Both the position numbers and the translations under genes were made by a program. A DNA stretch of 61,788 nucleotides, filler included, from Dugesia japonica (lineage: Eukaryota): the NCBI GenBank assembly GCA_001938525.1. It is 6 parts of 6 records of this genome, joined end to end, with 100 filler letters (N's around TTAATTAATTAA, not from the genome) between each part and the next. Parts side by side here need not be neighbours in the genome. Positions count along the whole stretch, not along the records: positions 31,033 to 41,858 come from MQRL01458300.1; 5 more parts are not named here. One strand, given 5' to 3'. Under the pieces are notes generated by a model, which saw only the letters and a list, made by a program, of their open reading frames with translations, did no database searches and was not told the DNA's origin. Positions 1 to 61,788 of the stretch are shown piece by piece. Within the stretch, counting starts at the first letter, position 1. Every line of letters starts with the position of its first letter.

Positions 1-634
1 TTAATTTTAAAATTCATTCGTGCCGGTCCGATGATCATGGATTTCATCGGCACCGTTGCACGTTTGAGCAGATCGGTTTTAAACAATTTATGTATCGGGT
101 GAGCTCCGTGCATTCTTAAAATAATCAATGCGTCGGGTGAACACCGCACAGAATAAACAGCAATAAATAATCTATGATGCCGAGTGAGCACCGGTATTTA
201 TATGCAGCAATTAAAATTTATATTGAATTACTATGAAAAAATATACACGTTCAAATTTGGACATATTAGAAGAATCTGCGAGTAAGCACCGCACGATTAA
301 ATGATTTTTTCTAAAAATTTGAAGAGCTGCCTACTGCAACTATCAAAAATTGACATTACAGTGCAGTATAAAAGAAAATACATCATCAAGCAAATCAGCA
401 TATTTATCGAGATATTTTTCTTAAAAACTCATTTGTAGCTCTAGCGTTCTAATAGTTAAAAGAATCTAGTAGTAGTGTTAATTTTATTTTAAAGCTATCA
501 TCAACAGATAATGGAGTAATTTTACTTATATTTATTAGATATGATGGGAAGACTGGGATGGTGTTCATCGTTGACTTGCAATGATGGACATCAGTGCTCA
601 GAGATCCGTATTTAATTTCTATGCGAGATTATCT

Positions 635-710
635 ACCATTGAAAGATTATAATGCTATGACGATTGAAAGATTATAATGATATGACCATTGAAGAATATA
701 ATGTTTATGA
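635..710 (+). repeat. ~25-bp tandem repeat x3 (AC(C/G)ATTGAAAGATTATAATG(C/A)TATG)
   Basis: Three adjacent imperfect copies read directly. Confidence 0.75.
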
Positions 711-1503
711 AAGCAGTTGTTAGATTATAACGATTATGAAAAATTTTTATAATAAAAGATGTCGTGAGGTGTTAATGAAAGATGATATGTGAAGAACGAG
801 AGAGGTTATGATGTTTAGTAAGAATGAAAGATGTGATGAGATGCTACGGTATCTTTGAGATGATGATGTAAAGTAAAGTAAGAGATATTATTGAGCATCC
901 ATATGGTATGGGAGATGTTAATATGTGACGAGAGTTGTGGTTGATGAAGTGAGCGTGTTATTTGAGTAATAATAGAAAGCAAATTGTGAGTAGAAGTTGA
1001 AGATCTTCATTGAATAAATTATGTAAATTGAAATGAACAAATAAGTGTTGGTGTTGAATCTTAGCCTATTTGAATATTGATTTATTATATGTTGTGTTAT
1101 AATATGTTTGCACAATTTATATGAAAATATTATTTGATTGATATTGATTAGTTTTATTGCAGAAAATTGTTAATGGAATAACGTTTTGATATTTAATTGA
1201 GCTGGCCGATGGATCAATANTTATTCGGAGGAGGATGGATCTCTCAGTTAACATATGATTATGAACAGGTACATGAAGATGAATTAACGAAGATCTCTTG
1301 AAATAGAATGTGACTGGATGGTTAACATGAATATAGATAGAGAATCCAACCTCATCCGCAATGACTATTGATCGTAAATCGGTCCAGAATAAACTTATAT
1401 ATTAATATTATTAATATTCTATATTAATAACATTAAATTATAATAAGTTAATATTCTTAAAGATTATTAGTAATGATATGAATTGTTAAAATTTTAAGAG
1501 TTA

Positions 1504-2046
1504 ATGCTAATATCTAGAATGTTCAAATCGCTGACGACGACAGTAGCCAATGAATCGTTAAAGCCAGAAGGGTGTTCCTTCTGGTCAAATATCATGAACA
1601 ACATGCCGAATTTGTGGGACTCAATTGGCGAGTATGGAACAGACCGTGATCTATGGTGGATCACTCAGGATTGCCTCCGGAAGAAGGACCAGGAGCTGTT
1701 AACTCTGAGAGAGAAATTAAATCGGCAGGAGGAAACACTACGACAGAAGGCCGAAATGTTGGAGGAATTGGATAAAAGAGTGGAACAGCGGGAGCAGCAC
1801 TACAACGATCAGCTAGCGGAGATCAGGAATAAACGACGGGGAAAAGAACTGATATCTTTGCTGATACGATCTACAGAAATGCGTCAATATCAACAGCGAG
1901 TAATCCAAAGTTTGCGTACTACTCAGCTTAAAACGGAAGAATTCAACAAGATGTCAGATCGGTTAAACATAAAAGCCGAAGCTATGTTACGACAAATTTT
2001 AATACCGCTCGATGGAACTATTGAAAACCAGGAAACTTTAGTGTGA
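1504..2046 (+). CDS. Intact 180-aa coiled-coil protein or exon inside the family A LTR
   Basis: Stop-free ORF, GC-richer than its flanks, with a heptad-like E/K/Q/R/L-rich core. Possible AG acceptor at 1516-1517. Confidence 0.6.
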   Translation: MLISRMFKSLTTTVANESLKPEGCSFWSNIMNNMPNLWDSIGEYGTDRDLWWITQDCLRKKDQELLTLREKLNRQEETLRQKAEMLEELDKRVEQREQHYNDQLAEIRNKRRGKELISLLIRSTEMRQYQQRVIQSLRTTQLKTEEFNKMSDRLNIKAEAMLRQILIPLDGTIENQETLV

Positions 2047-2308
2047 TTAATGTATGATCATTGTGTTAATCAGTAATACTGTTTAAACTCTAGTATTTTC
2101 ATGTCTTGATTATATTCAATGATAATGTGTTAAAATGAATCAACGGATTAGGAGGAGTTAAAAGAGAAATTCGTTTTAAATTTTTGTGAATTCCGATTTT
2201 AAATATATTTTTTTAAATATATTTTTTATAATATGCTGAATGATTTTATATTTGATAAGATAATTGTATAATTAAAGTTATGAATATTACATGTCGAATT
2301 ATTTCCAG

Positions 2309-2625
2309 TGACAGATACAAAGAAATTGACGAACACTTCAATCGTGAATATTCGAAGAAAGTAGGCTTCGTCACAAAAGAAACTGCAGCAAGAAATCGTA
2401 GAACTTCACCGAAAGAATGCTACGTAACGTGAAAAGAACACCAGATTACAGGATCGAGATCTGGCATTAGCTCAATCATGTCGGGCAATGGCGGACATTA
2501 TTAAATCGTATGCGGATCGGGAGAGCGTACTGATCGGGAGAGTGCGTACGCTCACACAAGCATCAAAATTTACGTCTGAAGTGGAAAAAGTAAAACCAAT
2601 GGATATCATTGAACTGGACGAATAA
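2309..2625 (+). pseudogene. Second coiled-coil exon in LTR (two in-frame stops)
   Basis: TTTCCAG acceptor. Frame reads ...KKLQQEIVELHRKN...AMADIIKSYADRESVLIGRVRTL...DE*, followed by AATAAA. Similar to FADVIRSLHDRENKLV at 32395-32604(-). Confidence 0.55.
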
Positions 2626-3046
2626 TCTTGACTGAAATAAAAGTTTTGTACAGCATGAATTTTGAATTTTCTTTGTTAATGTCGAGTAATGAAGTCTAAT
2701 AAATCAAAACGAGAACCGGATAGAAATTGAAATCTAAGACGGGATATAGCATATTCCTGCTGAATCCGGGAAAAGGGGGATTGTGTTACTAGAGAGAGTA
2801 ACATAAATTTCTGTGGTTGCTAGGTATCATTCCCCAGACAGAAAGATATTTGGAAGAGAAAGTTAATGCAATGAAGCGATTAGAAATAAAGATCAAAAGA
2901 AACAAGATATTAAAAACAACATCAAAAAGCCTAGCAACCCAACAGAAGTATTAAACCAAAATTTAATTACTAAAGAAAAATATAAGGTTTATAAAAATAA
3001 ATATATTCTATAAAGAAAATNNNNNNNNNNNNNNNNNNNNNNNNNN

Positions 3047-3716
3047 AAGAGTCTGATTTAAAAGTTGATTTAAAATTTCCAATAGAATTAAATTCAGACT
3101 ATGAAATGGCTTTATTATCTTTTAGTTGTTATAATATAATTTTTAATGTTACAAATAAAAATAATACTTTTGAACTCCTAAAAGTTGTAAGTGGAAGAGA
3201 ACTAAGTAATGATAAATTAATAACAATAAAACCAGGTGCTTATGAAATTAAAGAAATCTCTACTAAATTAATAGAACATGGAATTTAAATTTTTCCGGAT
3301 CTTTCAACAAACAAAATGTACTTTAACAACAAAACATTCTTTCAAGTTTAATAAAAAATCTTTTTTTCATACTATTTTAGGTTTTCTACCTAAGGAATAT
3401 TCACCAGGAAAATATTATTCTGAAAATAAAGTTGATATTCTAAATATTAATATACGATAAATATAACTTGTAATTTAGTTAAGGTAATTATATCAATAAT
3501 TCTCCAATGAATTTATTATATTCTTTTCCAGTAAATACCGTTGGTTTTGGTTATAAAATTATAGAAAAACCTTCTACACTAATTTATTCAAGATTAAATT
3601 CCAAATGTATTGATTCTTTAAAATTTAAAATTATAGATGAAAATAATAATCCAATTGATTTTGATGGAGAAACTATTTCTTCATTAGTTTATATTAGAAT
3701 ATGTATACAATCTTAG
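3047..3716 (+). pseudogene. Polinton/adintovirus minor capsid (penton) protein, frameshifted
   Basis: PIELNSDYEMALLSF, IKPGAYEI, and C-terminal LLYSFPVNTVGFGYKIIEKP...IIDENNNPIDFDGE, typical of Polinton minor capsid; lies next to the protease. Confidence 0.75.
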
Positions 3717-4050
3717 ATTTTCTAAAAACATTTGGGATAAATACTAAAACTAATTTTGATTTGTATTCTATTGCTAATTTTTTAAATCTTGAAATTGAGG
3801 TTTTAATGAAAGATGAATTAATTACAAAAGATAATAAATCAGTTGCGCGTGGCCGAATGATTATTAATTATCAAATTTCAAATCAAAAAGGAAGTCATTG
3901 GGTTGGTTTTCATAACGGTTATTATTTTGATTTTTATGGTTTAAAACCTTTTAAAGAAATTGAAAAACATGTAAAACAAAATTTGAGTTCAATCTTCTGA
4001 AACTAGTATTTGTGGAGTATTATGCTTATATTTCTTATATTCACTTTAAT
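3701..4050 (+). pseudogene. Polinton adenain-like cysteine protease
   Basis: IINYQ...GSHWV...YYFDFYG, then ETSICGVLCLYFL after a break. Confidence 0.8.
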
Positions 4051-4099
4051 TGAAGAGTTTTGATGACATTATTAATTAATTGTATATTACTTTAAATAA

Positions 4100-5350
4100 A
4101 TGAATAAATTGGGAGCTACTTTAAATAGTCAAAATAATACATAAAACATGTTTCTGCTAAAATAAAATTAGAATCTGTAAACAACGATAAAAGGTTGGTT
4201 AATGAAAGAGGAGATTCAATTACTTTTTTGAAAATTATTAATGATCCAGAAAATGAATTAGATGATATTAATTTAAAATATTTTAGTAAATTAGAAAAAC
4301 AAGTAAATGCACTGACACTAACAACGAGAAATCGAAATATTTATATTCACCAACTTTTGGAAAATAATAATCAATGGATTAAAACCAACAGTGATTTGAT
4401 ATATTAAAATAAATAAATTAATTGAGCTAACGCAAACGATAGGTGAATCTTTAATTTCTTTTAAAACTGATTTTAAAAATACACAAGTTAAAAATGAAAT
4501 CGAAAAGCTAATGGAAAAAATTGAAAAACTAACAAAAGAAATTAATAATTTATCTAGTAATTGTTTTCCTTAAAAATTTAAAAAAATTAATTTAGAATTG
4601 GAAAAGCTAAATTACAAAATAAATTTTAATAAACAAATGATTAACAATCATTTAATTCCTTTAGAACAAGAATATAATAAAATAAAAAATGATCTTCATG
4701 TTGATTGTGTTAAAGAAATTAATGATTGTATTGATAAGTTAAACAAACAAGCCTCATCTGACAAATTTAATGAACAAGATTTATTAAACAGGATTAAAGA
4801 AATAATTATCAATTATTTTCCATGTCTTGTTTCAAAAAATTATGAAAAGTATAATAATGTAATAATATTTTTATTAACTACTTTAATTACAAAGAATGAC
4901 ACCAGCGGGTTCCCACTACCAAGTTATTATGGTTTATTATCGCCATTTAAAATAAAAAGAAAATGAATTTTAAGTAGTCCACTCCCAAACACAAACAAAT
5001 ATTATTACCTTGAAAAACCATTTGAACTTTATTTTGGTTTAAATAGAGAAAAAGATAAGTCTTATTTTATAATTCAAGGTTATTGTGATATTTCATTTTT
5101 TGAAATTTATGTAATGATTGATAACATTCCAAAAATATTTAAATACAATTTTATTAAAAAACAAGAATTTACTTTTTTATAGAATACAAAGAAATTCTAT
5201 TAACCGATAAATATAACTTTTAAAGAAATTGAAACTTAATTTTTTAATAGAGTTACTTTAACTTTACCTAAAAATATTTATATTTATAAAATTATCATTT
5301 TAAAATCATATTCTGAATTATCCCAAAGGGTTTCATCCCAACGGGGCTCC
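4100..5350 (+). pseudogene. Degraded Polinton accessory ORFs (unknown, partly coiled-coil)
   Basis: Collinear broken ORFs (4195-4407, 4598-4966) between the protease and the next ORF; no motif recognised. Confidence 0.4.
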
Positions 5351-5379
5351 CTTTAAACCCAAATTATTACTAAAATAAA

Positions 5380-5966
5380 ATGTCTGAGCAAATATTGGGA
5401 GAATAGTTAAATGAAAATGAAGGCGAAGGTAAAAATCTATATCCAGATATAAATAAATATATTTACAAAGATCAAAAATACACTATTCAAGATCTAAAGA
5501 CTAAATTATCAAATTTAAGAATAGTAGATTTCGAATCTGATTAGTTACTTCGATTAGATTTAAAGAAATATTTATAGGAACAATTGTTGGAATAACTGAA
5601 ACAGTTTTAATTTCTTAAGGAACTTTTAGAATTGGTGGAGTTGTCAGTGGATTAGTTTCCATAATTTTAACTACATCAGTTTCCTGTATTCCAGTAATTT
5701 GAATTTTAAATACATCATTAATAAAGTCTAAAATGAAGAAGTATAAACATTTAATTCATGAATTGGAAACTATTAAAAATAAATTATTTTTATTTCACCA
5801 GAAAGGCTTATCAGATGACATTTTAACTGATGAAGAAATTTCAATAAGCAAGAATATGGTTAAACAAGTTAAAGATTTAATTTCACATGAAAATAAAAAA
5901 GAAGTTAAATATAATAATGATATTGTAAAAAACTTGAAAATCAAATTGAAAATCAACAAAAAGTAA
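5380..5966 (+). pseudogene. Polinton/adintovirus-type transmembrane + coiled-coil ORF
   Basis: NLYPDI start, a hydrophobic G/S/V/I stretch (IGGVVSGLVSIILTTSVSC), then KKYKHLIHEL...KGLSDDILTDEE; layout recalled from other Polintons. Confidence 0.5.
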
Positions 5967-6092
5967 TTAATAAATTAAAAAAATAGTCTTACGCGTAAGT
6001 TGCTTTTGTTTTTTGAAATCTTATATATTTACATTTTAACAAAAGCGAATTGCAGTTCGCTATTTTTATATTAAAATACAATTTAATTTTTG

Positions 6093-9000
6093 TTATAATT
6101 TATCTAGTTTTAAATGCCACTGATTACAAATTTCACATTTAAACTTATTTACATGGGACCAAGTTCTTACACCATTATCTTCTATTAATCTTTTATCATC
6201 ATAACCTGTTAATGCAATTTTCTTTTGCTAACCAACACAATTTCATGTTTATTCGATTTTAAACTATAGTTGGTTCCATATACTTTTTCTTTTGTATTTA
6301 AAGCTTTATCAAATTCTTTCATCCCTATCTCATTAAATTTAGAAACACCTTTATGTCTTTTGTCTATTTTTATATTATGGGGCCCTCTGGGATCTCGATC
6401 AGTAAACTCATAATCATAACTTTTTTCTTTTATGAAATTACATTTAGTTATTTCATTATTTAGTTTTTCATCTTTCATTTGAAATAAATTATTACCTAAT
6501 AAACTTTCTACTTGTGTTAAATTATTTCTACTATAATGAATTTTGTATTTATTTGGAATGTTTACATCTAATTGATTATAAATAAAATCATAAATTACTT
6601 CTTTGACATATTCTAAAATAGTAAAACCTATGTACGGGAATTTATTATATTTTAATTTTGATTGTCTCAAATGTATTGCTGCTATTTCTGCTCACATGAG
6701 ACCCTCGGGGATTCGCTCGCGACTGGAAGGAGCTTCTCCTGTTTTTGTACATGTAAATATTTTACTATATTTGAAATTAATTTTTGATGCAAACCTTTGA
6801 TAGTCTTTATCTGTGCCAACTATTTTTACATTACATCTTTTTCTTATGTCTTCTAATGTTTTTCCATAAAATGCATTTTTTAATAATTTAAAGAAATAAT
6901 TTCCAAATACATCGTTTGTTTTTTAGATGTGTTTCTTTGATCAATATTAAATTGTATATAATCTTTTAACCAAGATTTTGTTAGAAGGATATATTTAGAA
7001 TGTATTTTTTTAATTTTCATTCCTAAAAAATGTAAAAATCTAATGTACTTCCTAAAACAATATAATTTTGTTTATCAAATTTATTTAATGGTTATTTAAT
7101 ATTTTTCTTAGATAAACTTTTTTGAAAGCTTAATTGATATGGTCCTAACATTTCTTCAGTTATATTTATTCTATATGAAGCTAATGGAAAGTATTTTGTC
7201 TTTTCGTGTATTTCTTGTGGATATTCTAAATCAACTTCATAAATATAATTAATTTCAGGAGTTGATTTTCTATATAATAAATTATTTGCTTCAACTATTT
7301 CTCCTGTAGGTAAAGGTTTTGTCATACAGGATGCATATAGACTGTTTTCATCTAAATATTTTATAAACATATCTTCAAAGTATTCATCTGGAATTGTTTT
7401 TCCTTCTTTCTTCTTTCCTTAAATATTCTTTTTCTGCTTGATTTATTTTTTAATCACTATTTTTATTATTGTTATGATTAAAAACTTGTCTTTCACCACA
7501 AACACCTGAATATCCTCCTCTAACTTCTCTTTCTATTTTTAGGAATATGTTGTAAGTATCTTCTGGTGAATATTTTAATTTTTGTTTTGTGAATTTCATA
7601 CTTGCATTCCAAGTTACACCTGGAGCTGAATAACAATAGCTTGGATCTATTTGATAATTATTTAAACAAATCTCTCTGAAATTTTTGAAGAAATCAGCTA
7701 AAATAATTACATCTAATTTCATGTAATACATCTTGTAATCAAATAAATTTCCAAATTGATTAAAGTCTTGTAAAAATTTATTGTAATCATTTTCTGTTAT
7801 TTTTTGTGGTTTTAGTTTATTATTAAAATCTTCTTTTGTAGGGTATATTTTCTGATTTTAATAAATTATTACTTGATTAATATTTTCTCCTGTAACATAT
7901 TCATATGGAAATGAAATTTTCTTTGGCGCAAGATTAAATTATCTTAAATGATTATATTTTCTTGATTGATTCAATAATTTACCAATAGTATCAATCGATG
8001 TAAATGGACACATTCTTGAAGAATCTAAAAATCTAATTTTTCTAAATTCAAAGGAAATGTACACTTCATCAGTATGAAGAATTATTCTTTTTACTTCTGT
8101 TGGACATTTTGTTAATAATTCTTTGAAAAATAAATGATTTTCATAACCTGGAGCATTGTGAAAATAATTCTTTTATTGATTTATGTTGTAAATTACGATT
8201 TGAATGAGCATAACCTCTGAATTCCCCATTAAAGTGATCATGATCAATAACTAGATTTGCAGTTATTAATTTATTACAATACCTACATTTTAGGTGAGCT
8301 TGCTCACATTCATTGTTAGGAATAATTTGAGGGTGAGTAAACTCTCCCTTATAATATTCAATTAATTTATTTTCTTTTATATCAATTAATTTATTATTAA
8401 TTTCTTCTAAAAATTTAAAGAATTGTTGATGAATGTTATCTCCATAAAATTCTTTATATTCATTTTGAATTAAATGTTGATATTTACTTTTGATGTAAAT
8501 TCCTAGAGAAAATGATTTTTGTTTTTTGGTTTTAATATCTGTCCAACTTTCAAAATCACCATAAATTACAAATGGTAATTCATTTAAGAAATAATTATTT
8601 TTAAATGAATAATATTTATCATTTTCAAAATTTACTTTAGATGAATCATGGTTAATACATTCTTTTTGATGATTAATTAATATAGTTTTACTTCTATATG
8701 AATTCATACAACATAAACATAGATGATTTTTATGTTTATTAGTATTTACAAAAACACCAACATTTCTACATAAAATATAATGAGCTTTGTAAAATAATAA
8801 ATTACATTTATTTATTTCTGGTTTAGGATTACTATCATAATGAAAAATATATACAAGATAGATTTTAGCAGAGTTTGTTACTTGAAAAACATTTACTTTA
8901 AAATCATTTAATTTTTCAAATATTTTTACATCATCAATACTTGCAGGAAAATTCATTTGGTTTATTTTTAATTCATTTAAATAAGGAATATATTTTGAAA

Positions 9001-9600
9001 CTCTAGTTGGTTGATCTTCAAATAAATGTTTATAAGTTAAAATTGAATAAAGAAAACAAAAATCATCTTTATTTTTAATATTAATTACACCTGGTTTAAT
9101 AAAAGGTAATTTTTTATATGATGACTCAACTAATTATTGCTATTTTGAAAGTTCAATTTTATAATCAACAATAAAATCTAAATTCCATCCACTTTCATAT
9201 TTTTGTCTTCATCTTCCATGTATCTTTGAAGTTGATTTAATAACTCTTCGACAATAATTTTTACATAACTTTTGATAGTAATTCTGTCATTATTTGAATA
9301 TGAATGAAATATTCTTTCTTCATCTTCTTTAAAGTAATTACAATTTACACTCAAACGTAATATCAAATTTTTTGAATAATCAAAATAAATATCAACAATT
9401 TTAGTAATTTCTTTTTTAAACCAGGTTATTAATTTAAAATTNNNNNNNNNNNNNNNNNNNNNNNNNNNNNNNNNNNNNNNNNNNNNNNNNNNNATTTTAT
9501 AATACTTTATATTTTTTAAATGTTTAAATAATTTTCGAGTTTCATTCTTTTCAAAATCAATTGCTTCATCTCCAGGTAATTCATCAAATAATATTTTAGT
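6093..9600 (-). pseudogene. polB: Protein-primed family B DNA polymerase (Polinton pPolB), many frameshifts
   Basis: Motifs IYGDFES, DHDHFNGEFRGYAH (EndoVII-like), KLDVIILADFF, YLDENSLYASCM, KNAFYGKT, YIGFTILE, YDDKR. The YxDTDS region appears deleted. Confidence 0.92.
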
Positions 9601-9650
9601 TTCTTCTTCTTACAATTTTAAAACGCTCTTGGTGTACTCCACTATTAAAA

Positions 9651-9860
9651 TGTGATTATGAGGAAATAATTATTATTTAATATTTTTGAGCCAATAGAAT
9701 TTGAGTTAATTCTGAATAAAGAGGTTTAAAATATTATTCAATAATCATTTCTCTCATTAAGGATAGTTTGTAGTAGTAAAATAAAAAATTTCTAACAATA
9801 TGAATTCTGTTTTGCAAAATGAATTAACAATTAAAGATTTACCTTACATGATAGCAGCGG
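9651..9860 (+). mobile_element. Probable short Gypsy 5' LTR (TG...TTACA, ending 9848) plus degenerate tRNA-iMet primer-binding site
   Basis: TTACA followed directly by TGATAGCAGCG (cf. TGGTAGCAGAG) just upstream of gag. The LTR start is uncertain. Confidence 0.45.
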
Positions 9861-11182
9861 TAAATACCGATTCTATTACTGAGAGGTTATCACCAAAGAT
9901 ATTCTGCAGAGGAGATGATATTGAAAAATTTAGTAAAAGGTGTGAATTGTATTGTGAAGCTAAAAACATCACTCATGTGAAACAACAAGAGAGATTAGTC
10001 TCTTATTTGTTAGATGACGATTTGTTAAAAGAATATACAGACGTTGAAAAACGTTGAAGGTTTTCAGGATCGTTTACGTATAGCATTTGAGAAAAAGAAA
10101 GATGCTATCAAAGATTTTCAAAATTTGATAAACTTCAGGCGTGGAAATGAAGAGATTCAAGTTTATTTTAGAAATGTAAAAGATTTAGTAAAAAGATTAT
10201 TTACAAATAAAGATTTTACTGAAGAAAATATGGTTGCAAAGATAAAAGAAAAGTTGAAGAAAAAGTGACTTTGTGGAAACGAGAGAATATAGAAAAAATT
10301 GAAGAAACAATGGCTTTAGTAGATCGAGTAGAGAAAAACATATATCGAGTTGATGTGGTTAGAAGTTACGCGAGAGTCGCAAATCGAAATTTATCAGAAA
10401 CCTGTAAATCATACAATGAATATACATGTGGATCAAAGAAAGGAAAAACAAAAGTAAAAAAATATCGAATGTTGGTTATTTCATAAGATCGGTCATACTA
10501 AAGCTAATTGTTCGACAAAAAAGTGGTAGAGTGCTGGAGTTGTCATAAAACAGGACACATAAGTCGAGATTGTCCAAATAAAAAACCAACTAAATGTTTT
10601 GGTTGTGGAAAGATTGGCCATATTAGAAAGTTATGTCAAGAAGTGAGGTGTAAACTATATGGTAATGGTGGATATAGAGCAGAAGAGTGCTGCACAAATT
10701 TGAAAATGAAAAAAGAAGAAAAATTTATGACTACAAAAAGATCAAGAAACCGATATAATCGAATAAATGTGATTGAAGATGCAGATGTCAATACAAAAGA
10801 TAGATATGAGGAAGTATATGAAAGTGATTTCGAATAGCAATTTCCAAAAGGCAGAGCTCTACCAGTAGAGGAATTGGTTGGAGCCATCCATTGTTAAATG
10901 AAGTTAGTAATTATCCTAAAAGAGTCGAAAAGTAGGATGATATCAGAAAAGTTACAGAAAAAGTATACAGATTCTTAAAGAGAGAAAAGTTTGCAGATGA
11001 TAGAAAAGTAGAATGGGTTAGAACAGTTGAAGCAGAAAAGAAAAAAAATATTTCATACCATAAATTGCAAGGCAGACCACGTGTTACAGTCTCAATTCAA
11101 GGGAAAATAGTAGAATGTCTATTAGATACAGGGGCTCGAATTAACGTGATCAGTTTGAGTTGTTTTAATAAACTACGAGAAG
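9861..11182 (+). pseudogene. gag: Gypsy gag (up to four CCHC knuckles) and aspartic protease, truncated by contig end
   Basis: CWSCHKTGHISRDC and CFGCGKIGHIRKLC plus two degenerate knuckles; protease VECLLDTGARINVIS at about 11110-11160. Confidence 0.88.
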
Positions 11183-11282
11183 NNNNNNNNNNNNNNNNNN
11201 NNNNNNNNNNNNNNNNNNNNNNNNNNTTAATTAATTAANNNNNNNNNNNNNNNNNNNNNNNNNNNNNNNNNNNNNNNNNNNN
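11183..11282. other. Artificial contig spacer (44N-TTAATTAATTAA-44N)
   Basis: An identical 100-nt construct occurs five times; the 12-mer has stops in all six frames. Confidence 0.95.

Positions 11283-11341
<59 letters not shown>
11283..11341 (+). repeat. (TTA)n microsatellite
   Basis: Perfect triplet run. Confidence 0.95.
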
Positions 11342-11472
11342 GTGAGGAAAAGTTAAAATAGTTACTAAAAATTAAGATTCTCAACGATTGTTTAAATAAC
11401 TGAAATTAGGATAAGTGGTTAGTAATATATATTTTGAAAGTTGTAATTTGATAAATAACCTTAAATAAAACT

Positions 11473-11519
11473 TTTTTGTTATATATTTCGAAGGATTAAC
11501 CACCATCATCAGACAAAAA
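11473..11519 (-). ncRNA. Minimal type I hammerhead ribozyme (Penelope pseudo-LTR type)
   Basis: Minus strand: UUUUUGU-CUGAUGA-UGGUGGUUAAUCCUUC-GAAA-UAUA-UA-ACAAAAA. 7-bp stem I, intact core, palindromic stem III (AUAUAU), weak stem II. Confidence 0.7.
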
Positions 11520-11889
11520 TGAAATAAATGAGTTTATTCAGTCTGTATTATTCAAAAAAAGTTGTTTCCATTTTTGTTTCAAGATTTTACTGGTCATTTC
11601 CTATCTTTTAATCTCCTAATCTTGGTTTTCTTTAATTGCTTTTTTCATTAACTTATTTTTGACCTCGAACGTTATTCTTCTGGATTCTTCTGGATTCAAC
11701 AAAAATTAATGCGATTATACTAAATATATGACGCTATAATTCTTAATTTTTAAATAAAATTCTTAATTTTTATATTGTTTAAAAACTTTTCAATAAAAAA
11801 TTAATTTAAATAATATTTATTACTGTTACCTATAAAATCGAAGATGTTTTGTCAAAATATTTAAATTTTTTTTAATTTTAGATATATTA

Positions 11890-12505
11890 AAATTTTTTAA
11901 AACCTATGAAAATTTAAATTTATTTCAAAAAATAAAATAGAAAACCTATGAAAGTTTAAGAATTCGATTCTGAAAGCTGCTAAGAATCTTACTTTATTGA
12001 AAATTATCTCTACTCCACATAAGATTGTTAATAGCTTTGTTAATAAATTCCATACACCAATTGGATTGTGTTCTAAAATTGGAGAGACTGTCCGTCATCT
12101 CTGTACAAGGGTTCAAGAGCATAATCGTTTTGGTGGTGGTAGTAATATTGCTGAGCATAAANNNNNNNNNNNNNNNNNNNNNNATGCGAATGTTGAAATT
12201 TCAAATTTTAAAATTTTTTCTAAGCAATTTAAGAATTACTGGGAGAGAGTGTTGTATGATAAAATTTTTAATGATTAGATTTCATAATCCAAGCATTAAT
12301 GTACAATCAGCTCATTCGACTAAATTAATTAAAAAATTTTAAAAATTTTTTGGATATAAAATAATGTTTCAATGTTTATTGAAATCTTAATTTATTTTCA
12401 AAATTTTTTATAGGTTTTGCATTTTATTTTTTTAAGTGAATTTTAAAAAATTTTATTACTTCATAGGTTTTCTATTTTTTTTTTGAAATAAATTTCAATT
12501 TTTCA
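11890..12505 (+). mobile_element. Penelope-like element fragment: GIY-YIG endonuclease flanked by an inverted repeat
   Basis: KIGETVRHLCTRVQEH...SNIAEH...IRFHNPSINVQ; about 11910-11951 is the reverse complement of about 12460-12502. Confidence 0.8.
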
Positions 12506-13491
12506 AAAATTAAGAATTTTNNNNNNNNNNNNNNNNNNNNNNNNNNNNNNNNNNNNNNNNNNNNNNNNNNNNNNNNNNNNNNNNNNNNNNNNNNNNNNNN
12601 NNNNNNNNNNNNNNNNNNNNNNNNNNNNNNNNNNNNNNNNNNNNNNNNNNNNNNNNNNNNNNNNNNNNNNNNNNNNNNNNNNNNNNNNNNNNNNNNNNNN
12701 NNNNNNNNNNNNNNTTATTAAACATTTGCCATCGTTTTTTGCATATTTATAAAACTTTTGATTGAATCTATTTATTTTGAGATTTTTGTGGACATATTTA
12801 ATTGTGTTAATTGTTATATATGGAAAATACTGTGATGGAAGTTGTTATTTAATTGATTATACTTACGTGAGTACTTTTCTCGTTTTTAGTGTGCTTACTA
12901 TATTAGTTGTGTATTAAACATTTTGTATTAAATATTTTGAAAAATAAAAATATTCATTATATTTTAGTGTTAACTATTTTCATTTATTATTAACAATTAT
13001 TATTGAAAATTAATTGAACGTAAATTATTCCTGAATATTATTTAAACTATATCTTAATATTATATTTATTAATAAGACTTATTATTTTTTTGCAAAAATT
13101 TTTAATTTAAGAATAATTAATTTTAAGAAATATTAATCAATAAAAATTTTGATTAAATTAATTTTCATAATCAATGGGTTGATTTAGGATTAAACCAAAG
13201 TAAATATTGTAAATTACTTTTTCCCATCCATAATTGGTGATTTAATGCATTTACTAATTTAAGTTTTAATTGAAAATATTGATTTATTTCTACTATTTTT
13301 TCAGCTATTTTAATTAAAAATTACGAGTTTTCTTCAAATGTTTATATGTAAAAATTAATTAAGACATCCAAAATATACTTATTTTCACATTAATTAAATT
13401 ATCTTTTTTTGATAAACTATTACAAAAGACTTCTGACATACAGTTCGAAATAATATCAAAAATGATACTTTTTATTTAATTTTACAATTAG

Positions 13492-13680
13492 GTAGAAGAA
13501 GAGAAACGGGAACAAATGATGGAGTTTCTTGATCATGAATTGGATGCAACGTCTGAAGATTTGGCGTTTTGTGCAGTAGGAGATCATCCATTATTTTATC
13601 CAGAAAATATGACTAAATCTTGCATGGATTTACAATTTCAAAACTTTAGTAAAAGCCCATTCTCAATTAATATTCACAAA
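13492..13680 (+). CDS. Candidate host exon (unknown protein)
   Basis: TTAG|...|GTAATT boundaries, 189 nt open: VEEEKREQMMEFLDHELDATSEDLAFCAVGDHPLFYP...IHK; in phase with the next exon. Confidence 0.6.
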
Positions 13681-14730
13681 GTAATTGATTTGTTAAAATA
13701 ATAATAATAATAATTTTGGGGTTTCCAACACAAAAGCTCGTAATTATATATTTAATTAATAAACTGCTACTAAACCGACCTAACTCTGATGATCAAATAA
13801 TGATAAGTCTGACAGTAAGTATACGAATTTTTCTAAAATATTAAATTGATTTAGAATATCTCCGAAATCAACACTAAGATTCTTAAAAAAAAACTTTATT
13901 GACGCTGCAAATTTTGATGAAATTTCTTGGGAATTAATTTTAAAATTATATTAAAATATTTTTAAAACTAAATAAATTACATTTTTTCTTTGATAATAAC
14001 TAAATTTTAATTAGTATTTTTACCGATTTTTCAACAAACAAACACACATAAAACACAATCAGAAAATATAACATATAACGCATGCAATTTTTATGACTTT
14101 CTATGAATTAACTGATTACTTTGGATCTTTAATAGCACACAAATACAATAAAAGAATAAAGTGTTGTCTTAGTTTTTGTAATTGAATACTCAAAGATGGT
14201 AAGTAAATTCTAGAATTTTTTCATTTTAATAATAATAACTTGAATAAATAAAAAAGTAATTTCCTGAAAAAACAATTGTCGAAATGTTTACTAACAACAA
14301 AACAAAATTACAAAAAACATTTTTATCGTTTCTTTTAATTTAATGAAATCTCTTAAATGATGAATGGTTAAATCCAACAATTATTCTTACCATAAATGTA
14401 TTTGTAAAAAAATTAAACCCTAAAAATAACTTATATAAACTAAACACTTAATTTTTTATTTTACTTTGTATGAGGGAGAGTTTTGTTTATACTGATAAAT
14501 TTTTACTATGAACAACCAAAGAATTTATAAGAGTTACATAGTTTGGACTGCTTGAATAATTTTAGAGTTCTAGATTTTATTTTAATTCTACTATTTTAAA
14601 AAATTTTTAAGAAAATTTATAAACAGTTTTTAAAATAAAGCGATTACAAATTCATAAAATATTAATCAAATACTTTTTAATTAATGATTTTAAAATCATC
14701 TTAGATTAAAATTTCCACTATTCTATAGAT

Positions 14731-15078
14731 CAGTGGTCCCCAACCTTTTTTTGATCATGGACCGGTCAGCGTTAAAAAATTTTCTCGCGGACCACTAAAG
14801 AGTTTTTTGATATTAATTTATTGACAAATTTAATTTAAACCTTTTATTTATCAAAAATTTAATTCATTTATGTGCCTCTCCTTATATTCGAATATAAAGA
14901 GGCTCCCTATATTCGAGGGAATTTGTAAATTTTAGGTTTAAAAAGTCAAAAATATGCGTTTTTCTCAACTTCTGTATATATTTGTGGGATGATAGTAGGT
15001 GAATTTCTCAAAAGTATATAAATGAATTAAACTGAAATGTCCCTGGGAACTCCACGAACTAGGGGTTGGAAACCACTG
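14731..15078. mobile_element. hAT/Charlie-type MITE (intronic)
   Basis: TIRs CAGTGGTCCCCAACC / GGTTGGAAACCACTG; flanks CTATAGAT / CCTTAGAC resemble a decayed 8-bp TSD. Confidence 0.75.
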
Positions 15079-15394
15079 CCTTAGACAACACATCCACTAC
15101 CCAGACATGGGGTTTCTTCAGTTTATTTAAGTGTTTATCGGCATGTTTATCGGGGCGTGTTTAATACACGTAGTTCCTTGTCTTTAAAATGTTTTGTGAA
15201 AACAAAACTAAATACCAATTAATTAATAAAATAAAATCTTATCACNAAATCTTAAAAAATTGGTCTTCATAATTATGATTTTTGCGAAATGTTCCTTGAT
15301 CTGAAAAGTTTTGGAACCTCCACACTAATGGTTTATGAATTATTGATCGCATTATATACTTTTATTATCTATTTTATTATCTTTTTATTATTAG

Positions 15395-15594
15395 GCAAGA
15401 AGTCTTCAGTGGAATATTAAATCTGATGTCGATAGAAATTTAATTACCGACGAAACAAAAGATTTAGATTTAAAAGAGAATAATTTAAATGAAAACAATC
15501 TCATAAATTCATGTATTTCTCTGCATAGAACCAACCGGTTTAAAGTAACTCAACATTCTAATATATTTAGAAAATTGATAGAAGAAAACAGAAA
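15395..15594 (+). CDS. Candidate host exon 2
   Basis: TTAG|GCA...AA|GTAAGA, 200 nt open in phase with 13492-13680 (ARSLQWNIKSDVDRN...). Confidence 0.55.
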
Positions 15595-15981
15595 GTAAGA
15601 ATTTTAATTAATTTCAATTTGATTAAATTAAACGACAAAGTTTAATTAGAATTTTGAATAAGTTGAACCACAATATATAATCATTTAATAAGAAACTAAC
15701 ATAAATAAGAATGCAGAATAAATTATTTAAATTCGGTAAACTGAATTGAAATTGAAAAAACAATTTATTTAAATAATATTTTATAATTACAATTATTGCG
15801 AGAATTATTGTTGACTTAACCATTAATCGCATGTGAGATTACATTAAAATAAAATAAATTTTGATCGAAGCTTTCTCTTTATTTTAATGAAATCTAAAAA
15901 CATCATTTAACAAATAAACGATGAAATTAAGAAACTTAATCCTATAATCATAAATTATTAAATTAAATAGTGGATTGGAAC

Positions 15982-17422
15982 AAGGGATTGCCTTCCCGGA
16001 CCAGTTTTACAATCCCGGGATTTCGAGATCCAAGATTTAATAATTCCGGAATTATAAAAACATTTATGAATTTGCTTTAGCATAGAAAGATATACAGCAT
16101 ATTTGCTATATAAATTGTATTATATAATGGACAGCTTTGTTATACAATGCCTATAAGGAATAATATATTGTTTATATGTTTATCTAATCTTAAAAAATTA
16201 GTAACAAGTGCAAAATAAACAATCTTCCAAAATACTAAATATATTTGTAATTCAAAAAGTAAGATGAAGTTTTTTTATATTTTCTATTCGTACAAAAGTA
16301 AATAGTATTAACAAAACAGAATTATATTTATCTATGCATAATCTATTATTTATCCTCGTTTTCTATTTGAAAATGTGCACATATATCTAAGGTATGATCC
16401 TGTAACTTACTTCTTATTATATTGTTCAAATACGCAGCTGCAGAAAACACCCGATCAGGTTCAATGCTTGTTGGTAGAATTGATAACAAATATTTATACA
16501 CTAATTGTGTTCTCAGATTCAACCATTTTCAAATTTATTTATTTCCTTCTTAATATTATCAATTAAATTAGTGGTCCGTGTTTGAAGTTTAGCAGTCTCC
16601 ATGCGCTTTTTCTTATTTCCTCTTGTAACTTTGTTTAAATGACAAGAGTGTTCGAATTGGCGATTCTTATTCATTATCTTCATCCAAAGTTGTTTCTTCA
16701 ACTTCATCATTACGAGAGGATTCAAAATTTTCTGTATATTTCAATCACTTTCTATATTTGAAGTACATAAATTCGCATCTTGCTTACATAATACATACAG
16801 CTAATTTTGTTGGCTCAAGTACTTCTATTATATTTGAAATAACCATAAAATCATTTTTGTTTAATGAAACAGGGTGATTTAAATCAAATAAAGCTTCTGT
16901 ATACATATTTTTTATTATAAGAAGCATTCCAAAATAAAATGAAATTCCATCTTGCTTTTCAATGCAAAATAAGTACAAGTTCTTTTCTTTTCTCTTCTTT
17001 AATATACTTCTGTAATATTGCATCATTTTATGTCGGGATCTATATGAAAGGAACTACTACTTTACAATCTTTCTTCACTAATTCATTGATATTTATTTCA
17101 TTGAAGAATATTTCTTTTACTTGTTTTTTGACTATTTGTTAGCTAAAGAGAATCTTGTTCNNNNNNNNNNNNNAAATATATCATCAGTATCATTCATCAG
17201 AATTATATACACTATCCATATCTTCAGTTTTTTCCAATAGTTTGAATTTGACCGTTTCCAAAGAACTATTTTTATACAGAACATCGCAAATCGCAAGGTG
17301 TATACCATGGACAACATACAACTGATGCTCAACCTCCATAAATTTAAAATTAATTATTATCCCGAAAATCCCGGGCTTTTCGGGTTTAGAAATCTACTGG
17401 TATCCCGGGATCGCAATTCCTA
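15982..17422 (-). mobile_element. Internally deleted hAT transposon with transposase remnants
   Basis: Perfect 8-bp TSD ATTGGAAC (15974-15981, 17423-17430); TIR AGGGATTGC/GCAATTCCT; subterminal CCCGGGA motifs; HGIHLAICDVLY, RWN, LEPTKLAV and PTSIEPDRVFSAA (dimerisation domain). Confidence 0.92.
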
Positions 17423-17465
17423 ATTGGAACACAAACTAAAATTCTCATTAGATAAAGTGTTTTAG

Positions 17466-17597
17466 CACGAAACCGAAAATGAGGAAATTACAGTTCAAAG
17501 AAAAATTAGTATAAATGGGTTTTCATTGCCAGCTGTTTCATTTCTCTTTGATTCACCGACAAAAAGTGTAAAATTGAAGAATTCTGAATTAAATTAA
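17466..17597 (+). CDS. Possible terminal host exon
   Basis: TTTTAG| then HETENEEITVQRKISINGFSLP...ELN* and AATAAA; phase does not match exon 2 directly. Confidence 0.3.
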   Translation, partial: HETENEEITVQRKISINGFSLPAVSFLFDSPTKSVKLKNSELN

Positions 17598-17668
17598 TTA
17601 ATAAAACTTTTAGATAAATAAAATAAACTTTATAAAATGGACTTGAAATAAATAAACATTTTGATTAA

Positions 17669-18214
17669 CCCTTTTCAGACCGCTCTCCTATATGTAGGCA
17701 ATGCTCTTATTTTTACATTTTTGCAATAAAAATTGAGTTTCTTTTGAAAAAATGCAATAAAATTTATGTGCCAACCTTCCCTCAAAATTCACAACTTTTT
17801 TATCGACAAAATGGATGGTTTTTTCTTTATAACTCCCGAATAACATAAAAAATGAGAAAACACACCGAAATGGAATTATTAGATTCCAAACTTATGTTAG
17901 TGGTAGAAATTTGCAATAACTTTGGTACTTCAAGATCAGAAAGAGTTTGGAAGGCCATTACAAGATGTTTCTCTGTGCAATTCAGCTTGTCATTTTGCTT
18001 CAATGATCCATGATAATTGTCAAAGATGTTTTATGTGTGTTAGAAGAGAGAAAAATGTCAATAAGAAGTCACTATTCGAATGTTCAGAATGTGAAGTTTT
18101 TTTGTGCATTATTGATTGTTTCAAAGATTTTCACAATTTAAAAGACTTTTAATTGATTTTTACTATAAATAAATAAATATGTTCTTTTAAAAAATTTTTA
18201 AAAGCCGGAATGGG
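17669..18214 (+). mobile_element. Non-autonomous piggyBac retaining the C-terminal cysteine-rich domain
   Basis: TTAA|CCCTT...ATGGG|TTAA; CQRCFMC...FECSECEVFLCIIDCFKDFH (17922-18152). Confidence 0.85.
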
Positions 18215-18255
18215 TTAAGTAATATTATTTTAAATAAATAGAATTTAAATAAATA

Positions 18256-19886
18256 ATGTTAATTCAACCAAACAAAGAAGCACGAAAGATATTAGTATCT
18301 AATAGACGAGCTTTCATGGCCGACGATTGGAATATTGGATGTACTATGCTCATGAAGCATAAAATAATAACGAAAGAAGAGCCAATCAATATAAGACCAT
18401 GGCGTCATCCGATGAACTTAGATGACGAAATTGAAAAAACACTACAGAACTTAGATGAGAACGGCATCATCAGGAAATGTAATTCAAGATGGAATATGCC
18501 ACTAGTTTGTATATGGAATAAAGAAAACAAAAGGCTGAGATTATGTTTAGACTTTCGCCAGCTGAACCAAATATTGGAGAGACATGCATATTCAATGTCA
18601 AGCACAGTGGAACTGCTAGATAGGTTAAATGGAGCCCGTTTTTTCAACACAATTGACATAGGCAATACATATTATCAGGTTAAATTGGAGGAATCATCAC
18701 AGGAAGAAATAGCGTTCTCAACCAAAAAAAAGGTCAATACTGTTTCACGAGAATGCCATTCGGAATTGCAGCAGCGCCATGTGCATTTCAGGAATTGATG
18801 ACAAATGTACTGGGAACCACACCTGGAGCAATGGTGTGTATGGATGATATTTTAATTTAATCCGATAATGCCACGGACCACTTCAAAACACTGGACACTG
18901 TGCTGAAAGAAGTATGAAAAGCTTGATTACGTATCAATCCCAAGAAATGCAGTCTCCTGCGGAAAGAGGTAAAGTTTCTAGGACATATCTTAGACGAAAT
19001 CGGCTTACCAATAGATCCTACAAAAATAGAAAGTATACAGAACTTCGAGAAGCTAAAATTTACAAAACAAGTCAGAAGCTTTCTAGGTATGCGTAACTAA
19101 TACTGAAAATTCATCAAGGAATATTCTGCAAAAGCCAAAGCATTAGAACAATTATGTGGCAGAAACAAAAGACAGGCTAATATGGTCACCCATATGCAAC
19201 GAGGCATTTCAAGAATTGAAACTGGCTTTAATAAAAACACCAGTGTTAAGTTTTCCAGACAGAAATAAAGATTTCATATTAGACACTGATGCAAGTTTTA
19301 ACAGCATTGGGGCTGTGCTATCACAACTGGATGAGAACGGTCGAGAAAGAATTATCGCGTATGGGTCCCATGCAATGAACGCGTATGAAAAAGGATATTG
19401 TATAACCAGGAAAGAATTGTTGGTAATATACTACTTTTGTAATAGTTTCCGACATTATCTAAACAGTAGATGATTCATCCTACGAACTGATCATAAGGCG
19501 ATAACCTTCAAGATAAAGACAAAGAAACCAATAACAGCGCAGTTTCAGAACTAGATAAAATACTAAAGTAGTTTGGATATGGATATTCAATACAGAAAAG
19601 GAGAAGGACATTCCAATGCGGACATGCTATCCAGAATGGAGTGTAAAATTTTTGTACAATGTGAAATGCAGCATAAAGAAACGATGACAGGTAAGATTAA
19701 AACACAAAGATTGTGTACGAAGACAACGGATACGGAGTTCAAATGGCAGAAGGATAATGTTGAAATAAAGAATATAAAAAGAGACATCAACGACAGAAGA
19801 AATTCAGAATTTATAATAAAAAAGGGATAGTCTGAACAAAAAGCGACAAAATATGGATTCCAAAAGAGAAACGATCAAAATGGATG
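18256..19886 (+). pseudogene. pol: Gypsy pol: RT, RNase H and start of the integrase region
   Basis: RLCLDFRQLN, RMPFGIAAAP, MDDILI, FLGHI, FILDTDASFNSIGAVLSQ, RTDHKA, HSNADMLSR; several frameshifts and stops. Confidence 0.93.
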
Positions 19887-19986
19887 NNNNNNNNNNNNNN
19901 NNNNNNNNNNNNNNNNNNNNNNNNNNNNNNTTAATTAATTAANNNNNNNNNNNNNNNNNNNNNNNNNNNNNNNNNNNNNNNNNNNN
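19887..19986. other. Artificial contig spacer
   Basis: 44N-TTAATTAATTAA-44N. Confidence 0.95.
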
Positions 19987-20352
19987 CAACATTTAAATGC
20001 TACTGCCATATCTTTATCGAAAAACATTGATTATCGAGAAACATATAATCAAGATTTTGATAACAATGATTATAGTACAACCTATATGCAAAGTGTTGTT
20101 TGAAATATGGGATATTTGGATAAGAATATGAATTGTGGAATAACACTTGAAGAATTTAAAAACAAGTATCCGTTTTTTACATTTGTACTTGCTCCGGATT
20201 TCGATATTAATCAGAGTCAATTACCACAACCAAGAAATTTGAGATAAGCTTTAAATTTTGCTTAAGCTTTGACTGCGCCAGCATATTTTATAATATATGG
20301 ATTATTTGAAAGCGAAATACAAATAAATGCTAATAGAACACTACTAGTGTAA
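19987..20352 (+). pseudogene. Polinton major capsid (hexon-like) C-terminus
   Basis: NCGITLEEFKNKYPFFTFVLAPDF...LNFA*ALTAPAYFIIYGLFESEIQINANR; matches the recalled Polinton major capsid tail and directly precedes the protease. Confidence 0.7.
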
Positions 20353-20382
20353 ACAATATCTAATAAAATCAAATAAAAAATT

Positions 20383-20759
20383 ATGAAGTAAGTTTTTTAT
20401 TTTATTTCAATATTTTTTACTTTATTAGTTCTTTTCAGATTAATCAAATTGGATTAAAATTGTTGGAATTGTCGTAGTTGGGAGTATATCCATTAGACAA
20501 ACTTCCATACTTTACAGTTAATAAAGCCTTAATCGTCAATACTGATAAATCAAATCTTGGTGGAGAACATTGGATAGCAGTTTATCATNNNNNNNNNNNN
20601 NNNNNNNNNNNNNNNNNNNNNNNNNNNNNNNNNNNNNNNNNNNNNNNNNNNNNNNNNNNNNNNNNNNNNNNNNATAACAAAATTAGATTTCAAAATCCGT
20701 TTACAACAACTTGCGGTCAACATTGTCTATTATGGCTTAAAAATCAACATTCTAGCTGA
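20383..20759 (+). pseudogene. Polinton adenain-like protease with predicted 41-nt intron (20388-20428)
   Basis: Spliced: MNSFQINQIGLKLLELS*LGVYPLDKLP...IVNTDKSNLGGEHWIAV...QNPFTTTCGQHCLLWL. Confidence 0.85.
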
Positions 20760-21319
20760 AAATCTTATGTAAAATTTTATACATTTTTTCAAATAACTGA
20801 AAACATTAGAATTTATTTACTTGATTTTTGTGAACATGATAATTTATTTGCTTAAAATTTTCAAACATTATATGTATTAAATGATTTTATTTTTTGAATC
20901 TTAATTAACATATTCATAAAAGTTTGAAGATTTTAAATATTTATTATTTATTAGTTATTATATTTATAGAAACTATTTATTAATATCTATTGCTTTTAAA
21001 ATATTCTACGATGTTTTATGAAAAATATATCTTTGCTTTTATGATTCTTTTTATTTTAAAGGCAATTTTCAATGATTTAAAAGAAATACTTTACATATTT
21101 TATTATTTAAAATATATATGCTACTTTTATTTTACAAAGAAGTCTTTGTTATAATTGCAATCATAATGCATATATATTGCAATTGTTGTTTTTTATATGT
21201 CACCAATCAGATTTAAATTAATATCATTTTTTCTTTTTAAAAAATATTATTATTTAACATGTTATTAAAATAAAATATTAATTTATTTAACATGATATTA
21301 AAATTAAATATTAATTTTA

Positions 21320-21472
21320 GAGCAATGTTCAAATTACAAGAACTACTGCTCCAATTCTTCCCATGAAACTGGTTGCCATAAAATAATGAAAATGTATTAT
21401 GGGCAAATGTTTTATGGGAAAAGGTACTACATATGTCCGACTTGTCGGTCTATAGAATTAGGAAAATATTAA
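21320..21472 (+). pseudogene. Possible RING-finger exon remnant
   Basis: TTTTAG acceptor; C..GCH..CPTCR pattern, degenerate. Confidence 0.35.
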
Positions 21473-21551
21473 AACATTATAGCTTGTATGCAGACCACCT
21501 AGCACAATTTACTAAACAATAAGCAAACACTATTAAAAATAATATTAAATA

Positions 21552-23457
21552 ATGGAATATCAGGCCCTGCATCAAAGAAAATAAAATCGAATGAACAGGA
21601 AACAATAATTATTCAAGATGAGGAACCAATGCAAGAGGAACCAATATTGATTGAAGATATGGAATCAATTCAAGAAGAACCAATATTGATTGAAGATATG
21701 GAATCAATTCAAGAGGAACCAATATTGATTGAAGATCATGAAGAGAAACCGATATTAATTGAGGATAGTGAAGAAACGATGGATGTTATTATGATTGAAG
21801 ATAGTGAAAAAGAGAATGACGTAGAAGATTGGAACAATTTTGAAGTGTAGTACGAGTATGACGCAAAAACGGACGATGGAGAAGATAATCACGTTGTTGA
21901 TTTGGATGATTGTATTGTCAGTGGATCATTAAGCGATGTGGTTATTGAAACGGATTTGTATCGTTGCTACCAGATATTAAAAGTAGACATCTCGTCATGG
22001 AATACGANNNNNNNNNNNNNNNNNNNNNNNNNNNNNNNNNNNNNNNNNNNNNNNNNNNNNNNNNNNNNNNNNNNNNNNNNNNNNNNNNNNNNNNNNNNNN
22101 NNNNNNNNNNNNNNNNNNNNNNNNNNNNNNNNNNNNNNNNNNNNNNNNNNNNNNNNNNNNNNNNNNNNNNNNNNNNNNNNNNNNNNNNNNNNNNNNNNNN
22201 NGATCAAGTTGGATTTTGAGCAGAATCCTTGAATTATTGTATATTAATATTAATAATCTATATGGTTGGGCATTAAGTCAGAAATTGCCTTATGCTGAAT
22301 TTAAGTGGGTCTATACAGGATTAGAAGACATTTTGGAAGAATGTAGATCAGCAGACCTGGACTCACTACCACATGGATTCACATTGGAGGTGGACATAGT
22401 TATTCCGGCCGGAATACAAAATAAATTAAACGCTTTACCTGTAGCAGCGGAACATCAATGCCCTCCAGGGTCAAAAGTGAAGAAATTACTACTTACTCAT
22501 TACCTGAAAATTAATTATGTAATTCACTGAAGGCTGCTGCAAATATACATACGATTGGGAGTACAGGTAACTAAGATTCATAAAGCAGTTAAATTCAAGC
22601 AAGCTGCGATTTTTGAATATTATATCAAAAAGAATACATTATTGAGATCACAATATACTACTGAATTGGAAAAAAATTATTATAAGTTGTTAAATAATAG
22701 TTTGTACGGTAAGTCTGTGGAAAATTTAAAGAAACGAATAAACTTTCGCTTGTGCAATTCAGCCAAGAAGTTGATGACCTATACATCAAAAGCTAGTTTT
22801 AGAAAATCAATAAAAATCGATCAAGACCTCATAGCTGTTCTTTTCAATAAGGATATTGTATGTTTCGATTGACCAAGCTACATCGGACAGACTGTACTGG
22901 ACCTATCAAAACTCCGAATGTATCAATTAGAATACAATCAGTGAAAAAAGTACAGGATAGAAGAAAAATGTATAATAAATATTGTAGCTGGCGATACGGA
23001 TAGTTTTTTCCTGGAGGTTAAAAATATAAGTTTGNAAAAACTAACCGGTTTAATGGTAAGAGATCAGTTATTGGATATATCCAATTATAGTACAAGTCAT
23101 CCCCTTTACTCAAACGCTTTAAACAGCGACATTGGAAAATTCAAGGATGAGAGTAAAGGTAAGAAATATAGCGAGTGGATATTTTTTAGGCCAAAGTGTT
23201 ATTGCCTACTTAGCGATAAGGAATCCATGAAAGCTAAGGGCATAACACTAAAAAATAGTGGAATCATACATCATTTATATCTTGACTGTTACAATAATAA
23301 TGCAATGGTCTTTGTAGATCCATTTCAAATATCTACTCGAAATCATCAACTGTACAGCATAACAAATAAAAAACTAGCTTTATCCAATATGTATGATAAA
23401 AGAAAGTGGTCGGAAAAAAATTTAAGCTTACCGTACGGATATTATAAATTAAATTAA
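21552..23457 (+). pseudogene. polB: Polinton pPolB (second lineage); exonuclease region missing at the N gap
   Basis: NNLYGWALSQKLP, KLLNNSLYGKSVEN, YIGQTVLDLSK, AGDTDSF, GKFKDE, KAKGI, YDKR, LPYG. Confidence 0.9.
21620..21775 (+). repeat. 39-bp coding tandem repeat (QEEPILIEDMESI) in the acidic N-terminal region
   Basis: Two near-perfect and two or three partial units. Confidence 0.85.
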
Positions 23458-23523
23458 AAAATAACATTTATAGTACTTTTTCCCATTTGTGATCTCAATA
23501 AAACATAAGCTTGTCTCAAATGG

Positions 23524-23940
23524 GTAAGAATTTCTATTTTGTTGTAAAACATAATATAGATTATTCTTTAGTATATATTCTTGATGTTGATCCTGCTGCT
23601 ACATATAATTCCTTCTGCTCCTATATTTTCAGATTCAACTTGATTACAACGGTAATAATTTATTTTTATTCTAAATATTAATAAAACTTTTCATTATTAG
23701 TATATTGCTACTGCTTTGTCTGCCTCTATTGCTCCTACCAATGCTTTATAGAAAATTGTAATGGTAATGACTTAATCTTTATTTTAAATATTATGTAAAA
23801 TAAATTATAGATTTTGTGTCTGCTCATGATGCAATGATGTTCCTGCTCGTTCATTTTAATATCGAATTGATCCGTACCGGTAAAAATATACTTTGACTTG
23901 TAAATATTATTAAATGTTTTTTCATTTTATTATATTTCAT
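23524..23940 (+). pseudogene. Micro-exon/intron array inside the Polinton
   Basis: GT-AG introns 23524-23571, 23652-23700 and 23764-23810, and a fourth donor at 23880; introns resemble one another. Confidence 0.45.
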
Positions 23941-24829
23941 TTAAAGAATAATTAAGAAGAAACTTATGAAGAAAATTATGAAGACAATTATGAAAGAAAA
24001 AAGAAAAAAAATGAGAACGAATATCGGTACTCTTTAGGACCACAATTTATGATTGTAAAATGTGTACCGGTTCTCGTTAGAACCAAAATAATTGATTTTT
24101 ATTTAAAGGTAACCAGGTATAGTTAATTGGAAGATTTGCAACATACATTTGTTGTGACTATTATGGATTATAATTACAGATAAGAATCCGGATAAGAAAG
24201 GGAACCAAATTGGTATATTGTTTTTATAAATATTATTTATTTTGTTATTATTTATTTAGTTAATAAATGAAAAAGTAAAGTTATTTTTATTATTATTATT
24301 TATATTATTAAAGTCAATTTTTTTAGTTCGTCAATATTGAAAAGAAAAGTTGAACTGGATAAAAATATATATATATATGAAAACGTATACTAGTCCTCTT
24401 ATGGACTAAAATTATTGATTGACAAAGAAATGCAACATGATTGCAAAAAATAAACAAGGAAGAATGCAAATCGGATGCAGATTTTACAAAGAAAATACAG
24501 CTGAGCGGTAACAATAAACAAAGAAAAAAGCAATATGGATTCAAAATCAACAAAGACATTTCAATACAGTAACATACTAGAAACAAATTTAATTTTATTT
24601 TCATTAATAATTTTGGATTTAGATTTATTTATAGACGACATGATTGAATTAAATGAAATCGCTTATTCATATGAAAATGAACAAAAACTTGTAAAAAATA
24701 GTCAAGGTAATAGTTAATTGTAAAATATGTATAATTAATTAATATTACATAAAATAATAACAAGATTTCCTAAAAAAATTTATTAAATAACAGAAAATTA
24801 TTAAATAACATTTAAGTTCAATTTTTTTC

Positions 24830-25690
24830 ATAGGATATCATGTGGTCCTTTTAGTATTTTGTATTGCAAATTAATTATAAATATTTAAATTAAATCTTGA
24901 TTAATAAAAATAAAGGTATTACCGCCAATTTTTCTTTCAATTTAACATTTGTGTTGTTTTCCAAACGCAAATGATAGTGATTGTAATTGTACACCAAGCT
25001 TGATTTCTTTTATTTGCTCTAGACTTTTATATTCTAAGTCAATATTTAAACCTTTTGTCACTTTTGTTTATATCTTCATCATAAATCTCGTTTGTTACAG
25101 TTCTTGGAGTAAGATTGAATAATTTTACTAAATTGAGCATCAGGAAACTTATGTTGTTTAATGAGTCCATATTGAAATCTAGTTTTTTGGCGGTTTCTTC
25201 TTTTCTTAATAATACCAAACTATCCAAAAATTGAATTTAAATCAAGGCTTGTAATCCAGTTTCAAGTTTATTCTCCAACCGATGTCGATAGAGTAATATC
25301 TCATTATTTGAAATCTCCTGAAAAGCATCCATGAACACATTAAGATTGTAAAAAGTCTTCAGATTGTCTGCTTTGTTGGCTTTGCATTCGCTTAGGAAAT
25401 CAATATAATTCAAGCTTACGTAGTTATCTACAGTATTCTTATTTAGAAGGGAAAGGATTTTCGGAATTTTGGATTTAACCATTTTTTCTTCAATCTCTTC
25501 ATTGTCTCGAACACAAATATCGATATTTTTNNNNNNNNNNNNNNNNNNNNNNNNNNNNNNNNNNNNNNNNNNNNNNNNNNCATTGTCTCGAACACAAATA
25601 TCGATATTTTTAATCATTTCTTCCTGTTTCAAAGATAACGGATTTATTTTGTCATATTTTAAAAATAATGATTTATTTCTAAATCATGAA
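24830..25690 (-). pseudogene. Polinton accessory ORF (unknown) with internal KNIDICVRDN repeat
   Basis: Collinear ORF pieces 25237-25632 and 25039-25227. Confidence 0.4.
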
Positions 25691-25882
25691 TTTATTTAAT
25701 TGTTGGTGTGTAAACGTGATTGTATGTAAGAATATTACTGAAATCGGATTGGCTAAAAATTGAAAATAGTTTTTATTGGTTGTTAAAACCTATATATATA
25801 TTATATGATATTTAACTAAAATCATTTGTTTTTCCAAACGTGTTTCAAAGTAATAGAAAAATTAATAGATGTTGAATGCGTT

Positions 25883-25951
25883 CATCAAAATGAAGACAAT
25901 CATCAAAATGAAAACAATCTTCAAAATGAAAACAATTATCAAAATGAAAAA
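25883..25951 (+). repeat. 18-bp tandem repeat x4 (HQNEDN-like)
   Basis: CATCAAAATGAA(G/A)ACAAT units. Confidence 0.75.
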
Positions 25952-26579
25952 TTCGAGTCAATTTTAAAATATGATATTTTTAGAATGGCCTAAACCGTAG
26001 ATGACGAGGAAAAATATTTTCAACCTAATAGTAACTTATTTTTTATAAATTAAATATTAAAAAATGATTGATTTAGAAAATATTGAATCTGATGACCAAT
26101 TGATGGAAGAATCAGTGTTGTCGAATGGTAAAGACCTTCTAGAAAAATCATCAAATATATTTAATAAATGTTTGACTAAATTTAATTAAAAATTAATTAT
26201 TATTTTGTTTTAGATTTGTTCATAGATTTACTTGTACGTACATATCTTTCTTTAAAAGAAGANNNNNNNNNNNNNNNNNNNNNNNNNNNNNNNNNNNNNN
26301 NNNNNNNNNNNNNNNNNTTGACATAGAAAATGTTATAAAAATCTATGAAGAATATAATAAAGATAATAATTGCGAAAATTGCTCAGAAAATTAGAAAATT
26401 TTGAAAAAAAAATTTTTTGAATTAATTTATCATGACAGTCATAAAAGAAAATTTTAAGTTATTAGTTTAATGTTATAATATAAATAAATTTAATCAGTTC
26501 ATTTTTTTTCTTTATTTTGTTTTATAGAAAAAAATTTTTCAAAAATAAACAAAAAATTAAAAAAGAAAATTTTAAAAAA

Positions 26580-26768
26580 AATGATCTAGAAAATTTTTCT
26601 ACTCCCTCCGGGGAGGGTGAGTCACCCTGATCTAGCAAAACGATGAGTCACCATGATCTAGAAAAACGATGACTCATCGTTATGACTCATACCTATGACC
26701 CATCGTCTGTATTATAATTGTTCTTTGTCTAGGATGAGTGTGATACAGTGCGCCGCTATCTACCTACT
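26580..26768 (-). repeat. Polinton right terminus/TIR
   Basis: Reverse complement AGTAGGTAGATAGCGGCGCACTGTATCA matches 59316-59343 at 26/28; subterminal GATCTAG and TGA(G/C)TCA repeats. Confidence 0.8.
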
Positions 26769-27892
26769 TAAATAACATATACTCATAGTTTTTAGACGAT
26801 TATTATAGCACAACATATATACAATCTTTGGATCAAAATATGGTATACTTTTATAAGAATATAAACTGTTTAATCACACTTAAGAAATTTAATAGCTAAT
26901 AGTCATTCTTTAAATTTCTTCTGGCTTCGAATTTTGATATTATGTTGGGATCTGGATACTGGGCAGAAACAATAACATACATAACAAGCACACACATATT
27001 CACATAATCAATAATCATTCCAACAGTCAATCAGTATCAATATCCAACAAAAATCAAATAATTGATCCGAAAATCATGAAAAATTGATAAACAATCGATT
27101 GAAACACTTCATAAATCTTTTTTTTTATTTTATTACTGAATTTATTTTAATTGTACATTTTGAATTAAGTTGATGTTGAAATTAGTTGTAAATAATTTAG
27201 TGCTTTTAATAAATTGTGTAAAGATTAGAGGGATGAAATTTATCTAAGAAAGATAAATAAGCCCAAAAGTGTTAAATAAAAAATAAGAAAAATTAATGTA
27301 ACTTTTTTTGTTATTTTTAGTAATTAGTTTGGTGGTGAGAAGTGTGAATAAAATCATTATACTGATCATTTATAAGTTTAAGGCAGACATAAAAATTTAC
27401 TAGAATATTCCATTTCTAAGAGTGGCATATTCTTTTAAATATAATATACTGCTATTAGCATTCTGCTAATAAGATTTTAAGTGTCGAATTTGTTATATAT
27501 CCAAAAAGTGTTTTTATAAAAAGTGCGTCTTAGTTATTTATATAAGAACATTACATATATCACCTTATTTATAATTTGCGTAAGATATTATAATTATATA
27601 GTATTGTATCAACATAATTTTGATAGCATCGTCACAAAAAATCTAAAATCAAACATCCGTAGAATCAGCTACCTAAATTGTTAACTATAGTTTTAAGTAC
27701 GAACTATAGAAATACCTAACAAATTTAGTACTGCAAACAGGGAATTAAATTATATAATTTTTCAAGTTGGTTTAGAATCAAGTGGGCAGTTAGACCTTTT
27801 ATTAAAATTTACTGTGCATTTAATACTAATACAGTTTGATAACAGATATTGAAGAAATTCTACCACAGTCTTATCAAAGTTGATTAATTTAA

Positions 27893-28750
27893 CACCTTAA
27901 TGCACACGCTCGAAGTAATTCGAGTGCACTAAACCGGCTAAATTGTGCACGCTCGATATAAATCGATTGACGTCGCACTTTATACTGTTTTAATGTTCAC
28001 AATCTAATATATTTGAGGATTGAAAAAAATTAAATAAAAACTAAAACAAAAATATATTTTATTGATATTAATCATTTAATTTTATATGGTAAGCTAAAAG
28101 TTCTTTTATTATCAGTTTTTGACGATATCTGCAAACATATGCGGTTCGATAAATGCGCTTATTTCCATTTTTTTATCTACTTACGCTAAATAAAATTGCT
28201 TCTATTGAATATTTATGTAGGTGGTATATTTTTCTTAGAAATAAGAATTATTTATTTTACATTTTATTTTAGTAAAATATATACCTAAAATGATCGATTC
28301 AGAATCTGAATATGAATATGAAAATATGTCAGAAAGTTGCTCAGAAGATTCTGATGATTACAGTAGTGATTCTGATGATAGTTCAGAAGAAAATATTGCT
28401 GTTGATTGGAAGCAGATAAACAATGACAAACCTCATTCACCTCCACCAAGATTTCAATTTTTGCCGCTCCTGGTTCAACTTTTCTTTTTGAGGATAATTT
28501 TGATGTATTAGAGTATTTCAATTTATTTTATGATGATTCGGTGTTGGATATTTTAGTAACAGAAACAACTTGATAGGCTGATCAACAACCAGGTAGATCA
28601 AACAGTTAATTGAAACATCTTTGCAAAAATGAAATGATGATATATCTTACCATTAGTATACTTCATAGCCTTATAAAAAACCACAACAAAGAATGTATTG
28701 ATCAACTAGCGAAATGTGGAGTACTCCTTTTTTTTAAAAACTGGTGAACC
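27893..28750 (+). mobile_element. piggyBac 5' half (PGBD4-like transposase N-terminus)
   Basis: TTAA|CACC start; acidic Ser-rich N-terminus, then EYFNLFYDDSVLDILVTET and EMMIYL...KKP..RMY*ST....TPFF. Confidence 0.8.
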
Positions 28751-28789
28751 TAAGATATAAATAATAAATGTTCTAATTTATATATACCA

Positions 28790-29000
28790 GAAAAATCAGT
28801 TAATTTCCAGAAGCCGTCCTAACATCTGAGCTTCGTTTACACGGTAAGCCTCAGAAAATTAAAAATATTCAGCCATAAGCTCTGGGCAGTCATTTGGATT
28901 TCCACCATACATTTTTATCGACAACATATGAGCATTATTGTTATTATTTAAATTATCAGCCTCCATATTATCATATCAAATTTTTGCTAAATCTAAAGTA
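28790..29000 (-). pseudogene. Possible BEL/Pao gag fragment
   Basis: LSIKMYGGNPNDCPELMAEYF...EAQMLGRL resembles the LPxFxGxPxxWPxF...LxRL pattern. Confidence 0.35.
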
Positions 29001-30154
29001 TTATTTACTTCAAAACCAAAACGATAAATTATGCTACCGTTTCTTAACTCCATTTACATTATTTTTGATCATGTCGGTCTCGCCAAATATACGAGGTTCA
29101 ATTGATGTAGTTTGCGCTTTTATTTTATTTGCCTTAAATTTCCTCACAATAAGTGCTCGAATCTGAATCCAAATTCAGTTAATTTCCGGTAGCGGTAAAT
29201 TAAGAGAGTTTGGAAGGAAATCAATTTATTTTAATCTGTGTTTAAAATTATCTAATAATTTTAAAATAATTTTTATAATTATAATATAATAAAAAAATTT
29301 AAACACAAAAACAATAAAACTTTATTTTCAGTTATGGCAATGATTCGTAGTACAAATTATATATAAAAATGAACAAGCTTTTTTAAAAATTTTGATTTTT
29401 AAGCCTTTACTTGTCGTTACGCTAATGAAGCATTGAGATTTAATAAGATATGATTTGGCTAAAATGAAACAAACGTTTTCTCACCGTTTTATCTCAACGC
29501 CTTATTAAAAAATGGGATTAACGGGAAAATTGATTAATTTATTTAGAACAATACGTTTAAAGCCTTCAAAGATCTGCACTTGACTAATATTAATTTTAAG
29601 TCAAATTAATATTTAGACATTATCATGATCAGTTTAGATCAATAGATTATATCTTATAATTTAATTATAAATGGAGATATAATCAATGAGTAATAATCAA
29701 TTTTACAAGAATTCATTTTTATCTAATTTGCCAATCGATAATTCGACAAATTTTAGTTGTCAAGATTAAGTAATTAAATCTCTGTAAATACTTGTCTAAA
29801 TCGATCGATTTTATTCTCAAATCAATTAAAATGTCCGTTATAATTTTTTTCTGACTTTAATTTATACCTAATACTGGTCAATAAATCACATGTCAAATAA
29901 GGTTATTCTTAAAAAGTCACATAAATTTAATGTCACCAATTTGAGCTAATACAATCAATATATGAAATGAAATCTCAAATACGATCAATGGTTAAGTCCA
30001 ACAATTATTCTCACCATAACTGTAATTATAAAAATAGTTTAAAATTATTTAAAATATTATTAAGAATTTAATTATAATTTATTATTAATTATATATTATT
30101 TTCTAACCTATATATGAAAACCCTATATGAAATATATTCAAATTTTTATTGTCA

Positions 30155-30430
30155 AACCGTTGAGGTCAAATGAGATCAGTTTTTGATTGGTTTTAGGAGT
30201 TATTGTCTAAGGTTTTCTCGGTGAGGTTGAATAAGGTCAATTTTTAGTTGATTCAGGTGAATTTGGTCCAATATTTCCTCGGGATGGCTCGGTTTGGGTA
30301 ATTTTTGGATAATTTGGTCAAATTGTTTCTCGGTTATGGTTAGTTTGGGTATTTTTTGAATGATTTAGTCAATTATTTACTCGGTTTAGGCAAAATTTGT
30401 CAATTATTTCCCCGATATTGGTCATTGCAT
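30155..30430. repeat. GGTCAA-rich foldback/MITE arm (related arms at 48700-48845, 48960-49110 and 55375-55450)
   Basis: Repeated TTTGGTCAATT-like units; terminal CGTTGAGGTC shared with the reverse complement of about 55381-55392. Confidence 0.55.
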
Positions 30431-30932
30431 AATATCGAACACGTTTATTTTAGGTTTATTTCTTGCTCGTTTCTTTTTGAACGTTGATATCAAAGTAGGT
30501 TCATATTTTTTAACTATTGCTTTGGGCTTTGCACAGTGTCTATTAATATAGCTTACATAATTATTCAATAAATCTTTCTTTTCTGAAAAAACCTGCCATA
30601 ATATTTTTTGTTCTATTTAATGTCGATGCATTTCCATTGCATTTTTTCTTTGTAGATTTCTTAAAATAAATCAAACCTTTGCAAGCCCATACTATTATCA
30701 CAGAAACGGCTTGATAGAAAGAATTTTTGAACTGCAAAATATAGAATTTTTGCAACCAGCTTGAAATTTCTCACAAATTTCGTCAAAAGTGGTATGAGAA
30801 TAACAAAAAATAAAACAACTAATTATTCTCCTTTTGAAATAGCTTTTGGCAAACAATTTTAAACTTATTTAAATAAGTCAATTCGAAAAATCTGAATCAA
30901 TATTTAGAGAATATTAAAGCAAATTTACACCA

Positions 30933-31032
30933 NNNNNNNNNNNNNNNNNNNNNNNNNNNNNNNNNNNNNNNNNNNNTTAATTAATTAANNNNNNNNNNNN
31001 NNNNNNNNNNNNNNNNNNNNNNNNNNNNNNNN
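30933..31032. other. Artificial contig spacer
   Basis: 44N-TTAATTAATTAA-44N. Confidence 0.95.
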
Positions 31033-31390
31033 TATAAGAACCCCCATGACCGCAACGCCGGGGTGTTCCCGGATTATACTAATTTATCGGAGGTAGAGGC
31101 CGAAAATGAAAGAGAATGGGACGCAGCCGAGCGGCGTGCGTATTATGAGTGCACTGGCCCAGTCAGATCCCGAGAAGTGTTTCACACAGCCACAGCGTTT
31201 TCCCCAATCAGTACCGAGAAATTTAGCACCATCAGTGACTGGAGGGAAAGCCCGTCAGTAATCCCAGTCTCGGCGGCTCATGTTCCACCTTTCGCTGTCT
31301 TGAGAGGATCAATCGGCGACACGGTATGGGATCTACGTAATTCATGGAGTAGGGCTCACAACGAAAAAGTACAGAAAATGTTAGAGGCAA
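31033..31390 (+). CDS. GC-rich open coding fragment, unknown (only the first ~110 codons of ORF 31063-31599 look real)
   Basis: Roughly half-GC open frame that drops abruptly into AT-rich sequence at about 31390. Confidence 0.35.
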
Positions 31391-31934
31391 TTTTTTTTCT
31401 TCTTTCTTTCCATATTTCCGGTTTACCTATCGCAAATTTTTATTTTCTATACCAAGTGTTTCACCTCAACAGTATTATATTAAAATTAATTCTTGAAATA
31501 TTTTTAAAAATTATTTACAATATTTTATTTTTTAAAAAAGTATATAAAATATTTAAAAATAGAATACATTTTTGTCGAAGTACTTTATTGAAAATTTAAA
31601 TTAGTTTAAATAATTTTTATATTGTATTGTATAAAAATTATTTTTAACAAAAATATCTTTTAAATTATAATATTTTTTGAAATACTTGGGTTGGGGTTCC
31701 ATCTGAGTTGCAGATAGAAAAATATGACTGAGGAAAAAGACAGCCCTAAGAGGATCCCGCAAAGAATTTAACCTAATGTCCCTGATTTAGGCCTTCAGTG
31801 CAGATTCGTTGACTCCCAACGTTGATTTGGAGTGCCTACTCGTACACCTTTCATTTGGGATCGAGAGTTTCCTACTATATTTAAATATACGGAGACAAAG
31901 ACATAATTTATAAACATTTATTTACAAAACATTA

Positions 31935-32262
31935 TTAGACACTGGGCTGGCTCGTCATTTGAAAAGTCAATTGCGGCCTCATCATTGTCACTGTTCCAAG
32001 GAGACCAGCTTTCTATTTAGAGTCGCGCAGACAAATCCGCTATGTACTGTTTAAGAAAAGTGACCTAATTAGACAGCTGCAGGTTCGTCCAGTTAACTAT
32101 TTCTAATTATTTCTTGTTCACCAATTCGAGCTTTTTTATAAGCCGATTCTGTTAGGAAAGGAGTCGTAGTGACCGCTAGCACCTTTTCCAGTAGTGCCTC
32201 TCTATTATGAACTTTATCAATTTATGACGTCGTGGTGAATTTGGTAGTCCGACTCTTGGCAC
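31935..32262 (-). pseudogene. Coiled-coil terminal exon, homolog of 40833-41144
   Basis: QNRLIKKLE...FLKQYIADLSARL*IESWSPWNSD versus RNRLIKKLD...FLQQYIADLANRLEQENWTHWNSE; same TAG|TG acceptor. Confidence 0.75.
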
Positions 32263-32394
32263 TAGATATAAGAATATCAATTAAAAAACAATATATGAAA
32301 ACAAATAAAGCTATTTTAAGCAAAACACAAAATTAAAACTATTTAGAAATTTAAAACACAAGTTAGTTCCTAGTTTGTCTGGTTTTGTCGATCA

Positions 32395-32614
32395 TTAGCG
32401 CAACTCCACGAAATCAGTTACAAGTTTATTTTCACGATCATGGAGGGAACGGATTACATCAGCGAACGATTCAAGCTGGCGCTTCCAGATGCGTTCTTGT
32501 TTATGCGATGCTTCCGCTTCATCTATGCCTATAAAGACTGAATTTGACTCTCCGCCACCACTTGGGGCTCCCAATTCCGTTTGACCAGACGGTAGAGGTC
32601 CCAAGAAATGTCAA
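32395..32614 (-). CDS. Coiled-coil exon related to 2309-2625
   Basis: QLESFADVIRSLHDRENKLV versus SCRAMADIIKSYADRESVLI. Confidence 0.45.
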
Positions 32615-35600
32615 NNNNNNNNNNNNNNNNNNNNNNNNNNNNNNNNNNNNNNNNNNNNNNNNNNNNNNNNNNNNNNNCTGAATAGATGATTTATAGGACA
32701 AGTTATTAGAAATTATTATATCAAACTTAATTAAGATGATGATAGAAAACCTAAGGCGAACATAAGCATTTAATAAAAAGACTCAACAATTTAATTATAC
32801 TAAGAATTTATTACAAAACAACTAATCTAAATAAGTCACGAGGGGATGTCACTGGAGAATTAAAATAATTTTCTAACTCTAACCACAGGTGAAGATGGAG
32901 AGTTTAAAGTGGGCTTTTACGTTAGGCCAGTTACGATATAACCAGCGCTTGGATTCATCGCGGCCACGCTGGTGGTCTGCTTCAGAAGAGACCAAATTCG
33001 ATCGAAGAAGAAGTTTACCTTTAAAACCATTGGACAAGGTTTTACGCTGTGATTTGGCGAAGTGGTTATCAGAAAATTATTTATGTGAGCGAACAATTTT
33101 TATCAGACGAGAAGTGTTTTTCCTTGATAAACCAGATGACTAGAGAATACATTCAAACAAATCGGAAGTCATTTATCGTCCATGGCAACAGAAAAACATA
33201 TTGTGGTATGGGCCATGGTTCTGCCAAATTGTCTCTTATCTTGTCCAATGGTTTTAGTGGTAAACTTTTTCTTATTTTCTTGTACCTCATGCCTTATTGT
33301 TTAGGGGAACATGGAATTGTAAATCGTGAAACTTGAATATTGCACGTATTAATAAATTTCTTACAATTTACCTTCCGTCGATTGTCCTTCAGATAACATA
33401 TTTCCACTTTCAACCTTAACTTATAGGCAGCATTTAATTAAGGTTTCGGTCCTCTTTTCATTGACTTTGTTATAAATCTTTTTCGGCAAATACTAATAAC
33501 ACAATTCCTAGATATTTTGGTTTTTTCAGAAATTCTTGTGTAACTCCAACCTTCCTTTCGTAAATAAAAATTTGATTTTTTGATCCTCAGCCTTCATAAC
33601 TACATTATACATGAATTATAAATAAAAAATCCAAATGCAATAAGAACTTAAATTTATTTCAAATATTATACTGTTGTCAATAAATTTGCTCTTTTGAAAA
33701 AAGTATAATTGAATATTTAACCAAATAATAAATTGTTTAACTTAAAAATTATTTCAATAATTAATACTTTGCATAAACATACTTTTTTTAATTAAAAAGT
33801 TAATGTATTTCTAAAAATAACTAATTTCAAGTGTTGTCGAAAAATTTGCTCATCAGTATATTAAAGAGAATGAACGCCAATAAATCTAGTAAATCTAAAC
33901 AAGGAGTTAAACCATAGGTGATATACCATTTTAGTTGTTCTACTGACAAACTCGATTTTCAGTCATTGATGAGATTAACCACTCAACAAAAAATTTTTGG
34001 TTATCACCACTACTGACTAGATTGATCTTATCGAGTTGTTTGTTGGCTAATTACATACATTTTTCTATCTAACTACATTGATGAAATTCAAGCAGGTAGG
34101 TTTTGATCATGAATCAGTTTTACTGCCTGTTTATGGAAGTTAAATAAGGCACACTGCCGCTGGATATAATGCTCAATCGTTTACTTGCGAAATCTTACTG
34201 CAGATCAAGAAAAATTTGTNGATGAAAAACTACTGATAGTTAATCGAATGTCAATAATGGCAGTTGGCAGTTCACTAAGAATATGCGGAGAATATGTGGA
34301 GTGAATCTCTATTTCTGGTTATAATTATTTGACAGAATTTGATAGAAAGTAAAAACTAGGATATTATCATTGTGAGCAGTTTTGAAAAGCAAGTTGAAAT
34401 TTTTGTGTGATTGGTGATCTTATTTTTAAAATCTTTTGTTTAAANNNNNNNNNNNNNNNNNNNNNNNNNNNNNNNNNNNNNNNNNNNNNNNNTTAAGGAT
34501 AAATTAAAATTATTGAATAATAAAGTTTAACTTTTTAATAAATAAAATTTTGAAAGTGAGCTGAGATTTTGTCGTCAATTTTTAAATAAAACTTTAAGTA
34601 AATAATAAAATGTTTTCAAGTGGATCAAATTAATTTTGATAAATAAAATTTTAAAAGCAGTTAAAATTTAGTTGTAAATTTTTAAATGGAAATTATTAAA
34701 ATAAATAAAATGTTTTAAGTGGATCAAATTAATTTTAATAAATNNNNNNNNNNNNNNNNNNNNNNNNNNNNNNNNNNNNNNNNNNNNNNNNNNNNNNNNN
34801 NNNNNNNNNNNNNNNNNNNNNNNNNNNNNNNNNNNNNNNNNNNNNNNNNNNNNNNNNNNNNNNNNNNNNNNNNNNNNNNNNNNNNNNNNNNNNNNNNNNN
34901 NNNNNNNNNNNNNNNNNNNNNAGTTTTGATTTTAATAAAGTGTTGTAATGAATTCGAATTTTGATATTGATGATACGACGAGTTTTCCAAACTCAACTAA
35001 CAATCATCATATAAATTTTATTAATCAGAAATACATGCAAAAATTATATCATCAATGACTCAAAAGTTACTAAATGATTAATTTGGATTTCTGCAACGGC
35101 AAGATTTATTGTTAACGAAACACTGGTAATTTCTTTTATTCGGATAAATTGAGTCCACTGATCGATAATATTAATTCCTCTTTAACTGTTATAGTTGAGA
35201 TTTAATTAACGCAAGTTGACTGATTTATCTTAGTTGTTTTTTAAGGGTGAAATCATCTAAAATTTAGGGGGTTTTATACCATTTTACCTTGCACCCTTGG
35301 TTGATTTTGACTGGTTCGTATTTTTAAATCTGGTTTCCACCGTTTGTATTATTCCATAGTATAATTTTCAGATTTTTCTGTAAATTTCATATGTTCTATT
35401 GGTGGCTATTTTTAGACACCTTCTGAATTTTTTCTTTGTTTTCGCTTTATCAAAGGTCTCTCATTGCTCCGATCTTTACAACCTTTTCCCGACCCTTATG
35501 GTTATGGTAATTTTCTTGACCAGATCGGATTCCTCATGCTCTCATCTATCCAGATTTACTTTCCTTGACTTATTCTATCTTTCTGATGAAAGTTGCCGCT

Positions 35601-36729
35601 TTTTCATATTTTCTACGAATTAAATTTCTTTTTTCTTGAAAATTAGTTAATTTTTTCTTATTATTCCCTGTTTCAATTTTAATAATATTTTATATTATTC
35701 AGGTATATTTTATAATTCTTTTTAATTATTGTTTATTGCCCATTACCCTCAGCATTGTCTTTTATTATTTTCTTGATAATTTTTCGTATTTTCTTCTGAT
35801 CTTCAATATTTTTCCTCTTGTTGAATACTTACTGATGATACTTCCGAGATTTATCCTGATTACTATTAACTGAGGCTTCTTAATTTTATTGATATTTCAG
35901 GCTTTGGTTGATCCTTACTTCGTGGGCCGGTGTTTCATCCCAACATTTATATTACTGATTTTTTAAAATAGTAAAAATTAATTGGAAAATTATTTTGAAG
36001 GATTATTAAAAAAATATAGTACATTTATTATTTTTGAAAATCCATATTTTTAAATATAAATTTTAAGTTCTCTGATATGGATTATTTGTTTAAATATGAT
36101 GGATTATTCTTACATCTTTTTAACTTTTATAAAACAATTGTGATAATAAATAAAACTTATGGAAAATTGTGAAGTTCTCAATTTAACTAATGTTGTGGTC
36201 ATGGGTGATATGGTTCAAAATTATATCAAACACAACTCGCAACTGGGATTTAGTGTGCCCGTCTTATGAGTACGTTGATAGTAGCCCCGGCGACTCTTAC
36301 CCAAGAGTGCTTGAGCGTACCATCTGCATATTATTTGGGTTCGTTTGACAACGATAGAAGTCGTATAAAGGAGAAAAATCAATAATTTACGATCATAATA
36401 TTTTACAGTGGAATTTACAATCCATGTATACAACGTTTATTCGATAGATTAACAAATCAGTCATCCTCGGAAAGATCGACAAATACTTTCCAGATTTTTT
36501 TTGGGGNGGGAGGTACTGAGGAGTTATGTAGGTTATGTAGGAGCTCACTTAGTTGATTGTTTTCAGTTCGGAGCCACTCCACTTCGGCTTCCAACTCCAA
36601 GATTCCAATACCCTAGGCTGTGTCCCTCTAGATATATTCAACATTTTGACCTCGACGTTGAAACATCTCGAAAACGAGTATGCCTATTTTTTCTTGAACA
36701 TTAGTTTGATTGAATTGAATGATGGTACT

Positions 36730-37249
36730 AGTAAGTTTAATCGTCAATGATAATAGTATAATATTATAAATATTATAATAGTAATAATTAATGTGTAACA
36801 ATAATAACGATAGAAATGGTCGTTATAAGAGTGCTGGAATTAATAATAATAATCTAATGGTCGTTTTAATAATATTGATGACGGTCGAGAAGATAAAAGT
36901 AATAATAACCTTAGAACTAATACTTATAATACTAATGATGATCCAAGCCGTAACAACTAACAACAATAACACTAATACCCCTAATAAATAATAGTAATAA
37001 TTGTAACAATAATGATTTAAATAATACTAATAATGACAAAATAATAGTTTTGATAGTCCTAATAGTAGTAATATATGGTAATGATAAAAGCGATTATCGA
37101 AGTGACCCTCGCTTAAAAATAATGACATCAATTAATAATAATTAAGAATAATATTGATTAAAGGTAAAAATAATGATGTAATAGCAACGACAATAGTAAT
37201 ATAATATTAATAATAATAAGAGTAATAATAATAAAAGTAGTAATAATAG
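36730..37249. repeat. Degenerate (AAT)n low-complexity tract
   Basis: AAT/AGT/GAT triplets. Confidence 0.7.
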
Positions 37250-38894
37250 TGATGGGCTAGAACATAAACAATCCCGATAATAGTTGTAACAAATAAATCA
37301 AGTAAATTAAAGAAAAGCAAGGAAAATAAATTAAATTGCAGGAATTATCGTGAAAAGAGAATAAAAATATAAAACATCGGTCGAAATGATGATTAAAATA
37401 ACAAATTATGAGGTGCTGGGCCAGCAATTATGATTAAGATTATGATTATTATTATGTAATTATTATTATTATAAATATTATGAATTTTTTTTGGAAAACT
37501 TCGAAAATCGAAAATCGGGCGTAAGAAACCCTAAATTAATACAGAAATAAAATATTAATTAATATATTGAAATATTAATTTTTATACAGAAATAAAAATT
37601 ATAAGTATGAGTAGTAAATGAAAGGTTAAATAAAAACAATAATAAACAATAATTTAATAATATATTAGAAGTGTCTTTACGACCCGTTTTATTTCTTATA
37701 AATAATGCTAAATAGCGTTTAATATTAATTATTCTTTTAATTAATGCTGATCAAGTAATCAGTCCCTGTCTAGCTGAGAAAAAATAAATTGAAAATAATC
37801 AGCAAAACAGTTGAATCATCTCATGCTAGACAAGGACTTTGTAACGAAAACATCCGGTTATTCAGAGGTCAGGTGAGGTGAACGACTGAATAATCTGGAA
37901 AATTGCGAGTTGTTATGTTAATTACCACCATACCTAACCAGGANNNNNNNNNNNNNNNNNNNNNNNNNNNNNNNNNNNNNNNNNNNNNNNNNNNNNNNNN
38001 NNNNNNNNNNNNNNNNNNNCAGCAGTTCATTCGATTCATTTTTGGGCATCGGTCGAATAAAAACAGAAAAACACTACAGAAAAAAAACTTTTCACTTTTT
38101 TGATTAAAAATTTACTAAGTTTTGAACCACATTTTAAATTACTGCCTGATTGAGATTTTACTTGGTTTCGAGCAACATATATTATTTTTTTAAATATTAT
38201 TTGATTTGAAATGTTTACTTATTTGAGAAAATAATATCCGAGGAGAAATTCCAGAAAATAAATTACAAGTAAATCTTTGATTGTTATCATGTTCCTTTCT
38301 TGTTTGATGTAGTATGGTGTCTTATAATTTAATTTTGTTTAGTTTAAATCTGATAATAAACTTATTAAGATCATGATATTTTAATTAATTTTGTTTATTC
38401 ATTTATTTATTATTTGATTTTTGAAGTAAATAATCATTAATCAACTTATCAATTAAGTATTAATTTTATCGTGAAGTAAAAGAAACCGAGACTTCATTTT
38501 GTAAAAGTTTCATATGATCATTACATGATCATTATTCTATCATCGAATATTTAGATATAAATAAATAGTTATTGTTGTTGAGAGAGTATTTTTGTGTTCT
38601 AGTTTTGTATTATCAGTTTTATTTTGTGTATAAGCTGTGATAATGAGAATTGAGATGGTAGAAGTACTGAGCAGGGTATAAAAATCACGTGCCAGGATAG
38701 AGAACTTCATTGTAAAGACGCGAAACCACATAGTCGCGCTGAATCCGCGGAAAAGAGGGACATGTCACAGAGGTGACACAAATGCTTGTGGTTTTTAGGT
38801 GTGCCCCTAGACATTACGGTGAGATATTAAATATGAAAGTGAGATCCGAGTTATAGAGAAAAAATTAAAAGATCAAAATCCTAAAAACCCAACA
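37250..38894 (+). mobile_element. Solo LTR, family A, 4-bp TSD ATAG
   Basis: TGATGGGCTAGAACA...CCTAAAAACCCAACA; ATAG at 37246-37249 and 38895-38898; collinear blocks shared with 59794-61652. Confidence 0.85.
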
Positions 38895-40023
38895 ATAGTA
38901 TTATTGAAAGCCCTGATAATAATGGTAGATTAGCAATTCATTAATCCTTAATTCATAATGTGAATGCTCCTGTGAATTTATGATGCTTTATTTATATGAA
39001 ATAAAAACCTAATCATAATAAAAGCAAAGTTTAGAACTCAAAGCCGGTATGGGAAAAGACATAATAAATCAATGACAATAAAACTAATAACAAAACAAAA
39101 AGTAAATTAAACTAGGTTATATGAACGCATATAATTACATAATAAAATGACGAAACATACTTAATTGATAACTACGTTTGAGCCAGAAAGTGGATCTTGA
39201 ATTGACTGGATATTGAAAAATTGACGTTTGCTGTGAAAATGAATTTAATTCATCACTTCGATGCGAGATTCACAAGTAATTGAAAAATTAATATTTTTCT
39301 CTCTTTTTCTGTTNNNNNNNNNNNNNNNNNNNNNNNNNNNNNNNNNNNNNNNNNNNNNNNNNNNNNNNNNNNNNNNNNNNNNNNNNNNNAATTACAAATG
39401 AGAATTTAAAATGATTTCCTGTTTTGAACGGGTTATCAAACGACAATTACGAGTTTTGAGGTTTTAAATTGCTTGCGATAATAAATTCGCGGGATGATGT
39501 TCTTTGATCGGAGAATATCGAGTCTCGATTTGAATTTCAATTGCAGGATGTAAGTTGGAAAATGAAATTTTTAATATGTGTTTCTCAGAAAATTTTAATT
39601 CTTAATTATCGATCTTTGAATTGAAAATTTTTCAAGTTTTTCTGGAAATTTGAATTGTTTTTGATTATTTACTATCTGCTAGGTCTCGTTTCCAATAAAA
39701 TCGCTTGTTACCAAACGTGAATTGATACGAGAAGATTGGTAAAGGTAAGTTTCATATGTTTTTAGCCCTTTTTATACTAATTTTTTGTTCAGATTCGTTG
39801 ATCATTGGTTGCTTTTTTATCCAATTTTGGAGTTATTTTCAGTAAAATTGCTGTATTCTTCAGAAAATTGATCATTTCAACATGTAATTTATTTCTTTAT
39901 TTAATTATTTCTGGAATTTTTATAAATAATGTTTTCTTTATTTTATAACATGCTTCCATTATCTATTTTCAGCTGAATATTTTCATTATTATTGTTTAAT
40001 TTTTAATATATTATTTATTATTT

Positions 40024-41429
40024 TGTTGGGATGAAACACTCAATCAAAATTGAAGAGGAATATTTACGGGGTAATTGAATTCCCCAACGAGAAAACTCTA
40101 CTATCATCAGGAGAGTCTAGAAAAAGTTTTGAAGATTCAGCCAATAGTAGACCAGAAAATAAAGAAAAAACAAAGGCATGGAAACACGAGGTGTCCTAAA
40201 AATAGGCAGCAATAAAGCAGCTGAAAATCATGAAAATCTTTAGAATCGAATCGGCACCAATAAGAAGTAAAGATGACAAAATAAAAAAAAGCCGACCAAC
40301 TGGAAAGTAGCGGTGATGCACGTGAAAAGCTATATAAGCTCGTCAAAATTAAGTGCAAAAACCAACTAAAAAACTAAAATATTCAAGTTTTAACTACTTT
40401 ATTTTGATCATCAGATTGTTGAAAAGAAAATTCCCGTTCACTTTTGGACAAAAAGAGAATAAATTACCGTAATACCTTAATCATTTTTGACTTGAATTAT
40501 ATCTTATAAAAGGAGAAACTACGTCAATTAACTCGTTATCACATCGTTCAGAGAAAACCGGAAACCAACCTGTTGAAGAAATCCGTAACAAGAATATTTG
40601 AAAGAAATTATTATAATTTTATTTTCGATGCGGTTGATATGTTATGTTATAATAAATATTTAATGGATAAAAGGACTTACCTGATTTAGCTTGCTAAAAG
40701 TAAATGCATTTAAAAAAGAAAAACACATACAATTCATAGTAAATTTTATTCTATTTCTATTAAAATTATTTTAAATTTATTCTATTAAAAATAAACTATT
40801 TAAATTAATTCTTAATTATTTACTTCTTTGTAGTGTCTAGAATTCGCCCACCATCAAGTCTCCGCCGTTGTCACCACCTCATACAAAAATTGTTACGTGA
40901 ACGTCACATCAAGCGACAAAATGAACGTGCTCTCCTGCGTCACCTTACACAGCGGAATCGTCTAATAAAAAAATTAGATAAAAAACAGGGAGAGTTGGCA
41001 GAACACACCAATCAAAACCTGACCTATAAAATTGAATTCTTGCAACAGTATATAGCTGATCTGGCAAACCGCCTTGAACAAGAAAACTGGACCCACTGGA
41101 ACAGCGAGACCTTCAATTTTATGAATGGTGAGCCCACCCAGTAGTTAGACCCTGGTGCTCTAGACTTTATGTGAATAATGAAAAATAAACCTTAATATCA
41201 GTTTATTCTTAATTTGTTTGATAAAGTAATTAATAGGGAAATGATGAACCCAAAATAAAGGTGTACGAGTGAGCACTTCAAGTAAGCGTTGGAAGTCAAC
41301 CACTCTACACCGAAAGCTTAATTAGGGACGCTAGGAAAATTATGGGACGGGTGTACCCTGAGGGGTGTCTTTTACCCCAGCTATACTTTTCACTATCTCC
41401 TTTTACTAGACTCAGGTAAGACCCCAACA
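40024..41429 (+). mobile_element. Solo LTR, family B (internally deleted), 4-bp TSD ATTT
   Basis: TGTTGGGATGAAAC...GACCCCAACA; ATTT at 40020-40023 and 41430-41433. Confidence 0.85.
40833..41144 (+). CDS. Intact coiled-coil terminal exon within the solo LTR
   Basis: TTCTTTGTAG acceptor, 103 open codons, AATAAA near 41184; diverged homolog at 31935-32262. Confidence 0.7.
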   Translation: MSRIRPPSSLRRCHHLIQKLLRERHIKRQNERALLRHLTQRNRLIKKLDKKQGELAEHTNQNLTYKIEFLQQYIADLANRLEQENWTHWNSETFNFMNGEPTQ

Positions 41430-41691
41430 ATTTTATCATGATTCTTCATAAGTAGGTTGCAGAATTAATAATAATTAATTGGGTTTTGTCCCAACACTAA
41501 TATAATATATCATTTATATTATAAATTATATATAATATAATAAATGATATGGATGCAAAAGATACCGGTAATAAGTAAAATTTTAGCTTCAAACTAGTTA
41601 GTTTTGATGTTTTCAATAAGTAATAAATCGTATTTCCCAAATAATTTACGTTCAAAAAAATTAACAAGACAATTTAATAACTCGAATTTAG

Positions 41692-41858
41692 CAAACAATT
41701 CGATGCTTAAGAAAGAAAATCGGAATTTATAGCTTTTCTTGCAGGTGTGACGGTTATTATTGTACTGTTGAAAGATTTCCTGAATCGCATCAATGCACAT
41801 ACAATTATAAAGCAGGGGGTCGAGAGAAAATAACTAAACAAAATCCAAAAATTATTGT
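41692..41858 (+). CDS. AN1-type zinc finger (ZFAND5/6-like) exon, divergent, cut by contig end
   Basis: RCLRKKIGIYSFSCRCDGYYCTVERFPESHQCTYNYKAGGREKITKQNPKII. Confidence 0.75.
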
Positions 41859-41958
41859 NNNNNNNNNNNNNNNNNNNNNNNNNNNNNNNNNNNNNNNNNN
41901 NNTTAATTAATTAANNNNNNNNNNNNNNNNNNNNNNNNNNNNNNNNNNNNNNNNNNNN
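41859..41958. other. Artificial contig spacer
   Basis: 44N-TTAATTAATTAA-44N. Confidence 0.95.
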
Positions 41959-42225
41959 TATATCTGCTAAAAGTTTGCATAATGCAGTAGAAGGAGTGCC
42001 AGAAGCGTTTACAATAGGTCTTCCTTTCATTACTTTTTTGTGATCTTTGGGAACACAGTACATCGAGGATTGAACTGGTTCATGACATTTAACTGATGAA
42101 AGTAGAGATTTTATTGGGTTTTCATATTTTTCTGCTATTTGGATNAATTGTTTGTTGAATTTAATCTCTTCTGTAGTTGGTAGTCTTTTGTAAGCTATTG
42201 TTTCATAATTATTTAAATGATCAGA
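41959..42225 (-). pseudogene. Penelope-like reverse transcriptase fragment
   Basis: MYCVPKDHKKVMKGRPIVNASGTPSTALCKLLADI fits the PLE YxLPKxHK...RPIV motif. Confidence 0.85.
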
Positions 42226-42407
42226 AAAAAATTAATAATTAATTAATAATTAATTAATAATTTAAAAAATTAAAAATTAATAAAAAAATAACAATAATAA
42301 TTTTACAATTGCAATTATTACGAGAATAATTGTTGGACTTAACCATTGATCGTTTTANNNNNNNNNNNNNNNNNNNNNNNNNNNNNNNNNNNNNNNNNNN
42401 NNNNNNN

Positions 42408-42582
42408 TAGATCAAAATTATTGATATTGGATAACAATTCGATATTTCGACCTTGTCTTCGTCAGGAATTGACTTTTCCTGGAAAAGTTATTATCAGGAT
42501 TGACTTATCAGGAAAAGTCAATTCCTGACAAAGACAAGGTCAAAATATCGAATTGTTATCCAATATCAATAATTTTGATCTA
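42408..42582. repeat. 175-bp palindrome (74-bp arms, 2 mismatches, 27-nt spacer); inverted Penelope pseudo-LTRs
   Basis: 42408-42481 is the reverse complement of 42509-42582; followed by (AAT)n. Confidence 0.9.
42435..42471 (-). ncRNA. Minimal hammerhead ribozyme, intact core
   Basis: CAAUUC-CUGACGA-AGACAAGGUC-GAAA-UA-UC-GAAUUG: 6-bp stem I, GAC/GUC stem II, palindromic AUAU stem III. Confidence 0.8.
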
Positions 42583-42597
42583 AGCTTTTATATTAAA

Positions 42598-42640
<43 letters not shown>

Positions 42641-43663
42641 CTAATTAATTAATAACAAATTAAATAAATTTAAAAAGATTAATTACTAAAAAATTATTTC
42701 AAATTAGTATCTCTTTTATTAATTTGGATTTAATAAACAAATATTATTTAGCTGTTTATTAATAATTCTACTAATTATGATAATAGTTTTTATTGTGCAA
42801 CTTTTCATTATATTTAATTTGAATTTTTAGAAGAAATTAAATCGCGAAATTTTAATTAAACATTGTAACGAATTCTATTCATAATAATAACTTTCACACA
42901 CATTTTGAAGACTTAAAATCTATGAATTTGAATAATAATTTCAACTTTCCCATATCTATTCAGTCAAATCAAAAAACAAGGGTCGTCATCAATCGTGAGA
43001 TAATAAGGTCTATTAAATCAATTTTATAAGATTGTGATTCACCATATAAAATTGTCACAGTGTGTATTAGAATTGGTTTGTCAACTGGGTTTAAATGCAA
43101 AAGGTTGGTGCAAGAAAATCACAATATTGCTGATGAAATGTGGCAAATCCTTACAAAGACAGGCTGCTCATCAGATCCTTTAATTTTCAATTTGGTCAAG
43201 GTATTTGAATATTCATAAACCGATGTGTAATTTACTCAAAAGTGTATCTCAAAATAACTTGATGAAGAAGACATTTATGAGTAAGCTTATAATATCAATA
43301 TGTCTACGAAAGTGGGAAATAACAAGGAAAAGATTCCAAAAAATATTAGAAAATATGTTATTTATACACAAACAGAGGTTTTCCATTTCTACTAAGACAA
43401 AAAATTTGATATACAACATCATTTCTTAATTTCTCAATTTTATTTTGTTTAATTTAGAATCTTCTTTATATTGTTTAAACAAATCATTTGGAAATTTTGC
43501 AACAAATATATTTACAATAATTACCTATATTAATAGCAAGGTAAAGTATCACAAGATATAATAAGTAAAAAAAAATTCAATTAATAAACAATCACAAATT
43601 GTTGACAAAAGTAGAAAATTTACAATTATATTCTCAAAGTCTGGGAAATTCAGAATAGTAGGA

Positions 43664-45563
43664 AGTAGGTAGATAGTGGCTCTACGACACGATTTTTGTA
43701 AGTAGTATAAGTGTGTTAAACAAATTTATCGGAACGAGGAGAGTGGTATGTATTGAAAGAAAATTAATTATCTAATTTTTAAATAATTATTTGAAATTTT
43801 TGTGTTGAGTAGGTATGACGTCACAATCTTTTGAAATTTTAATTTTGGTTAAAAATGCTGTGATTTGCTTAAATTGATGAATATATTGAAAGTAATGGCA
43901 TTTTTAAGTATTTTGTCTGGGAAGTGTTTGTTTTCAAATTTTTGAACCGGGAAGAGGGAAGTCTTGTTATTTTTTGGTGGGTTTCATCAAAAAAATATTT
44001 TTTTGAAGGGAAATTCAAAATATTATTTTTACATGGGAAATTTAATTTTTATTTTAGCAGACTTTGATATTTAGCCTATTTGTTTAGGAATTTCCTAATA
44101 ACCATCTATTTACTAAGGAATGTCATTGATCAAAATTAAATTTTCAACAATTAATTAGTCGCTTTAAATGATTTTTACTTACTCAAGGAAACGGTTAATA
44201 TCTCAAAGAAAGTCAATTTTAATTTTTANNNNNNNNNNNNNNNNNNNATCAAAATAATCAAATAATAATAGTAAATGAGTAATAATAATACAATAATAAT
44301 ATTTAATAAATGAATAATATTTCATAAATAAATAATAAACGGTTAAAAAAGAAAGGATTATAATAATAAATGTGTAATAAAAAAAATTGGATAATAATAA
44401 TAATAAAATGATAATCAATGGTTAATAATAATTAATTAAATAAAAAACAATAATCAATAATAAAATTAACTTAATAATAATAAAAAGAAANNNNNNNNNN
44501 NNNNNNNNNNNNNNNNNNNNNNNNNNNNNNNNNNNNNNNNNNNNNNNNNNNNNNNNNNNNNNNNNNNNNNNNNNNNNNNNNNNNNNNNNNNNNNNNNNNN
44601 NNNNNNNNNNNNNNNNNNNNNNNNNNNNNNNNNNNNNNNNNNNNNNNNNNNNNNNNNNNNNNNNNNNNNNNNNNNNNNNNNNNNNNNNNNNNNNNNNNNN
44701 NNNNNNNNNNNNNNNNNNNATACAACAAATCTTCTCAAAAAAGCATCTATTTTACAAAAATACTGTTTTTATATTCATCTAATTCATCATTTTTAGCAAA
44801 ATTAAGTTTTCAAAAAATCATTTATCATACCTTCCCAACAGAAAAATTTCAAATAAATTTTATAAAATTTGATAATTAATTTTCTTTCAACCCATACCAT
44901 TTCCCCTCTCTCGAAAATTTTTTTAACACACTTATACTACTTAGAAACGTCAATCAATCAAATTTGACCACAACCAATCAGAAATTAAAACACAATCGAC
45001 ACCAAAACTTTCCTCATCACACTCTCTTTCCAACAACACATTAACCACCAAAATTCAACAACCCCCTACAAACATACACCCTCCTTAAAACACCCCACGA
45101 TAACTCATACGCCTGTGCCTGTGCGCCACAACACTTCTAAAACAAACCATCCATCCTACCCCATATATCCTTTAAACCATGTATAGACCGAATTTTTTTC
45201 CCACCAGAACCATATTCTTAAACCCCATAAAATAAATTTTCCAAGATCTCCAGACCACACTCGAGTCCAAATTCACTCTTTCACACCCACACATACACAC
45301 GCACAAACTCAACTTGACGAACTTTAAATTAACAAACACATTTTTCTTAACACACACAAATTTTAAAATTTAAAAACACACACACTTTCAAGATCAAAAT
45401 TTTCTGATCTGATCAAGAAAAATGATCCGATTAAACAATTTTTTATCCAAGAAATATTAGAAAGAAAAACTAGCACTAAAATACCAGCCCAATCGTAAGC
45501 GGATTTCGAGCCCCCTCGGAGGTGGGGGTGTAAAATGTGCCCGTGCGCTACTTTTCTTCTACT
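43664..45563. mobile_element. Polinton terminal remnants (left end 43664; degenerate right end near 45563)
   Basis: AGTAGGTAGATAGTGGC start; TAAGTAGTATAAGTGTGTTAA inverted at about 44923-44943; right side has GATC repeats, a GC hairpin and ...CTACT like 26580-26768. No matching TSD. Confidence 0.5.
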
Positions 45564-45569
45564 TTAATA

Positions 45570-45962
45570 AATATAATATGGATGAAACTCCAATGCATGT
45601 AGACATGATGAATTCTAGGACAAACTCATTTAAAGGTAAGAAAAATACAGAATTATTAACAACTGGTCCTCAGAAAACAAGGTTTACGGTAGTATTAATT
45701 CAAGATTCAGATGTGATGAAGTCTATTCAACTCTCTGGTACATCTTCGAATGTTATAAATTTAAATGAAAAGTTTCTATATGACAGACTAAAAGATATAT
45801 TACACTCTTCTAACGTGAGTAACTTAGATTAAATTGACAATATTGATGATGTTTTTTTAAATAATTTAGAACAAACAAATGTTATTAATTAATTTTAATT
45901 TTAGTAAAACCAGNTATTCTTTGAAATATAGACCATAGTCTTATTTTCAAGGAAAACTGGAA
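45570..45962 (+). mobile_element. pogo-type transposase fragment and right TIR
   Basis: NMDETPMHVDM..RT...KGKK...TTGPQKTRFTVVL; GTCTTATTTTCAAGGAAAACTGG end. Confidence 0.75.
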
Positions 45963-46599
45963 AATCAATATCCTGTCTAAGAGTTTGAAAGTGTTTAATG
46001 AACGCTCAAGTATTGAAACAACTTTTGAGAACAAAGACAGTGTTCACAGAAAAAAGAATAGCTAATAAAAATTTTATTTACAACTGATGAAAGATTGAAA
46101 TTTAAAAATCAGTGTTTGACAATGGCATCTCTACAAGAAAGATCAAAAAAGAATAAATAAGAAAATATGAGATTTGGGAACTTTTATTTAATTTGAAAAT
46201 CCTGCCATTTAAATGAGCTTCGGAAACATTGTATCGATTTATAATTAATTTTTAGTAATAAAAATAGTTTTGATAAATAATTTCGTAAAATTATCATTTA
46301 TCAAATCTTGAATCTGAAATAATATATCATAAATTAATTTTAGTTTTGACCAAATTTTAAAATTGAAGTTATTTCTAATTATTTCACGAAAAGATTTTTA
46401 AAAATCAAAAGTTTGATCTACTTTTAAAAGTTTAATAACGCTCACTTATTATAATAATATGTCTCAAGAAATTTTAATCTTTTTAATTGACTGTCCCAAA
46501 TTGACACCAAATTTTAAAGATTGTAATTCAATACTCTAATATCATACTATCAATGTTTCATTTCTATTTGTTTGTTGCATCCTACAGATAGGGTAGTAT

Positions 46600-47168
46600 A
46601 ATAAATATAAGATTTATGGGGTAATTATTTACATAACAACCATGTATTAAATGGTCTATGAGTAGATTATTTACACAGTAAAATAGTATATTTCGGGTTT
46701 TATGAGTATATTATTTGCATAGTTACCTTGTATTATTTACATAGCAACCCTGTATTATAAGTTTTTTGGGTATATTATTTACATATTAACCATGTTATAT
46801 ATAAGAGAGCATGCACAATGCATGCTCTCATCATTTTCATGTCAATTGTAGATAACAAATAAGTTATAAGTCTATAAAAAAATTTTAAGAAAATATTTTT
46901 ATGATTGTATATGATTAATGAGTGTATTATTTGCATTGTGATCTTGTTTTATTTAAATAGCAAGCATCTTTTATTTACATAATTACTTTGTATTATTTAC
47001 ATAGAAACCATGAAATATAAGGTTTATGAAATATAAGACTTACGAGGGAAATATTTACATAACAAACGTGTAATATAAGGTTAATGAAGGTACTTTTTAC
47101 ATATTAAAAATGTAATATAAAGTCTATGAGTATATTATTTACATATTAGCAGTGTAATATAATGTTTA
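46600..47168 (+). repeat. ~40-bp (2x20) degenerate minisatellite TATTATTTACATAGCAACCATGTAATATAAGGTTTATGAG
   Basis: More than ten recurrences of TATTTACATA-like cores. Confidence 0.8.
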
Positions 47169-47439
47169 NNNNNNNNNNNNNNNNNNNNNNNNNNNNNNNN
47201 NNNNNNNNNNNNNNNNNNNNNNNNAAAGACTCCATTCTTTGAAGTTTTTTGATAGATATATTTTATCATGTAAATATCACAAAGACTCTCCTCTTTGGTT
47301 ATTTTTTATACACTGAAAATCACATGCTTGGGAATATTTATTAATAAATGCAATAGGTATGGAACTCAGATGCTACAAGAATGCAACACACAAACACTGA
47401 AAATTGCATGTCTATAAATTTTATACAGTCTCATTCCTT

Positions 47440-47692
47440 GCAAAATACCAAGACTGTCCCATTTAAAGCAAAAATATTTTAAAAAAAATCAAAAATGCCT
47501 CAATCTCTGAAAAATATCAAGACTGTTCCTTTTCTTGTAATAATATCTTACAAATATCAAGACTGCCCCATGGAAAATATAGAGACTCGTCCATGCAAAA
47601 TATCAAGTCTGCCCCAGTACATACTAAATATAGAAACTGTCCCATACAAAATATTCAGACTGTCTCATACCATGATAAATATAGAAACTCCG
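47440..47692 (+). repeat. ~21-23-bp minisatellite AAAATATCAAGACTGTCCCAT
   Basis: About nine imperfect units; accounts for ORF 47495-47773. Confidence 0.75.
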
Positions 47693-48127
47693 ATGCTATT
47701 GTTAACAATAAAGAAAAAAAAGTTCTTTAAACTTTTACCAGTAAAGACAAATATCAAAATAATAAGGAAATAGTTATACAATTAAGGAACAAAAATATGA
47801 TATACTTTAGTAGTGATATTAAATTCTATCATTTTATCATTTGATACTTTAAAAAATTCGGAAAGATTTCTGTACGACAGAGCTTAAGTAACACAATCGG
47901 GTAATATTGTAAATCTTGATATTAGTAAACATATTGAAGATAAAACTTTTACTGTTCGATTTCATAAATAAATAACAAATAAATATTAAATATTATTATG
48001 CGATTGTAACTAAACGTTATTTTAAATTTGAAACCAATTTGTATATAAAGGATTTAAATCAACTAAATGAATATATTAAAAAACACCTTTCAATGTTATT
48101 TAAAACGTTTCATTAAAACAAGATGAT

Positions 48128-48670
48128 CTATGTCATCAGTGCAAATGCAAAATTCATTCCAGAAATTTCAAAGAAATTTAGAAGTTCTAGGTTATTATGA
48201 GTAACATATTTATCACAAAACTGTTGGTAAAAATCTTCTAATAGAAAAACATTAAGTTTCAAGTAAACTAAGTTGTAATCCAGCAAAAACTTGCGATTTG
48301 TTGATTTAAATTTTTCTGCACCTTTTTTGTATGCATCTTCATTAACATTTTCCCATACTGCTGGTATAGTTTTTGTAGATTGTAACACATCAGGATGGGT
48401 TGCAAAATTATAGAAAAATATTGCTTTTGATTTAATAAACGTTGACTTAAATTCAATCAATGCTGATACTGCCTTTTCCAATAAAACTGTAAAAAATTTA
48501 TAAGAATTAATAAATTTTACCGGAACTTCTTTTAACTAATCCTAGTGTATTTAGTTGAGAAAATTCTTTACGTAATACTATGCAACAAATTAAGTGGATA
48601 TGTTTTTCATGGCCTTTAGTTGGCAGACGTTTTGCGTAATATTTCATAATTGAGTTAAGTGGCTCAAAAA
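48128..48670 (-). CDS. Two-exon coding fragment joined by a 34-nt intron (48488-48521), unknown protein
   Basis: ...MKYYAKRLPTKGHEKHIHLICC...KRSS|VLLEKAVSAL... is in frame after removing GTAAAA...TTTTACAG. Confidence 0.4.
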
Positions 48671-51333
48671 TTTATATTCATTTACTTACAATTTTCATAC
48701 AAGTTTTGCGAAATCGGTCAAATGAATTTTTGGTTCGGGTTCATGAATTTTTGATCGGTTTTGGTCAATTCAGTCAAAGTGTTGCTCGTAATAGTCGATT
48801 TCGGTCAAATCTTGGTTGAATTTGATCAGGATTATTTTCATAATTNNNNNNNNNNNNNNNNNNNNNNNNNNNNNNNNNNTCGGAGTAGTTAAATTTAAAT
48901 TATTTTGTCATGAAAAAGTAATCAATTTTGTTTTTTGGTTTTGGTGGAATTGTGAGCAAAGTTCACCCAAAATAGACCCAATTCGACCAATCCGAGAAAA
49001 TTTCTTACAACATTATCCCGAAACTAACAAATTCCGCACAAAAAACAACTAAAATTGACCTCACATAGAAAAATATTGACCTAATTCGATAAAATATCTA
49101 CAATATTCAACGACATTCGTTATAATACTGTTCTAAATTAAGATTTAAATTAATTTCATGAAAAATTGTATTGACTTCATTAATCTTTCTCTACATTTGG
49201 TTTAACTGGACCATCATGTTTTTATTATTCTTAATCTAATTCAAATGATAATAATAATCATTTAAAATATCCTTATTTATTTTTGTATTTTAAAATTATG
49301 ACGAAATAAAATATGTTCTTCGTTTATATAAAAGAAAAGATTAGATAATGAATTCACATGCTTTTACATTTTAACGATAAAACAAAAATTGTATTAATTT
49401 GTATTATTATTATCGTTATTATTGTTAATTTTATTATTTAAATTCTCTTCAGTGATATTGACCTTATCAAATACACCATCAATAAATAACAAAATAAATA
49501 ACACACGTTTTTCTACAACAAATCTATTTAATACAATTTCAACTGTAATTATGATTTCTCAGCTAACATATTGATCTATCAACTACAGTAAGAAATGTTG
49601 TCTACAAGTTGTTGCAAATGAATCTTGATATCAAATTAATTTGTTCAAAACAGGCTTTATTAATCCCGATAGATGCGAGACCAACATTGAGATCAAAACA
49701 TCCAAATTAATCAAATACCAGTATATTTTNNNNNNNNNNNNNNNNNNNNNNNNNNNNNNNNNNNNNNNNNNNNNNNNNNTTGAGTATTGATAATTATGAC
49801 TTTATTCATTTGAATAAATGGAAGCTTGTCAAACGAATACACACCAAGAAACTATGATTCTTGGTTACTCTTGAAAAAACTGCCGTTTGCATACCAATTC
49901 CTATTTAATAACCTGTCAGTATCGATGATGCAACTCAAACTGGTCTAACCATCAACTATTCTAATTTAATTTAAAATTATATTAAAGATAAGATTGCAAT
50001 GTTATTATCCCTCGGTGAAATATTGAAATATTTATATCAATCATAGATTTTTTTGTNNNNNNNNNNNNNNNNNNNNNNNNNNNNNNNNNNNNNNNNNNNN
50101 NNNNNNNNNNNNNNNNNNNNNNNNNNNNNNNNNNNNNNNNNNNNNNNNNNNNNNNNNNNNNNNNNNNNNNNNNNNNNNNNNNNNNNNNNNNNNNNNNNNN
50201 NNNNNNNNNNNNNNTTTTACACTTGTTTCTTGGGTTTTTTCTGCCTCCTATAAGATTTGATGTTTTTATGTGATGATATTCTCGATATGCTTGAGATACT
50301 TTTAATTTTTTCTAAAAAATATTTTGTCAGAAAGGATTCCGTGGTCATTCTGAGTTAAAAGTGTAAAATTATTCATGTGTAAAAAATTTGAAATATTTGA
50401 ATAATTTAAAAAATTTGGTTATTTTGAACAAAAATAGGTTTTTACGTTGAATTTCTGTTTCTCATAAATTCATTTTTTAAATTTAATACTTTTAGAATTC
50501 AAAACTTTTTTCAAATAATTTAAATAATTAATTTTCTTTAAGTATTAATTCATAATTCCAAGAAAAAATATGTAACTCTAAATTATTTTGTTTTACATAT
50601 TTAAATTCATGTATGTAAACTAGATTACTAAGTTCTATGGAAATTAAATTAAATTTAATTGACGGGTTAGTAACTAACCGTTAGTTATTTGCTTTAAAAA
50701 AATCTCACAATAAAAAAATTATTAAAATACTCAATTTAAAAAAATTAATTAAAAATTAAATTAAAAATAAAATAAAATAATACTTAATGTCTTTTAACTA
50801 AAACAACTTTAATTATTTTTTATTTCATTTCATAAATTAATATTTTTAAAAAAAATTATTATTTAATTTTCTACTATATAAAATTTGAAAATTAAATTTC
50901 TACAATTTCCACTAAAAACATTCCATTAAAAATACTGTTCATACCGACTGATTCTATTAAAAAATACAAAGATTATCATATTTAATTTCGATAATTCTAC
51001 ATAAAAGAGAAAATCATTTTGTTAATAAAAGCTTTTTAAAAGCATTAAAATTATTTGAAACAGTCTATGTATCAAATAACCTTAGATCATAATTCTCTAA
51101 AAAGGCAAACGAAAGAAGAATACGATTAAAAATCCTATTGATGAAATAAAGAAACAGATTTATTTTCCACTTAATATTTGAGAATGGGATTTAATATTTC
51201 CAAAATACTCCTACGAATCACTGTTATTTTATTATGAAAAATTTTAAATATAGAAGAAATAATACTTTACAAGACCGATAAATTCATTAAAATAAAAACT
51301 TTGATTGGATTTCTTTTGTTTTTTATTAAATTT

Positions 51334-51368
51334 AATTCAAACTTTCGACTTAGTCTTCGTCAGAAATT
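51334..51368 (-). ncRNA. Minimal hammerhead ribozyme, same family as 42435-42471
   Basis: AAUUU-CUGACGA-AGACUAAGUC-GAAA-GU-UU-GAAUU. Confidence 0.65.
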
Positions 51369-51628
51369 GACTTTTTTGATTTTCCAAGATTTGTTTTTGG
51401 AAAAAAATTTTTGAATTAATTTAATTTACTGAATTTTTATTGGTTTATGTTTGTTTTTAAAATTTTAATTATATAATTTTTATAAATTACATTGCTTTTA
51501 GGATTATGTTCTGTAATTAGTAATTCTTCATGTTTTTAGCTATTTAATGTGGAAATGTAACCTGTTCCTAATGTTTTTCATGTTATGTATTTACAACACT
51601 AAGAACTGGCTAAATTTACACTCTTCAT

Positions 51629-51728
51629 NNNNNNNNNNNNNNNNNNNNNNNNNNNNNNNNNNNNNNNNNNNNTTAATTAATTAANNNNNNNNNNNNNNNN
51701 NNNNNNNNNNNNNNNNNNNNNNNNNNNN
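51629..51728. other. Artificial contig spacer
   Basis: 44N-TTAATTAATTAA-44N. Confidence 0.95.
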
Positions 51729-51952
51729 TTCTAAAATTTATTAACTAATATATTTAAACATAAAATCAATTTTATTTACATTTATAAAAACGTTTTTAGT
51801 TCTTCAATAATAATAACAAAATGAATAATTTTTTTCTCATTACTTTTCTGCGCTCTTAATAATAATAAATTAAANNNNNNNNNNNNNNNNNNNNNNNNNN
51901 NNNNNNNNNNNNNNNNNNNNNNNNNNNNNNNNNNNNNNNNNNNNNNNNNNNN

Positions 51953-52320
51953 GAAAACTTATGTTCTTATTTATCTAAACTCTTTTGTCAACATTATTTG
52001 TTAGAATTACTTTTGAACCTATGAAATTTGATTGCTGATGATGTTTTGTCCATATCCTAAATTGATTCACAAAAACCTTTTGATTGTTACAATCTGGATA
52101 GTACTGTTGTGTATGTCAATAACATTCAGTGTTATTCCCTTAGTTTTCGCGCTAGCTTTTTCGTAAGGAAGACTCTAACATGTTGATCTTAGTAATATCA
52201 ATTCTTTATTATCTTCTTCTTTACTTTCATCTTTAAACTTTCCAACCACTGAATTCAGGTCCATATTGTATGATGATGTGTCAAGCAGCTAATACTTTAT
52301 CATTAGCACTGCTATTTTTT
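51953..52320 (-). pseudogene. polB: Polinton pPolB C-terminal fragment
   Basis: LLDTSSY..LNSVVGKFKDESK...KTKGITL...VFVNQF...VDKR, homologous to 23032-23457. Confidence 0.8.
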
Positions 52321-52689
52321 CAGATTAACATAATAAAGCTGGAAAAACTACTAGGGCTAATGGTAAAGTATTAGCTGTTTGACACATCATTTTGTGATTG
52401 CATTCAACAATTTGCATGCGATAGAAAGAATAAATGCACATATGAATTTGCTGTAGCATATTTGATGTAGCTTAATTGAATAATATCCTGACTAATCATG
52501 TCATTGAACTCTTTTTTATTTGACTGAGGACCACTCCTCCTAATTTGCAAACTCTTTGATTTACTGGTGCACCGTAATTTTGATTCTTAGACACGTTTGA
52601 TGTTTGTGCACATAATACAGTTGTCTCTAAATAATGCAATTGTTGTAATAGTCTACCAATAATTTGAAATTTGAAAAAAAATTGATAAG

Positions 52690-52950
52690 TTGACGTACAT
52701 CGTTTCAGATATTCATTGCTGCATGTTATAGTAGCACCAGAAAGTTGTTTGTCTGTGACACTGAAATCACCGCTTTTAAAGCGCCCAAACCAAAATGCGC
52801 AAATATGGCGTTTATGCTTGATTCTTTTGTTAACTAAATTCCAATTTTATATTTCATTTAAAAATTTATTGTAAATTGGAATATTAAAACAATTGCATTA
52901 CTTATATAATATAATAAAAAACTTGGACTATTTATTTGTAAACCTAATAT
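52690..52950 (-). mobile_element. mariner fragment (TIR + HTH)
   Basis: TATTAGGTTTACAAATAA terminus; CAFWFGRFKSGDFSVTDKQLSG. Confidence 0.75.
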
Positions 52951-54652
52951 TTAAAATATTTTTTACATTTCGACTTGAAATTTATCTTCCAAACTTCTTT
53001 TCTCATTTAGAATAAAAATAATTCTTCTAAAAATCTATAATATAAATAAATATTTTATTTACAATTTTAACAAATTCATTTTCAATNNNNNNNNNNNNNN
53101 NNNNNNNNNNNNNNNNNNNNNNNNNNNNNNNNNNNNNNNNNNNNNNNNNNNNNNNNNNNNNNNNNNNNNNNNNNNNNNNNNNNNNNNNNNNNNNNNNNNN
53201 NNNNNNNNNNNNNNNNNNNNNNNNNNNNNNNNNNNNNNNNNNNNNNNNNNNNNNNNNNNNNNNNNNNNNNNNNNNNNNNNNNNNNNNNNNNNNNNNNNNN
53301 NNNNNNNNNNNNNNNNNNNNNNNNTAATTAAAATTATCTTACAATTATTTCACATTTTAATTAACAAACAATTGAATAATTAAATAGTCAAATAGTTTAA
53401 AGATTTAATTATTTTTAATTGACAAATCAAATCTTTTAATTATTTTTATCATAAAATGGTTGTTGCAGATTTCATTATTGATAATAACTTTGTATTCATA
53501 ATTCTGTTGGTGAATTATAATATATTAATGAAATCGTTTGATTAATTTGCATCGTGATATATATCATATATTATAATTATATCATATACATAGCTCGTTT
53601 TAGTTTTTTATCATTATTAAATTCATCAATTATCATAATAAAAACAAAATAATACATTACATTCAATAAAACAAAGAGAATGCTCATGCATCACTCAAGC
53701 TTTGCTAATGTAATAATTAATTGGAATTGTACGCCAAATGTTTTTAATAAATTGCTATCAAATTTAAATGAATAAAACAAAATCTGAATAATTTAATCTG
53801 TTCTACAAAAATACAAAAATAATCAATGCTTATTGTCCGTAAAATATAATGTCAAATTACCAAATCAATATTTTTCCTCCCTGTCAAGAGAGGGTATTAC
53901 GTTGTTATAGAATTCAACTGCGCAATAACCGATTAACTTTTTCAGTATTAAACTTTTCCTACGGAATTTATTGACACAAAATTTTAAGTTATTTGAGTTA
54001 TTTGCGTACAGAGCTTTGAGCACTAAAATCTGAAATAGTTTTTTCACCACAAAACCTAATTTATTTCATCGAGGATTAACTTTGACGATTTTAAGTTAAC
54101 GTATTTGGAAGCAACGTAAAGTTTTCTATTACAAAGATACTTTGTTGAGAAATTTTGAGACGAAAACATTTTTCTTAAAATTTTGTGTAAAATATTGGAA
54201 CATTTTAAAACAAATGTTTGTAAAAATCTTTGAAATCTGAGATATAAAAAATATTGTTCAAATATTTGGGATATTCATGCGTATTCCAATCAAAAATTGA
54301 TTTAAAAAATTAAAAGTTTTCATATTATATAAACAACATAAGTTGTTCACCTGGATTCCTATAAAAAATCCCATAAAAATATTTTTGCTACGTAAAAAGC
54401 CGAAAAAAGTTTCACAACTAAATACATAGGAAAATTTAAAAACTGTTAATAAATTTCGACAATAAATTTATCCAATTGCATAATTTATGTGCAAAATATT
54501 TTCCTAACTAAATACTCAGGGAAAATTTAAAAACAGTAACGTAATATTAACTAATATGATGTCATTTTTAAATTATCAACTAAAAACAGTAAGATTAGGT
54601 TTCATGCCATCAGTAATCCTGAGGGCTATCGAATATATCCTGTTACAGTCCG

Positions 54653-54668
54653 GCACTATCTATCTACT
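54653..54668 (-). repeat. Polinton-like right terminus
   Basis: Reverse complement AGTAGATAGATAGTGC. Confidence 0.5.
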
Positions 54669-55734
54669 TCATAGGTATCCTTCTGGTTTGTAATGTTAAA
54701 AATAAGTATGTTAATTAGGAAATATTTCATGACGATATTGACTACTGGAGTCATGCTGTTCAACCCGGATTGGTTTCTAGATTATGTTAACTAAATTTTA
54801 TATAATAAGATGTTAGTTTACAATGATCTTATCACATTACTATATTAAATAAAAGCAATATTATAAAAAATAAATATTATAATAAAACGACATTTTACTT
54901 AAATGGTCGCCAAACTAAGCGCAGCAGTATTCTCCAGAGCCGGGAGATAATTTCAACATTAGATACCTATTTATAAAGTAGTAAATATAAAGGACAAATA
55001 CAAATTCATTTTACAATGTTCATAATCTGATATGACACCAAACTATAAACTATAATATATGTATATCTGCTTAAACATATAGAAATTATATAACTTATAA
55101 TAACAGACTGTCGTACTCAAAAAGACTCTTTAGACTGTTTCAATATCGAATGATTATTGATGACGAAATGGAGTGACTAGGAACCGTCCCTGAATGGCTT
55201 GAAATGTTTAATGAGTTCCGGGAAGTAACGAAAAAAAAATAATAGGAATGACATAACTAACCAATAAATTTAAAACTTGCATATTAATAGATGAATATTT
55301 TGATATGAGATGCCAGGAACTAAAACTTTCGACTGGATCACACAAAAATTACTCTACATCAGTTAAAAATTTACTTTAGTCGACCTCAACGACTAAATTA
55401 TCAACCAAATTCACATTAACCAACCAAAACACGACCTCATCCGACTTCACAGAAAAATTTCTTAACTTAAAAGCTTGAAAAATATTACTGCTTAAAAAGC
55501 CTTAAATTTAAAAATAATTCGAAAAGTTTTTCAAAATACGATTAAACGTCATATGAATTTTGCACATAAATTTTGCTCGCCAGCTAAAAAAGCCTGAAAA
55601 ATTTCAAAACAGTTAATCATTAACTTAATCATTAAAAAATTTCTAAAAAGGGGGAATGTTAGGTAATTTTAAATATTTACAAATATTTTTAAAATTTAAC
55701 GCAATGTAATTATATTAAATTTTTTAATGTAAAT

Positions 55735-56910
55735 AGTAGATAGATATGAGCGCTCTGGCATTTTTAAACTCAGAATTAAAATCTGAACAAATTTCTTATA
55801 TAATTTGCTTTATGAATATTTTTAGTTTTCAAGATAAAGGTATGAGCGCACTGGCACTGTAACCTTGATCCATGAATTTGTCGACCGATACTTATCCGAT
55901 AGGTGTAGAAATGATAGCATTCAATTCAAAATATAATTCTGAACATATTTTGTATTGGGTTTGCTGAAAAAATATGCTTGGTTCCAAAGATAGAAAATTC
56001 CCGGTTACTATGTCTAGCCTTGGATAGAAAATTATCTTTTCAGGAATATACTTCGAATAGTCAAACCAATTTGGTATTGTTAAACTCAGAATTTATAACT
56101 AAACATATTTCCCATAAGGCGTGTTGTAATGGTTCTTAAAATAATATATAATTATATAACTAATGAGTTCTCTAAATAAAAATGGTTCTTTCTAATAGTT
56201 TTATCTCATGTGTTAATTTTAATTCATTTTCATAAAATTTCAAAATTTTACATTTATTTTAAATTCATGATTTTTCCATTAAATGACAAATTTTAATGAT
56301 TTTTATGATACAAATTTGATTAACTTTTTAAAATAAGCGTTAAAATTTTTACAAACTATTTACATTAAAAAAAAACTGAAAAAACTAAAATAATTTTTTT
56401 CGAGAAATGCTAATGATTATCAAACAAATTTTATATTGATGAACTCAGAATTAAACACTGAACATTTTCTACATAGGGTTCGCCATATGAATATTTTTAA
56501 TTTACAAGATTAAGCTAGTGCAGCACTGGAACACTTTGACTTGTTCTTTAAATTTCTCAACCAATATTTGTCGTATCCCTCTACAAATGGCAGCATCTGA
56601 TTGAAAATATAAATCTAAACATATTTTGTATAGGGTTTGTTGTGTAAATTTGTTTAGTTCAAAAGATAAAAAATTACACGATACTATGCCCCACCTTAAA
56701 TAAAAGAAATTATTTACTCTGGAAATACTTATGATAAGCAAACAGATTTAGTGTCATTGAACTCAAAATAAAAGTCTGAACATATTTCATATAGGTTATG
56801 CTGTATTAAAATGCTTCGTTCAAGAAATAATATATATAATTATATAATTAATTATAATCAAAATAATAATAATTTATAAAATAAATTTATATAGTTTAAC
56901 TCAGAATTTA
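55735..56910 (+). mobile_element. Polinton-like left terminus with ~160-bp subterminal repeats
   Basis: AGTAGATAGATATGAGCGC start; AACTCAGAATT...CTGAACATATTT-like block recurs near 55767, 55925, 56082, 56442, 56605 and 56760. Confidence 0.55.
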
Positions 56911-56971
56911 AAAACTATCTATAATGGCTTAAAAAATAAAAATTACCACTAATACTTATTAATATGAAAAT

Positions 56972-57244
56972 TGAGTAAATAAGTAACTGAGTAAGTTATA
57001 TTCTATTGAGTAAATTAGTAATGGGGTAACTGAGTAAGTTATATTCTATTGAGAAAATAAGTAAATGAGTAATTTATACATATTACTAAGTAACTCAGTT
57101 ATTTACTCAATAATAATTATAATAATATTTTTAATTTACTTAATGGAATATAATTCACTCAGTAGAATATAATTTACTCAGTAGAATAAAATTTACTCAA
57201 TAGAATAAACTTTACTTCGTAAAATAGAATTTACTCAATGGTAT
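56972..57244. repeat. Foldback minisatellite (GAGTAAGTTATATTCTATT units facing AGTAGAATATAATTTACTC units)
   Basis: 19-bp units in opposite orientation on either side of about 57090. Confidence 0.7.
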
Positions 57245-57594
57245 NNNNNNNNNNNNNNNNNNNNNNNNNNNNNNNNNNNNNNNNNNNNNNNNNNNNNNNN
57301 NNNNNNNNNNNNNNNNNNNNNNNNNNNNNNNNNNNNNNNNNNNNNNNNNNNNNNNNNNNNNNNNNNNNNNNNNNNNNNNNNNNNNNNNNNNNNNNNNNNN
57401 NNNNNNNNNNNNNNNNNNNNNNNNNNNNNNNNNNNNNNNNNNNNNNNNNNNNNNNNNNNNNNNNNNNNNNNNNNNNNNNNNNNNNNNNNNNNNNNNNNNN
57501 NNNNNNNNNNNNNNNNATTTGCATTAAAATAAAGCATTGTAGTTTCAATAACAAAAAATGTAATTTTTTAACTACCTATCATATTGGAACCAAT

Positions 57595-58140
57595 TAAAAC
57601 TGTTGTACGTTCTTGCTCTTCTTACCAGTTAAATAACATCCACCCTTAAATGATAATGTCTTATTTTGTAACAATCTCCAATAAAGCCGGCTTTATTTAC
57701 ATTGATAAGATCATCAGGTAAAAACTCCTTTAAATCATCTTGTAACTTGGTATATTGCCAAATATTAGGTTCTCTCATATTGATTGCACCAGCTTTGCAT
57801 TTCTTTGTCTTAAATACAATCGAATTCTGCTGCAAAAGATTTCGCAACCATCANATACTTGCTTGAATGTCAGTAACACTCTATTCAACAGATAGTTATT
57901 TATACTTTTCCTGCAAAAGTTGTCCATTAATTTTGACTTCTTAATTGCTTAATCCAAATTAAAATAACATTTTCTACAACGCCTTATTTAGATATCTTCA
58001 ACATGCTATATTTTGTTTCAATTTCATCATCAATAGCAGCTTTATCGATTCTTTAGATTTAAGAATTCCGATTATTGTCATTCCTGGAATATTGATCATT
58101 TTCTCATTTAATGATATTTGAAATCTTTCTTGCTTTGAAA
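57595..58140 (-). pseudogene. Tigger/pogo (CENP-B HTH + DDE) transposase remnant
   Basis: WIKQLRS, INGQLLQEK, WLRN, DDLINVNKAGF (cf. NxDETGL), ERTTVL. Confidence 0.7.
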
Positions 58141-58699
58141 AAAATTAAAAAGGTTTGAATTAATTNGAAATAAAATTATTGTATTGAACTTATTCGATAT
58201 AAATATTTTCAATTGAAAATTTAGGCAGGGGGATTGAAACAAAATTAACAAGTGATTTATTATTTATTTATATTTTGGCGAATACACTTATTTATTGCAT
58301 GAAAAATTATGTTATTAATTTTCAAAATTGTTACAATATGGAGATGTAATATAAAGGAAAAGTATAATTTTTCAAAATGTGTCTTAATATCGATGTTCGT
58401 CAGTAAATAAAAAAAATTAAAATGTTAAATCAATTTAATATTGTTTTATTTATAAAATGAAAATCATCATTCAATTTAAAAACGAACTTAGTATTTAAGA
58501 ACACAAATTTACCAATATCATTTACTGATAATAGTCAGTAGAATACTATCGGCAAATAATAAATTAAACGCGATTCCTTTATTAACTGAATTTTAGTTCA
58601 ATATTTTTGCAAACAACAAAATCTAAATCGATATTAAATTATTCTTTGAAGAAATATCATCAAAAAGTAAGCATACAAAATAAACTAGTTCAATCGAAT

Positions 58700-58950
58700 G
58701 TTAAAAATATCGAAATATTAATACTAATAAAAAAAGGCTTTTGTTTTTCAAAAAATTAAAAGAACGTCATTTAATAAAATATTTATTTGGAATTACATTT
58801 TCTTCGACACTCAACAATATTACTATTTCCATTATTTCGAATATGCTCTTGTACTTTGATGGACATATGACGCAAACTGTCTCCAATGTGTGTGATGTTA
58901 CACCCATTACATTTAAATTGATAGACTATAACAGGACACAAGCCTAAAGG
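58700..58950 (-). pseudogene. Penelope GIY-YIG endonuclease fragment
   Basis: IVYQFKCNGCNITHIGDSLRHMSIKVQEHIRNNGNSNIVE, homologous to 12060-12160. Confidence 0.8.
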
Positions 58951-59315
58951 GGTTATATAAAATATTTATAACTTGATAAGATATGTCATAAGTATGTTAA
59001 ATAATATAGTTAATTTCGTCGAAAGAGTTTTTATGAAATCTGATTATCAAGGTGTAATACAAAACGTTTTCTGAATAAATTTTAAATTGGTTTAATAATA
59101 TATTTTCAGCACTCTTACTATGATTACCGATACAATTATGCTTTTGAATTCTTGTACAAAGATGACGCATTGTGCATCATTGAAAAGTTTAAATTAATAT
59201 TATGCAACAATAAAAAAAACAATTATTAATTAAATATGCTAAATATATTAATTATTAGAATAACTTTATTTTTAAATATGTTATAATTTTTATTTCATTT
59301 AAATTTCGACTCATG

Positions 59316-59793
59316 AGTAGGTAGATAGTGGCGCACAGTATCAACCCTCCCCCTCAAGGTCAAATTTTTTCAAGTTCACTAATACAGTATACTTCATTCT
59401 GATTGGTCCGTGATCTAATATACTCAATTCTGAATGGCTAAAAATTTGAATATCGAATTCTGATTTGTCGAAATATTTTCAAGGTCAAAGTGATAAAGTA
59501 TCCTACGATCTGATTGGTCGAAGTAGTTCAAGGTCAAAGGGATACAATAACCTGCGATCTAATTGGTCAAAGCATTTCAAGGACAAAATGTTACAGTATC
59601 CTGTTCTTTTCTTGACCCAAAAGTCAAAGTGATATAGTATCGTGCGATCTGATTAGTTGAAATGTTTCAAGGTCAAAGTGATATAGTATCGATCGATCTG
59701 ATTAGTCGAAATGTTTCAAAGTCATCTGATAGACTTAATATTTAAATCCCCCTGGCATACTTAATATTTAAATTTCCCCCGCAAAATTATTAT
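59316..59793 (+). mobile_element. Polinton left TIR with 49-bp tandem repeats
   Basis: AGTAGGTAGATAGTGGCGCACAGTATCA; TCAAGGTCAAAG...GATCTGATTGG-like units at 59479, 59528, 59577, about 59619, 59667 and 59716. Confidence 0.8.
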
Positions 59794-61652
59794 TGTTGGG
59801 CTGGAACAGCAAAATTACTCGAGGTAAATAAGGAATAGAGAGTAGGAAAATTGGATAAAATGACAAAGAATAGACACGAAATTGATGAACTGGACCAGAA
59901 ATATTATCAAGAGAATTGTTATAATAATTATTATGTAATTATTATTATTATAAATGTTATGAGTATATTATAAAATAACGAAAATCAAAATTGGGCAGGA
60001 AAGACCCAAATTTTATGTTAAAAAACTGAAAATAATATCAGAAGAAAGGAAAAGAATAATTATTAATAAAAATAATTATTATTATAATTACAACTGGTCC
60101 AGTCATCAGTCCTTGTCTAGCTGATGAAAAATAACACGAAAATAATCAGCAGATGAGCTGAATTATCCCCTGCTAAACAAGGACTTTCTCTTAGTAATAA
60201 GCAAAGGTCACACGAGGTGACTGAGAAATAAATATCAGTGCAAAAAGTTGGTGTGCACAAATTATGGATGACACAATGAAGAGAGAAGCCGGTACACCAA
60301 CTGCACTAATCATCTAATCGGATTGAGTGAAAATTGCAGATAATTGGCCGGCTAATGAGAAGTTGTATCTGGAAAGAGAAAAGTCGAATAAAAGGGAATA
60401 CCCTTTTAAAAATCGGCAGAGTTTTTGTTAAAATTTTTAAACGGCTAATTATTAGTTTTTTTTGGAAAATTTAAAGAAGGATAATTACTAGTTGAAAACA
60501 GTTTATTCACACAGAAAATTTTGCTCAATAATATTTTGCGAAACGACACTTTTGGAGAAATCAGATCGATCAATTGGAAAAGAAAAACACAATCGAAGTA
60601 AAAATTCTTTATATTTTTCATTAGTAATAATTATCATAATCGAGTGCCATTCTCAGAAATTGCCTCCACATGAATGACCAGGCTCTTGGAAAATATCCAA
60701 ATATTATATGAGAAGTAAAGTTGGGGTAATGACACTTAAGTCAGCCGGACGAATTAAGCGAAAAGTTATAAAGATGTGAGCATGATAGACGCAAGTTAAG
60801 TGANTGTATTTTACATGTGGATATGAGAGATATCGGGGCAGAAAAGAAGCCAATATGCTGATAATGATAAGCTTGGAAGGAAAAGAGAGGTGGACTTGGT
60901 TGCAATTTTGTAGAGATTATGCGAATGTTCAAAAGAGGAACAGTGGAAGAGCTCTGTCAGTCATGTGTAGTTGGATAACTATGACTTTGCAGATTTTACA
61001 AAATGTGTTATGCTCGTTTCGCTATGGTTACTTTTATTTTGGTTTTCTTTTATTAATTATAAAGCTTTAGTAAAATAAATTATATCTATTTAAAGAATTT
61101 TTTAGTTATATTTTTCTCGTTACAGTTAATTTTCCTTTGATTCTTTGCTTTGGAAACGTTATTAAATTTTATATTAATAAGTTATCTTTTATGCAATCTG
61201 AGGAATTTTCAGCACTGTACGAGAGAGTGCAATGTTCCTGTCACTACGAAATGAGAATCTCCGCCATCCATCGAAGCTATGAATACGACTGTGGATTTAG
61301 ACGCCGATGGAGAGTAGTTTTTCGGTTTCAATAAATATGGTTAATTGGAAATGGAATGTTTTTATTTTTTTTTCTGTTCACTAAATGATATTTGATAAAG
61401 GTGAAATTAAAAAATAAGATGATTTAACACTGAGCAAATAAAGATATTTTACTGTGGGGTTCAGTAATCCTGTAAATAAGACGCGATACCGAAAAGTCGC
61501 GCTGAACCCGTGGATAGAGAGGGGCACATCACAGAGATTTGCAAACGCTTGAGGTTTTTCGGTTGCCCCTAGACTAAGTGACAGTTTATTAAAAGTGAAT
61601 GAGAGTGAAGAGAATTTTTAAGTTAAAAAATAAAAATCCTAAAAACCCAAAA
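59794..61652 (+). mobile_element. Solo LTR, family A, inserted into the Polinton TIR
   Basis: TGTTGGGCTGGAACA...CCTAAAAACCCAAAA; flanks TTAT/ATAT (3/4 match); homologous to 37250-38894. Confidence 0.8.
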
Positions 61653-61788
61653 ATATTAATATATTTTTTTTTTGTTTAAATTTTTTTTGGTTTAAATGTT
61701 TGAGTTTACTTTTTTTTTATAAATAAGATAAGGCTTCGATCAAAACAAAACAAAATTTATTTGTAAAAAAAAGTTCAAATTTTCGACA

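Follow-up and report, generated by a model that had tools for sequence, protein, structure and literature searches.

Accessory genes inside the long terminal repeats of Burro-like Gypsy elements of the planarian Dugesia japonica, probably read as alternative last exons

Results

A damaged end-repeat of a giant retrovirus-like element

The window analysed in this work is a stretch of 61,788 nucleotides of Dugesia japonica DNA (assembly GCA_001938525.1), in which positions 1-11182 correspond to one contig of an AT-rich genome assembled as 854 Mb in 648,594 contigs. The DNA flagged in this contig belongs to a giant retrovirus-like element, a Burro-like Gypsy, and represents a damaged copy of its end-repeat (long terminal repeat, LTR) of 4-5 kb. 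Planarian genomes are full of Burro-like elements, which count among the largest retrotransposons. Features located in the window are presented in Table 1. An element end at the CCCAACA motif that finishes at 2944 had been proposed in a previous sequence-only reading of this DNA, and the end was confirmed as sharp, with flanks that differ among copies. The 5' end of this LTR, assigned to family A, lies beyond the contig, and the copy is either a solo LTR or a 3' LTR.

Table 1. Features of LTR families A and B in the window.
Feature	Position	Strand	Details
Family-A LTR, 3' part	1..2944	+	Copies align from 1 to 2944 and diverge beyond; no primer site behind 2944
Short conserved block	541..610	+	Ends at a donor-like site; present in the window, L124 and L128; similar block in family D
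Leader exon (inferred)	1163..1388	+	Ends in A at a GT donor in other copies; donor missing in the window
ORF1 (A1), 175 aa	1519..2046	+	Own ATG behind acceptor; dN/dS 0.17 between subfamilies
Exon 2 (A2), about 105 aa	2309..2625	+	One long helix with ADIIKSYADRE motif; begins with TG directly behind acceptor AG; dN/dS 0.14
AATAAA	2636..2641	+	10 bases behind the exon-2 stop
LTR 3' end, predicted long-range stem	2813..2944	+	Stem closes at the terminus, ending CCCAACA (fold)
Family-B further LTR exon, remains (B0)	30985..31599	+	phmmer match 31030-31374
Decayed family-B LTR	31690..35945	-	B1 remains (32395-32520 in frame); exon C 31942-32262; 5' end TGTTGGGATGAAACAC at 35945
Family-B solo LTR, internally deleted	40024..41429	+	4-bp target duplication ATTT; intact exon C 40833-41144

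Full-length family-A LTR units start with TGTTGG, finish with CCCAACA and measure 2.6-4.9 kb; their 4-bp target duplications are exact in L128 and L134 and carry one mismatch in L124. They show the terminal TG...CA repeat with short target duplication of a Ty3/Gypsy LTR element. Counted over the genome, 5' ends matching 19 bases exactly numbered 464, and 3' ends at least 732 (14-base terminus match). Behind 5 of the first 100 A 3' ends listed, a shared flank was found that contains a primer site, and 40 such junctions are present genome-wide. The site consists of 18 bases starting 7 bases out from the LTR end, and its complement matches the 3' end of partial host tRNA-Pro-like sequences with anticodons CGG and TGG; ARAGORN called a whole tRNA gene in none of six primer-matching loci. 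A primer-site search allowing 0-5 bases before TGG returned only 5 unrelated flanks and missed the site because it begins 7 bases out. About 95% of the LTR ends have unique flanks, and therefore most copies are solo LTRs or 3' LTRs.

A Gag protein with three CCHC knuckles is encoded 1.8 kb behind an A-type LTR end in L237, and the combination of retrotrans_gag domain and CCHC knuckles was found in this locus and in L292. Relatives of this Gag continue into a long polyprotein that includes a ubiquitin-like stretch, a Monjiviricetes fusion glycoprotein (PF24664, E 3e-23), reverse transcriptase (RT) and RNase H. Gag, RT and RNase H were recognized by Pfam in related contigs and a protease-like motif by eye, with no single contig spanning the A-type element. 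The Env protein was detected solely on contigs that are linked to D-type LTRs and encode a Gag with about 50% identity to that of the A type; three of these (L283-L285) display the order gag, env, pol, in frames broken by decay. The A-type contigs share the upstream polyprotein but stop before env, and family A may also have an Env. An RA-like domain gave only a weak Pfam match in related contigs (E 0.04), no BIR, ankyrin or MATH domain was detected among 18 element fragments scanned, and one element fragment compared with PDB sequences showed no BCL2 match.

A short terminal inverted repeat, the 4-bp duplication, the mostly unique flanks and the absence of a polypurine tract directly before the 3' LTR at 87 internal/3'-LTR junctions would also suit a non-autonomous Ginger-type DNA transposon, which has TGT ends and a 4-bp duplication. 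Such an origin is hardly credible, as a primer site and Gag follow the 3' end and pol-bearing internal sequence precedes the 5' end. What stands at the 87 junctions is a pyrimidine-rich sequence mirroring the primer-site junction, with purine-rich runs 35-55 bases upstream. At these sites (L401-L448) the internal region before the 3' LTR closes with a small hairpin and, after it, a nearly perfect reverse-complemented copy of the junction between LTR end and primer site; among 47 distinct junctions read, 10 were A-type and 36 D-type. This arrangement could allow both ends of the genomic RNA to pair, or could indicate an unusual priming of the plus strand.

Other sequences were observed in the window. 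Near-palindromic GTGAGCACCG motifs are repeated upstream of the family-A genes (window 99-290; also in L124 and L128). Positions 3048-9600 contain decayed Polinton/adintovirus-like remains, with pieces of a protein-primed DNA polymerase (PF03175, E 9e-6) and, on the minus strand, an endonuclease VII-like motif. Other ordinary Gypsy fragments, with gag zinc knuckle, protease, RT and RNase H-like frames, occupy 9785-11238 and 18253-19830.

Two separate genes in the family-A LTR

The order of elements in family A is leader exon, ORF1, about 200-260 bases, exon 2, about 320 bases and LTR end. The short conserved block farther upstream, with its donor-like end, is possibly a small additional exon. 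The acceptor of the leader exon is conserved among copies. The base preceding the leader donor was examined in 34 copies and was A in 25, C in 3 and G in 1, with no donor in the remaining 5 (window included); the three copies with C belong to one subfamily and have a different phase. Five of the 25 A-donor copies carry an in-frame stop just upstream of the donor, and therefore an ATG made at the junction would have to initiate translation. A conserved frame of about 25-30 codons with silent-site variation was observed in the leader exon (about 1200-1260) and at the homologous places of L257, L256 and L132; this frame, open in some subfamilies, is possibly a further micro-gene.

ORF1 consists of a 43-residue motif region, which contains WDSI-x-x-YGTD-x-D-x-WWI, followed by one long helix. 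The unbroken coiled-coil ORF of 180 aa that had been read at this place does exist as a stop-free frame of 180 codons (1504-2043), but the conserved start is the ATG at 1519 and the protein has 175 aa; this ATG lies one base behind the acceptor (AG-A-ATG) in 42 of 55 distinct copies. The second coiled-coil segment had been described as a second exon. Its ADIIKSYADRE motif is indeed present (about 2488-2520), but in the window the frame is broken by in-frame stops at 2362 and 2425, and it is a separate gene. ORF1 and exon 2 each have their own conserved stop, and therefore they constitute two genes and not two exons of one protein. A single protein made of ORF1 plus exon 2 was considered and rejected, since the ORF1 stop is conserved and the donor-like site at the end of ORF1 is out of phase. 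In L098 and L110, a DNA deletion has fused the N-terminal motif of ORF1 and exon 2 into one open reading frame.

Unlike ORF1, exon 2 and three exons of the sister families described below (B1, C and D2) begin with TG directly behind the acceptor AG, as was found in 34/35 copies of A2, 26/33 of B1, 41/53 of C and 33/36 of D2. Only 3 of the 87 four-fold degenerate columns in these four genes keep G at 85% or more; the four-fold columns drift while the G of the start codon is kept, and therefore the first codon fits methionine and not valine. An AATAAA signal within 70 bases behind the stop was also enriched when compared with a control window (A2, 27/36 vs 3; B0, 8/11 vs 1; B1, 33/38 vs 4; C, 28/41 vs 12; D2, 21/28 vs 0), with no enrichment behind the stops of ORF1 (7/60 vs 8) and D1 (1/23 vs 2). 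In all these counts of exon starts, donors and AATAAA signals the copies are related, which overstates their independence, but they span subfamilies that are saturated at silent sites.

The folds predicted for the ORF1 and exon-2 proteins are single long helices. No curated Pfam match was obtained for ORF1, exon 2, B1 or C, and a word-indexed protein search yielded nothing for ORF1 (99-315 aa) or for the B1 alignment (56-210 aa). The ESM Atlas gave only generic coiled-coil clusters, with recognition below threshold, and a metagenome scan gave two loci, both chance matches in GC-rich bacterial-type DNA; a scan of viral contigs gave no match. Relatives of both A genes are present in sequencing data of other organisms: P0002-P0004 (164-171 aa) share the N-terminal motif of ORF1 with E values from 9e-9 to 4e-7, and P0007-P0009 (83-100 aa) share the exon-2 motif with E values from 2e-13 to 1e-7. 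Two further matches in the ORF1 search were generic coiled coils. P0002 and P0009 each originate from a contig of 1742 bases, which is possibly one and the same.

Selection between subfamilies and decay of single copies

A count of copies had been suggested for the coiled-coil segments, and all four segments searched proved to be high-copy, with at least 150 matches each and first-look candidates numbering 4140 for ORF1, 4765 for exon 2, 8162 for B1 and 10876 for C. ORF1 is stop-free in 34 of the 150 matches listed, and therefore one intact ORF is unremarkable. The copy nearest to that of the window differs by dN 0.02 and dS 0.09. The alignments comprised copies with at least 60-80% coverage and at most two stops or unknown residues, and frameshifted copies and saturated pairs were left out of the dN/dS calculation, in which the ratio fell with distance from 0.33-0.63 in close pairs to 0.08-0.20 at dS >1 (A1 0.17, A2 0.14, B1 0.14, C 0.08, D2 0.10 and D1 0.20, the last from 2 pairs). 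Private changes of A1 were near neutral (114 silent, 481 replacement and 43 stop), and the corresponding figures for shared changes were 214, 193 and 1; across the genes, shared changes were mostly silent or balanced and private ones included stops.

These results reveal purifying selection on the genes in replicating lineages and decay after insertion. The window copy is neither young nor selected, and the earlier proposal that its intact ORF reflects youth or selection was not borne out, given the stop-free copies listed, the dS to the nearest copy, the broken exon 2 and the missing donor. The flagged copy is a relic and not a domesticated gene. Host exons captured without any role in the element form one alternative with the Ginger-type transposon, and are likewise hardly credible, since selection is seen between subfamilies and not on single copies and there is no match to any named host protein. 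Exon 2 is deleted in 21 of 30 close copies spanning the region, with the same joint in the DNA-like run X1, and therefore one lineage has spread without exon 2.

Sister families with similar gene rows

Families B and D are sister families of A. Family B has 2049 ends, with the same primer site behind 2 of 100 ends listed, and its 5' termini are near-identical to those of family A; the full-length A and B LTRs display no DNA similarity. Its LTR contains at least four exons, each with a stop: one exon with its own ATG, recognized by eye in L386 and L374, and then B0, B1 and C. In family D and in the L288 family, an ORF with its own ATG is followed by an exon-2 homolog at the same place as in family A, and 4-bp target duplications were found in 4 of 6 full-length D copies. 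The window contains two family-D LTRs without exons (59794-61650 and about 36900-38894), of a repeat family ending AAAACCCAACA. In a fifth LTR family (L325) the exons have been lost. No reliable likeness was detected among ORF1, C and D1.

The homology between A2 and the D-family exon (D2) may be regarded as certain from their profile match (E 2.5e-16). The case of the family-B exon is more difficult. It had been proposed that the segment ADVIRSLHDRE at 32395-32604 on the minus strand resembles the exon-2 motif; the motif is there, but this B copy is frameshifted and only 32395-32520 of the 69-aa frame is in the coding frame. Within the window, a plain tblastn of the A/B pair gave E 0.39. In ungapped scoring the pair ranked above all 2000 residue shuffles and above 1996 of the 2000 that preserve heptads, ranks given before allowing for the previous selection of this pair. 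At the family level, the Trp anchor and the motif fall on one ungapped diagonal of 67 columns between A2 and B1, which was equalled by 1 (column), 5 (heptad) and 68 (block) of 2000 shuffles; D2 aligns in this register as well. A profile made from A2, D2 and outside relatives, with B1 left out, was run over 394 loci and 2.4 million residues; its hits of 5 bits or more were 21 B1 copies, 1 D1 and 5 others, with none from A1 or C. In the A2 and B1 families, and in the distant relatives, it is the motif that shows the strongest conservation.

The genes could still be real and the likeness between A2 and B a chance match of charged helices, the exons of family B having been gained independently. 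This is consistent with several results: the hhalign comparison of A2 and B1 gave E 0.001-0.002 and a probability of only 13-24%; the decoy pair A2 vs D1 gave E 0.0003-0.0009; reversed decoys reached 35.0 in ungapped scoring vs 33.3 for A2/B1; and an internal coiled-coil ORF scored 10.3 bits on the A2 profile vs 13.4 for the best B1. Family D was considered as a bridge and did not join A2 to B1, D2 vs B1 alone being without significance (381 of 2000 heptad shuffles reach the score). Against a chance match stand the diagonal rarely equalled by shuffles, its common register in D2, the copies ranked by the B1-free profile and the hhalign score, which was reached by none of 60 shuffles of either kind, and we regard it as rather unlikely. 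Homology of A2 to the family-B exon is probable, not proven, and a single ancestral LTR gene is the probable source of the A and B exons. The likeness exceeds shuffled controls, but coiled-coil decoys come close.

The 3' ends of families A and B differ, as had been noted, and the difference lies inside the terminal CCCAACA. The idea that the LTR-embedded genes predate the split of the families is supported by the homologous exons at the same place in A, D and L288, by the 5' termini and primer site shared by A and B, and by the relatives found elsewhere. An exchange between families had been offered as the other option, and a recent one is not supported: the LTRs lack DNA similarity and the protein identity between A and B is about 24%.

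RNA reads

Three RNA runs provided 7, 70 and 18 reads on the window copy (at least 82% likeness), almost none of them on either ORF and with a peak at 2728-2828, near the 3' end; in this mapping one subfamily per locus and a quarter or less of each run were covered. At the locus containing B and D exons (L374), D2 and B1 showed a depth of few reads in two of four runs and no joint at the acceptors. The expression check that had been proposed gave sparse reads and no splice joint. A strong RNA peak at L374 3817-5300 was rejected as expression of LTR genes, as it belongs to an unrelated Gypsy insertion; the LTR and gag fragment of this insertion (L374:3620-5327) reach a depth of up to about 100 in two poly(A) RNA runs. 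Burro1 is silenced by SMEDWI-2 in wild-type animals, according to the accessible part of the corresponding report (PMC8532177), and such silencing would fit the low RNA level.

Discussion

A model for expression of the LTR genes

The Burro-like LTR appears to carry its own accessory genes, selected in active lineages, and the layout described above makes it likely that they are alternative last exons and that the ATG of exon 2 is made by splicing. Transcription would start in the first 0.7-1 kb of the LTR, and with such a promoter the genes would belong to R/U5 and form part of the 5' leader of the genomic RNA. Of 7 B LTRs, 5 have a CCAAT motif and a TATA-like box ahead of the gene row, four of them between +601 and +668 and a deleted copy at +309; a TATA candidate was located in 2 of 5 A LTRs and none consistently in D. 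The leader exon would be joined to one of several acceptors, use of the first leading to ORF1 and its skipping to exon 2. The final A of the leader and the initial TG of the exon would form the ATG of exon 2 and likely those of B1, C and D2; an A-ending donor was identified in family A and none in families B and D. In Drosophila gypsy, env is reported to gain its start codon by splicing. If the later exons obtain their ATG only at the joint, they would be untranslatable from unspliced RNA. Short RNAs would end at the AATAAA behind the last exon used. Once inserted, the copies decay. In its widest form, with up to four mutually exclusive last exons in a transcribed LTR sharing one leader, each of the thousands of solo LTRs as a self-contained splice-switched cassette and at least two of the protein families old enough to be present in other organisms, the model falls slightly short of an even chance in our estimation.

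U3 is the usual site of LTR-overlapping ORFs in retroviruses, and the genes could be located there and read from the 3' LTR via a donor in the 5' leader or internal region, as in nef or MMTV sag, so that TG would complete a codon of an upstream coding exon. The RNA reads peaking near the 3' end of the window copy are in favour of a U3 location. It is considered improbable, as in family B the CCAAT and TATA boxes are conserved upstream of the gene row, an AATAAA after every exon would truncate the genomic RNA ahead of R, exons unrelated to one another need not all begin with TG if the codon were internal, and five copies have in-frame stops before the donor.

The spacing of the row, in which ORF, stop and AATAAA are followed by a gap of 150-260 bases, an acceptor and the next ORF, is that of trans-spliced operons, and flatworm spliced leaders end in AUG. 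An operon-like row resolved by spliced-leader trans-splicing, with the terminal AUG of the leader as start, is nonetheless very unlikely, since A2, B1, C and D2 open with two bases, so that an AUG placed before them by the leader would not be in their frame, and family A has a conserved cis donor ending in A.

Under the model of alternative last exons joined to a cis leader, the genomic RNA must pass all the splice and poly(A) signals, and therefore a regulator would be required. The small, putatively oligomeric helix proteins produced from the short RNAs would be natural candidates. We tentatively suggest that they act in trans, letting the full-length RNA pass these signals unprocessed, by analogy with CERV for Cer1 and Rev for HIV, and the spread of the lineage without exon 2 speaks for an action in trans.

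Comparison with known systems

The planarian Burro/GYPSM1 is a giant Gypsy-like element, for which the available part of its description reports extra polyprotein domains and an upstream accessory ORF (PMC6431247). The elements analysed here resemble it in their multi-kb LTRs, thousands of copies, a Gag with retrotrans_gag and three CCHC knuckles and a long polyprotein in which gag and pol are separated by a mononegavirus-like fusion protein, here on D-linked contigs; they differ in the genes inside the LTR, which do not figure in that part of the Burro description (PMC6431247). The GAG-ENV-POL errantiviruses of Platyhelminthes, Nematoda and Bryozoa have the gene order of the D-linked contigs, with an HSV/gB-type Env, the domain here being PF24664, but LTR-encoded genes are not included in the portion of their description available (PMC13524379).

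Accessory ORFs upstream of gag, sORF1 and sORF2, have been described in the MDG1 group of Drosophila (412, Mdg1, Blood and Stalker), where they are unspliced and sORF2 is a membrane fusogen; according to the accessible part of this work, a short RNA is terminated by an early poly(A) site behind the first ORF and the full-length RNA reads through, as proposed here (PMC11952523). In contrast, the ORFs of the present elements lie in the LTR and have splice acceptors; every solo LTR receives a copy of them, and their proteins look like soluble helices. CERV of C. elegans Cer1 is a spliced, zipper-bearing accessory protein required for export of the unspliced genomic RNA of a Gypsy element, and it may, together with HIV Rev, be taken as the best functional model for the LTR genes; the likeness would be one of function, and CERV differs in having 517 aa and in being made, in the part of the report available, from gag-frame exons and an ORF behind pol (PMC10309623).

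Outside the Burro genome paper (Grohme 2018) and its extended data, the literature search found nothing on genes inside Burro-like LTRs or on the role of multi-kb LTRs. New in this work are the direct link of primer site and Gag, the selection in three families, the proposed alternative-last-exon layout and the putative split start codon. If the model is true, these elements would resemble complex retroviruses in their organisation, having small regulatory proteins as well as a splice/poly(A) switch between short and genomic RNA. There would then be named candidate proteins for how the long genomic RNA escapes early processing, and solo LTRs may still supply proteins in trans.

Follow-up and report, generated by a model that had tools for sequence, protein, structure and literature searches.

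Five repeats with integrase-type ends

The window analysed here, that is, the whole stretch of DNA under study, comprises 61,788 nucleotides of Dugesia japonica (GCA_001938525.1) in six joined parts. It holds five repeats with the same type of ends, named A to E below. Their features are listed with coordinates along the window; splice sites are sequence predictions.

40024..41429, plus strand: copy A, a solo-LTR-like element of 1406 bp, ends TGTTGGG...CCCAACA exact
40020..40023 (left) and 41430-41433 (right), plus strand: target duplication of A, ATTT, 4 bp, perfect by flank comparison
40331..40338, plus strand: TATA-like box of A (putative function), aligning with the TATA-like box of B at ~35278
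40700..40833, plus strand: intron-like stretch of A, 13% G+C, splicing predicted
40700 and 40739, plus strand: candidate donors in A
40832-40833, plus strand: AG of the acceptor-like ttctttgtAG of A
40834..41144, plus strand: exon of A, a split codon and 102 open codons, TAG at 41142-41144, 43% G+C
41184..41189, plus strand: AATAAA of A, 40 nt past the stop and followed by T-rich sequence; another AATAAA at 41254
41236..41429, plus strand: conserved non-coding 3' block of A, 45% G+C, 75% identical to B (alignment z 24)
41413-41420, plus strand: donor-like CAG|GTAAG in the 3' block of A, not kept in B
31689..35945, minus strand: copy B, decayed and collinear with its relative A; its native sequence is 35243-35945 plus 31689-32812
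32813..35242, no strand assigned: remnant of an inverted-repeat DNA transposon nested in B, 2.43 kb, 28-nt inverted arms
31942..32261, minus strand: counterpart in B of the A exon, homologous and compared over 106 codons; acceptor-like AG at 32262-32263
32390..32614, minus strand: further coding segment of B, open for 71 codons up to a stop, 47% G+C
31689..31871, minus strand: 3' block of B, homologous to 41236-41429 of A
1046..2944, plus strand: element C, same build as A and B, other family; 3' CCCAACA clear, 5' end tentative
1498-2046, plus strand: 182-codon open frame of C
2309-2625, plus strand: AG|TG-led segment of C, with 2 stops
59794..61652, plus strand: element D, same type of ends, relative of E, flanks TTAT/ATAT
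37250..38894, plus strand: element E, same type of ends, relative of D, duplication ATAG/ATAG

The LTR integrase signal is given as TGTTRNR...YNYAACA (PMC3601003). Ends of this type are exact in copy A, where they agree with an earlier note on this DNA, as does the duplication, and carry one mismatch each in B, C, D, and E. In all five elements the inverted ends comprise only 7 bp and two shared positions. The 4-bp duplication is perfect in A and E, has one mismatch in C (flanks TAAG/GAAG) and D, and is absent in B, which is flanked by TAAA/CAAG and differs in the last base of its end. The window has five end-pairs with at most two mismatches, belonging to four distinct elements, where 60 simulations gave 0.5 on average, and a perfect end-pair with a duplication like that of copy A occurred in 0 of the 60 simulated windows. 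The five elements represent at least three distinct families and all measure 1.4-1.9 kb (1.6-1.9 kb each for C, D, and E), which does not bear out the "giant" LTRs of the earlier note; nothing ties repeats of this size to Burro, to which they had been likened.

The inverted 4.3-kb relative described for copy A is indeed collinear with it and matches its 5' 16-mer exactly, but removal of the 2.43-kb nested transposon leaves 1825 bp of native sequence (63 of them N). The 28-nt arms of the nested element are 86% complementary, with TA at both outer ends. Its motifs suggest a Tc1/mariner- or pogo-like element; Pfam returned only a sub-threshold HTH.

Integrase-type ends and 4-bp duplications, together with the lack of a transposase or pol remnant, were counted for solo LTRs, and A and B are likely to have been left by retrotransposons. 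The Pfam search for such remnants gave none in three frames of A, three frames of the 5' part of B, the B exons, and the C segments. A TRIM- or LARD-type element was ruled out, as A, C, D, and E have no terminal direct repeats. No PBS, PPT or gag-pol was found next to any of the repeats within the window, so that copies flanking a gag-pol region, which the earlier note had envisaged, were not recovered. Gypsy gag and pol remnants are present in the window on other assembly pieces than the repeats, and a link between the two was rejected for this reason. Patterns made from the DNA of the 3' block had 0 matches in the viral and 0 in the prokaryote collections. Rfam gave 0 matches in 31600-41450, and a search for tRNA genes gave none. 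Candidate U3-R-U5 signals (TATA, AATAAA, T/GT-rich) fit more than one arrangement, on both strands; the 3' block of A at 41236..41429 is likely to represent R-U5. In folding, the 3' blocks of A and B were indistinguishable from shuffled sequences (z -0.7 to +0.7) and only that of C folded better (z -3.0), and a structured 3' block as a common trait, seen in one of five elements, was rejected.

The ends and duplications would also suit DNA transposons that are non-autonomous, have very short inverted ends, are moved by a Ginger-like transposase of the gypsy-integrase type, and carry a spliced passenger gene. For Ginger elements, TGTNR ends are reported along with 4-bp duplications and introns (PMC2836005), and Ginger1 and Ginger2 resemble the repeats in their TGT...ACA ends, duplication, and introns, the latter being predicted here; the missing link to gag-pol within the window points the same way. 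We nevertheless regard this origin as improbable, since Ginger inverted repeats span ~40-300 bp (PMC2836005) against 7 bp here, the integrase-like transposase left no remnant in the scanned segments of A, B, and C, and a length of 1.4-1.9 kb is common to at least three distinct families, which is what one expects of complete solo LTRs.

A selected exon inside the repeats

The earlier note described an intact exon in A with an acceptor and a polyadenylation signal. The 102 open codons, the acceptor-like AG, and the AATAAA at 41184 are present, but frame and signal are weak when taken alone: a stop-free run of at least 102 codons occurred in 163 of 2000 simulated elements, so A's open frame by itself is weak evidence, AATAAA occurs nine times in A, and the sequence surrounding it shows no alignment between A and B (z 0.3). 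The same exon was proposed for B with a conserved protein, and amino acids are identical in 47 of 94 aligned codons, including the motifs NRLIKKL, FLxQYIADLxxRL and WxxWNS, with AG|TG at the same position in both copies. The B exon is not intact, with five in-frame stops in 106 codons (codons 28, 36, 51, 65, and 81), without a frameshift. A non-standard genetic code behind these stops was ruled out, as there are none in the A exon, the 182 codons of C or a 330-codon frame elsewhere.

Identity between the two exons is 57/73/38% at codon positions 1/2/3, and the gap between positions 2 and 3 was reached by 0 of 2000 neutral simulations. The pN/pS ratio is 0.41 (bootstrap 0.31-0.54), an estimate from one pair only, of which one member is dead. 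Synonymous sites are saturated, yet the non-coding 3' block has kept its 75% identity. From the codon-position contrast and the pN/pS ratio we infer that the shared exon was under purifying, protein-level selection in the element lineage. The coding sequence under selection lies wholly inside the repeat, as does an MMTV-type U3 accessory ORF. Thus the exon is likely part of an element-encoded accessory protein, and the proposal that these LTRs encode such proteins holds at that strength, given their solo-LTR-like ends.

The predicted product of the A exon has a basic first half and an acidic second half, and structure prediction gives a single helix over residues 7-96. Its heptad pattern is weak (at best 7 of 20 a/d positions hydrophobic), and a PDB search returned only three coiled-coil chains, weak and of geminin type (E 0.25-0.44). 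The description of the protein as a coiled coil goes back to the helix prediction and these weak matches; in the preferred reading below it would likely dimerise as such. The homology search suggested by the earlier note recovered no detectable homolog: none in candidate sets of 4 and of 172, none in 1.84 billion representatives, no Pfam family, no usable Atlas match, and none in 29 viral stretches. One of 321 metagenome stretches matched and was rejected as a 28-residue chance match in a bacterial sensor-type gene. The search against viral folds gave 0 matches, which says little for a single helix.

Both B and C have two stop-terminated coding segments with AT-rich linkers between them, as alternative last exons would look. 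The start of the second segment of B is concealed by an N gap lying behind an acceptor-like AG; the segment resembles the last segment of C, whereas the A exon has no similarity to the latter (859 of 2000 shuffles were as good). None of 69 candidates was homologous to the long frame of C, and its Atlas matches (0.91-0.94) were discarded as unrelated coiled-coil clusters of low recognition. No conserved coding exon was found in D and E.

Possible routes of expression

Our preferred reading, to which we assign a probability of about one half, is that A and B are solo LTRs of related Ty3/gypsy-type families and that the exon they share is the final one in an accessory mRNA which the full-length element produces by splicing. 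About 1.2 kb of the LTR would be U3, with the exon inside it, and the conserved 190-bp 3' block would be R-U5, the borders being putative. The transcript would begin at the 3' end of the 5' LTR, obtain its start codon from an upstream exon, be spliced into the acceptor within the 3' LTR, and end at the poly(A) signal of that LTR, the route that MMTV takes for sag and rem. This mRNA would encode a small helical protein, basic in its first half and acidic in its second, which regulates the RNA or the expression of the element. Recombination between LTRs would leave solo copies in which the exon precedes the main promoter; such copies would make no protein and would decay, as B has done, and would still provide read-through host transcripts with an acceptor and a poly(A) site. 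The A exon has no in-frame Met near its start or anywhere before its last seven codons, and A and B have no upstream coding exon in common, both of which were counted for the upstream-exon model. Joining the U5 donor of A, which B has lost, straight to the acceptor gives no in-frame start upstream.

The TATA-like boxes upstream of the exon align between A and B (z 4.1 for the 5' region), which fits a self-contained cassette inside the LTR better than the preferred model. In this main rival, which takes up the cassette of the earlier note and is a possible account although an unlikely one, the box near 40331 (one of four such matches in A, ~500 nt upstream of the exon) would drive a short RNA that ends after the AATAAA at 41184, and removal of an intron of 95 or 134 nt would form an ATG at the junction. 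The box would then be a second U3 promoter, or R would be unusually long (~850 nt), and protein could come from every intact solo LTR. Both donors nearest the acceptor (40700 and 40739) do give ATG at the junction, AG|TG stands at the segment start in A, B, and C against 5% of YAG sites in the window, and several U3 promoters are described for MMTV (PMC12789967). However, donors with A before GTAA/GTAT are common here (3.4 per kb), the leader would contain ATGs ahead of the start and shows no alignment between the two copies, nor does the AATAAA region, and a long R would place the poly(A) site in the 5' LTR transcript, where it would have to be suppressed. Among 24 sequencing runs listed, 20 contain the stretch or part of it (8 studies, one coded organism), none of these 20 being listed as RNA; 16 of the 24 hold at least half of A's words, several of them small and of unrecorded kind, which is compatible with the cassette but is not evidence of expression. 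The broader idea of a group of animal LTR families with accessory genes and introns inside the LTR, in which an intact solo LTR is a complete spliced coding unit that has its own promoter and poly(A) site and gains its start codon through splicing, is doubtful at present.

Two further explanations carry less weight. The other strand of A has an AATAAA with a long run rich in T behind it, together with a strong donor-like CAGGTAAGT, as expected if the genomic RNA ran antisense and the exon were an antisense accessory gene like those of plant Grande, RIRE2, and Retand; antisense extra ORFs are reported as common in plant gypsy elements (PMC7264820). This is quite improbable, since the 5' part of B has no antisense AATAAA and the conserved GC-richer block would start U3, usually the least conserved part (PMC3601003). 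That the exon is a captured host fragment, carried by chance without function, is hardly credible: A's open frame alone is within chance and B's frame is dead, but the codon pattern between two collinear families indicates long selection inside the element lineage, and neither the candidate sets nor the 1.84 billion representatives held a host homolog of the A protein.

Relation to known elements and implications

Protein-coding LTRs are textbook knowledge for a few retroviruses (MMTV and HIV-1), and the MMTV LTR, at ~1.3 kb, is similar in size to the repeats described here. The U3 of MMTV contains the whole sag ORF and exon 2 of rem, and in MMTV (sag and rem) and HIV-1 (nef, which overlaps U3) the LTR-borne coding sequence is reached by splicing and precedes the main promoter and the poly(A) site, as predicted here (PMC12789967). 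These are vertebrate retroviruses with env, unlike the planarian repeats, in which the acceptor and the intron-like stretch lie ~800 nt inside the repeat and some copies have a second coding segment. The protein predicted here, a single helix, is unrelated to theirs.

The giant Burro and GYPSM1 elements of planarians are likewise gypsy-type with accessory ORFs (PMC6431247). Burro, however, has an internal region of up to 25 kb and exceeds 30 kb in total, against 1.4-1.9 kb for the repeats, and its accessory domains are described in the polyprotein or in internal ORFs, not in an exon inside the repeat (PMC6431247). Orphan accessory proteins from spliced gypsy mRNAs, as proposed here, include CERV of Caenorhabditis elegans Cer1, which exports genomic RNA (PMC10309623), the third ORFs of rotifer LTR elements, typically spliced (PMC5408684), and those of plants (PMC7264820).

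GLT2 is a repeat of Schmidtea mediterranea, named from a Repbase-based annotation, whose RNA rises after smedwi-2 knockdown (PMC8532177). On its reverse strand, the probe has an AT-rich stretch of ~100 nt leading to AG|TG and then an open, charged, helix-like frame, and 9 of 33 residues match the long frame of C without gaps; this likeness, judged by eye and without statistics on the first 400 of 485 printed letters, is a lead only. The paper places the probe neither in nor outside an LTR, and the two GLT2 primers each had 0 matches in the window at up to three mismatches.

Our literature search retrieved no acceptor-led, selected exon wholly inside an animal retrotransposon LTR, although such a case may be on record in Repbase, in the planarian genome paper of 2018 or in papers behind subscription, most of which lay outside its scope. 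Coding LTRs are known for MMTV and HIV-1, and an exon of this kind in an animal retrotransposon LTR may be new on the literature searched.

The density of five such repeats in 62 kb points to large copy numbers across the genome. Should our reading hold, a family of orphan accessory proteins is kept out of sight by repeat masking in this genome, and a solo LTR brings with it either a last exon ready for use, which can truncate host transcripts, or a whole gene. If the cassette were real, solo LTRs, usually seen as regulatory debris, would constitute a large dispersed family of helical proteins with full-length elements or the host as their targets in trans.

Architecture of the two copies

Copy A (40024-41429, + strand), a solo-LTR-like repeat, starts with TGTTGGG, finishes with CCCAACA and is flanked on each side by ATTT; a perfect end-pair with a duplication of this kind arose in 0 of 60 simulated windows. 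Its features are:

40700-40833, + strand: AT-rich stretch (13% G+C) terminating in ttctttgtAG
40834-41144, + strand: predicted coding exon directly after ttctttgtAG, with TG, then 102 open codons, then TAG (43% G+C)
41184 and 41254, + strand: AATAAA, both downstream of the exon
3' end of A, + strand: terminal block (45% G+C), with CAG/GTAAG close to its end

Copy B (31689-35945, - strand) is collinear with A, with the first 16 bases, 5' region, exon and terminal block in the same order. The 5' regions are weakly similar (z 4.1) and end in a TATA-like box, and the terminal blocks are 75% identical (z 24). The size of B, which led the earlier note to speak of giant LTRs, is inflated by the segment 32813-35242, which carries 28-nt inverted arms at its borders with TA outside and is, on sequence grounds, the remnant of an inverted-repeat DNA transposon nested ~35 nt after the TATA-like box; B measures 1825 bp once this remnant is subtracted. 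Pfam gave a sub-threshold HTH within it (E 0.0014); some of its fragments look like a pogo-like transposase, for which Pfam had no match. B is old, since it lacks the duplication, has an altered last base and contains five stops in 106 codons.

The window has a low G+C content (16-33% per 2 kb) and 34 N runs. At ~11227, 19931, 30977, 41903 and 51673, N runs enclose a 12-base linker that is the same each time (letters compared for three). The window is therefore made up of six assembly pieces strung together, and neighbourhood across them is not biological. A, B and a further element, E, lie on one common piece (31033-41858). This piece opens with a GC-rich open stretch (31033-31400), and a short helix-like open frame lies between B and E (36460-36612, - strand), both with no Pfam matches. 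An AN1-type zinc-finger fragment (41692-41859, Pfam E 3e-6) begins ~260 nt past copy A and is truncated by the end of the piece.

Selection on the exon and its predicted protein

By itself, the open frame of A is unremarkable (163 of 2000 simulations). Comparison with B, a single pair with 94 aligned codons, showed 54 identical first, 69 second and 36 third codon positions, and 47 identical amino acids, 26 of them via different codons. The protein alignment scored 181 against a shuffle maximum of 56 (n=2000), and the remaining five frames gave scores of 23-82 with 4-10 stops. Because protein-based alignment can bias the codon-position contrast, neutral divergence was simulated to equal identity; 0 of 2000 simulations attained a difference between second and third positions as large as that of A and B. 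Synonymous sites are saturated, and the pN/pS of 0.41 (bootstrap 0.31-0.54) is a conservative value because the decay of B raises the ratio. Two points weigh against selection: one pair was compared, and the exon of B carries 5 stops, close to the 6 of the neutral simulation, with no frameshift, a combination for which an AT-biased mutation pattern offers at most a partial explanation. The observation in the earlier note is confirmed in part: a coding exon under selection inside LTR-like repeats is well supported, and the giant size is rejected.

The exon protein had no homologs across all sequence, profile and structure searches made. AlphaFold2 with single-sequence input predicted one helix (residues 7-96, pLDDT 90, pTM 0.50). 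The heptad signal is weak, and charge is split between the first half (17 K/R vs 3 D/E) and the second (2 vs 8), a residue make-up suggestive of a basic nucleic-acid-binding arm on a dimerising helix.

Probable LTR identity and possible expression of the exon

The best reading is that A-E are solo LTRs, with a probability of about 0.85 summed over three LTR models, because their ends match the LTR integrase signal (PMC3601003) and are too short for a Ginger-like DNA transposon, whose inverted ends are longer (PMC2836005). The Burro affiliation suggested earlier did not hold, as Burro elements are much bigger and house their additional domains internally (PMC6431247). CERV (PMC10309623) and the extra ORFs of rotifer (PMC5408684) and plant (PMC7264820) elements are located between the two LTRs. 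The accessible parts of PMC11410931 and PMC13238120 added nothing on LTR structure.

The simplest layout would be MMTV-like, with the exon inside a long U3, a conserved R-U5 at the end of the repeat, and the exon of the 3' LTR read as the terminal exon of a spliced transcript; MMTV offers a model for such a U3 exon read by splicing (PMC12789967). This predicted layout would account for the absent start codon and make poly(A) suppression unnecessary. It is also possible that each solo copy is an autonomous cassette with its own promoter and start codon, to which the aligned TATA-like box and two candidate donors creating ATG at the splice junction would lend themselves, but both commonly arise by chance. 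The LTR may alternatively have an antisense layout.

Further elements and modular coding segments

The window was screened systematically for end-pairs that carry duplications and are spaced by 1.0-2.5 kb; this gave five pairs, representing four elements (A, C, D and E), against 0.5 expected. The three elements besides A are:

1046-2944: element C, 5' end tentative
37250-38894: element E
59794-61652: element D

A 7-bp inverted end, along with two more paired positions, is common to all five elements (A-E). D and E are related (z 13), and a conserved exon was searched for in both and not found; near 61000 and 61215, D contains short, GC-richer segments that follow an acceptor and have no counterparts in E. 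More TGTTGGG-type starts occur at 26943, 5343 (-) and 44840 (-), with no matching end within 2.5 kb; that at 5343 shares 13 of its first 14 bases with B and A.

Elsewhere, Pfam detected gypsy gag (CCHC knuckle), RT and RNase H remnants at 9785-11182 and 18253-19886, on separate assembly pieces and without LTRs of the type seen in A-E. Decayed frames at 3000-9600, 20400-23500 and 48100-48540 are presumably Polinton/adintovirus-like (polymerase B, protease, capsid-like), judging by their motifs; their sole Pfam match was a weak endonuclease VII. The gypsy and Polinton-type remnants suggest an animal source, for which a planarian is a candidate, and a single coded organism label is common to all 24 sequencing runs listed.

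C contains a charged, helix-like open frame of 182 codons (1498-2046), for which a homolog search was negative. By eye, this frame resembles one in the published probe for GLT2, a planarian repeat de-repressed upon smedwi-2 knockdown, and GLT2, again by eye, has an AT-rich stretch, AG/TG and helical frame like those described here (PMC8532177, PMC10954484). The GLT2 primers had no matches in the window. Repeats such as A-E may already be on record in Repbase or in the 2018 genome publication and its supplementary files.

C also has an AG/TG-led segment, containing two stops, that is similar to the second coding segment of B (13 of 32 residues; score 46, shuffle maximum 41, n=2000; codon-position identity 41/69/9%), which is weaker evidence because the pair was chosen by eye. 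Coding segments within such repeats are thus a modular trait of at least two families.
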